NCBI GenBank assembly: GCA_038824665.1
Contig: JAWBBK010000004.1
Location: 77,779 to 116,565, forward strand
Reading direction: 5' to 3'
Origin: Acidilobaceae archaeon
GTDB taxonomy: Archaea; Thermoproteota; Thermoprotei_A; Sulfolobales; Acidilobaceae
DNA length: 38,787 nt
The position numbers were made by a program, and so were the translations under genes. The notes under the pieces are model-generated. The model saw only the letters and a list, made by a program, of their open reading frames with translations. It was not told where the DNA came from and did no database searches. Below, piece by piece: positions 1 through 38,787 of this stretch; the stretch's first letter is position 1, and each line of letters opens with the position of its first letter.

Positions 1-1
1 G

Positions 2-721
2 GCAAGAGCTGAGAGAGCTGTCGAGTTCTACTATGATTTGGTAGAACCGGTTATGAGACATCCAAGACATAGAGAGACCCTCTGTGGATGTATCTGCGAT
101 CTGGACCTCTGCTGGAGCTCCGCCATGATGTTGGAGGAGTTGAGTAGAGAGATAGAGAGAAGAAGAGTGTGTGTAGCTGGGCCTCTAGCGTTCAACTTAG
201 ACCTTAACCACTGTGATGTTATAGGAGCTCCTGAAGGAGGGCTACTTCCGCTTGTAGAAGCTGGAGTGAGACCTCTCTACGTTACTGGAGACCTCGACCT
301 CGACTCGAAGCTTCTCTCTCTGCTCTTCGAGATTCCCAGAGTTCTCTTAGTTCACATTCATGGAGACAACTTCTCGAAAGTGCTAGAGACCGTTAAGAAA
401 AGGTCTGTCAGTCTCTCTACCAAAATAGTTGTCACTACACAGGTCAGGACCTGTGGTTGTAGCATGTCTTTAGGAGGCTATACGGACGGAGACAGAGCTG
501 TTCTGCTACCTGTAGTTCTAGGAGCTAAAGAAGTAGTCGCTTATGGCTATGTTTTTAACAAGGCCAGCTTTCTTCACAAAGCCTCAGCTGTAGCTATAGA
601 CTATAAGAACTTGAAGCTCTCTTTAGCCTCAAGACTGATCAAGGAGATATCCGCAACGTATGGCTACACTTTGAGAGAGACCTCTGATGGAACTGTAGTT
701 TTGATGAGAACTGAGATTTAG
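2..721 (+). CDS. mptE: 6-hydroxymethyl-7,8-dihydropterin pyrophosphokinase MptE-like (DUF115) protein, probably 5'-truncated by the window edge
   Basis: The frame is open from base 2. Motifs VTGDLD, VHIHGDN, VTTQ and GGYTDGDRA match the MptE/DUF115 pattern. Confidence 0.75.
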   Translation, partial: ARAERAVEFYYDLVEPVMRHPRHRETLCGCICDLDLCWSSAMMLEELSREIERRRVCVAGPLAFNLDLNHCDVIGAPEGGLLPLVEAGVRPLYVTGDLDLDSKLLSLLFEIPRVLLVHIHGDNFSKVLETVKKRSVSLSTKIVVTTQVRTCGCSMSLGGYTDGDRAVLLPVVLGAKEVVAYGYVFNKASFLHKASAVAIDYKNLKLSLASRLIKEISATYGYTLRETSDGTVVLMRTEI

Positions 722-743
722 CCTCTGAAGCTCTCTATCGTTT

Positions 744-1555
744 TTGGAAAACTTTATGCTCTCTAAATCTGTAGCGGAGTTCTCTAGCCGTAGGTCTCTC
801 TCTGTTCCTCTAGATGTAAAACTGGAAAGAGTGAGAGCTATTTTCAGGACTTTTGGAGTTAGAGTGATAGGTGTAGTTGAAAGTTCGAAACTCGTAGGAA
901 TTATTAAGAGGTCCGACGTGATAAAGGTGACTGCAACCAAGACTGAGGCTTTAGCAAGAGATCTGGCCTCGCCTCCGAGAGCTGTTCTAGCTCCGGAAAC
1001 CACAACACTCAATGCTCTCGAGAAAGCGCTCTCTCTCGGAGAGTGGTATCTACCTGTCGTCGGAGGTCAGAAGTTCCTAGGCTTCTTCGGTCTAGAAGAC
1101 GCTATAGAGTCGTGTCTTGGAGCAGAAGTCTGTGCTCAGAAGCTAGAGGAGATGAGGCTAGAAGAAATAATGATCGAAGAGTATCCTAAAGTCTCACCAG
1201 AAGACCCTCTAGACTATGTGTGGAGGTTGCTTACTGACGAAGGCTATGTCAGTCTGCCAGTAGTAGACGAGAAAAGAGGATCGTGGGAATAGTGACTCAA
1301 TTCGATCTTATTAAAAAAGGCTACGCTAGAATACATGTAGAGTCTAGCGGAGGCCCAGCTAAAAGACCTAAGGTAAAGAGCGTCATGACGAGACCTTGTG
1401 TTTACTTATATCCTCAGAGTTCTGTAAAGGAGGCTGGAACACTGCTAATAACAAGAAACATCGCCGGAATTCTTATAGTGAAGGATGACGCTACAAGAGT
1501 TACACTAGGTTTCGTGACTAGAGCCGAAATCTCTAAAGTTATATTAAAAAGCTGA
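744..1555 (+). pseudogene. CBS-domain protein (two CBS pairs) split by a -1 frameshift near 1272-1280; pseudogene or sequencing error
   Basis: ORF 744..1292 ends ...LPVVDEKRGSWE*. The -1 frame reads KRIVGIVTQFDL, which completes the canonical CBS motif, and runs to a stop at 1555. Confidence 0.75.
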
Positions 1556-1612
1556 ACGGCAGTTCTTGTATAAAAACGTCTGAAGCTAGTTCTTAAAAAC
1601 GGTGCTAACGTT

Positions 1613-2596
1613 TTGAAAGCTCCTCGCCTACCTCCAGCTAGGATCTCAAAGCCTACCAGCTCGCCGCTACCCAAGTCCAGACCTGAAGGTATAAGATGGT
1701 TGAGAGCAAACGGGACTCCTAACTGGAGTCAGAGGCTATCTAGGTCTGAGGGAGCTATAGCCAAGCTCTCTTCAGTTCCCGCTATCACTGTGACCAAGAC
1801 CGCTACCTTGATGGAAGCTACTGAAATCATTTATAAGAAGAACGTCAGAGGGCTTGTCGTAGAACATCTTGGAAAACCTTTGGGCGTGCTTATGGCTACA
1901 GACCTGGTGAACTACTTAGGAGGAGGACCTCTTTACAATATAGTGAAAGAAAAACATGGAGACAACATATATGCTGCTCTCAGAGGAGAGTACGTAAAGA
2001 CTATAATGAACTCCTCTCCTGTCGTGGCTTACACGACTCAAAAGCTAGAAGAAGCGCTAGAAGTTATGATATCTAGAAGAATTGGATTCATGCCTGTAGT
2101 GGACGAGAAGGGAGACCTCTACGGAGTTCTGACAGAGCACGATATAGTAAAGTCCTTAGCTAGTCTTGAAGGACTTGCAGGAGTCTCTGTAGAGAGCGTT
2201 GCCACCAGCCCTATAGTAGCCGTTTCAGAGAGCGACCCTCTAGCAAAAGCTTTAGAACTTATGACTTACTACGGACTTAGGAGAGTCGTAGTCACTACCG
2301 ATGAAGGAAAGGTAGTTGGAGCTGTCACCGCTAAAAGCTATGTGGCGCTCTTCGGCTCTCATAGAGTTTTCAGAATGCTTCAAAGCTTTAGCCTAAAAGA
2401 AGTTCTGTCAATGTCTACTAAAGTAGCTATCGACCCTAGACATTCGTATATAGACGCTAGCGCCGATGTGGTAGAGGCTTGTAAACGCATGAACGAAAGC
2501 GGTCTCAGCTGGCTTTTGGCAGTTCGAGGAGATGAAGTGATTGGCATAGTGACAGAGAGAGATATCTTGATCGCTCTAGCTTTAGAAGAGGTGTAA
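1613..2596 (+). CDS. CBS-domain protein (four CBS motifs)
   Basis: Repeated CBS motifs: GFMPVVDEKGDLYGVLTEHDI, RRVVVTTDEGKVVGAVT, VIGIVTERDI. Confidence 0.9.
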   Translation: MKAPRLPPARISKPTSSPLPKSRPEGIRWLRANGTPNWSQRLSRSEGAIAKLSSVPAITVTKTATLMEATEIIYKKNVRGLVVEHLGKPLGVLMATDLVNYLGGGPLYNIVKEKHGDNIYAALRGEYVKTIMNSSPVVAYTTQKLEEALEVMISRRIGFMPVVDEKGDLYGVLTEHDIVKSLASLEGLAGVSVESVATSPIVAVSESDPLAKALELMTYYGLRRVVVTTDEGKVVGAVTAKSYVALFGSHRVFRMLQSFSLKEVLSMSTKVAIDPRHSYIDASADVVEACKRMNESGLSWLLAVRGDEVIGIVTERDILIALALEEV

Positions 2597-2600
2597 AACT

Positions 2601-3452
2601 ATGAGCACTGCACGTATTTCAACCTATATGTCTTCTCCGGTCTATGTAGTTAGACCTACGGACACGTTAGCTTACGCTAGGAATCTGATCCTAGAGAAAA
2701 GCGTGAGCAGACTAGTGGTAGTGAACAACGACTCTAAGCCTGTAGGAGTGCTCACAGTTTCCGATATAGCTAAAACTCTAATACTAGGTCCTGAGAGAGG
2801 TCTTGATGAGATCTTAGTTAGAGAGGTAATGAGCAAACCGCCTATCGTGATCGAGGAAACAAAAACTATCAAAACAGCAGCTAGACTGATGTTAAAACAT
2901 AAGATCGGAGGGCTTCCAGTAGTAAGTAAATCGGGAACACTTGTAGGTATAATAACGAGAACAGACTTGGTTAAAGCCTTCGCAGAAAGGTATGAAGGAG
3001 TATATCTAGTTAGAGACCTTATGAGGAAACGTTTCCCCGTTTTGAGAAAAAGTCACTCTATCTTCTATGCCGCTAAACTCATAGAAGCTGACATCTCTGG
3101 CAAAGCCGTAGTTCTTGACGAAGAGGGAAGGCCTATAGGAGTGGTGACGAAAAGAGACATAGCTTTCATGGAGCTATCTCTGCTCTCCAAGAGAGGAAAA
3201 GAAGGCTTCAGAAAGGTGAAGTCTAGTCATCCCGCTAAAGAAGAGATATCTTTAACTAGGTTTTACCTAGTTCCTCTAGTAGAAGAAGTGATGAGCAACG
3301 ATTTGGTAACAATCAGGACCGATGAGAGCGCAACAGAGGCAGCTAAAATCATGATAGAACGCGAGATCGGTTGTCTGCCTGTGGTAGATGATTCCGGAAG
3401 AGCTGTAGGTCTTTTAACTAAAATAGAGTTCCTCTACGCTATAGCGCTTTAA
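2601..3452 (+). CDS. CBS-domain protein (four CBS motifs)
   Basis: GGLPVVSKSGTLVGIITRTDL and GCLPVVDDSGRAVGLLTK; GAGGTG ribosome-binding site upstream. Confidence 0.9.
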   Translation: MSTARISTYMSSPVYVVRPTDTLAYARNLILEKSVSRLVVVNNDSKPVGVLTVSDIAKTLILGPERGLDEILVREVMSKPPIVIEETKTIKTAARLMLKHKIGGLPVVSKSGTLVGIITRTDLVKAFAERYEGVYLVRDLMRKRFPVLRKSHSIFYAAKLIEADISGKAVVLDEEGRPIGVVTKRDIAFMELSLLSKRGKEGFRKVKSSHPAKEEISLTRFYLVPLVEEVMSNDLVTIRTDESATEAAKIMIEREIGCLPVVDDSGRAVGLLTKIEFLYAIAL

Positions 3453-3489
3453 CTCCCTCTTTTTAAAGCCTTTCTAGTATCAACCACTT

Positions 3490-4290
3490 ATGGATAGAGT
3501 CTTGAAGTTCGTGATCATATGCGGACCTGCAGGCTCGGGTAAAAGCGTGCTAACTGGAGAGCTATCTGCACTGATAGAATCCTATGGAGCAGTTGTGGCT
3601 AGAGTGAACTTCGACCCCGCTGCTGAGTACACTCCATATGATCCCGACGTTGATATAAGACAGTACGTTATGGTAAGAGACCTTATGAAGAAAGGGCTAG
3701 GTCCCAACGGAGCTATCATAGCTGCTGTAGACTCGATGGTGAACCACGTATTCGATGTCAGAAAGGTGATTGAAGATATAAACCCCGACTATGTGATCGT
3801 AGATACGCCAGGTCAGATAGAACTCTTTGCATATAGACATGGAGGTCCCTTCGTATTTGAAGCCCTCACCTATGGATATCCCACTGTAGTCGTTTTCCTC
3901 ATGGACGCACTCTTCTTCACGAGCCCAGCTAACATGGTCTCGGTTTTTCTTTTAGCATCTAGTGTAGCCATGAGATTCAAAAAGCCTCAGATCAACGTGA
4001 TCAGCAAAGCAGATCTTATACCCCCAGAAAGACGTAGAGAGATCTTGGAAAAGCTAGGAGAAGAAGGCTTTCTGTCCTCTCTATCTGAAGAAATACAAGA
4101 TCATTTCACAAGGTCTCTAGCAACGAGATTAGCTGAAGCTCTTTACGAAAGTGGATTCGTCGGAGAGGTGATACCTGTATCGGTTGAAGATATGGAATCT
4201 TTAAGTAACCTTTATGCCAAGATCACTCAGATGTTGAGCGGAGGAGAGGAACATAAGTACTATGATATAACGAAGTCCGAGGATCTTTAA
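3490..4290 (+). CDS. GPN-loop GTPase (archaeal ATP/GTP-binding protein)
   Basis: P-loop GPAGSGKS, NFDPA, GLGPNGA (GPN loop), DTPGQIE, SKAD. Confidence 0.93.
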   Translation: MDRVLKFVIICGPAGSGKSVLTGELSALIESYGAVVARVNFDPAAEYTPYDPDVDIRQYVMVRDLMKKGLGPNGAIIAAVDSMVNHVFDVRKVIEDINPDYVIVDTPGQIELFAYRHGGPFVFEALTYGYPTVVVFLMDALFFTSPANMVSVFLLASSVAMRFKKPQINVISKADLIPPERRREILEKLGEEGFLSSLSEEIQDHFTRSLATRLAEALYESGFVGEVIPVSVEDMESLSNLYAKITQMLSGGEEHKYYDITKSEDL

Positions 4291-4293
4291 CCT

Positions 4294-4311
4294 ATAAGCT
4301 TATAAGCTTAT
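4294..4311. promoter_or_regulatory. 18-bp perfect palindrome containing a TATA-like TTATAA, upstream of the coiled-coil gene
   Basis: ATAAGCTTATAAGCTTAT is its own reverse complement and lies in the intergenic gap. Confidence 0.4.
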
Positions 4312-4356
4312 CCAGATAGGGTTCTTCAGGACCCAATAAAGTGTAAGATCATTGAA

Positions 4357-5313
4357 ATGGTGGTGAATTATAGGTTGAGTGAACATGAGTTCGCTGAGCC
4401 CAGCGAAGCTACGCTACTAGACCAGGTCTCAGAGCTACAAGAGACGATAATGGCGATGAGAGATGAGAGGAGGAAGCTGGTAGAGGAGGTAAAGAAGCTG
4501 AGAGATGAGAGGAGGAAGCTGGTAAGTGAGCGAAGAGTTCTCATAGAGAGGTTGAAAGAGATCAAGAAAGAGCTAACGGCCCTTCGGGAAGAATTTGTCA
4601 AACTGAGAGAAGAACGCGATAAGTTAAGGAAGGAGATAGAGATAAGGAGAGGAGAGCTGAAGATAGCTTCTCAGCTAGCTGAAAAGGAAGGAGAGGTAGC
4701 TCGAATAAGCTTGAAAAGACTCCAGAAGAGGCTAGAAGAACTCGAGTTCAAACAGATGACGAGTGTTCTAAGTCCTGAAGAAGAAAAGGAACTCGTTGAG
4801 CAAATAGCTAAGCTAGAGAACCTGATAATGAGAGTTAAGAGTGCCAGAAGGCACATAGTGTCTTTAGTAGAGTTTAAGGCTGATCTCAAAGCCTTAGTTC
4901 TCCAGCTTAAAGAGATGAACTCCAGACTCTCGGAATTGAGACAAAAGCTCGGAGGTCTGATAAACGAGAAGAACAGAATTCTAGAAGAACTTCGAAGCTA
5001 CAGTAACAAAATAGCAGAACTCTCAACTCAGATCGACAACATAAGCCAAGAAATAGACTCTAAGAACAAACAACTAGATGAACTCTACTCACGATACAGA
5101 GAGACTTTGTCTAAGCTTAGAGAGCTGAAGATCGCTAGAAAACTCAGGTTAACGCTAGAAGCTCTAGAAAAGAAGAGGAGGGAGGTCAAAGAAAAGGCTG
5201 AAAGAGGAGAGCCTCTTACGCTAGACGAGATGAAAATACTCTATGGAGAGCTTGACCTTGATTCTGAAGCCTCACCGCCTGCTCTCCGAGACCACTCTTC
5301 TACCACATCGTAG
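4357..5313 (+). CDS. Archaeal coiled-coil protein (COG1340-like)
   Basis: Long E/K/R/L heptad pattern, central LEFKQMTSVLSPEEEKELVEQI and C-terminal ERGEPLTLDEMKIL, both typical of this family. Confidence 0.8.
   Translation: MVVNYRLSEHEFAEPSEATLLDQVSELQETIMAMRDERRKLVEEVKKLRDERRKLVSERRVLIERLKEIKKELTALREEFVKLREERDKLRKEIEIRRGELKIASQLAEKEGEVARISLKRLQKRLEELEFKQMTSVLSPEEEKELVEQIAKLENLIMRVKSARRHIVSLVEFKADLKALVLQLKEMNSRLSELRQKLGGLINEKNRILEELRSYSNKIAELSTQIDNISQEIDSKNKQLDELYSRYRETLSKLRELKIARKLRLTLEALEKKRREVKEKAERGEPLTLDEMKILYGELDLDSEASPPALRDHSSTTS
4457..4524 (+). repeat. 26-bp exact direct repeat with 42-bp period inside the coiled-coil gene
   Basis: TGAGAGATGAGAGGAGGAAGCTGGTA at 4457-4482 and 4499-4524, encoding RDERRKLV twice. 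Confidence 0.9.
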
Positions 5314-5663
5314 CCGAAGAGCTCTTTGAGAGTCCTTCTACCTTCTTCAGATACTCTTAAAAGAGTCCAGGGTTTACTGAAGTCCAGCTCTACGTTAACC
5401 AGAGCGCCAGGTATCTTATCCTTAATTGCCTCTTCTACGAAATAAACTATAGACCCTGCGAGAGGGCATCCAATAGCTGTCATGGTCATGACTATCTTTA
5501 TCTCGGGCACCCCTTCCTCGCTCCTTCTTGCATGAACTTCGTAAATCAGACCTAGGTCGTATATGTTAACAGGTATCTCGGGGTCGTAGACTTCTCTAAG
5601 AGCTTCTACAACTCTTTCTAAGAGCTCTGGGTCTCCTACAAGCTTTACTCTAGCTTCTTTCAA
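5241..5663 (-). CDS. Metal-sulfur cluster assembly factor (DUF59/SufT/PaaD-like)
   Basis: EALREVYDPEIPVNIYDLGLIY and MTMTAIGCP motifs. Confidence 0.9.
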   Translation of the reverse strand: MKEARVKLVGDPELLERVVEALREVYDPEIPVNIYDLGLIYEVHARRSEEGVPEIKIVMTMTAIGCPLAGSIVYFVEEAIKDKIPGALVNVELDFSKPWTLLRVSEEGRRTLKELFGYDVVEEWSRRAGGEASESRSSSP

Positions 5664-5712
5664 AAGAACACCTCCAGCTCTCTTTTAGATTCCAAGTTTT
5701 TTTACTATTGTC

Positions 5713-7110
5713 TTACGAAGATCTCTTTTTCAGTGGAAGTATATACTCTTTCGGAGCTCTTGAGAACGGCTCTAAGTACTTCCTCAACGCTTTAGGTATA
5801 ACTACAGTTCCATCAGGTTCTTGATAGTTCTCGAGAATCGCAGTTATAGTCCTCGTAGAGGCTATTGCTGTGCTGTTCAGTGTATGGACATACTCTCTTA
5901 TCATTCCCTTCCTCCTGATTAGTCTTATCTTGAGTCTATACGCTTGCCAGTCAGTGCAGTTGCTAGCGCTGACCATCTCTCTATATCTCCCTTGAGCCGG
6001 CATCCAGACCTCGAGATCATACTTCTTGTATGCAGAAGCCCCCAAGTCTCCTGATGCGATCTTCACGACTCTATAAGGAAGTCCTAGACCTCGAAAGAGT
6101 TCTTTAGCGTTCTCGACTAGTTCTTCAAGAAGCCTCTCGCTGTCTTCGGGCTTAGAGAAGACAAACTGTTCTACCTTGTGAAACTGATGAACTCTGAAGA
6201 TCCCTTTAAGGTCTTTGTTACCTGCTCCTGCTTCTTTCCTGAAGCAGGGACTTATCCCAGCAAGCCTTATAGGAAGCTCATCATCGTATATCTCTGAGTC
6301 GTAGTAGAGAGCCGCAAGAGAGTGTTCAGCTGTAGCTATAAGATAGAGGTCTTCGTCTTCTATCTTGTATATCGCGTCTTTAAAGGTAGCTAAGTCTATG
6401 ACTCCTGAGAGGACTTTATGTCTTAACATATAAGGCGGGAGAACCAGCTTGTAACCTTTTTGAGTGAGGAAGTCTATAGCGTAGAGGAGAAGAGCGAAGT
6501 CTAGCCAGACTAGATCGTCGAAGAGATAGTAGAACCTTGAGCCAGCGACTTCTCCTGCTTTTTTCGTATCACCTAGACCTAAGACCTCTTCAAGCATGTC
6601 AGCGTGACCTAAAGGCTTCCAATTTATAGGTTCGTAATCGACTTTGAAGCCATATCTTTCCGTTTGTTCTTTAAACGCTTCTAGATGTCCAACCCAAACC
6701 TTAGGTCTTCCCCAGAACTCAATCGGAAGGTTAGCTGTTTCATCGCCTACAGGAACGTCATCTGCTACCAGGTTCGGAAGAGCTAGAAGTAGCTCTTCTC
6801 TTTTAGCTTCACTATCTTTTAGTCTGGCCTCGAGAGTTTCGATCTCCTTCAAGATCTCTTTAGCTTCGTTTTTAAGTCTCTCCCTTTCTTCTTCGCTTTG
6901 CGCTGTTGCAATCCTTCTTGTTATCTCGTTGTGTTTACGTCTGACCTCGTTTACCTTGGTCTGGAGCCATCTCCACTCTTTATCTACTGCCAAGACCTCA
7001 TCAACGACCTTGGGGTCCATGAGCCTTTTTGTTACATGCTTCTTCAGCTCTTCTGGACTTTTCCTCAACAGCTCCAAGACGCTCCAAGTAGAAGGCAAAC
7101 CCAACCCCAA
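5713..7110 (-). CDS. serS: Serine--tRNA ligase
   Basis: N-terminal coiled-coil arm, LIATAEH, CFRKEAG...[40 protein letters not shown]. Confidence 0.97.
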
Positions 7111-7148
7111 CGAGAAGTTTGAAGAAGGCTAGAGTTAAATTTTAGCCA

Positions 7149-7204
7149 CGGTCAGATTGTGGTCCACTCATCACTGTTCTGACTGGCTAGGATTCTTCAT
7201 CCCC
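7149..7204 (-). ncRNA. Archaeal box C/D methylation-guide sRNA
   Basis: Minus strand reads C box AUGAAGA (7200-7194), 12-nt guide, D' CAGA (7181-7178), 3-nt loop, C' GUGAUGA (7174-7168), 12-nt guide, D box CUGA (7155-7152). Short CGG/CCG terminal stem; TATA-like TTTAAG about 25 nt upstream. Confidence 0.88.
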
Positions 7205-7244
7205 GAGAGTTCTCAGCCCCAGTCCTTAAAGCTAGCGATAAGCT

Positions 7245-7718
7245 TCAGCGTTTAAGCTGACCTCTCTCAAGTCTCCTTTTAACCTCTTCTTCTGCCTCTC
7301 TCAACACCCTTTCTGCATCCTCTTCTAGAGCATCTTGAAAAGCATTCGGAAAGAGATCGGGGGCCATAGACTTAGAGATTTCCGCTAACTCTCCCCATAT
7401 AGTGAGAGCTTCATGTTGAAGAGAAGGCGGTAGGCCTCGCTTTAACTTGTAGAGAGCAATAGCGAAAACTGTAAGCGATTCTGCAATAGCCTCTGAAGCT
7501 ATTCCTGTATAGATCGCTGTCTCAAGTCTCAAAGCAACTCTCTCCAAAACCTCTGAGAGGGTTTCTAATTTGACAGCGTAATCTTTAGACTCCGCTGGGT
7601 TCGGTCTACTCATAGCTATCCTTATCTTCAGCTGTAGAGCTCTGATCTTCGAAAGGGCCTCGATGCTGGCTACCTTCCAGTTCTTCAAACTACTCCCGAT
7701 AGAGTTTGCTTCAGACAA
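7245..7718 (-). CDS. Helical protein resembling a shortened crenarchaeal ESCRT-III (CdvB-family) paralog
   Basis: LERVALRLETAI and C-terminal EEDAERVLREAEEEVKRRL resemble CdvB signature segments as recalled, not searched. Confidence 0.5.
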   Translation of the reverse strand: MSEANSIGSSLKNWKVASIEALSKIRALQLKIRIAMSRPNPAESKDYAVKLETLSEVLERVALRLETAIYTGIASEAIAESLTVFAIALYKLKRGLPPSLQHEALTIWGELAEISKSMAPDLFPNAFQDALEEDAERVLREAEEEVKRRLERGQLKR

Positions 7719-7760
7719 ACTAAATGAGGAGAGAAAGTCTCGAAGTCTTTACAGCAAAAG

Positions 7761-9212
7761 CTAGAGGTCTATTCCGTACTCCTTCCAGCGGGAATTAACT
7801 AACCTGACGGTTTCAGGGTCTGGCTGTACTTCTTCGGGCCACTCCCTACCGTAGTTTTCTTCTGGTAGCTTCCTAGTAGCGTCTATTCCTAGCTTAGAGC
7901 CATAGCCCGGATAAGGAGCTGCGTGATCTAAGGCGTCTGTAACTACGTTCGGTACTACCAGCACGTCTCTCTGAGGGTCTACACAAGTAGCTATAGCGTA
8001 AGCCACTTGACCCCAGTCGTTTACGTTTACATCATGATCAACAACGATTATCATCTTCACTAAAGAGAAGAGTCCGAGACCCCAAAGACCCATCATGACC
8101 TTTTTGGCCTGACCTGGGTACCGCTTCTTGATACTGACTATAGCTATACCGCCTGTAGCTAGGCCTTCAGGAGGTAGGTTCACGTCAATTACTTCAGGCA
8201 TTATTGTCTTAATTAGTGGAAGAAATATACGTTCTGCCGCTTTGCCTATCCAAGCGTCCTCAAGAACGGGCTTTCCTACAACTGTGAAGTAAAATATAGG
8301 GTCGTCTCGGTGGTAAACCCTTTCCAGTTTGAAAAGAGGATATTTGCCTACAGGACTATAGTAACCTGTGTGGTCTCCGAAAGGTCCCTCGTCAACTAAG
8401 ACGTCAGTAAAGACTTCACCTAAGTACACAACCTCGGCGTTGGCTGGAATCGGTACATCTTCGATTTCTACATACTCAAGAGGAGCCCCTCTCACGAGAG
8501 AAGCAAAGAGCAACTTGTCAAGAGGGTAGGGAACAGGCAAAGCGCCTGTCAACATGGTCCCAGGGTCAGAGCCTATAGCTATAGCTACTTTGATTTTATT
8601 CTTCCCTAGTTCTTTGGCCTTACTCCAAGCTAGAGCTCCTCTCTTATGGATGTGCCAGTGCACTACCGCTTTCTCACTATCAATTATCTGAACTCTGTAA
8701 ACGCCCATGTTTGTAACTCCTGTATCGGGGTCTTTTGTGAGAACTAGGCCGTAAGTTATGTACCTTCCTGCGTCTTTAGGCCAGGTTTTCGGTATGGGCG
8801 TTTTATCGAAACCTCTTTCTTCTATAACGTTGTCTTCGAAAAGACCGCGAGAAACCCTCTTGGGGATAAGAGAGCCTATCTTGAGAACTTCTCTTAGAGT
8901 TCCGAGCTTCTCTAAAAGCCCTGATGGTGGAGGTCTAAGCGTTGTCTCCAGAAAGCTCTGCATTAGGTTTTCGAGACTCTCGACATTAAGTAGCATCTTT
9001 ATGGTCTCGAGGTCTCTGAAGAGATTCGTGGACATCCTCCAACCCGGATATCCTTTAATATTCTCAAATAGAAGAGTAGGACCTCTTGCATACATAACCC
9101 TCCTAGCGATCTCCGCTACCTCAAGATTAGGGTCGACCTCTGCTTTAACCTTACGGAGCATCCCCTTAGAGTTCAGCTTTTCCAGAGCTTCTCTAAGGTC
9201 GCGCAGAGGCAT
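7761..9212 (-). CDS. ubiD: UbiD-family prenyl-FMN decarboxylase (probable quinone biosynthesis, MqnL-like)
   Basis: WPKDAGRYIT, NMGVYR, EGPFGDHTGYY, KKRYPGQAK, LDHA...GSKLGIDAT. Confidence 0.93.
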   Translation of the reverse strand: MPLRDLREALEKLNSKGMLRKVKAEVDPNLEVAEIARRVMYARGPTLLFENIKGYPGWRMSTNLFRDLETIKMLLNVESLENLMQSFLETTLRPPPSGLLEKLGTLREVLKIGSLIPKRVSRGLFEDNVIEERGFDKTPIPKTWPKDAGRYITYGLVLTKDPDTGVTNMGVYRVQIIDSEKAVVHWHIHKRGALAWSKAKELGKNKIKVAIAIGSDPGTMLTGALPVPYPLDKLLFASLVRGAPLEYVEIEDVPIPANAEVVYLGEVFTDVLVDEGPFGDHTGYYSPVGKYPLFKLERVYHRDDPIFYFTVVGKPVLEDAWIGKAAERIFLPLIKTIMPEVIDVNLPPEGLATGGIAIVSIKKRYPGQAKKVMMGLWGLGLFSLVKMIIVVDHDVNVNDWGQVAYAIATCVDPQRDVLVVPNVVTDALDHAAPYPGYGSKLGIDATRKLPEENYGREWPEEVQPDPETVRLVNSRWKEYGIDL

Positions 9213-9324
9213 GAGCTGTGCCTTAGGCTCATAATCGAGGAGCTTTTTTATCTTTTGTTCAAAACTTCTTCTAAAGATAAAACTAATTTTAGAAAGAGGT
9301 TACAAAGTAAGCTTTTTTATTCTG

Positions 9325-9338
9325 TTTCTTTAAAGAAA
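9325..9338. promoter_or_regulatory. 14-bp perfect palindrome, candidate operator in the divergent ubiD / ABC intergenic region
   Basis: TTTCTTTAAAGAAA, lying between a TTTTAT TATA-like box and the ABC ATPase start. Confidence 0.35.
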
Positions 9339-9361
9339 ATTTTAATGAGGTAGCTTAGAGA

Positions 9362-10054
9362 TTGTTACTCACAGTAAAGGAGCTACGCTTCGGCTACAAC
9401 TCTGAGCTGATATTTGATGATTTTGAGATCGAGTTCAGAGGACCCGGACTTTACATAATATTGGGACCCAACGGGGTCGGTAAGTCTACTCTTCTCAAAA
9501 TAATCGCTGGACTACTGAAACCACTCAAAGGCTCTCTAGAATTTAATGGTAAGCCGCTAAAAAGAGGGGAGGCCATCTATGTTCCTCAAGACAACGAGTT
9601 GCTCCCGTGGCTTAACGTAGTAGACAACGTAGCGCTTCCCCTCATTGTAGCTGGTCACAGTAAAGCAAGGGCTAGGGAGATAGCTCTTCGAACACTAAGA
9701 GAAGTTGGGCTCGAGAGACTCGCCTGGAGATATCCGAAAACCCTCTCTGGAGGTGAGAGAAAAAAAGTAGCTGTGACAAGGGTTCTCATTTCAGGGTCTC
9801 CTGTGTTGCTTCTAGACGAGCCTACAGCAAACATAGACCCGACTGCCAGAAAGGACTTCTGGAACCTGCTCAAGAAGGTGGCTACAGAGAAACTCGTTAT
9901 CGCTTCATCTCACGACGTCTTTGAAGCTCTGAAAGAAGCAAACGAGGCTTTTGTACTCAGCGGCAGACCAGCTAAAGTTGTGGCTAAGCTTAGAGGAGGT
10001 ATTGAAAGTTGCGAGGTCTTTTCAGAACTCACGAAGCTATATTATGGATCTTAA
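9362..10054 (+). CDS. ABC transporter ATP-binding protein (TauB/SsuB-like)
   Basis: Walker A GPNGVGKST, YVPQ...LLPWLNVVDNV, signature LSGGE, Walker B LLLDEP, SHD, VLSGRPAKV. Confidence 0.9.
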   Translation: MLLTVKELRFGYNSELIFDDFEIEFRGPGLYIILGPNGVGKSTLLKIIAGLLKPLKGSLEFNGKPLKRGEAIYVPQDNELLPWLNVVDNVALPLIVAGHSKARAREIALRTLREVGLERLAWRYPKTLSGGERKKVAVTRVLISGSPVLLLDEPTANIDPTARKDFWNLLKKVATEKLVIASSHDVFEALKEANEAFVLSGRPAKVVAKLRGGIESCEVFSELTKLYYGS

Positions 10055-10791
10055 CGGTAACGGTCTCTTTGATCCTGCTAGGAGGAGTCTGGCACATAGC
10101 TAGCTCATTAGTTAACAGACCGTACCTCCCAAGCCCTAGCGCTGTTCTAGTAGAACTATGGTTGTTAATGAAGAGCGGAGAGCTTGGCTTTCACATCGTT
10201 GCGACTCTAGTTAGGGTCTTCGCTGCCTTGTCTCTAGCTGCAGCTCTTGCCACTATTTCTGGAATCGTTGCAGTGCGCACAAGCCTAGGTAAGCCTTTAA
10301 GAATACTTGTCACGCTCTTAATCCCTGTGCCAATGATGGCTCTCTTGCCTCTCTTCATAAAAGTGTTCGGCTTCGAAGTAATCAAAGTGGTCTTAATCAT
10401 AGCCACGCTCTACCCTATCCTAACCGTGGGGGTTTCAGAAGCTGTCTCTAGAGTACCGAGAGAGTATGAAGAACTCCTCATTAGCATGGGAGCAGGGTTC
10501 ATGCATGTGTTAAAGTTCGTCATCTTGCCGAGCATATTCATGCCTCTCATGACTAGTCTTAGAATATGTATAGGCGTAGCCTTGAGCCTCACTTTCGTAG
10601 TTGAAAGCGCCATTATGAGTTCAAGAGACTTCGGTAGCTATGGACTCGGAGTACTGATAGAAACCGCTTACAGAATTTACGACTACACTACTGTCTACGC
10701 AGGGCTTGTAACGCTGTCTGCCCTCGGTTTTACGATGTACGGTATCCTTTGGCTTGTAGAAGTACAGTATAGAAGAACTCGAAAGCTCTGA
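10009..10791 (+). CDS. ABC transporter permease (TauC/SsuC-like)
   Basis: LPSP motif, HIVATLVR, several transmembrane segments, EAA-like loop ELLISMGA, GLG motif; overlaps the ATPase gene. Confidence 0.87.
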   Translation: MRGLFRTHEAILWILTVTVSLILLGGVWHIASSLVNRPYLPSPSAVLVELWLLMKSGELGFHIVATLVRVFAALSLAAALATISGIVAVRTSLGKPLRILVTLLIPVPMMALLPLFIKVFGFEVIKVVLIIATLYPILTVGVSEAVSRVPREYEELLISMGAGFMHVLKFVILPSIFMPLMTSLRICIGVALSLTFVVESAIMSSRDFGSYGLGVLIETAYRIYDYTTVYAGLVTLSALGFTMYGILWLVEVQYRRTRKL

Positions 10792-10826
10792 CACTTTAAG
10801 CTGTCTTCCAATAGAGAGTTCTCAAA

Positions 10827-10846
10827 AGCTGAAATTAGCTGAAATT
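10827..10846 (+). repeat. 10-bp perfect tandem duplication in the intergenic region upstream of the methyltransferase
   Basis: AGCTGAAATT twice in a row. Confidence 0.7.
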
Positions 10847-10953
10847 GTAGAAGAGGTTTCCTTAGAGTCGGCTACCGCTTAAGAGATAGCTCCCATCGGC
10901 TATCTGAGTCCGCTTATTAAGGTGCCTACAGAAAAGCTTATAGGAAACGAAAA

Positions 10954-11904
10954 TTGAAGATGAGATTAGTTTCTTACGAAGAGTACCTCGATTACATAAA
11001 AAAACACAAAGAAGTCGTTATTGGAGACACAATTATAAAAATAGGTGAGAGATGCCAAATTAAGAAATATCAACCTAAAGACTTTACTTTAGAGACGACA
11101 ACTGTTTGGAGTTTTCCCGACAGAGGCGATTGGGTTACACATAAAGGTGATTATAGGGGCAACTGGGCCCCTCAGGTAGTTCGTAACATAATACTTCGAT
11201 ATACTAAGCCTGGCGAGTGGGTTCTAGACCAAATGTGTGGTGGTGGGACCACTTTAGTAGAAGCTAAGCTCTTGGGGAGAAACGCTATAGGAGTAGATAT
11301 AAATTATGAAGCTTGCATCTTGACTTTAGATAGACTGAATTTCACCTACAGGCCTCCTGACTCAGAGTGGAGAGAGCCAGACATCAGGGTGTATCACGGA
11401 GACGCTAGAAACCTAGACTTGATCGAAGATGAATCTATAGACCTGATAGCGACTCATCCACCATATTTCAACATAGTCTCTTACTCCAAGAAGAAGATAG
11501 AAGGAGACCTTTCTCAAGCCCATAGCTTAGAAGAGTACTTAAGCGGAATGCGCAAAGTAGCTGAAGAAAGCTATAGAGTATTGAAGTCTGGTAGATATTG
11601 TGCTATTTTAATTGGTGATACGCGTTACAAAAAATACTATGTCCCTATAGCGTTTAGGGTTATGCAACAGTTTCTAGACGTAGGCTTCATACTCAAAGAG
11701 GACATAATTAAAGTTCAGTGGAACACTAAAGTTACAGAAAGAAAATGGAGAAAGCTAGTTAGGTCGCCTAGTGAGTGCTGGGTTGATGAGGAACAGAAGA
11801 AGAAAGACTTCTATCTGATCGCTCACGAGCATCTCTTTGTGTTCTATAAGCCCAAAGAGAAAAAAGAGTTGAAAAAGTATAGACTAAGCGCGAAATGGTG
11901 GTAG
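10954..11904 (+). CDS. Orphan N4/N6 amino-methyltransferase (DNA methylase / TRM11-like SAM-dependent)
   Basis: SAM-binding motif I DQMCGGGTTLVEA precedes catalytic motif IV THPPY; also RVLKSGRY and HEHLFVF. ATG at 10960 is an alternative start. Confidence 0.85.
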   Translation: MKMRLVSYEEYLDYIKKHKEVVIGDTIIKIGERCQIKKYQPKDFTLETTTVWSFPDRGDWVTHKGDYRGNWAPQVVRNIILRYTKPGEWVLDQMCGGGTTLVEAKLLGRNAIGVDINYEACILTLDRLNFTYRPPDSEWREPDIRVYHGDARNLDLIEDESIDLIATHPPYFNIVSYSKKKIEGDLSQAHSLEEYLSGMRKVAEESYRVLKSGRYCAILIGDTRYKKYYVPIAFRVMQQFLDVGFILKEDIIKVQWNTKVTERKWRKLVRSPSECWVDEEQKKKDFYLIAHEHLFVFYKPKEKKELKKYRLSAKWW

Positions 11905-12002
11905 GACCTTTAGCGAAGAGAAGACAAAGACAAGAAGCTTTTCAGAACTCGAAGCTCAACTTTAAAAGCTTGAAGTCCTATCTCTTTTCTCAAGAGCTAA
12001 GG

Positions 12003-13049
12003 GTGAGGGTTCTGTCGCCTGTCGTAGAAGCAAATAACGTACGCGTCTCATATTACACCATGAGAGGTAAGATCCGAGCTGTAGATGGAGTGGACCTAAC
12101 GTTAGAAAAAGGAGAGACCTTAGGGTTAGCTGGAGAGAGCGGTTGTGGTAAAAGCACTTTTGCTTGGTCTCTTTTGGGAATGGTACCTCCTCCAGGAAAG
12201 ATCGAGGGAGGCTCTATAATCATAGACGGTACAGACATAACGAAGCTCAAAGAAGCCGAGATAAGGAAGAAGATCAGATGGAAGAAGGTCAGCATGATCT
12301 TTCAGGGAGCCATGAACAGCTTGAATCCAGTCATGACAGCCGGTAAACAAATAGAAGAGGTTCTGCTCTATCATGGGAGTTTCAACAAGACCGAAGCGAG
12401 AAGAAGAGTTTATGAGCTTCTAGAAAGCGTAGGTCTAGACAGAGCGGTTGCTGACCGCTATCCACATGAGCTTAGCGGAGGCCAAAAACAAAGGATAGTT
12501 ATAGCTATGGCTTTGGCTTTAGAGCCTGATGTCGTGATTGCTGACGAACCTACCACTGCTCTAGACGTTGTAGTTCAGGCACAGATCTTAAACCTATTGA
12601 AGAGGTTACAAAGAGAGAAAAACCTCAGCTATATCTTCATAACTCATGACCTCGCCGTCATCTCTGAGGTTTCAGATAGGGTAGCCATAATGTATGGAGG
12701 TAAGATAGTCGAGGTCGGCAGAAGCGAAGATATATTTTACAAGCCTCTGCATCCTTATACGTATCTTTTGATTAAAGCCGTGCCTAAGCTGAGAGGAGAG
12801 AAGGAGAAGCTCATATATATACCCGGAAGGCCTCCAGACCTCTCAAAGCCTATAAGAGGTTGTAGGTTTGCACCCCGTTGCCCTGTAGCTATGAATAAAT
12901 GTTTTGTTGAAGAGCCTCCTTTAGAAGACAAAGGCAACGGTAGAAGATCTGCATGTTGGTTGGAAAAAGCACCAGAGGGAATAGAACAACTCTTAGATAA
13001 GATAGCTGAACGCGCTAATAACAACATAGGAACTCAGATCGCCGACTGA
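12003..13049 (+). CDS. oppD: Oligopeptide/dipeptide ABC transporter ATP-binding protein (OppD/DppD-like)
   Basis: GESGCGKST, FQGAMNSLNP, YPHELSGGQKQR, ADEPTTALDV, C-terminal GCRFAPRC...C...ACW. Start moved from 11895 to GTG 12003 because a TATA-like TTTAAAA lies at about 11961. Confidence 0.9.
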   Translation: MRVLSPVVEANNVRVSYYTMRGKIRAVDGVDLTLEKGETLGLAGESGCGKSTFAWSLLGMVPPPGKIEGGSIIIDGTDITKLKEAEIRKKIRWKKVSMIFQGAMNSLNPVMTAGKQIEEVLLYHGSFNKTEARRRVYELLESVGLDRAVADRYPHELSGGQKQRIVIAMALALEPDVVIADEPTTALDVVVQAQILNLLKRLQREKNLSYIFITHDLAVISEVSDRVAIMYGGKIVEVGRSEDIFYKPLHPYTYLLIKAVPKLRGEKEKLIYIPGRPPDLSKPIRGCRFAPRCPVAMNKCFVEEPPLEDKGNGRRSACWLEKAPEGIEQLLDKIAERANNNIGTQIAD

Positions 13050-13542
13050 CCGCTAGATAGAAGAGGAGAACCGTTCCTATTGACAGTAGGACGCTCGATA
13101 AAAAGAAAAGGAGAAGAGATATGAAAGTTAGAACTAAACTCCCTCCTTCTACGGTAACGACTTTGACTCCAACTCTCACGTTAAGTCCCTGAGATTCTTT
13201 AACTTCAACCTCTTCGTTTAGATCGGTAAAGGATATTACGATGGATTTTTCTGGATCGAGAATCAACTCTGAGCCTCTATATCTCACTATAACAGGCTCT
13301 TCTCCTGTGTTGAAAAGCTCTATATCGATTCTAGAGACCGAGGACTCTATTCCTACTAGCCCTACTAGCTCTCTGGCCGATATAGAGCGAGCTTCTCTCA
13401 GCTCTAGCGTCTTCTCGAGTTCCACGAAACGAGGTTGGCTCGCTATAGCTAGGGCTAGAGTCAAAAACAGACCTACAAGACCTGCTAAGGCTAATGTGAG
13501 AGCAATTAGAATAACGTTTCTTTTAGTCCAGTCCGAACTCAC
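13015..13542 (-). CDS. Hypothetical membrane protein (N- and C-terminal transmembrane helices)
   Basis: Hydrophobic stretches at both ends; GTGA start/stop overlap with the upstream gene. Confidence 0.7.
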   Translation of the reverse strand: MSSDWTKRNVILIALTLALAGLVGLFLTLALAIASQPRFVELEKTLELREARSISARELVGLVGIESSVSRIDIELFNTGEEPVIVRYRGSELILDPEKSIVISFTDLNEEVEVKESQGLNVRVGVKVVTVEGGSLVLTFISLLLFFLSSVLLSIGTVLLFYLAVSRRSEFLCCY

Positions 13543-14414
13543 CGACTTCCCCGACTGACCCTCTTGTAGAGATGTATTGCCACCGCTAAGTCGAAAAGAG
13601 AGTAGCCAACGCTTTTGTAGACTCTTACGTCACCCCATTTACACTCTTTTCCTCTTAAGGTATCTGATAGAGAGACGAGTTCCTCCGCTCCGATCCAATC
13701 GTCGCTTTCAGTCATCACTCCCTCTACGCTGTCTACGAGAAGACACCTGCTTCTCTTGATGGTAGTCTCGTCAAGCTCTCTTACGGGCTTTGGAGCTCCC
13801 ACGCTGACCACAAAGGCGCCAGACTTGAGGAACTCTCCTAAGACTACAGGAGACCTGCTGGTTGTCGCAGCTATTACAATATCTGACGACCTAAGGAGTT
13901 CTATGGAGCTTTCTGCTACGAGACCTCCAACCTCTGAAGCTAAGCTCTCTGCTCTCTTTTTATCTATATCAAAGATCAGAACCTTGCTTATATTGAAGAC
14001 CTCTCTGAAAACTAAAATATGGTACCTTCCTTGAACTCCTGCTCCTATGACTCCTAGAACTCCCTTCCTGAAGCCCGCGAGTCTCATAGCAAGAGCTGAA
14101 GCAGAAGCAGTTCTCCATGCGGTAGCTGGACCTGCATCTGCTTCTAAGAGCACCTCTCCTGTCTCCGAGTCTACAAGAACAAGTAAGCCTCTAATGAGAG
14201 GAAGTCCTCTTTCAGGGTTCCTGTAGTAGACTCCGACTAGCTTTACTGAGTAGAAGCCCAGCCCTCTAGCCGGCATGACTCCAAACCAGGAACCTTCAGT
14301 CTCTAAAGAGGTCCTAGGCGGAGGCTTAGGAGCCTCAAGGAGGACTTTTTCGATATCTTCAATGAGTTCATTTACGTTGACCAGCTTATCGATCTCTTTA
14401 ACGCCTAAGACCAA
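13539..14414 (-). CDS. Ornithine cyclodeaminase / mu-crystallin family protein (archaeal alanine dehydrogenase-like)
   Basis: VMPA, VKLVG...NP, TAWRTA, Rossmann GVIGAGVQG, AATTS, YKSVG..LFDLA. Confidence 0.9.
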   Translation of the reverse strand: MVLGVKEIDKLVNVNELIEDIEKVLLEAPKPPPRTSLETEGSWFGVMPARGLGFYSVKLVGVYYRNPERGLPLIRGLLVLVDSETGEVLLEADAGPATAWRTASASALAMRLAGFRKGVLGVIGAGVQGRYHILVFREVFNISKVLIFDIDKKRAESLASEVGGLVAESSIELLRSSDIVIAATTSRSPVVLGEFLKSGAFVVSVGAPKPVRELDETTIKRSRCLLVDSVEGVMTESDDWIGAEELVSLSDTLRGKECKWGDVRVYKSVGYSLFDLAVAIHLYKRVSRGSR

Positions 14415-14503
14415 GGCTATTCCCTTGCTCCTGTTCTCTGCATTTTAGGATCTGTGAAGCTAAAGCTTTATCCCTCTTCGAGAACTTATAGATAGGGACT
14501 TGA

Positions 14504-14686
14504 GTGTTTGGTATAGGGTACGGAGAGCTAGTGATCATATTCCTTATTCTTATCCTCGTACTGGGTCCTAGAGAGACTGCTGAAGTAGCTAAAAAGCTGG
14601 GCAGAACTTTAAGAGACGTAAATAAAATCATTGATGAAGTGTTAAACGTTAGAGAAGTAGAGACTGAGACCAAGAAGAAAAGCTAG
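14504..14686 (+). CDS. tatA: Twin-arginine translocase TatA/TatB-family subunit
   Basis: MFGIGYGELVII transmembrane helix, LGP hinge, amphipathic helix AKKLGRTLR, charged tail. Confidence 0.85.
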   Translation: MFGIGYGELVIIFLILILVLGPRETAEVAKKLGRTLRDVNKIIDEVLNVREVETETKKKS

Positions 14687-15762
14687 CGGTGTAACCAGCA
14701 GGCTGACCAATGTCCTGGAGTTACCTCTCTTAGCTCAGGCTCTTCTCTCTCACATCTCGGCCTAACCCACTCGTTGGCATCATATTCCACACATCTGGGT
14801 CTAAACCTACAACCTAACGGTATGTTCACAGCGCTCGTTACCTCTCCCTTTATTGGAACCTCTTTCAAGACTTTTTTCAGCTCGGGAGCTACGTCTGGAA
14901 CCGCTTTGATCAACGCCTTCGTATAGGGATGAAGAGGACTCTCTATCACTTCATCCACTTTTCCAACTTCGACTATCTTACCTAAGTACATAATACCCAC
15001 TCTATCACATACGTATCTAGCCAAAGCTAGATCGTGAGTGACGAACAGAATGCTAAGTCCCCTTTCTTTCTTGACTCTCTCAAGAACCTGAAGGACTTCC
15101 GCTTTGATAGAAACATCGAGCATAGTGACTGGCTCGTCAGCCAAGAGAAGCCTAGGGTTTAAGACTACAGCTCTAGCTATAGCAACCCTCTGTCTCTGTC
15201 CACCAGAGAGCTGATGTGGATACCGATCGAGAAACTCTTCGGGAGGGTCGAGTCTGACTAGTCTCATAACCTCGATAACTCGCTTAAGCCGTTCTTCAGA
15301 GTTCTTCACTCCATGCACTAGAAGAGGCTCTTCAATTATCTCTCTTACCTTCATCCTAGGATTAAGACTACCGTAAGGGTCCTGAAAGACTATCTGAATC
15401 TCTCTCCTCATGAGTCTCGATAAGAAACCCCTGACTGCGTATATATCGATATATTCATCCTTAACTACTGCATGTGGTTGTCTTTCTAAAGCATATCTGA
15501 GGACTTCTTCATGTGGTCTAAATAATATCCTGCCTCCAGCTATACTGTCTCTATCTACGAGCATCATCACTGCTCTAAGCAATGTAGACTTACCGCAACC
15601 GCTCTCGCCTACCAAGCAGAAGGTTTCACCAGCCCCAACAGTTAAGTTAACGCCGTCTACTGCTCTGACATACCTCCTACCTCGGAGACCTAAGAGTCCG
15701 AAAAGTCCAGTTCTTAAAGGATACCAGACCTTCAGGTTCTCTACTATCAGCAGAGGCTTCAT
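14683..15762 (-). CDS. oppF: Oligopeptide/dipeptide ABC transporter ATP-binding protein (OppF/DppF-like)
   Basis: VRAVDGV, GESGCGKST, QIVFQDPYGSLNPR, YPHQLSGGQRQR, ADEPVTMLDVS, C-terminal Cys cluster. Confidence 0.92.
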   Translation of the reverse strand: MKPLLIVENLKVWYPLRTGLFGLLGLRGRRYVRAVDGVNLTVGAGETFCLVGESGCGKSTLLRAVMMLVDRDSIAGGRILFRPHEEVLRYALERQPHAVVKDEYIDIYAVRGFLSRLMRREIQIVFQDPYGSLNPRMKVREIIEEPLLVHGVKNSEERLKRVIEVMRLVRLDPPEEFLDRYPHQLSGGQRQRVAIARAVVLNPRLLLADEPVTMLDVSIKAEVLQVLERVKKERGLSILFVTHDLALARYVCDRVGIMYLGKIVEVGKVDEVIESPLHPYTKALIKAVPDVAPELKKVLKEVPIKGEVTSAVNIPLGCRFRPRCVEYDANEWVRPRCEREEPELREVTPGHWSACWLHR

Positions 15763-15767
15763 CTACA

Positions 15768-17294
15768 TCACCTTCTAAGCCTCGGGTCAACGATAGACTC
15801 TATAGCGTATCCTAAAGCCACAAAAGCGAAGCTGAAGAGCCCTAACATAAAGCCTGGAGCCAAGATCCACCACCACGCCTTAAAGGCCACATCGCGGTTC
15901 TTGAGCGCATCAGATAACATCTGACCCCAGGTAGGCAGATCGTGTCTCACACCTAGCACGCTAAGTCCTGCCTCCGCTATTATTGCCGAAGGCACGCTGA
16001 AGACCAGAACAGCAACCACATAAGGAAGAACTTGAGGAAGAATGTGACGCGTTATTATCCTAAAGCTTGACGCTCCTACGGCTCTGGCCGCGTCTATGTA
16101 GGTTTCGCTTTTAATCGAGAGAGTCATGCTTCTAACCATAATAGCTGTGCCTCCCCAACCGAAGATGACAAGAAAAACTATAATAGCGAAAAGTATGATA
16201 TAACCCGAATAGCCAGCAGTTTGCAAAGCTACTCCCAACAATATCAAGATCGGGAGAAGAGGTACGTTACCTATCAGGTCTGCCAGCCTCTGTACGATTT
16301 CGTCTAAAACTCCACCAAAGTATCCACTGACCAGACCGAGAAGCGTTCCCAGAATAACTGTAGCGGTCGCAGCAAAAAGCCCTATAAGCAAAGCTATGTG
16401 GAAGCCGTAGAGAAGCCCTTGGTATAGATCACGTCCATAGACATCAGTTCCCAGAAGACCATAGCTAGTTCCTAGAATTCTTATCTCAACATCGAAGCCT
16501 ATAGTCCCTTCTCTCAGTAAGCTCTCTATCTGCACAGGGTCGCCTAAGTAGACAAGTGCGAGCTTCAACCTGTACCTGCCCGTTACAACCTCATAGCCTG
16601 AACCCTCCTTAGCTGGAACCATGAAGGCTGGGTTCAGAGCGCAGAGAGAACCCGCGCTAACGTTAAGCTTGAAGAAAGATATGTACTCATTAACGTAAGA
16701 CCAGCAGTCTATCTTTTCGATGAGTCTTGACTGAGTGTTTGTGGTCTTCTCAAGTATTTTGAGTGTGACGTTGTCCGGTCTTATCAAAAACGCAAAGACC
16801 TTGACGTACACTAGAATTGTCTCGTTCTTCGTAGCTCGAGGACTAAACTCAACTAGTATATCCTGAGGACTAACGGGATGCTCTAAGTCATATCTAACCT
16901 CATAAACCTGATAGTATCCTATAGAGGGTCTGGCTGAGCCGAGTAAGTTCGTGGTCTTCAACTCAGGCAACAAGACGTAAAAGTCTGTAAGCTTTATGAC
17001 TATTCCTTCTTGAGTTGGTCTCAAATCTTCGTAAATGTTTGTGGGAGCGGCTTTCATGCCCAAATACTTAGTCCACGAAGGCTGAGCAGTCTTGGGGTTC
17101 TTGTACCACTCAGACCCTCTAATCCCTGTAGTGTCGAGCCACAGAATTTCGAAGTCTTCGGGCAGAGCTATATATCCATACACAGACATCACCACCATGA
17201 ACAGTATTATCAGCAAACCACTCTTGCCTAAAGAGGTTGAGAGTGTTTCTCCCAAAAGACCGAGCCTAGAAGATGTTGTTGTCCTTCTGGCCAT
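15768..17294 (-). CDS. oppC: Oligopeptide ABC transporter permease (OppC/DppC-like) with large extracellular loop
   Basis: LLGTDVYGRD, YIDAARAVGAS, HILPQ, EAGLSVLG, TWGQML, WWWILAPG, DPRLRR. Confidence 0.92.
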   Translation of the reverse strand: MARRTTTSSRLGLLGETLSTSLGKSGLLIILFMVVMSVYGYIALPEDFEILWLDTTGIRGSEWYKNPKTAQPSWTKYLGMKAAPTNIYEDLRPTQEGIVIKLTDFYVLLPELKTTNLLGSARPSIGYYQVYEVRYDLEHPVSPQDILVEFSPRATKNETILVYVKVFAFLIRPDNVTLKILEKTTNTQSRLIEKIDCWSYVNEYISFFKLNVSAGSLCALNPAFMVPAKEGSGYEVVTGRYRLKLALVYLGDPVQIESLLREGTIGFDVEIRILGTSYGLLGTDVYGRDLYQGLLYGFHIALLIGLFAATATVILGTLLGLVSGYFGGVLDEIVQRLADLIGNVPLLPILILLGVALQTAGYSGYIILFAIIVFLVIFGWGGTAIMVRSMTLSIKSETYIDAARAVGASSFRIITRHILPQVLPYVVAVLVFSVPSAIIAEAGLSVLGVRHDLPTWGQMLSDALKNRDVAFKAWWWILAPGFMLGLFSFAFVALGYAIESIVDPRLRR

Positions 17295-18389
17295 CTAGAA
17301 CCTCACCCTCGGGTCCAAGATTACGTAAAGAACCTCAAGTAAGAACCTGGCTGCTATGTACACTGCAGAGGTCACGTAAACTATTCCTAATATCGTTGGA
17401 GCATCCCCTAAGCTGATTGCTACATTCGTAAGGCTACCCATTCCTGGCCAATCGAAAACTACCTCTGTAATAAGGTAGCCCGATATGCTACCTGCCAAGC
17501 CTAAGATCACAAGAGTCAACACTGGACCTATGGCTACTCTCACAACATACCTCCAGAGTATGAGCCTTTCGGAAAGTCCTTTGGCTCTAGCTGTGTTCAC
17601 GAAGTCCTCGGTGACGACTCTTAGCGTTATAGCTCTAGCTGCATATATCCAGGAGCCTAGAATCCCGAAGAGAACGACGAGTATAGGTAAGTACGCGTAG
17701 TAGAGTATCTCTTTTAGAGCCAAATATGAAGCCCAGAGGTCCATAGAAGCTATGGCCTCACCGAGCTGGTTCAAGTAATGTATCACGTACCTGAAGTTAG
17801 TAGGAGCTATGCCAAGTCTGTAGGAGAAGACTATGATCGCAACCATGGCTATCCACCACACGGGGAAAGCGTTTGTAAAAGCGGCGTAGGAAATGACAAC
17901 TTTATCTGTAAACCCTCCTCTTCGGTAAGCCAAGAGAGCTCCTAAGGGGATCGCTATGACTGACGCTAGAATATAGGCCAGAGTTATCATTATTATAGTT
18001 CTGGGCAAAGCTACTTTTATGGCTTCACTGACCTTAGCTGGAGGCATGAGACCTACGCTATCGGCTACGGAACTCTGTGCAATATATAAGTCTAGCACTA
18101 ATGTGTTCGTAATGAGCTTAGTAATCCTTTCCCAAAGAGGAGCATCAAGTCCATAAACTTTTCTGTAATGTTCTTCGAGCTGTTTTATCTCCTCTGGGCT
18201 AACCTCTATTCCTTTGCTTCGTTTATCTTGTAAATATGCCTGGACCTCCATCTTGACTTGAGCTTCCAAGATTATTCGATCGTATCCTGTTCCTACGACT
18301 ATAACTGCTGTCAAAACCACTATCAAGAAGAGAGTTATTAGTAACGTTACTGCTCTAAAGGCCAGCGCTCTAACTACTCTTGTGTTCAC
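17295..18389 (-). CDS. oppB: Oligopeptide ABC transporter permease (OppB/DppB-like)
   Basis: YGLD.P, LPRT, EDFVNTARAKGL, ITEVVFDWPGMG, LYVILDPRVR. Confidence 0.92.
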   Translation of the reverse strand: MNTRVVRALAFRAVTLLITLFLIVVLTAVIVVGTGYDRIILEAQVKMEVQAYLQDKRSKGIEVSPEEIKQLEEHYRKVYGLDAPLWERITKLITNTLVLDLYIAQSSVADSVGLMPPAKVSEAIKVALPRTIIMITLAYILASVIAIPLGALLAYRRGGFTDKVVISYAAFTNAFPVWWIAMVAIIVFSYRLGIAPTNFRYVIHYLNQLGEAIASMDLWASYLALKEILYYAYLPILVVLFGILGSWIYAARAITLRVVTEDFVNTARAKGLSERLILWRYVVRVAIGPVLTLVILGLAGSISGYLITEVVFDWPGMGSLTNVAISLGDAPTILGIVYVTSAVYIAARFLLEVLYVILDPRVRF

Positions 18390-18448
18390 AGCTTTCCACC
18401 GGGTAAACTCAGCAAACCGGACTTTACAGAAGTAGAGTCAGAAGCCTT

Positions 18449-18466
18449 TAAAAAAACATTAAAAAG
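18449..18466 (-). terminator. Oligo-T tract downstream of oppA, probable archaeal terminator adjoining a TATA-like TTTAAA for oppB
   Basis: Minus strand reads CTTTTTAATGTTTTTTT in the oppA-oppB gap. Confidence 0.45.
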
Positions 18467-18499
18467 ATTAGGAAGAGAAGAGAGTTAATACGTTTTGGT

Positions 18500-21445
18500 T
18501 TAGCTTCTTCTGAAGAACAGAGCTAACATGGCGAGTATGAGTAACATGTTTACAGCTGATAAGATCAACGCATACATAGCGTAGGACCTAGCGGCTTCCG
18601 CTACACTTCTCACATCTTGTACTTCGTTTCTGAGTTCGCCTCTGGTTTCAGATATAGTAGCAGACGTAGCTGTTCTGAGACCCTCTATGGCGGTATTTAG
18701 AGTTGAACCTAGTGTCGCTATGGATTCTGATAAGCTAGACCCAAGTCTCGCTATAGCGTCAGCTAGCTCTCTAGATATGGCTCCTATTCTTGTTTCGACG
18801 TCCATTAGAGACTCTCTAAGCGTCTCTAAGCTCTTAGCTAGCTCCTCATACTGTTCTACGAATTGTGCTGGCACAGCCTGAACTAACGTTGAGTACTCTG
18901 AAGGTAAAGCTACTACATCGGAGTACGTGATTAACGTTAACCTATAGCCCGCGAAGCCTACGAGTTTTGTAGTAACTTCTGCAGGAACCTTTATGGTCAC
19001 AAGCCCTTCTCTAGCTGTAACGGCTCCTGTCGCTAGAACCTCACCTGTCGTTAAGTCAGAGATCAAATACTTCACAGTTATGGTTCCAGGTCCTGTTATC
19101 CTGACTGCGATCTCTGAATCTCTACCGATAACTAAAAGTCTAGTCTCAACTCCAGTGACTCTAGCGGTAACAGCCTCACCAAAGACCCAGTCAGTAGGTC
19201 CGAAGGGATATGTGGGGTCTCTGAAAGCCGTTAGAGTCAGCCTCTGTAGCTCAACGTTGTACTCGGTGAGCATGAAGGGTCCATTGGAGATCCATAGATT
19301 ACGATATTCCTCAAACCAAGAGCGAGCTGCCGCCACTCTAGCTCTCCACTCAGTCTCAGTCATGAGTTTTCTACCAGGTATTGTCACGTAGCTCTCGTAG
19401 CTAGCAAACGGGATCTCTTCTAGTAGAGCAGTCAGTCTTTCAGCGTGGTCTTTAAGAGCTAACGAGAGCCACGGTATCCTCTCTCTATCGGCTCTAGGTC
19501 TATCTAGAGCGAATTCTTTAGCGACGAATGCCGCATAATCTTGCACAGCGTAAAGCTCAAACGGTAACATGACTCCCAGCGCTGCCCAGTCAGCGATATA
19601 GAGAGGCTCAAAGTGCCAATAGTTCAGGTAAACCTCAAGCCTTGTTTCACCAATTATTCTCAAAGCCACTAATACGTCGTAAACATCCTTATAATATGCT
19701 CTGACTGTTGGCTCTATCTCAGCCTTCTCGTCATCGTATATGGCATCTAAGAATACACCGAGACCTCCGATTATGTCAGCCCACGTTATCGTCTGCCCGT
19801 TGTGCCACTTAGCTCCTAAAAACTTAGAGTAATCGAAAACTACTTTACTCGTGGCTGTTGTTCTACCAAGGTCTTTGGCTGAAACCCAAGTGTTCTTCAC
19901 GGCATCAAACCATATTGCATCGTCCGGAACTTGTAGTTTACCTTCAGGTCCTGCTGTATCTATGCTCACTATGCTCACTCTAAACGGCATTGGCATTCCG
20001 GTAAACGGATGTCTCCATGTAGAGAAGTCGTATGTACATCTAGCTGGGTCTACGCTGTAGACGTCTCTGAAACCTCTATAGGGGTTCCAAATCGTTGTGG
20101 CTGTGTGTACCCATAAGTGACCTACTTTGAGCTCTTCTCTACCGGGTATATGAGCTCCTCTGCAATTGAACGGGCTTCTAAGACCGGCTCCCAGGTCTAG
20201 AGTGAGCCCTCGGACCTCATCCCTGTAAGCCGTTATGTCAAGTCTAGCGAAGCCCCATATTCTTATGCTCTCTCTTACCGCTAGGTCTAGTCCTTTTCTG
20301 ATAGAGTCAACCCACTCTTCTTTGCTTTTTACCTTCATTAAAACAGCCATTCTGGCGTAGTCTGAAGCGTTCTTACCATCTATGGTTAGCTCATGCTTGT
20401 AGTTCCAGTAGCCGGGCTCACACCAACCGGGCAGATAGCAATAGAAGTCTCCTCCGAACTGAGCGAGCGGACCAGCATCATAACGATCCATAACTCCTTT
20501 GCCCCAGCCTTCAGTATAGTAGCTCCACCGAAGTTCCTTGGGGTCTGTATAGTACACTGTGCTTATGGCTGGCCCGAAGGGTAATTCGAGCCTGCTCACC
20601 TTGAAGCCGAGCTTGATCAGCTCAAGAGCAAATGCTCTGCCTATGTCAAGTCTCTCGTCTTCAACTCTTATAAGAGCCTTGATCTCAACGGGTACATCCG
20701 CGTAATGCCATACCCCACCCACGAGGGTAGCTCCTATGTCGGTCATGATCTCCGTTATTACTTTCTTAGCGTAGTCAGGGTTGTAGCCGAACCTGTATCT
20801 AGCGGCCACATCGGCTACTTCAGCATAAGTTGGATCGTCAGGACCGTAGGGCATGTACTTTATTAGCGCAAATCCACGATATACCTCTCTAACTATCCTA
20901 TCTCTATCGAGAGCGTAGTTTAGTGCGAACCTGACCTCTCTGATGCAGAATGGGTTGAGAGTAATGCTTGGATGGCGCCACTCTTCAACCACTCCTGAAG
21001 GTAAAGTAGTCAGGACTCCACAAAGTTCGACTCTAGTTCTGTTAACAGCTTCGTCGTACCTTACATATCTTATTAGTGTGGGCTTCACACCGAGAGTTAG
21101 AGCAACTGTCTCTTCCGTGTGACTGCCCGCGAGACTGACTATTTGAACTGGAGCAGGATTGAGCACTATGTCTATTAAACCTGTAGGAGCGAACGCTAGT
21201 TTGACCCCTGGAATCTTAGCTATTTCTGCTGCCGCTACGCCTCTTAAACCAAAGATGTACATATCTATTTCTCGAGCTTCTAAAGCGCTGGCTACTCTAT
21301 CATGAGGTACTCTAGTGATTACAATCCTATCGGAAGCCGGACCTTTAACTGTTTGGGCTACGGCAGGGATTGGCGCTATAGATATCAAGAGGACCAACAA
21401 CAGGATAAGTGATATCGATGTTATTCTATTACTCACAGGGAACAC
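18500..21445 (-). CDS. oppA: Large ABC transporter substrate-binding protein (family 5, OppA-like) with signal peptide and C-terminal membrane anchor
   Basis: N-terminal signal peptide, NPFCIREVRFALNYALDR, WHNGQTITWAD, ISNGPFML, C-terminal helical stalk and transmembrane segment ending RRS; lies upstream of oppBCF. Confidence 0.9.
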   Translation of the reverse strand: MFPVSNRITSISLILLLVLLISIAPIPAVAQTVKGPASDRIVITRVPHDRVASALEAREIDMYIFGLRGVAAAEIAKIPGVKLAFAPTGLIDIVLNPAPVQIVSLAGSHTEETVALTLGVKPTLIRYVRYDEAVNRTRVELCGVLTTLPSGVVEEWRHPSITLNPFCIREVRFALNYALDRDRIVREVYRGFALIKYMPYGPDDPTYAEVADVAARYRFGYNPDYAKKVITEIMTDIGATLVGGVWHYADVPVEIKALIRVEDERLDIGRAFALELIKLGFKVSRLELPFGPAISTVYYTDPKELRWSYYTEGWGKGVMDRYDAGPLAQFGGDFYCYLPGWCEPGYWNYKHELTIDGKNASDYARMAVLMKVKSKEEWVDSIRKGLDLAVRESIRIWGFARLDITAYRDEVRGLTLDLGAGLRSPFNCRGAHIPGREELKVGHLWVHTATTIWNPYRGFRDVYSVDPARCTYDFSTWRHPFTGMPMPFRVSIVSIDTAGPEGKLQVPDDAIWFDAVKNTWVSAKDLGRTTATSKVVFDYSKFLGAKWHNGQTITWADIIGGLGVFLDAIYDDEKAEIEPTVRAYYKDVYDVLVALRIIGETRLEVYLNYWHFEPLYIADWAALGVMLPFELYAVQDYAAFVAKEFALDRPRADRERIPWLSLALKDHAERLTALLEEIPFASYESYVTIPGRKLMTETEWRARVAAARSWFEEYRNLWISNGPFMLTEYNVELQRLTLTAFRDPTYPFGPTDWVFGEAVTARVTGVETRLLVIGRDSEIAVRITGPGTITVKYLISDLTTGEVLATGAVTAREGLVTIKVPAEVTTKLVGFAGYRLTLITYSDVVALPSEYSTLVQAVPAQFVEQYEELAKSLETLRESLMDVETRIGAISRELADAIARLGSSLSESIATLGSTLNTAIEGLRTATSATISETRGELRNEVQDVRSVAEAARSYAMYALILSAVNMLLILAMLALFFRRS

Positions 21446-21492
21446 CTCTGACTCTTTAGTTTAACTCTTTGAATAGTTTTAAAGTTTTAACA

Positions 21493-22278
21493 TTAACCTA
21501 TCGTTAATAGGGAACTAATAGCTTCTCCTCGCAGACTGAGAAACGCTATCCCCACAATAGCAAGAGTCAACACAGCTAAGATGAGAGCTTTTATGCGCTC
21601 GTCTTCAGCTCTTACTACTAGCTCGTAAGAGAAAGCCTTAAGGTCTGAGAATTCGTATCTACACAAGCCAGAAGTGCAATCCCTGAATAAAACCACTCCT
21701 TTATCTTCTCCAGACAGTACATCAAGTTTGAAGCTCCTGTTTCTCCCGCCCTCAACCAAAAGTTCCAGCTTCGTGTAAGCAAGTCTATACTCAGCTACAG
21801 CTACTCCTTTCTCCGGCAACAAAGAATAGGTGTAGAGAAGCCTTCCCTTATCGACCGTTAAGACTTGAGAAACGAGCGCTATTCCGCGATCGGGTAATAG
21901 GATGAAGTTGATAGGCCTAGCTCCTCTAGGTAGCTCGACTCTCGTTCCGCATTCAGCTATGAGGCTTTTAATCTCGCCTTCAGAGCTCTCATAAACGACC
22001 TCGAACCTCTCTATATCGATATCTGAAATGAGTACTCTACATTCAACAGCATAGCTCTCTACAACGGTGATCTTGAGTTCTTCCCGATCAAACAGCCTGA
22101 TCACTGTAGTCCCGTTCTTGAACTCCGCGTCTCTGACTCTTACCTCTTTCCAGTGAAGCTCCAAGGCTAGAGCTGAGAGAGAGACCAGAGTTAGAGTAAT
22201 GAATATAGTCAGTAGCATGAGCTTCTTTTTTCTGCTCCTCAAGCCTCTGCCTCTCCGCTTCTCAACTTCCGCTCTCAC
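21493..22278 (-). CDS. Hypothetical exported membrane protein with N-terminal and C-terminal hydrophobic segments
   Basis: Basic N-terminus followed by LMLLTIFITLTLVSLSALAL, beta-rich middle region, C-terminal LILAVLTLAIVGIAFL; overlaps the deacetylase gene. Confidence 0.7.
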   Translation of the reverse strand: MRAEVEKRRGRGLRSRKKKLMLLTIFITLTLVSLSALALELHWKEVRVRDAEFKNGTTVIRLFDREELKITVVESYAVECRVLISDIDIERFEVVYESSEGEIKSLIAECGTRVELPRGARPINFILLPDRGIALVSQVLTVDKGRLLYTYSLLPEKGVAVAEYRLAYTKLELLVEGGRNRSFKLDVLSGEDKGVVLFRDCTSGLCRYEFSDLKAFSYELVVRAEDERIKALILAVLTLAIVGIAFLSLRGEAISSLLTIG

Positions 22279-22990
22279 CGAACTTAGTCGAAGCCAGCTC
22301 GCTGAGAGTAACGATCTCGTAACCTAGAGTCCTGAGGTACTTAAGAGTCTGGGCTACGTTGTTAGCTACTCTTCTGCCTACACCAACTGTCAGGTCAGGT
22401 CTTTTCAGACTTCTAACCTCTACTAACTCCCAGGGGTGTAGATCGAGAACTATTAGAGAGCCCGGAAGCGGAAGGATAAGCTTTAACAAGAAAAAAGGAA
22501 GCCTTAAGACGCTACTAGGATGAGTTGTAGGAACCCTGACAATCCCTTCTTCTATCTTCACCTCCTTGTAGAAAGGAGGCTTGTAGAGAGTTATGCTCGA
22601 GTCCACTTCTATTCCCTCTTCTTTGAGAACCTTTAAGAGAGCTACAGGCAACTTAAAGTTAGGAGCTCTGAATGAAACCACGTTCCCGAAGTCTTTAAGA
22701 ACTCTAAGGCTCATCCTCACGTTTTCTGTGGCTTCTGAGTAGCTGAGCTTGTCAAGTCTTCTATGGTCCCAACCGTGACTGGCTAACTCGTGACCTTCCT
22801 CAACTATTTTGGAGACCATCTTCGGATATTTGACAGCCACTAGCCCTAAGGTGAAAAACGTAGCTTTGACTTCAAGGGTTTTTAAGATGTCTAGGAGGAG
22901 AGGAAGTCCTTCCTCCACTCCTCTCCAGCTGTTAAGGTAAGGAGGAGCGTCCATCTCTACATCGACGGTGAGCGTCGCGATACGTTTCAT
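22262..22990 (-). CDS. Polysaccharide deacetylase (NodB/CE4 family)
   Basis: LTVDVE, KATFF, GHELASHGWDH, SFRAP, DSS, LHPWE. Confidence 0.92.
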   Translation of the reverse strand: MKRIATLTVDVEMDAPPYLNSWRGVEEGLPLLLDILKTLEVKATFFTLGLVAVKYPKMVSKIVEEGHELASHGWDHRRLDKLSYSEATENVRMSLRVLKDFGNVVSFRAPNFKLPVALLKVLKEEGIEVDSSITLYKPPFYKEVKIEEGIVRVPTTHPSSVLRLPFFLLKLILPLPGSLIVLDLHPWELVEVRSLKRPDLTVGVGRRVANNVAQTLKYLRTLGYEIVTLSELASTKFGESGS

Positions 22991-24129
22991 TTCACTTCAG
23001 CCAATACTTTCTCCGCAAATCTGTACACAGATAAATATCTTGGCAACTGGTGCTCGCAGTCAAAATAGGTAGCGCGCTGAAGCGCACCGACAGCTAGCTT
23101 CTTCCTCAAGCTCTCATCGTTTATCAGAACCATAGTGTACTTGACGAACTCTTGTAGAGAGCTGGCCAGTAACCCGCTCTCACCGTGGCTGACAACCTCA
23201 GGAAGACCCCCAACCCTCATAGCTACTACTGGTACACCTGAAGCCATGGCCTCTAGAGCTGAAAGACCGAAAGCTTCAGTTCTGCTTGGTAGAACGAAGA
23301 CCTGGCTCCTCTTCAAAACCTTTCTTACCTTAGATCTTTCCAGAGGACCTAAGAGCACTACATTCTGAAGACCTTTCTTTTTGATTCTCTTTTCCATAGC
23401 TTTCTGAAGCTCTCCTGCGCCAACCACGTATAGTCTTGCCTTAGGGACTTCTCTTGCCATCTCCTCAGCCAGATAGAGAAGAGCAAGAGGGTTCTTGCGG
23501 TGCGTAAGTCTGAGAACCGAAACCACCACGGGGTCTCCCTCTAAAGAGGAATCTTCTTCAGCTTTTGCCCACTCACTGCATACTAGACAGTTGTACGTTA
23601 CGGTCAGCCACGGAGGCTTCAGCCTCCTATAAAGTTCTTCAGCTAGGCTTCTGCTAACCGCAGTTAGAACCCCTGTGTTCTTTACTAAGAACCTGAGTCC
23701 TAGAACGATATAACTAGGGGTGTCTTTATCTAAAAAGGAGTGTGCGGTAAGGACTGAAGGTCTTCCCAGTCGCTTCCAGCTTGAGTAAGCTCCTACTAGA
23801 GCTAGTGTTGAATAGAGGCTATGTTCATGAACTACATCAGGGTCTACAGCTTTCAAAATGCCACTCATCATAGCTATAGCTCGAGGATTCAAGGTGATTC
23901 CTCTGTAATCCAGATAAGAGTGTGACAATCTTATCACACTGACCCCATTCTCTTTGAATATGGGAAAGCAGGATGGGCTGATGTTTTCTGCTCTCGAGTT
24001 TTGTTTAGCTTTAGTGATTACTATCACTTCATGTTGTTTTTGAGTTAGGACTTTAATGTAATCCTCAAGGAAGCTCTCAATACCTCCGATCCTAGGCTTG
24101 AAGGAGTCCGTGACTATGGCTATCCTCAT
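22987..24129 (-). CDS. GT4 glycosyltransferase, PIG-A-like
   Basis: [60 protein letters not shown]. Start set to ATG 24129, just after the upstream stop. Confidence 0.9.
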
Positions 24130-24130
24130 C

Positions 24131-25003
24131 TTAATCAGCCCTCGAAGTGGTAACGACCTTTTTGAGAATCGTAAACCCTCCTTCTTTAAACACAAATAGT
24201 GCACCTAAAAGCGACGGTATGATTGAAGCTGTAGCTCTTTCAGCCAAAACGAGAGCTAGGACATCGTCTGAGTTGTAACCAGCGACGTTGAGGAAAAGTA
24301 TATACGTACCTTCGAAGACTCCTATGTTTCCTGGAGTCAAGGAGATCAATCTCGAAGCTACACCCAAGAGAGTTAGAGAAGCCGCTATGGACATATCTAT
24401 AGAGACTCCCACGAACTTAGCTAAAAAGAAGAGCCTCACGCTATCTACAATCCACAAGGCAGCTGAGAGAGCGCAGAGAGTTAGGACGAGCTTTGGATTT
24501 AACAGCACTTCATAGGCTTTCTGCAATGTATCGTAGACGTAGTCACAGGCTCTTCTGACCACACCTACCACATATAGTGAGACCGCTAGATGCGTCTGAA
24601 ACGCTTTTACGAAAAGAAGCGTGTAAACCAGTGCAACTGGGAGTTCCGAAACCCTCTCTACAGCTACTCCTGTAGCGAGCTTAGCAGTCTCTATGCCACT
24701 TCTATAAGATGTCCAGGCAATCCGAGCTAACTCACCGCTAACGCTATATATGTTTATCAGATTGTTAACCAAGATCCCAACGAAGATACCTTCGAGCACA
24801 TACGCTAAGCTAGCGGGCCTAATCTCTATGCGAGAAGCAATAGCCCACCTTAACCCCCATAAAAACACTGAAAAAAAGTATAACGAGATCACTATCAACG
24901 CATAGCGAGTTTCAAGTCTGCTGATTGACATCTCAACAGCGTTATGTACGCTCTGTACCAGCTCTAAATCCAGCACCGCGGCTACCCTCATTAGAATTCT
25001 CAA
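24131..25003 (-). CDS. UPF0104 / lysylphosphatidylglycerol synthase transmembrane-domain (flippase-like) protein
   Basis: LRW, N...SGELAR, VAVER, TPGNIGVFE and LAER motifs with several transmembrane segments; BRE-TATA-like GAAAACTTTAAG about 25 nt upstream. Confidence 0.87.
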   Translation of the reverse strand: MRILMRVAAVLDLELVQSVHNAVEMSISRLETRYALIVISLYFFSVFLWGLRWAIASRIEIRPASLAYVLEGIFVGILVNNLINIYSVSGELARIAWTSYRSGIETAKLATGVAVERVSELPVALVYTLLFVKAFQTHLAVSLYVVGVVRRACDYVYDTLQKAYEVLLNPKLVLTLCALSAALWIVDSVRLFFLAKFVGVSIDMSIAASLTLLGVASRLISLTPGNIGVFEGTYILFLNVAGYNSDDVLALVLAERATASIIPSLLGALFVFKEGGFTILKKVVTTSRAD

Positions 25004-25061
25004 TAATAGTTGAATCTGTTCTTAAAGTTTTCTCAGTCACCACACACTTTACTTCATGAAA

Positions 25062-25127
25062 ATCAAGAAGAACAAATGCGAGGTCCACATTTTTAAATTT
25101 GAAAAGAAGGTTGTATTTCTTCTTGAT
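25062..25127. repeat. 11-bp perfect inverted repeat with 44-bp spacer
   Basis: ATCAAGAAGAA (25062-25072) and TTCTTCTTGAT (25117-25127). Confidence 0.7.
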
Positions 25128-25422
25128 GTTTTAGAAAGGTTTATAATTATAGTTTCTGCTCGTGTCTAGGACGAGATGATTCTGAAAAGCGATAAGAACA
25201 TGCTCCGAGTTGCTGAGACCTCAAGCCTAGCGAGTATAGTATCGTTGAACTTGACCGTTATCCGTGAACCTGTGCGAACTAAATAAACGTTTTCTGAATA
25301 TAGGAGTGGGAGAACGCAAACAGAAAGAATATACCTCTAGAGGCAAACGGTCTCTTAATGACCTGTACTTAGATTAATGTTCATATACTTTTCCAAGTAT
25401 CTGAAAGCTATGGAGACGAGAT

Positions 25423-25734
25423 TTGTATAGAGCCGCTATCCGAGCACACGCTCCTCAGCCGGAAGCCTTGCTCGAGGGACTTAAAAGCTTAAAGGAAAGT
25501 CTCTCTAGCTTCTGCTCTACTGTAGAGAGACCTGGCTGGTTGTTAGCGGGATGTGGAGATGTCTTGATCAAAGCTGTAGTAGAGCTGAGAGCTGAAGGGA
25601 CCTATAGGATGACCTCTGAGACTGTCCTTCTGATCGTCTTAGAAGGGAGAGAGCCTGTAGCCTTAGTCGAGAAAGCCAAAACAGTTGTTTCAATACTGAC
25701 TCTTAGCGGACTAGCTTCGGTTCTTGAAAGCTAG
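25423..25734 (+). CDS. Hypothetical protein (103 aa)
   Basis: Open frame with host-like codon usage, GGAG upstream and a T-tract after the stop; no recognised motif. Confidence 0.6.
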   Translation: MYRAAIRAHAPQPEALLEGLKSLKESLSSFCSTVERPGWLLAGCGDVLIKAVVELRAEGTYRMTSETVLLIVLEGREPVALVEKAKTVVSILTLSGLASVLES

Positions 25735-25810
25735 AACTTTTTTATCCCGTATTTTTAAATCTCGATTTTGAATCTTCGCCATATATTATTGGAGAGAGGT
25801 GGTCTGGTCT

Positions 25811-26704
25811 ATGCGAGGGCTTGTACGAACTCTCTTCTATATCTTAGAGTCCACCAAACCCAAACAGACAGCTCTTATGCTTCTAACTATGTTGGGAGCT
25901 TATGCAGCTGGTTATGTTATTTCTGGTTCTGAAGACTTTTCTCTAGCCTTCCTTCTAGCTCTTCTAGCCATGGGCTACTTAGCTGTAGGAGGTACCACGT
26001 TGCTCAATATGTACTTCGACGTAGATATAGACAGCATAATGATGAGAACCATGAATAGACCTTTGCCCTCGAGGAAGCTAGACAAGAATATAGCTCTCAT
26101 CTGCGGAGTTCTCATGGTTTTGTCATCATTAGTGATAGCATGGAACATAAACATCTACGTTCTAGCTACGATAGTGGTGGGCTTCGTTTTCGACATATTA
26201 GGATACACAATATTGTTGAAGAGACGCTCTCCCTTCAGCATCTTTGCTGGAGCCGTAGCTGGCTCGATGCCAGCCTTAGGAGGCTGGGCTGCAGCTACGG
26301 GATCTTTGAACGTCCCTGCCTTTCTGCTCGCCTCTTTGGTGTTCCTTTGGCAACCGCTTCACGTATGGTTTCTCTCTTACTTCTACAGCGAAGACTATAT
26401 GAGAGCTGGAATCCCATCTCTCCCCTTGATCGTGAAGCCTACAGCTTTCGGGAGCGTAGTCTTGACGTTCCTGGCTTTGTTCGTCTTAGCTGTTGCGATG
26501 TTTGTACTTGTCACAGGCTACGGGGTCGTAGCTTTGTTTGTGAGCTTCTTTGGGTCTTTAAGAGTCTCACAGATGATACTGAAGTTCATCGAAAATTCAG
26601 AGAGAACTCTAGCTTGGAAGATCTTCAAGCTTGCAACTCCTCTGCTGGCCTTGACTTTCATTCTGATACCTTTAGAGGCTGCAGTCCGGTTTTGGCTTTT
26701 TTGA
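25811..26704 (+). CDS. ctaB: Protoheme IX prenyltransferase (heme O synthase, UbiA family)
   Basis: TKP, NMYFDVDIDSIMMRTMNRPLPS, YTILLKRRSP, GSMPALGGWAA, FLWQPLH, EDYMRAGIP; GAGGTG precedes ATG 25811. Confidence 0.95.
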   Translation: MRGLVRTLFYILESTKPKQTALMLLTMLGAYAAGYVISGSEDFSLAFLLALLAMGYLAVGGTTLLNMYFDVDIDSIMMRTMNRPLPSRKLDKNIALICGVLMVLSSLVIAWNINIYVLATIVVGFVFDILGYTILLKRRSPFSIFAGAVAGSMPALGGWAAATGSLNVPAFLLASLVFLWQPLHVWFLSYFYSEDYMRAGIPSLPLIVKPTAFGSVVLTFLALFVLAVAMFVLVTGYGVVALFVSFFGSLRVSQMILKFIENSERTLAWKIFKLATPLLALTFILIPLEAAVRFWLF

Positions 26705-27150
26705 GGTGAGACTCGATCCAGACCCACTGTCGAAGACGGTTATCCTCTATGTCCCTAGGCTAGACCTAAAGAAAGAGGTGTCTGAAAGGAGAAGCTAGGA
26801 AGGTTAAATCTAAGATAAATCTTAAGATTAAAAATAAGGTTCGCTAGGTACAAGATTGCGCTCATGAGAGTCGACTACGAGACTCAACCAGCAAGGATAA
26901 CCCTGAAGCCAGGAGAGCGCCTAGAGGTTTCGTGAAGAGGTAAGCGGTTCAATAGAAGACCCAAGCGGACAGAACATTCAAGTGTCCGAATGTTGGCTAA
27001 ACAAAGCAGAAGCTCACAACTATAAACATTATTTACTTCAAGCGCACCAAGACGTAGGCTGTTCTGAACGAGTCGAAACTGATGACATAAACTCTTATGA
27101 AAAGGTGTCTCAAGACCGCGAAGCCAAGGGCTGATATTAAACTACATCAA
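26705..27150 (+). mobile_element. tnpB: Degraded, internally deleted TnpB (IS200/IS605/IS607-type) relic
   Basis: Broken + strand frames: LKGEARKVKSKI (from 26782), RFARYKIALMRVDYETQPARITLKPGERLEVS*RGKRF (26837-26950), KTQADRTFKCPNVG*TKQKLTTINI (26956-27030). The last piece resembles the TnpB Zn-ribbon and terminal RuvC strand. Boundaries are approximate. Confidence 0.65.
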
Positions 27151-28202
27151 TCAAAGTGAAATCCTAACCTCTCGAGATCCTTAGCTTTCGAGGGCAAGCT
27201 CACTCTATCCCTTAAATGTTTCTTTTTGTCCACTCCTTCCCTATCAGAAATAGTGAAGAAGTAACCGGGTTTTCTCATCCAGACGACTTCTAGAAGAGCC
27301 CTCTTTACCGCTTCCACTGCTTCTTTGTGAGTTTTCGCTGACCGAATGGCTTTCAAGACGTTTACTCTCTCGCCTGTCCACTTTATGCAAGGACTCACAA
27401 AGCCGTGTGGATCTACTCTGACTCTGTCACAACCTGCACAAAAGACAGGATTCGACGGCGAAGAGACGATCTCGACAGAAGCCCCATTGGGCAACCTGTA
27501 GACAGGTCTGTAGTGAAGTTCTCGGACTTCTTTGATCGCTCCTCTTTCTATAAGCTCTTTCTCCAAATCGCTTAGCTTATATGTAAACTTTTCTAGATGA
27601 GAGCCTCTCCCAACGGGTATCAGTTCTATCAATTGAATTGAAACTCCTAACTTACTCGACAAGTCGATCAAGTCCCAGACTTCAGTATCGTTAACGTTCT
27701 TCAAGACCAGCGTGTTTATCTTAACCTTCAGACCTGCATCCACTGCTGCTCTAAGCCCTTCTAGAGTCTCGTTGAGTCCGTCTACTCCAGTTATCTTTTT
27801 AAAGACCTCTCTTCTCAAACTATGAAGAGATACGTTGATGCGCTTCAACCCAGCTGAGGCTAAAGGCAAGGCTAGCTTAGAGAGATAGAATCCGTTAGTT
27901 GTCATCGAGATGTCTAGCGAAGCGTCTAGAGAAGCAATAGCTGAGACTATCTCAACTATATCGCTTCTGGTTAGAGGCTCGCCTCCGGTTATCTTAAAGC
28001 CTCTGACCCCTAGAAACAGCGCTGCCTCAGCTAAGACCTCATAGTCCGGCGGTCCCATTGTAGGAGGGTTTTCGCCTACTCTAAAGGGCCTACCTACAGA
28101 GCTCCCCTCCATGTGACAGAAGAAGCAGTTAAAGTTGCACTCGTTAGTGACTAGCAATCTCAAGTTCTTCAACGGTCTTCCGTAAGCGTCGAAGACTGTC
28201 AA
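27147..28202 (-). CDS. moaA: GTP 3',8-cyclase (molybdenum cofactor biosynthesis)
   Basis: DAYGRP..LR, CNFNCFFCHMEG, KITGGEP, MTTNG, RINVSL, FCAGCDRVR...PC. Confidence 0.93.
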   Translation of the reverse strand: MTVFDAYGRPLKNLRLLVTNECNFNCFFCHMEGSSVGRPFRVGENPPTMGPPDYEVLAEAALFLGVRGFKITGGEPLTRSDIVEIVSAIASLDASLDISMTTNGFYLSKLALPLASAGLKRINVSLHSLRREVFKKITGVDGLNETLEGLRAAVDAGLKVKINTLVLKNVNDTEVWDLIDLSSKLGVSIQLIELIPVGRGSHLEKFTYKLSDLEKELIERGAIKEVRELHYRPVYRLPNGASVEIVSSPSNPVFCAGCDRVRVDPHGFVSPCIKWTGERVNVLKAIRSAKTHKEAVEAVKRALLEVVWMRKPGYFFTISDREGVDKKKHLRDRVSLPSKAKDLERLGFHFD

Positions 28203-28324
28203 CTTAGCGACACCTCAGAAAGCGTCCTAATAGTTTTTAGAATCTGAAACTAAATAAGATAGAGTAAATAAAGAGAATGAGCGCGGACAGCAGAAATAAT
28301 AATTACTTAACAGTGCAGTAACGC

Positions 28325-29656
28325 TTAACTAGTCTCTTTGCAGAGATCGACATAAATCTCGCTACTCTTCAAGTTCTTGAGAGCACCTCTAACTCTAACC
28401 ACAGCCTGTCCTTCCGGTATGCCTACATAGCCGTCTCCTACGATCACAAAAAGATCGGAAAGCTGTGAGAGAAGGTGTATGATGGGGTCGTTTATATTCT
28501 GTAAGGCTACAAGTCTTATCATCGATAGGCCCAAGTTCTTAGCTAGATTTGCGTTCATTGCTAAAACTCGAAAGAACTCCTCTCGTTCTTCAACGGGAGT
28601 TAAGGAAAAGAGCACATCGAGACCGAATGTAACAACCACATCGGGTTCTAGCTCTATGAGGGCTTTTTGAAAGCTTACCGCTATTTCGTCAAAGCTTTCC
28701 GTTATGGGGTCTTTTGAGAGGACTACGACTTCGCCGCCTCCAGCTGCAGAACTAGTGGTCTCCTGACCAATGGGAACCAATGAGAAAAGAAGAACTCTAG
28801 CAGAGTTCTCGCTAGCGATCCTCTTGGACAAGTTCGTTGCACACTCCTTCGACATGTAAAGAGGTGATGTAATGATCGTTGCTATCTCTCCAGCTTTTAA
28901 GCCTTCTGAGAGTTCGTCAAGAACTCTTACTGAAAGCTTGAAACGCTTTTCTTTACGCGTTTTGCTTTTAGTAGGACAAGCGACCGCTATACCTGAGCCT
29001 TTCACAAACGAAAATGGGATTTCAGCGATACTTATAGGATGTCCTCTAAGTTTTCTTATTTCCATTCTGCGAGAGAGGGTTCCGCTCACCAGCGAGTGCT
29101 TGAGCACAAAGATAGCGTCTGAAACGAACTCTATGTCTCCTGTGTCCTCTATATACATAGTGTTGAGAGGGACCTCGACAGTGACTATCACAAGCCCCTC
29201 TATGTCTTTGGCTAGACCAGAGAAGAAGTTCTGTAGGAGAGCTCTCCTCTTAATGTCAGCTAGAATCTTCACTAGAGAGGAGATGCTGTCGACCACTACT
29301 ATGCTTGGATTGTGCTTGAGAACCAAAGTAGCTATGGACTCAACTATAGTGTCTACAGCTTCGTCACTGCTTGGCATAGGAACCTTGACGAACTTCAGCT
29401 CTTCAGTTTCTATGTACTTAGACACTCCTAAGCCTAGATTCTCAAAATGTTCGCGTAACTTGCTTTCGTCTTCTTGTGTCGATACAAAGAGACAGCGATG
29501 TCCTCTGAGAATATTGGCTAAACATATGATCAACGCTAAAGTGGTCTTTCCAGCTCCAGGATGTCCAGCTATCGTGATCAACATGCCGGGTCTTAGAGCT
29601 CCCTTGTAGAACTCATCTAAGTGCTCAATTCCGAAAACGAAGCTCTTCTCCTTCAC
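28325..29656 (-). CDS. KaiC/RecA-superfamily ATPase with intact N-terminal and degenerate C-terminal domain
   Basis: FGIEHLD, Walker A GHPGAGKT, Walker B VVVDS, EFVSD, IRKLRG; the second half lacks Walker A. The ORF extends to 29737 but GTG 29656 follows GGAGTGAGG. Confidence 0.85.
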   Translation of the reverse strand: MKEKSFVFGIEHLDEFYKGALRPGMLITIAGHPGAGKTTLALIICLANILRGHRCLFVSTQEDESKLREHFENLGLGVSKYIETEELKFVKVPMPSSDEAVDTIVESIATLVLKHNPSIVVVDSISSLVKILADIKRRALLQNFFSGLAKDIEGLVIVTVEVPLNTMYIEDTGDIEFVSDAIFVLKHSLVSGTLSRRMEIRKLRGHPISIAEIPFSFVKGSGIAVACPTKSKTRKEKRFKLSVRVLDELSEGLKAGEIATIITSPLYMSKECATNLSKRIASENSARVLLFSLVPIGQETTSSAAGGGEVVVLSKDPITESFDEIAVSFQKALIELEPDVVVTFGLDVLFSLTPVEEREEFFRVLAMNANLAKNLGLSMIRLVALQNINDPIIHLLSQLSDLFVIVGDGYVGIPEGQAVVRVRGALKNLKSSEIYVDLCKETS

Positions 29657-29792
29657 AAAGCCCTCACTCCGCAAAAGCTTCAATATTGTTGCTTTATTCG
29701 AGAAAGCCTTTAAAACTTCACTTTCGTTATAGATCATGGTCAGCCATAAATTTCACGATCCGTCGCTTATAGGTTTAGCTTAGAAGTTCTAT

Positions 29793-30884
29793 TTGGGAGA
29801 GGCTTTGGAGAAAAAACACGTTAGTGTGGCCAAGCTCTGGAAGCCTTTGGTAGATAAAAAAGGATGGGTTGTGTGTGATCTCTGTCACAGAAGATGCATT
29901 ATAGCGCCAAACAACTATGGAGTCTGCGGGGTGAGAAGAAACCTTGAAGGCGTTCTGTATACACTTGTCTACGGACTTCTCACAGCAGTCAACTTAGACC
30001 CTATAGAAAAGAAGCCTTTGCTTCACTTCCACCCAGCTAGCGCTGTCCTCAGTATAGGCACTGTAGGTTGTAACTTCTTTTGCAAGTTTTGTCAGAATTG
30101 GGAGATAAGTCAAAGCAGGCTTGAGAAAGGGCTTTTTGGCTCTATCTTCAGTCCTGAGGACATAGTGGAGCTTGCAGTAAAACATGGAGCTGACGGACTG
30201 TCTTACACATACAACGAGCCGACAGTTTTCTTTGAGTTCCTCGAGGACACAGCAAAGCTAGCAAGAAAGAAAGGACTTTTCAATACGATCGTGACCAACG
30301 GTTACATGACGCCTGAAGCCGTAGACGAATTGAACGGACTTATAGATGCCGCTACGGTAGACTTTAAAGGTGGAGGTAACCCTGAGTTCTACCTAAACTT
30401 CATGAGAGTCCGAGACCCTAAAGTCATATTTGAAACCCTAAGAGCTATGAAAGAAAAGAAGTGGTGGATCGAGATCACCAATCTAGTGGTGCCTAAGTAT
30501 GGAGACAAAGAAGAAGATTTGAGAATTTTAGCTAGATGGATAGCTGAAAACTTAGGAGACGAAACTCCTTTCCATCTGCTTAGGTTTTACCCACAATACC
30601 GTCTCACAGATCTGCCGCCTACACCTAAACATACTTTAGAAAAGCTCGCTGAGATAGCCAAAAACGAGTCTCTAAAACATGTTTACTTAGGTAACGTGCC
30701 AGGCCACCCTCTAGAAAACACCTACTGTCCCTCTTGTGGACTTAAAGTGATAAGCAGATATGGCTTCTTCGTAACCGAGTACAAGCTAAAGCCAGGCAAC
30801 ATCTGTCCAAACTGTGGCAAGAAGTTAAACATTGTAGGAGACTATAAAGGGAGATCTCTAGGGTTTCCTATTCCTCTTCTCTAG
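29793..30884 (+). CDS. amrS: AmmeMemoRadiSam system radical SAM enzyme
   Basis: CDLCHRRC...GVCGVR, DPIEKKPLLHF, GCNFFCKFCQNWEISQ, YTYNEP, C-terminal CxxC pairs. Confidence 0.93.
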   Translation: MGEALEKKHVSVAKLWKPLVDKKGWVVCDLCHRRCIIAPNNYGVCGVRRNLEGVLYTLVYGLLTAVNLDPIEKKPLLHFHPASAVLSIGTVGCNFFCKFCQNWEISQSRLEKGLFGSIFSPEDIVELAVKHGADGLSYTYNEPTVFFEFLEDTAKLARKKGLFNTIVTNGYMTPEAVDELNGLIDAATVDFKGGGNPEFYLNFMRVRDPKVIFETLRAMKEKKWWIEITNLVVPKYGDKEEDLRILARWIAENLGDETPFHLLRFYPQYRLTDLPPTPKHTLEKLAEIAKNESLKHVYLGNVPGHPLENTYCPSCGLKVISRYGFFVTEYKLKPGNICPNCGKKLNIVGDYKGRSLGFPIPLL

Positions 30885-32083
30885 CTTTGAGCTAGAGCGT
30901 TCTCTATGTCTGCTTCCGAGACTCCCCATTTGGTTTTGACCTTCTCTACATCTATATAGCAGAGGGGATCGTCTTCCCACATGTCTCCGCCATACGCTAA
31001 AGCCCTTCCTCTGCTCCCTCCTCCACAGACTAGCTTAAAGACACACTTAGAGCACTTAGCTCCTCTCAAATTCTCATGAATCTTTAGGAAAGGTTTCAGA
31101 GAAGAGTTTTCGGGGTTCAGCACTTCTCTAAGGCTTTGTTTCCTCAAGTCTCCTACATCAACCCAATCTAGGAACTGACATGGTTTGACCTTCCCGTCAG
31201 GATAGATGCTTATAGTCTTCCTCCCACAATCTCCTTGAGCTCCTATAGCTGAAAGGTGAGCTAAGAACTCCTCTTTAGTCCTAGACAGGAGGTCGGCTAC
31301 ATGAATCCCTACGAAGTTAGCTCTAACCACGAGAACCTCGGGGTCTCCTCCAGTTTCTCTAGACACGTCTATCAGGTTCTCAACAAAGACCTTAAGCTGT
31401 TCAGGGGTTGGCATAAGCTCTAGCTCTTTAAGAGCTCTTCCTGTAGCGTCTAACACGTAGTAGGCTATTCTTTTGACTTCTAGCTTTCGGGAAAGCCATA
31501 CTAGTTCTGTAGCCTCTTCAACATTATCTTTGGTTATAGTCATTCTGAAGCCTGTATTCAATCCCGCTTTAATCGAAGCTGAGACTCCAGCTAAAGCTCT
31601 CTCAAAAGCTCCTCTTGCTCCTCTAAACACGTCGTGCTTCTCTTTATCTACACTATCTAGAGAGATTCCTACATAACTGAACTCGAGTTTAGCTAGCTTC
31701 TCAGCTACGTTTTCTGTGATCAGAGTACCATTAGTACTTAGAGCTAGCCTAACCCCATAATCTCTCAAGACCTCAGCTATGTTCCAAAAGTCTTCTCTAA
31801 GTAGAGGCTCGCCACCGCTTAGAACAACCATAGGAAGTCCTAGTTCGCCTATCTCGCGAGCCACATTTAATGCCTCTTCTAAAGACAACTCGTTGGGATG
31901 TTTTTGAGAGAAAGCAGAGATGTAGCAGTGAACACAACTCAAATTGCATCTATACGTAAGGTTCCAGAAGACGATTGGTCTGTAGTAGCTTGTGAACTTA
32001 GAAGGTAATCCTCTACCGTATTTGCCTTTAATCGAAAAAGACACTGTACCTCTTCCTGTCGCCATTACGCTTAGCGGTATCAT
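30881..32083 (-). CDS. ahbC: Radical SAM/SPASM protein, AhbC-like (Fe-coproporphyrin III synthase)
   Basis: RPIVFWNLTYRCNLSCVHCY, LSGGEP, STNG, YVGISLD, SPASM Cys motif; ATGA overlap with the upstream gene; heme cluster context. Confidence 0.82.
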   Translation of the reverse strand: MIPLSVMATGRGTVSFSIKGKYGRGLPSKFTSYYRPIVFWNLTYRCNLSCVHCYISAFSQKHPNELSLEEALNVAREIGELGLPMVVLSGGEPLLREDFWNIAEVLRDYGVRLALSTNGTLITENVAEKLAKLEFSYVGISLDSVDKEKHDVFRGARGAFERALAGVSASIKAGLNTGFRMTITKDNVEEATELVWLSRKLEVKRIAYYVLDATGRALKELELMPTPEQLKVFVENLIDVSRETGGDPEVLVVRANFVGIHVADLLSRTKEEFLAHLSAIGAQGDCGRKTISIYPDGKVKPCQFLDWVDVGDLRKQSLREVLNPENSSLKPFLKIHENLRGAKCSKCVFKLVCGGGSRGRALAYGGDMWEDDPLCYIDVEKVKTKWGVSEADIENALAQS

Positions 32084-33261
32084 AGCTGTGGCACCTCTAC
32101 GTTTAGTCCGAGCTCCATATAGCTTCCAGGAATGTAAGGACATGCAGGATCTTCGCCTAACGGGTTACCGGTAGCGCTGTAAGCCCTAGCTCTACTACCT
32201 CCACATATCTGCCTAAACTCACACCTTCCGCATCTGCCCTGAAACTCTGCTCTTCTAAGCTTCTTGAAGAACTCAGACTCTAGGTAGACACGTTTTAGTC
32301 CTTCTCTCCTCACATTACCTCCAGCTACTGGAAGAAACCCGCTAGGACATACGTCTCCATTATTTGCTATAAAGACTACCCCTTTTCCATCTCTAGTCCC
32401 TGTAGTTTCCGCTTTGCTCTCAGCTCTCGTAGGTCCCGCTATCGACTTGAGCTCTGACAACAGACCTTTGTATAAACCTCCCAACTTAAAGAGCTTCACG
32501 TGGTCTAAGCCCTCTCTCTCCGCTACATGTCTCGCGAGAGCGATACGTCGGAACATAGGTCCCTCTACTGTTCTGAGAGTTAGACCGTAGAACGAAGCGT
32601 CGTAGAGAAAATGAGAGACTTCCTCCCACTCCCACGGCTCTAAATCTAAATAGGAAGCTCCTCTACCCACTTTTACGAAGTAGAAGAGTTCCCAAGCTTG
32701 AACTTCTAGCTTCTCTAAGAGCGAGACTATTTTAGGGAGTTCGAACAAAGTTGGCCTCATTATTGTGGTATTTACTTGAACTTTAACCCCGTAGTCTTTG
32801 AATAACTTGATAGCTTCGAGAGTCTTAGCCCAGGTTCCGGGAACCCCTCTTACTCCATCATGTACTTCAGATGATGCTCCATCGAGACTTATCGAAACCG
32901 CTGAGACTCCGGCTTCTGCTGTCTTCTTAATTGATGTCTCCGTTAAAAGAGGCGTTACGCTAGGAGCAAGAGCTACTCTTACACCCTTCTCTCTAGCGTA
33001 CACTACTAGATCCCAGAGGTCTGCTCTCATAAGAGGATCTCCACCTGTAAAGACCAAAATGGGATAAGGAGACCCAAAGGAAGCAACCTCGTCTACGAGC
33101 CTCAAGCCCTCTTCAGTGGTGAGTTCTCCGGGAAGAGGCTTCTCTATAGCCTCCGCTCGACAATGTTTACAAGCGAGAAGACAAGCCTTTGTGGTTTCCC
33201 AGAACACTAGCAGAGGCTTCTCATCGAAAGGCCAGCGGGTATAGCGTACCAACCTCCTCAC
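32080..33261 (-). CDS. ahbD: Radical SAM/SPASM protein, AhbD-like (heme b synthase)
   Basis: PLLVFWETTKACLLACKHCRAEA, TGGDP, VGRG, CGRCEFRQICGGSRARA...DPAC. Confidence 0.82.
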   Translation of the reverse strand: MRRLVRYTRWPFDEKPLLVFWETTKACLLACKHCRAEAIEKPLPGELTTEEGLRLVDEVASFGSPYPILVFTGGDPLMRADLWDLVVYAREKGVRVALAPSVTPLLTETSIKKTAEAGVSAVSISLDGASSEVHDGVRGVPGTWAKTLEAIKLFKDYGVKVQVNTTIMRPTLFELPKIVSLLEKLEVQAWELFYFVKVGRGASYLDLEPWEWEEVSHFLYDASFYGLTLRTVEGPMFRRIALARHVAEREGLDHVKLFKLGGLYKGLLSELKSIAGPTRAESKAETTGTRDGKGVVFIANNGDVCPSGFLPVAGGNVRREGLKRVYLESEFFKKLRRAEFQGRCGRCEFRQICGGSRARAYSATGNPLGEDPACPYIPGSYMELGLNVEVPQL

Positions 33262-33281
33262 ACGCCAAAACTCTGTTTTAT

Positions 33282-33323
33282 CCTAAACATTTTTAATTCT
33301 AGCCTAAACATTTTTAATTCTAG
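33282..33323 (+). repeat. 21-bp perfect tandem duplication in the divergent ahbD / ahbAB promoter region
   Basis: CCTAAACATTTTTAATTCTAG at 33282-33302 and 33303-33323. Confidence 0.92.
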
Positions 33324-33377
33324 CTTTAGTTGTACTGTAATATTAGCTCTAGACAAGCAGAAAATTTGGGAGCAGTT

Positions 33378-34343
33378 TTGAGGCTAAACCCTTTTGCTGA
33401 AAAGCTTCTCATGAAGCTTCAATATGAGTTTCCGTTGAGTCTCACTCCTTACCTAGACGTAGCTGAAGAGCTGAACGCCTCTGAGAAGATGGTTCTGACC
33501 GAGTTGAAGAGACTTGTCGAAGCGGGAATCGTCAAGAGAGTAGGCTTCTATTATAACTACAGGTCTAAGCGTCAAAGCGCTGCGTTAATAGGAGTCTCTT
33601 GTAAAGAGAGCTATCGGAGCGTCGGCGAGATAACGAAAAAAGACCCTCTTACTACTCACAGCTATCTTCGAGACCATCCTGAAGTCAACCTGTGGGTTGT
33701 AGCTAGAAGAGGGTCTAGAGAAGAGCTAATAAGCTACGCGGAAGAACTTGCCAAAGCGTGCAACTCTTCGAAGTACACTGTGTTGTTTAGTAAAAAGACC
33801 TTCAAGCTAAGCGTTAAGTTCGACCTAATAGAGGGAGTTTCAAGAAGTGGGCCCTATTCAAGTGTAGCTGAAAGTCCCCCCAAGCCTGAAGACCTTGGGA
33901 TAGACCCCAGGTTGCCAGAGATGGTGCGCTCTTTGCCCCTTGAGAACAGACCCTATAAAACCATAGCTGAAAGGCTAAACATGAGAGAGGACGAGGTCCT
34001 AGAATCTCTCTTAAAGTTATTGAAGAATGGGATTCTAGGAGACCCAGGAGTTGCTCTTGATGGGAAAAAGCTAGGGTTTTCTGAAAACGCTATGATAGTA
34101 GTTAGAGTAGATGGCTCTGAAGAGAAGATGTTGTGTCTAGCCTCTATACCTTACACTACTCACGTAGTTCTGAGAGAAGTGTACCCACCCGGTAGCTGGG
34201 ACTTCGACGGCTACGCTATGGTCCACGCTACGAGCAGAGACAAAATAAACAAGGTAATCAATGAGACCTCTTCTCTCTGCTCTCTAGCCCAGAAAGAGGT
34301 CTTGTTCAGCATAGAGGACCTGAAGCCTGAAGTGGTGAGATAA
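33378..34343 (+). CDS. ahbAB: Siroheme decarboxylase, fused AhbA-AhbB (Lrp/AsnC-like fold)
   Basis: Two modules: LQYEFPL..TPY...HSYLR...NLW, and LPLENRPY...THVVLR...YAMVHA. The ORF could start at 33330; TTG 33378 follows GGGAG. Confidence 0.85.
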   Translation: MRLNPFAEKLLMKLQYEFPLSLTPYLDVAEELNASEKMVLTELKRLVEAGIVKRVGFYYNYRSKRQSAALIGVSCKESYRSVGEITKKDPLTTHSYLRDHPEVNLWVVARRGSREELISYAEELAKACNSSKYTVLFSKKTFKLSVKFDLIEGVSRSGPYSSVAESPPKPEDLGIDPRLPEMVRSLPLENRPYKTIAERLNMREDEVLESLLKLLKNGILGDPGVALDGKKLGFSENAMIVVRVDGSEEKMLCLASIPYTTHVVLREVYPPGSWDFDGYAMVHATSRDKINKVINETSSLCSLAQKEVLFSIEDLKPEVVR

Positions 34344-35050
34344 TGACCTTCATCCCGCTTTACATAAACCTATCGGGCCTTCGAGTCCTAGTTGTAGGAG
34401 GAGGTTACATAGGAACTAGGAGAGCTGTTTTCTTTAAAGAAGCTGGAGCCAGAGTCACCGTGGCAGCCAAAGAGTTTAGAGAAGAGCTAAGAAGAGGAGA
34501 GTTCAGCTTAATAGAACTGAGCCTTCCAGAAGACATGGCTAAACTCGAAGAACTTGTGAAAACCCACGATTTGGTAGTGGTAGCGGTAAGCGATGAAGAG
34601 TTGGCACGAAAGGTCTCTGAAATGGCTATGAAAATGGGAAAGCTTGTCAACAATACTGTTGACTACAAACAGGGAAACGTGATAGTCCCGTTTAGAGCCG
34701 TAGTTAAAGGTATAGGAATAGCCGTCACTTCTTTCGGAGCTTCGGGAATGGCCGCTAGAGTAGCTTTGGAGAAAGCTGTAAAGGTCTTGTCTGAAGACCT
34801 GGAGGTTAGAACTATTCTTGAGTCTTTTGGGAGATTCAAAGAACAGTTGAGAAAAGCCGTGAGGGATCCCAAGCTGAGGATGAAAATATATCTGGCAATA
34901 GAAGAAGACGCTACCTACTGTGAGTACGTAAAGAGAGGAGATGTGATCAAAGCCTACGAGAGAGCCCTAGAGGTTGCCAGAAGCTTCAATGTAAACCTTG
35001 AGCCTGCTCACGATCGCTTCCTCCAAGAGGGGGAGCAAATGAGAGACTAA
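34343..35050 (+). CDS. sirC: Precorrin-2 dehydrogenase / sirohydrochlorin ferrochelatase (SirC/Met8-like)
   Basis: PLYINLSGLRVLVVGGG..G.RR, LVNNTVD, IAVTSFG; TAATG coupling to ahbAB. Confidence 0.9.
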   Translation: MTFIPLYINLSGLRVLVVGGGYIGTRRAVFFKEAGARVTVAAKEFREELRRGEFSLIELSLPEDMAKLEELVKTHDLVVVAVSDEELARKVSEMAMKMGKLVNNTVDYKQGNVIVPFRAVVKGIGIAVTSFGASGMAARVALEKAVKVLSEDLEVRTILESFGRFKEQLRKAVRDPKLRMKIYLAIEEDATYCEYVKRGDVIKAYERALEVARSFNVNLEPAHDRFLQEGEQMRD

Positions 35051-35545
35051 AAGCTTGTCCCCACACTCTTCCGAGGCTCTGAGAGACGTAATGCCCGGTA
35101 GAAGGCTCAGAACGGCTACACAGTCCTCTGAGCCAGAACATTTTTTGAAAAGATTTACGGGAACTCCTAACTTTTCTTGAAGTAGCCTAGCTACTTCCCG
35201 AAGAGTCTCAGATCTCTCTGCCTCTGGATGAACGAGCGATACTGAGCGACAGCCAGAGAGCTTTTCTGATAGAGGACCAACAGCATCTTTGAGAGAAGGA
35301 GGCTCGACGATCTTAGCTCCTCTAGAGCTGGCTTTAGTCACAACCTCTAAGTATCCGCTACCTCTAAGCAAAAATAGAGGGTATACTATGTCTCGATCTG
35401 AAATGAGACATGAAGACTCTCTGACCTCTTCTTGTGTACAGAGTTCTACCTCGACTCCCAGTTTAGAGTTCAGCATAGCCTTCAACCTCTCCGCTTCTGA
35501 AGCTGCGCTAGCGGTATATCCATGAACGACTACAACGACTCTCAA
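34967..35545 (-). CDS. Degenerate CbiX/SirB-like class II chelatase-fold protein
   Basis: N-terminal VVVVVHGY, YPLFLLRG and a second-half VLSLLPG echo the duplicated CbiX motifs; located inside the siroheme/heme cluster. The ORF extends to 35611. Confidence 0.55.
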   Translation of the reverse strand: MRVVVVVHGYTASAASEAERLKAMLNSKLGVEVELCTQEEVRESSCLISDRDIVYPLFLLRGSGYLEVVTKASSRGAKIVEPPSLKDAVGPLSEKLSGCRSVSLVHPEAERSETLREVARLLQEKLGVPVNLFKKCSGSEDCVAVLSLLPGITSLRASEECGDKLLVSHLLPLLEEAIVSRLKVYIEASGNL

Positions 35546-35770
35546 CGACAGTATCTCCACAAGCTTCTTCGCGCTCTGTAGATATATTTCGCTATTCACC
35601 TTTTGCTTCAACTGAAATGCTCGTCACTAAGTCTTTTTTCCTCTTTCCACAACACTGTCTGTCTCACGATGACCTAAAGGATTCAGCATAAAATAATTCT
35701 GAGTATTCTAATTATTTAAAAATAAAGATTTAACCCCGCTTTGTCGGTTACTCCTAGTGGGTAAGATTTT

Positions 35771-37003
35771 ATGGATTTTGTAAAAGCCTACGCTGTAACT
35801 CACCGAAAGTGTCCTATTGACAAGATCGGTCAGCTCGGAAACAGAAGAGACGAACTCTACACATATCTTAAAGGAGAAGCTCGCGGACTAGTGATATTAG
35901 CTACATGTAACAGGCTTGAAGTTTATGTGGATTCTCCCACGAACTCTTTTGAGAGCTTCTTGAAGAACGCGCTAGGAGACATGCCTTTCGAACTTTACGA
36001 AGGCCTCAACGCTATCAGACATCTCATTGAAGTAGCCTCAGGTCTCGACTCACAGATCCTAGGGGAACACGAGATAATGGGACAAGTGCGAGAAGCGTGG
36101 AGCTATGCCAAAAGGATCGGTGCTTCATCTAAGACCCTAGACTACGTATTCTCCAGAGCCCTACAGTCTGCTAAGCGGATAAGGAGAGAGACCAGAATAG
36201 GGTACGGTGTTGTGGGCTATCCTCAGGCCGGGATAGAGCTACTAGCCCTGAGACTAGGAGGTCTTAGCGGAAGGTCATTGATGATCGTTGGAGCTGGACA
36301 CGCTGGAGAAACAGCTCTAAAACATCTTTGCAAAAAGTACAAGCCTTCAAGAGTCATCATAGCTAACAGGACGCCTGAAAGAGCTACAGCTCTAACTTCT
36401 CTATGCTCTGAAGTAGAGGTCTTAGTCACAGGACTCGATAAGGTAAAAGAGTTCTCAACGAAGGTTGACGGCGTTTTCGTAGCTATATCTGGAGGGGTAA
36501 AGCTTCTCTCTGCAAGCGACGTAGAGAATTCTAAAGCGCTGATCGTAGACATCTCTACGCCTCCTGTTGTTGAGAAGGTTTACAACAAAGTCTTTTACAT
36601 GGAAGACGTGAAAGCTCTCTCCGACGAGAATTTGAAAATCAGATTAAGCGAAGTCCCTAAAGCGTATGCTATAATCGAGCAAGAACTAGAGAAAACCAGA
36701 AGGTTTCTAGAAAGAGTCCCCATAGAGCTGATGATCGCCGACTTAATGAAGAAAGCTAAAGAGCTATACATAACAGAAGCCAAAAGAGCTTCTAAGAACG
36801 GAAGAGAACTGGTCTCAGAAGAGTTTGTTGTAGTTCTTGACAGCTATATGAGGAAAGTTCTCCGACCTCTTCTTTTGTTCATGAGAACTAGGTCTACTGA
36901 TGGAAATTTAAACGTCATAAAAGATCTTTACGATCTATACGTAAATGAGCTAGAGAGGATGATAAAAGGTGAAAGTAGGAGAGTTTCCACGTATAAGACC
37001 TAG
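35771..37003 (+). CDS. hemA: Glutamyl-tRNA reductase
   Basis: LATCNRLEVY, HLIEVASGLDSQILGEHEIMGQV, IVGAG, IANRT, VDIS.P. Confidence 0.96.
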   Translation: MDFVKAYAVTHRKCPIDKIGQLGNRRDELYTYLKGEARGLVILATCNRLEVYVDSPTNSFESFLKNALGDMPFELYEGLNAIRHLIEVASGLDSQILGEHEIMGQVREAWSYAKRIGASSKTLDYVFSRALQSAKRIRRETRIGYGVVGYPQAGIELLALRLGGLSGRSLMIVGAGHAGETALKHLCKKYKPSRVIIANRTPERATALTSLCSEVEVLVTGLDKVKEFSTKVDGVFVAISGGVKLLSASDVENSKALIVDISTPPVVEKVYNKVFYMEDVKALSDENLKIRLSEVPKAYAIIEQELEKTRRFLERVPIELMIADLMKKAKELYITEAKRASKNGRELVSEEFVVVLDSYMRKVLRPLLLFMRTRSTDGNLNVIKDLYDLYVNELERMIKGESRRVSTYKT

Positions 37004-37988
37004 AAGGCTCAGACTCTCGAAAAACATTAGAGAAATCGTTGCTGAAACGAGACTTCATCCCTCTATGTTCATGCTTCCGGTCTTCCTAAATGAGAACGTA
37101 GAGAGGCCTGTAGAGACTCCTTCTCTCAAAGGTCACTACTACTACTCTCCTCAATCACCAGAGCTAGTGAAGCTGATCGGAGAGGCTCTAGACCTAGGAG
37201 TCAGGTCTTTCCTTTTGTTCGGTATACCTTCACACAAAGACTTCTATGGATCTCAAGCCTGGTCTAAAGAAGGCGTCGTCCAAAAGGCCGTTAGGTTTTT
37301 GAGAAAAGAGCTAGGATGGGAGCCTATCATCTTCTCTGACCTATGCCTCTGTGGCTATACAGACCACGGACACTGTGGAATACCGAAGCAGACAGCTAGA
37401 GGCACTGTTATAGACAACGACTCCACTCTGGAGTTCTACAGTAGGATCGCTGTAAGTCAAGCTGAAGCTGGAGTCGACTTTGTGGCTCCTTCAGGAATGA
37501 TGGATGGACAGGTCTCAGCGATCAGAAGAGCTCTAGACGAAGCTGGATTCAGCGACGTAGGCATAATGGCTTATTCAGCTAAATATGCTAGCGGATTTTA
37601 TGGTCCCTTCAGAACCGTGATGGATTCTGCTCCCAGATTCGGCGATAGAAGAAGCTATCAGATGGATCCTAGAAACGCCAGAGAGGCTCTTAAAGAAGCT
37701 ATAATGGATGTAATAGAAGGAGCCGATATAATCATGGTGAAGCCTGCTCTTGCTTATTTGGATGTGATAGCTCTGATCAAGAATAACCTTCCCCACGTTC
37801 CTTTAGCTGCCTACAACGTTAGCGGAGAGTACGCCATGGTCAAAGCAGCTGGAGCCGCTGGTGTAATAGATGAAAAGATAGTCATGATGGAAGTCCTAAC
37901 GGCTATCGCTAGAGCTGGAGCGGACATAATCATAACCTATCACGCTATAGAAGCCTCTAGAGTCATTAAGGAAGGGTTTTCGTTCTGA
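36969..37988 (+). CDS. hemB: Porphobilinogen synthase (Zn-binding type)
   Basis: RPRRLR, DLCLCGYTDHGHCG, APSGMMDGQV, YSAKYAS.FYGPFR, MVKPA, YNVSGEYAM. Confidence 0.97.
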   Translation: MKVGEFPRIRPRRLRLSKNIREIVAETRLHPSMFMLPVFLNENVERPVETPSLKGHYYYSPQSPELVKLIGEALDLGVRSFLLFGIPSHKDFYGSQAWSKEGVVQKAVRFLRKELGWEPIIFSDLCLCGYTDHGHCGIPKQTARGTVIDNDSTLEFYSRIAVSQAEAGVDFVAPSGMMDGQVSAIRRALDEAGFSDVGIMAYSAKYASGFYGPFRTVMDSAPRFGDRRSYQMDPRNAREALKEAIMDVIEGADIIMVKPALAYLDVIALIKNNLPHVPLAAYNVSGEYAMVKAAGAAGVIDEKIVMMEVLTAIARAGADIIITYHAIEASRVIKEGFSF

Positions 37989-37997
37989 GGTGAGAGC

Positions 37998-38787
37998 TTG
38001 AGTCAAAGCCGAGAGCTATTGGATAGAGCTCTACGAGTGTTTCCCGGAGGAGTTAACAGCCCCGTTAGAGCTGCCGTTAAACCTTACCCATTTTTCGTCG
38101 AAAAGGCTGAAGGCCCTTACCTGTATACTGTCGATGGAGAAAAGCTCATAGACTTAGTTCAAGCTTACGGTCCTCTCATACTGGGACATAGACATCCTCG
38201 CGTAGAAAAAGCGATCTTAGAACAACTCTCTAAAGGATGGATCTATGCCGCTCCACACGAAGTCGAGATCAAGCTAGCGGAAAAGATACTCAAGTACGTA
38301 AGACCAGGAGGAATGATAAGGTTTGTGAACAGCGGTACGGAGGCAACAGCTTTGGCGATAAGACTGGCTAGAGCTGTGACAAAAAGAAAGCTAATAGTGA
38401 AGTTCGACGGATGCTATCACGGAGCTCACGATTACGTTTTGGTGGCTACAGGTAGCGCAGCCGAACATTATGGAGTTCCAGCAAGCGAAGGAGTTCCTGA
38501 AGAAGTAGCTAAAATGACTTTGATAGCCGACTTCAACGACTTTGACAGCATTGAAAAGCTGTTCAGAGAACACGGAGACAGAATAGCTGCTGTGATCGTA
38601 GAGCCTGTATTAGGCAACATAGGAGTCGTACCTCCGAAGAAGGGCTTTTTGAAGTTCTTGAGAGAACTCACTGAGAAATACGGATCTCTTTTGATATTTG
38701 ATGAAGTGATAACTGGCTTCAGGCTATCTTTAGGAGGAGCTCAAGAGTACTTTGGAGTTAAAGCCGATATAGTGACTCTCGGCAAGA
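37998..38787 (+). CDS. hemL: Glutamate-1-semialdehyde 2,1-aminomutase, 3'-truncated by the window edge (absent from the ORF track)
   Basis: GAGGTGA then TTG 37998; reads MSQSRELL...[11 protein letters not shown]...YGPLILGH...FVNSGTEA...GCYHG...VEPV.GN...FDEVITGFR...DIVTLGK (PLP lysine) with no stop. Confidence 0.96.

Follow-up and report, generated by a model that had tools for sequence, protein, structure and literature searches.

A conserved archaeal three-gene operon that may make an amino-sugar inositol ether phospholipid

Four tightly packed minus-strand genes raise the question of what they make together in the window analyzed here, a 38,787-nucleotide stretch of contig JAWBBK010000004.1 from an Acidilobaceae archaeon. 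They encode a flippase-like membrane protein, a GT4 glycosyltransferase, a deacetylase and a protein, orf4, with a hydrophobic helix near each end. A preliminary description of this DNA had proposed a GPI-like glycolipid module that makes and flips glucosaminyl-archaetidylinositol and in which the fourth protein would be a partner or a client. Judging from sequence, we put at roughly 0.55 the probability that flippase, GT4 and deacetylase form an operon making a zwitterionic amino-sugar ether phospholipid, glucosaminyl-archaetidylinositol. The operon is probably the archaeal version of a type of lipid-modifying operon already known, and not a route to a protein anchor.

The coordinates and spacing of the four ORFs were as previously described (Table 1). 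The flippase and GT4 genes are separated by 1 bp, at position 24130 (counting GT4 from the ATG at 24129), the GT4 and deacetylase genes overlap by 4 bp in an ATGA, and the deacetylase and orf4 genes overlap by 17 bp, provided that the GTG at 22278 is the orf4 start. Translation of the flippase may in fact begin at the ATG at 24991. A TATA box had been claimed ahead of the operon, and a BRE/TATA-like 10-mer is indeed present there, with a putative promoter role. The identical 10-mer recurs ahead of the peptide-binding protein gene, so that the window has two matches where shuffled sequences average 0.18, a comparison that is not a fair test because the pattern was picked after both sites had been seen. 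A sigma-70 promoter and terminator scan, which is not made for archaeal promoters, gave counts at chance level. Three metatranscriptomes from the same study yielded 0 reads, a zero that says nothing about expression.

Table 1. Features of the locus and its surroundings (positions in the window).
Feature	Position	Strand	Evidence
Flippase-like membrane protein (F), AglD2/YbhN/MprF-flippase type	24131..25003	-	PF03706, TIGR00374, hydrophobic windows, orthologue alignment
GT4 (GT-B) glycosyltransferase (S), 380 aa, probable UDP-GlcNAc:inositol-lipid transferase	22987..24129	-	PF00534/PF13439
CE4/NodB-fold de-N-acetylase (D), 242 aa, without signal peptide	22262..22990	-	PF01522, structure model
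orf4, N- and C-terminal hydrophobic helices flanking a beta-rich domain, outside the lipid module	21493..22278	-	Neighbourhood of homologues
Oligopeptide-binding protein (SBP family 5), first gene of ABC transporter cluster	18500..21445	-	PF00496, orthologue search
BRE/TATA-like 10-mer, probable (putative) operon promoter	25022..25031	-	Sequence
Second BRE/TATA-like 10-mer, probable promoter of the peptide-binding protein gene	21479..21488	-	Sequence

The flippase scored 89.1 bits with PF03706 (cut-off 33.4) and 62.9 bits with TIGR00374 (cut-off 43.2) and has five hydrophobic windows; its profile matched none of the solved structures. The deacetylase gave 68.8 bits with PF01522 and a weak match to DUF2334 (21.4 bits), and its structure model (pLDDT 94) matched the CE4 deacetylases 3rxz and 3qbu. 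Residues H72, H76, R108 and H185 are invariant in 19 orthologues and E12 nearly so; their catalytic roles we take from CE4 enzymes. The enzyme is thus of the CE4 and not the PIG-L type, and the PIG-L family itself (PF02585) is absent from genomes G000, G001 and G037 and present, unlinked, in G020 and G031. It has one weak internal hydrophobic window and lacks a signal peptide, while the GT4 has no hydrophobic window, hence no predicted membrane helix, and keeps R207, K212, E285 and E293 invariant across 18 orthologues. Both enzymes are predicted to be cytoplasmic, with intact active sites.

The likeness of the GT4 to PIG-A is real but weak. Six short motifs that had been put forward as parallels of PIG-A motifs are all present in the translation, but they are not specific to PIG-A: those in the C-terminal half align with BshA, that at the N terminus with the mannosyltransferase PimB', and in place of the Gly that the preliminary description gave for PIG-A after RL..RK, the GT4 has Asn-Pro after Lys212. 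PF08288 (PIGA) did not match the GT4 at E ≤ 0.01; it is matched by 7 of 18 orthologues (best E 2.3e-6) and by an unlinked stand-alone paralogue, which thereby outdoes the module's own enzyme. The top curated model was BshA (TIGR03999; 122.2 bits, below its cut-off of 273.7), which was also the top solved-structure match; MshA (TIGR03449; 80 against 462.5 bits) and GpgS (NF053787; 47.3 against 480 bits) fell short of their cut-offs too, and an ESM Atlas search returned generic bacterial GT4 clusters only. The C-terminal membrane helix that is a trait of PIG-A is missing from the GT4, as it is from archaeal PIG-A-like proteins (PMC2446393). Searches of structures, representatives and homologues brought up no sequence identified as eukaryotic PIG-A, so both of our GT4 trees contain none; in the first, the BshA-labelled outgroup did not form one side of a branch, and the second is a quick mixture-model version of the 45-row tree. 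The PF08288-positive archaeal GT4s fall mostly in a separate clade, stand-alone or linked to UbiA, outside the module clade. This split of archaeal PIG-A-like GT4s into deacetylase-linked and UbiA-linked clades may account for different Thermococcales lipids.

Of the 61 related genomes, 19 carry the flippase-GT4-deacetylase unit (F-S-D). Among the 23 loci fetched (matches at E ≤ 1e-30 in those 61), the deacetylase lies directly 3' of GT4 in 19, from four families, and BLAST placed the flippase upstream in 17 of the 19; the match was weak in L008, and in L012 the contig ends before the flippase. The full F-S-D order recurs in 21 of 68 named loci, from Thermococcus, Pyrodictiaceae, Acidilobus, one Micrarchaeota genome and others, some of these being genomes already among the 61. 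Across the order of G342 (Thermococcales), the deacetylase scored above 240 bits in 62 of 82 genomes, and a module-type flippase of at least 200 bits accompanied it in 53 of those 62 and in 0 of the 20 others, a co-occurrence that is partly circular for the 19 module genomes because the profiles were built from them. The module is widespread in Thermococcales and Pyrodictiaceae, and a transferase, a CE4-type deacetylase and an AglD2/MprF-type flippase domain were found together in one conserved operon.

The conserved neighborhood comprises these three genes and not all four. orf4 follows the deacetylase only in the window's genome and in G001 of the same genus (2 of 19 module genomes), and in G001 its homologue starts 39 bp past the deacetylase stop without overlap. 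In three other genomes, a homologue immediately precedes the gene for the peptide-binding protein: G020, G007 (80.6 bits; not included in the profile) and G013 (21.7 bits), the last of which has no lipid module. Profile and ESM Atlas searches assigned orf4 to no family, and a search of 5.8 billion sequences found its own cluster only. With its model (pLDDT 82.5, built from two sequences), a Foldseek search turned up nothing credible (TM about 0.1), and a wide structure search matched only the two helices (Z ≤ 8.4). Its C-terminal helix, read by eye, is followed by a 12-residue tail with Arg and Glu. We rejected orf4 as part of the module on its absence behind most modules and its place upstream of the peptide-binding gene even where no module exists. 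orf4 appears to be a bystander from the neighboring peptide ABC transporter cluster.

Gene neighborhoods bear on the lipid acceptor. In one genus (L008/L093, L014 and L015, three genomes), an archaetidylinositol-phosphate (AIP) synthase gene lies 3' of the deacetylase on the same strand (NF040950, 181.7 to 184.9 bits; cut-off 180), and in L093 an inositol-phosphate synthase gene lies about 2 kb upstream. The GT4s linked to AIP synthase and the one studied here share one starred clade (99) in both trees. Because the three inositol-flanked archaeal loci all belong to one genus, they count as one event; the other 16 of 19 related module loci have no inositol gene in the fetched flanks (1.5 kb for most). 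Bacteria provide further linkage. Five deltaproteobacterial loci (L088, L090, L091, L092 and L108) have the order inositol-phosphate synthase, PI-phosphate synthase and related GT4, with the module-type deacetylase family within the fetched DNA of three; in L181, inositol-phosphate synthase is divergent from GT4-deacetylase; and in L139 and L188, GT4, flippase and deacetylase adjoin PAP2_3 and serine-palmitoyltransferase-like genes. A sister placement to the bacterial inositol-linked GT4s reached 90, unstarred, in one tree and was not resolved in the mixture-model tree. The window's own genome encodes an inositol-phosphate synthase and an AIP-synthase-like protein, the latter unlinked and at 164.9 bits below the cut-off of 180. 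These linkages suggest that the acceptor is likely to be an inositol lipid.

In the pathway that we propose, the cytoplasmic, retaining GT4 would attach an N-acetylhexosamine to the archaetidylinositol head group; GlcNAc, donated by UDP-GlcNAc, is the likeliest sugar. The cytoplasmic CE4 metal deacetylase would then remove the acetyl, and the amine so exposed would balance the charge of the phosphate. Last, the AglD2/MprF-type flippase would carry the lipid to the outer side of the membrane. Glucosaminyl-archaetidylinositol is envisaged as the end point of the pathway and a bulk lipid of the membrane rather than a protein anchor. The core of the preliminary description (GlcNAc transfer to an inositol ether lipid, a NodB/CE4 enzyme instead of PIG-L, and flipping) gains support from the conserved gene order, the inositol-gene linkage of orthologues and the parallel with the bacterial gpgSDF and hexSDF operons, with the proviso that the acceptor may be of a phosphatidylglucose type.

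The lipid data that bear on a product of such a pathway come from Thermococcales and not from the window's own family. Hexosamine-hexose-phospho-archaeols are major Thermococcus lipids: PHexHexNH2-archaeol makes up ~41% of the polar lipids of T. kodakarensis (PMC7356043), and T. barophilus has it together with a trace of the N-acetylated form (PMC9294538). P. yayanosii has PHexHex and lacks the amino form (PMC7356043), and genome G358, which encodes a protein letter-identical to one named from P. yayanosii, matched neither the deacetylase nor the module-type flippase, a correlation of one species. T. kodakarensis and T. barophilus were not among the many Thermococcus species named in the clusters of 20 Thermococcales GT4s. 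Hydrolysis of T. barophilus fraction F5 (PHexHexNH2) gave glucose only and no hexosamine, and its authors tentatively took the inner sugar to be glucose, not inositol (PMC9294538). This glucose result still stands against the inositol reading. Glucosaminyl bonds withstand mild acid, which may be why hexosamine was missing from the hydrolysate. One review holds that thermophiles have no aminolipids (PMC4244643), a claim that the Thermococcales data contradict. In the literature examined, which took in few subscription papers and no supplements, we found nothing linking this archaeal operon to a lipid, no genes named for the Thermococcus hexosamine-hexose-phospho-archaeols and no activity given for archaeal PIG-A-like proteins.

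The same three steps and role might instead serve a non-inositol acceptor, namely, archaetidyl-glucose, archaetidylglycerol (as for GpgS) or a glycolipid (as for HexS). GT4 acceptors change easily, the proven three-gene analogues act on PG or a glycolipid, most related module loci have no inositol gene in the fetched flanks, F5 released only glucose, and archaetidyl-glucose would give the PGlcHexNH2 proposed for T. barophilus (PMC9294538). We nevertheless consider such an acceptor unlikely, if credible, given that linkage to inositol-lipid genes recurs in one archaeal genus and several bacterial lineages, that the PIG-A N-terminal model is matched by more than a third of the orthologues, that the N-terminal motif aligns with PimB', a PI-acceptor enzyme, and that the GT4 is far from GpgS.

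Tailoring of N-glycans, previously named as the main alternative, proved a weaker rival. Here, GT4 would add HexNAc to a dolichol-phosphate-linked glycan, CE4 would deacetylate it and the AglD2-type protein would flip it for S-layer glycosylation. The Thermococcus module often lies two or three genes from a gene that we take to be S-layer-like, judging from its N-terminal sequence and not from a family scan, and the flippase family is named for the C-terminal domain of archaeal AglD (COG0392; PMC12713373). Against this, the 92 genes that flank the module in 26 archaeal loci never had their best Pfam match (E ≤ 1e-5) in a glycosyltransferase, AglB/STT3 or sugar-nucleotide family, the unit moves as a closed cassette, and in bacteria it occurs alongside inositol and sphingolipid genes, which leaves this reading with little probability. 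We hold it to be highly improbable that the module serves a true GPI-type anchor pathway in which orf4 is the client or a partner. GPI-linked proteins have been reported from Sulfolobus and a lipid with the GPI core from M. barkeri, both as cited in PMC2446393, and orf4 does carry hydrophobic helices at both termini. However, orf4 travels with the peptide ABC transporter cluster, and its homologues in G001 and G020 end in charged tails beyond the last helix, on which, read by eye, we rejected a C-terminal GPI signal. PF01650 (peptidase C13, Gpi8/PIG-K) was unmatched in five genomes (G000 being 83% complete); Gaa1 and PIG-M (PF04114 and PF05007) were also unmatched in all five, and for these two the controls were silent too.

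The operon supplies named candidate genes for the archaeal hexosamine-hexose-phospho-archaeol, found across an order with a genetically tractable member. A broader proposal, possible but with the odds somewhat against it, is a prokaryotic GPI-core route: a PIG-A-related GT4 would form a lipid with GlcNAc alpha-1,6-linked to inositol, a CE4 enzyme with no relation to PIG-L would deacetylate it and an AglD2-type protein would export it. The substrates would be archaeol lipids in hyperthermophilic archaea, PI in bacteria of the Syntrophales type and, in Gemmatimonadota, inositol-ceramide. In that case, the PHexHexNH2 lipid so plentiful in Thermococcus would be an ether-lipid form of the GPI core, and the GPI synthesis of eukaryotes would have its origin in a pathway that modifies membrane charge. 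An archaeal lipid with a GPI-core head group was reported in 1992, as cited in PMC2446393.

Several known systems resemble the module in part. BshA/BshB (bacillithiol) and MshA/MshB (mycothiol) also pair GT4 transfer of GlcNAc with de-N-acetylation. Those routes use soluble acceptors and PIG-L-type deacetylases and have no flippase; the flippase here and the subthreshold BshA and MshA scores led us to reject either synthesis. Eukaryotic GPI initiation (the PIG-A complex, PIG-L and flipping) shares the GT4 fold, the weak PF08288 matches among orthologues and, probably, the chemistry: GlcNAc transfer to an inositol phospholipid, cytoplasmic-side de-N-acetylation and flipping. It differs in that the module's GT4 has neither a PF08288 match nor a membrane helix, CE4 replaces PIG-L, no match to PIG-M, Gaa1 or Gpi8 came up in the five genomes searched, and there is no anchored client. 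The archaeal PIG-A-like GT4s of Oswal et al. 2008 (PMC2446393) are soluble and PIG-A-resembling like ours, with activity not demonstrated; that paper places them nearer bacterial GT4s and does not contain the words operon, deacetylase or PIG-L.

Bacteria already offer described examples of this three-gene logic, a precedent that the preliminary description missed. Pseudomonas aeruginosa gpgSDF likewise encodes a GT4, a cytoplasmic CE4-type deacetylase and an AglD2/YbhN flippase (COG0392), and GlcNAc transfer, deacetylation and proposed flipping yield glucosaminyl-phosphatidylglycerol, turning an anionic lipid zwitterionic (PMC12713373). By score, however, the archaeal GT4 is not a GpgS member; GpgD belongs to COG3233, whereas the archaeal deacetylase is PF01522 with weak DUF2334; the order is F-S-D instead of S-D-F; and the host has archaeal ether lipid, with an inositol acceptor probable. 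Clostridioides difficile hexSDF similarly joins a transferase, a polysaccharide deacetylase and an MprF-like flippase domain in one operon whose product, aminohexosyl-hexosyl-diradylglycerol, is an amino-sugar lipid (PMC10128005), but HexS is annotated as a monogalactosyldiacylglycerol-synthase type, unlike the GT4, its acceptor is a glycolipid, and the operon is under two-component system control. The archaeal operon would work like gpgSDF and hexSDF and share its chemistry with the opening two steps of GPI synthesis, and if this is right, their charge-modifying strategy extends to archaea, where those two steps run with a different deacetylase.

The four minus-strand open reading frames of the preliminary description, with their 1-bp gap, ATGA overlap and 17-bp overlap, are all present in the window sequence, and the TATA box reported ahead of them corresponds to a BRE/TATA-like 10-mer 5′ of the flippase gene. 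The identical 10-mer (a pattern picked post hoc) also precedes the peptide-binding protein gene directly after orf4, the fourth reading frame, so that this gene probably has its own promoter.

Positions of the operon genes, orf4 and other genes in the window
Feature	Coordinates	Strand	Assignment
flippase	24131-25003	-	PF03706/TIGR00374, AglD2/MprF flippase-like domain
GT4 glycosyltransferase	22987-24129	-	no membrane helix
CE4 deacetylase	22262-22990	-	CE4 residues, model, structural matches
orf4	21493-22278	-	no family
heme/siroheme-type genes	25799-26704 and 29793-37988		UbiA-family protein, radical SAM proteins, siroheme decarboxylase, glutamyl-tRNA reductase, ALA dehydratase
DNA methylase	10954-11904		PF01555; between ABC transporter genes

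Conservation of the four-gene neighbourhood had been suggested as a check; flippase, GT4 and deacetylase do stay together, but orf4 is not part of the unit. Among 61 related genomes, we fetched 23 GT4 loci at E ≤ 1e-30; the deacetylase gene lay directly 3′ of the GT4 gene in 19, and the remaining four GT4s stood alone. BLAST placed the flippase gene 5′ in 17 of the 19 loci, with a weak match in one and a contig end in one. Full-length deacetylase matches occurred in precisely these 19 module genomes and, because the profile was built from them, only the absence of such matches from the other 42 is informative. The trio was found in 21 of 68 named loci, including Thermococcus, Pyrodictiaceae, Acidilobus and one Micrarchaeota genome; three further loci end before the deacetylase and four, from Thermococcales, have no flippase. 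Across the Thermococcales, the deacetylase exceeded 240 bits in 62 of 82 genomes, and a module-type flippase scored at least 200 bits in 53 of those 62 and in none of the other 20. The 13 regions fetched there, picked by their deacetylase matches, all carried the GT4-deacetylase pair, 11 with the flippase. The module is patchily distributed in the phylum to which the window belongs, with matches at E ≤ 1e-30 in 7 of 301 genomes, one of these matches being partial. We conclude that the conserved operon is real and consists of three genes, for flippase, GT4 and deacetylase. Two versions of it occur in Thermococcales (L128-L133, L142 and L143 versus L134-L137 and L141), and in one the GT4 belongs in the tree to the stand-alone P0387-type clade, not the main module clade, which suggests that the transferase was replaced within the operon.

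The product of orf4, previously cast as a partner or client, turned out to be a bystander: its gene follows the module only in the window and in a genome of the same genus, and it does not belong to the operon. In G020, a weak match (E 0.006) immediately precedes the orthologue of the peptide-binding protein gene, at a distance of ~9 kb from the module. Searching the 4533 ORFs of the examined loci with a three-sequence orf4 profile returned homologues again directly upstream of that gene in two genomes, G007 at 80.6 bits (E 3.7e-23) and G013 at 21.7 bits; G013 has no full-length deacetylase. The homologues have charged tails after the last helix, unlike a GPI signal, and peptidase C13, Gaa1 and PIG-M matched nothing in five genomes (controls were silent for two, and the window's own genome is 83% complete). 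Together with L147 1477-2271, L194 77-835 and L202 585-1286, orf4 defines a family of two-helix membrane proteins that have a beta-rich domain, a cysteine pair in three aligned members and no family or fold match; their genes sit upstream of family-5 peptide-binding protein genes.

For the third gene, the NodB/CE4-type assignment is borne out by family, residues, model and structural matches alike. Residues that we take, from CE4 enzymes, to be metal binding and catalytic are kept in 19 orthologues, and the confident predicted structure has CE4 enzymes as its structural matches. No signal peptide was found in the window deacetylase, which should therefore act in the cytoplasm.

The nearest named protein relative of the window GT4 is 71% identical and comes from an Acidilobaceae genome. 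The GT4 scored under every curated cut-off (BshA, 122 bits against 273.7; MshA, 80 against 462.5; GpgS, 47.3 against 480). Its motifs, likened earlier to those of PIG-A, are present but common to other GT4s, the C-terminal ones aligning with BshA and the N-terminal one with PimB′. PF08288 (PIGA) matched 7 of 18 orthologues weakly and the window GT4 not at all, which, judged by Pfam domain, places it outside PIG-A. A 2008 paper (PMC2446393) reported PIG-A-like GT4s from archaea, judging them nearer to bacterial GT4s and showing no activity; it also cites a GPI-core lipid of M. barkeri and a Sulfolobus GPI-protein report. A second, unlinked GT4 in the window's genome (G000:C1:134211-135239; L052 6128-7348, +) adjoins a thermosome gene, as do stand-alone GT4s in G001 (L053), L020, L022 and L023. 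This paralogue outscores the window GT4 on the PIG-A model, at 28.7 bits in the genome search, which reaches the cut-off, and 25.6 as a whole protein. Such thermosome-adjacent GT4s, with neither deacetylase nor flippase, form their own clade in the tree and are candidates for making a neutral hexosyl-inositol lipid.

Our preferred reading, at a probability of about 0.55, is that glucosaminyl-archaetidylinositol is the membrane lipid produced by the operon. One genus has, in three of its genomes, an archaetidylinositol-phosphate synthase gene (over cut-off) 3′ of the deacetylase gene on the same strand, with an inositol-phosphate synthase gene ~2 kb upstream in one (L093); the synthase linkage recurs in six further loci, from metagenomes and seemingly of that lineage. 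The window GT4 and those of this genus share a starred clade in both trees. At another locus (L181), the GT4-deacetylase pair is divergent from an inositol-phosphate synthase gene, and five deltaproteobacterial loci encode inositol-phosphate synthase, PI-phosphate synthase and then a related GT4; three of the five also have a deacetylase of the module's family nearby. The window's genome has both an inositol-phosphate synthase gene and an archaetidylinositol-phosphate synthase-like gene, unlinked, the latter under cut-off. That the same amino sugar is carried on a head group other than inositol we consider rather unlikely. On the side against inositol, 16 of the 19 related module loci have no inositol gene within short flanks, and the GT4 link to the bacterial inositol-linked clade (90) is unstarred in one tree and not resolved in the other. 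Glucosaminyl bonds resist acid. This resistance may account for an observation that speaks against inositol, namely, that hydrolysis of a T. barophilus fraction gave glucose only and no hexosamine, in an assignment its authors call tentative (PMC9294538, in part). Tailoring of N-glycans by the module is weakened as an explanation, since none of 92 genes flanking 26 archaeal loci has a glycosyltransferase or AglB family as its best Pfam match.

The deltaproteobacterial loci (L088, L090/L138, L091, L092 and L108) combine genes for inositol-phosphate synthase, PI-phosphate synthase, GT4, two 2-hydroxyacyl-CoA-dehydratase-type proteins and deacetylase, and some have a B12 radical SAM gene upstream; by gene content, this operon would be an undescribed inositol-lipid pathway. 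L139 (= L087) and L188 carry a serine-palmitoyltransferase-like gene, PAP2_3, GT4, flippase and deacetylase. In a cluster of this kind at L085 (like L087, from Gemmatimonadota), we found GT4, flippase and a HAD phosphatase. The PAP2_3 and serine-palmitoyltransferase-like genes suggest inositol-ceramide, and these clusters possibly encode a glucosaminyl inositol-phosphoceramide pathway.

Archaeol with a hexosamine-hexose-phospho head group (PHexHexNH2) makes up ~41% of the polar lipids of T. kodakarensis; it went undetected in P. furiosus and P. yayanosii (PMC7356043, Table 1), and T. barophilus contains it with a trace of an N-acetylated form (PMC9294538), the expected pathway intermediate. 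A genome encoding a protein named from P. yayanosii (G358, 100%) has neither deacetylase nor module-type flippase, which fits the lipid's absence from this one species; protein cluster look-ups found no module protein named from T. kodakarensis or T. barophilus. A UbiA-family prenyltransferase gene lies directly 5′ of a PF08288-positive archaeal GT4 clade (L031, L033, L035, L037, L039, L047-L049; L094-L124, 18 of 68 named loci). This pair could make the Thermococcales lipids whose PHexHex head groups bear an as yet unexplained +C5H8 (PMC7356043, PMC9294538).

Our literature search found no publication on the archaeal operon; the accessible parts of two reviews of archaeal lipid synthesis (PMC9385802, PMC4244643) hold no "glucosamin" passage, and those of PMC10881803 and PMC7226565 nothing specific to it. 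The operon logic is already known, but these genes allow a direct test of where a major lipid of Thermococcus comes from. The gpgSDF operon of Pseudomonas aeruginosa yields GlcNAc-PG and then GlcN-PG (PMC12713373), hexSDF of Clostridioides difficile yields an aminohexosyl glycolipid (PMC10128005), and flipping is a proposed step in both. Because the function of this same trio is proven in bacteria, the archaeal unit very probably makes an amino-sugar lipid by analogy. It resembles the start of GPI synthesis, as first described, in its working and is not counted as a GPI pathway; it belongs with gpgSDF and hexSDF as their archaeal variant.
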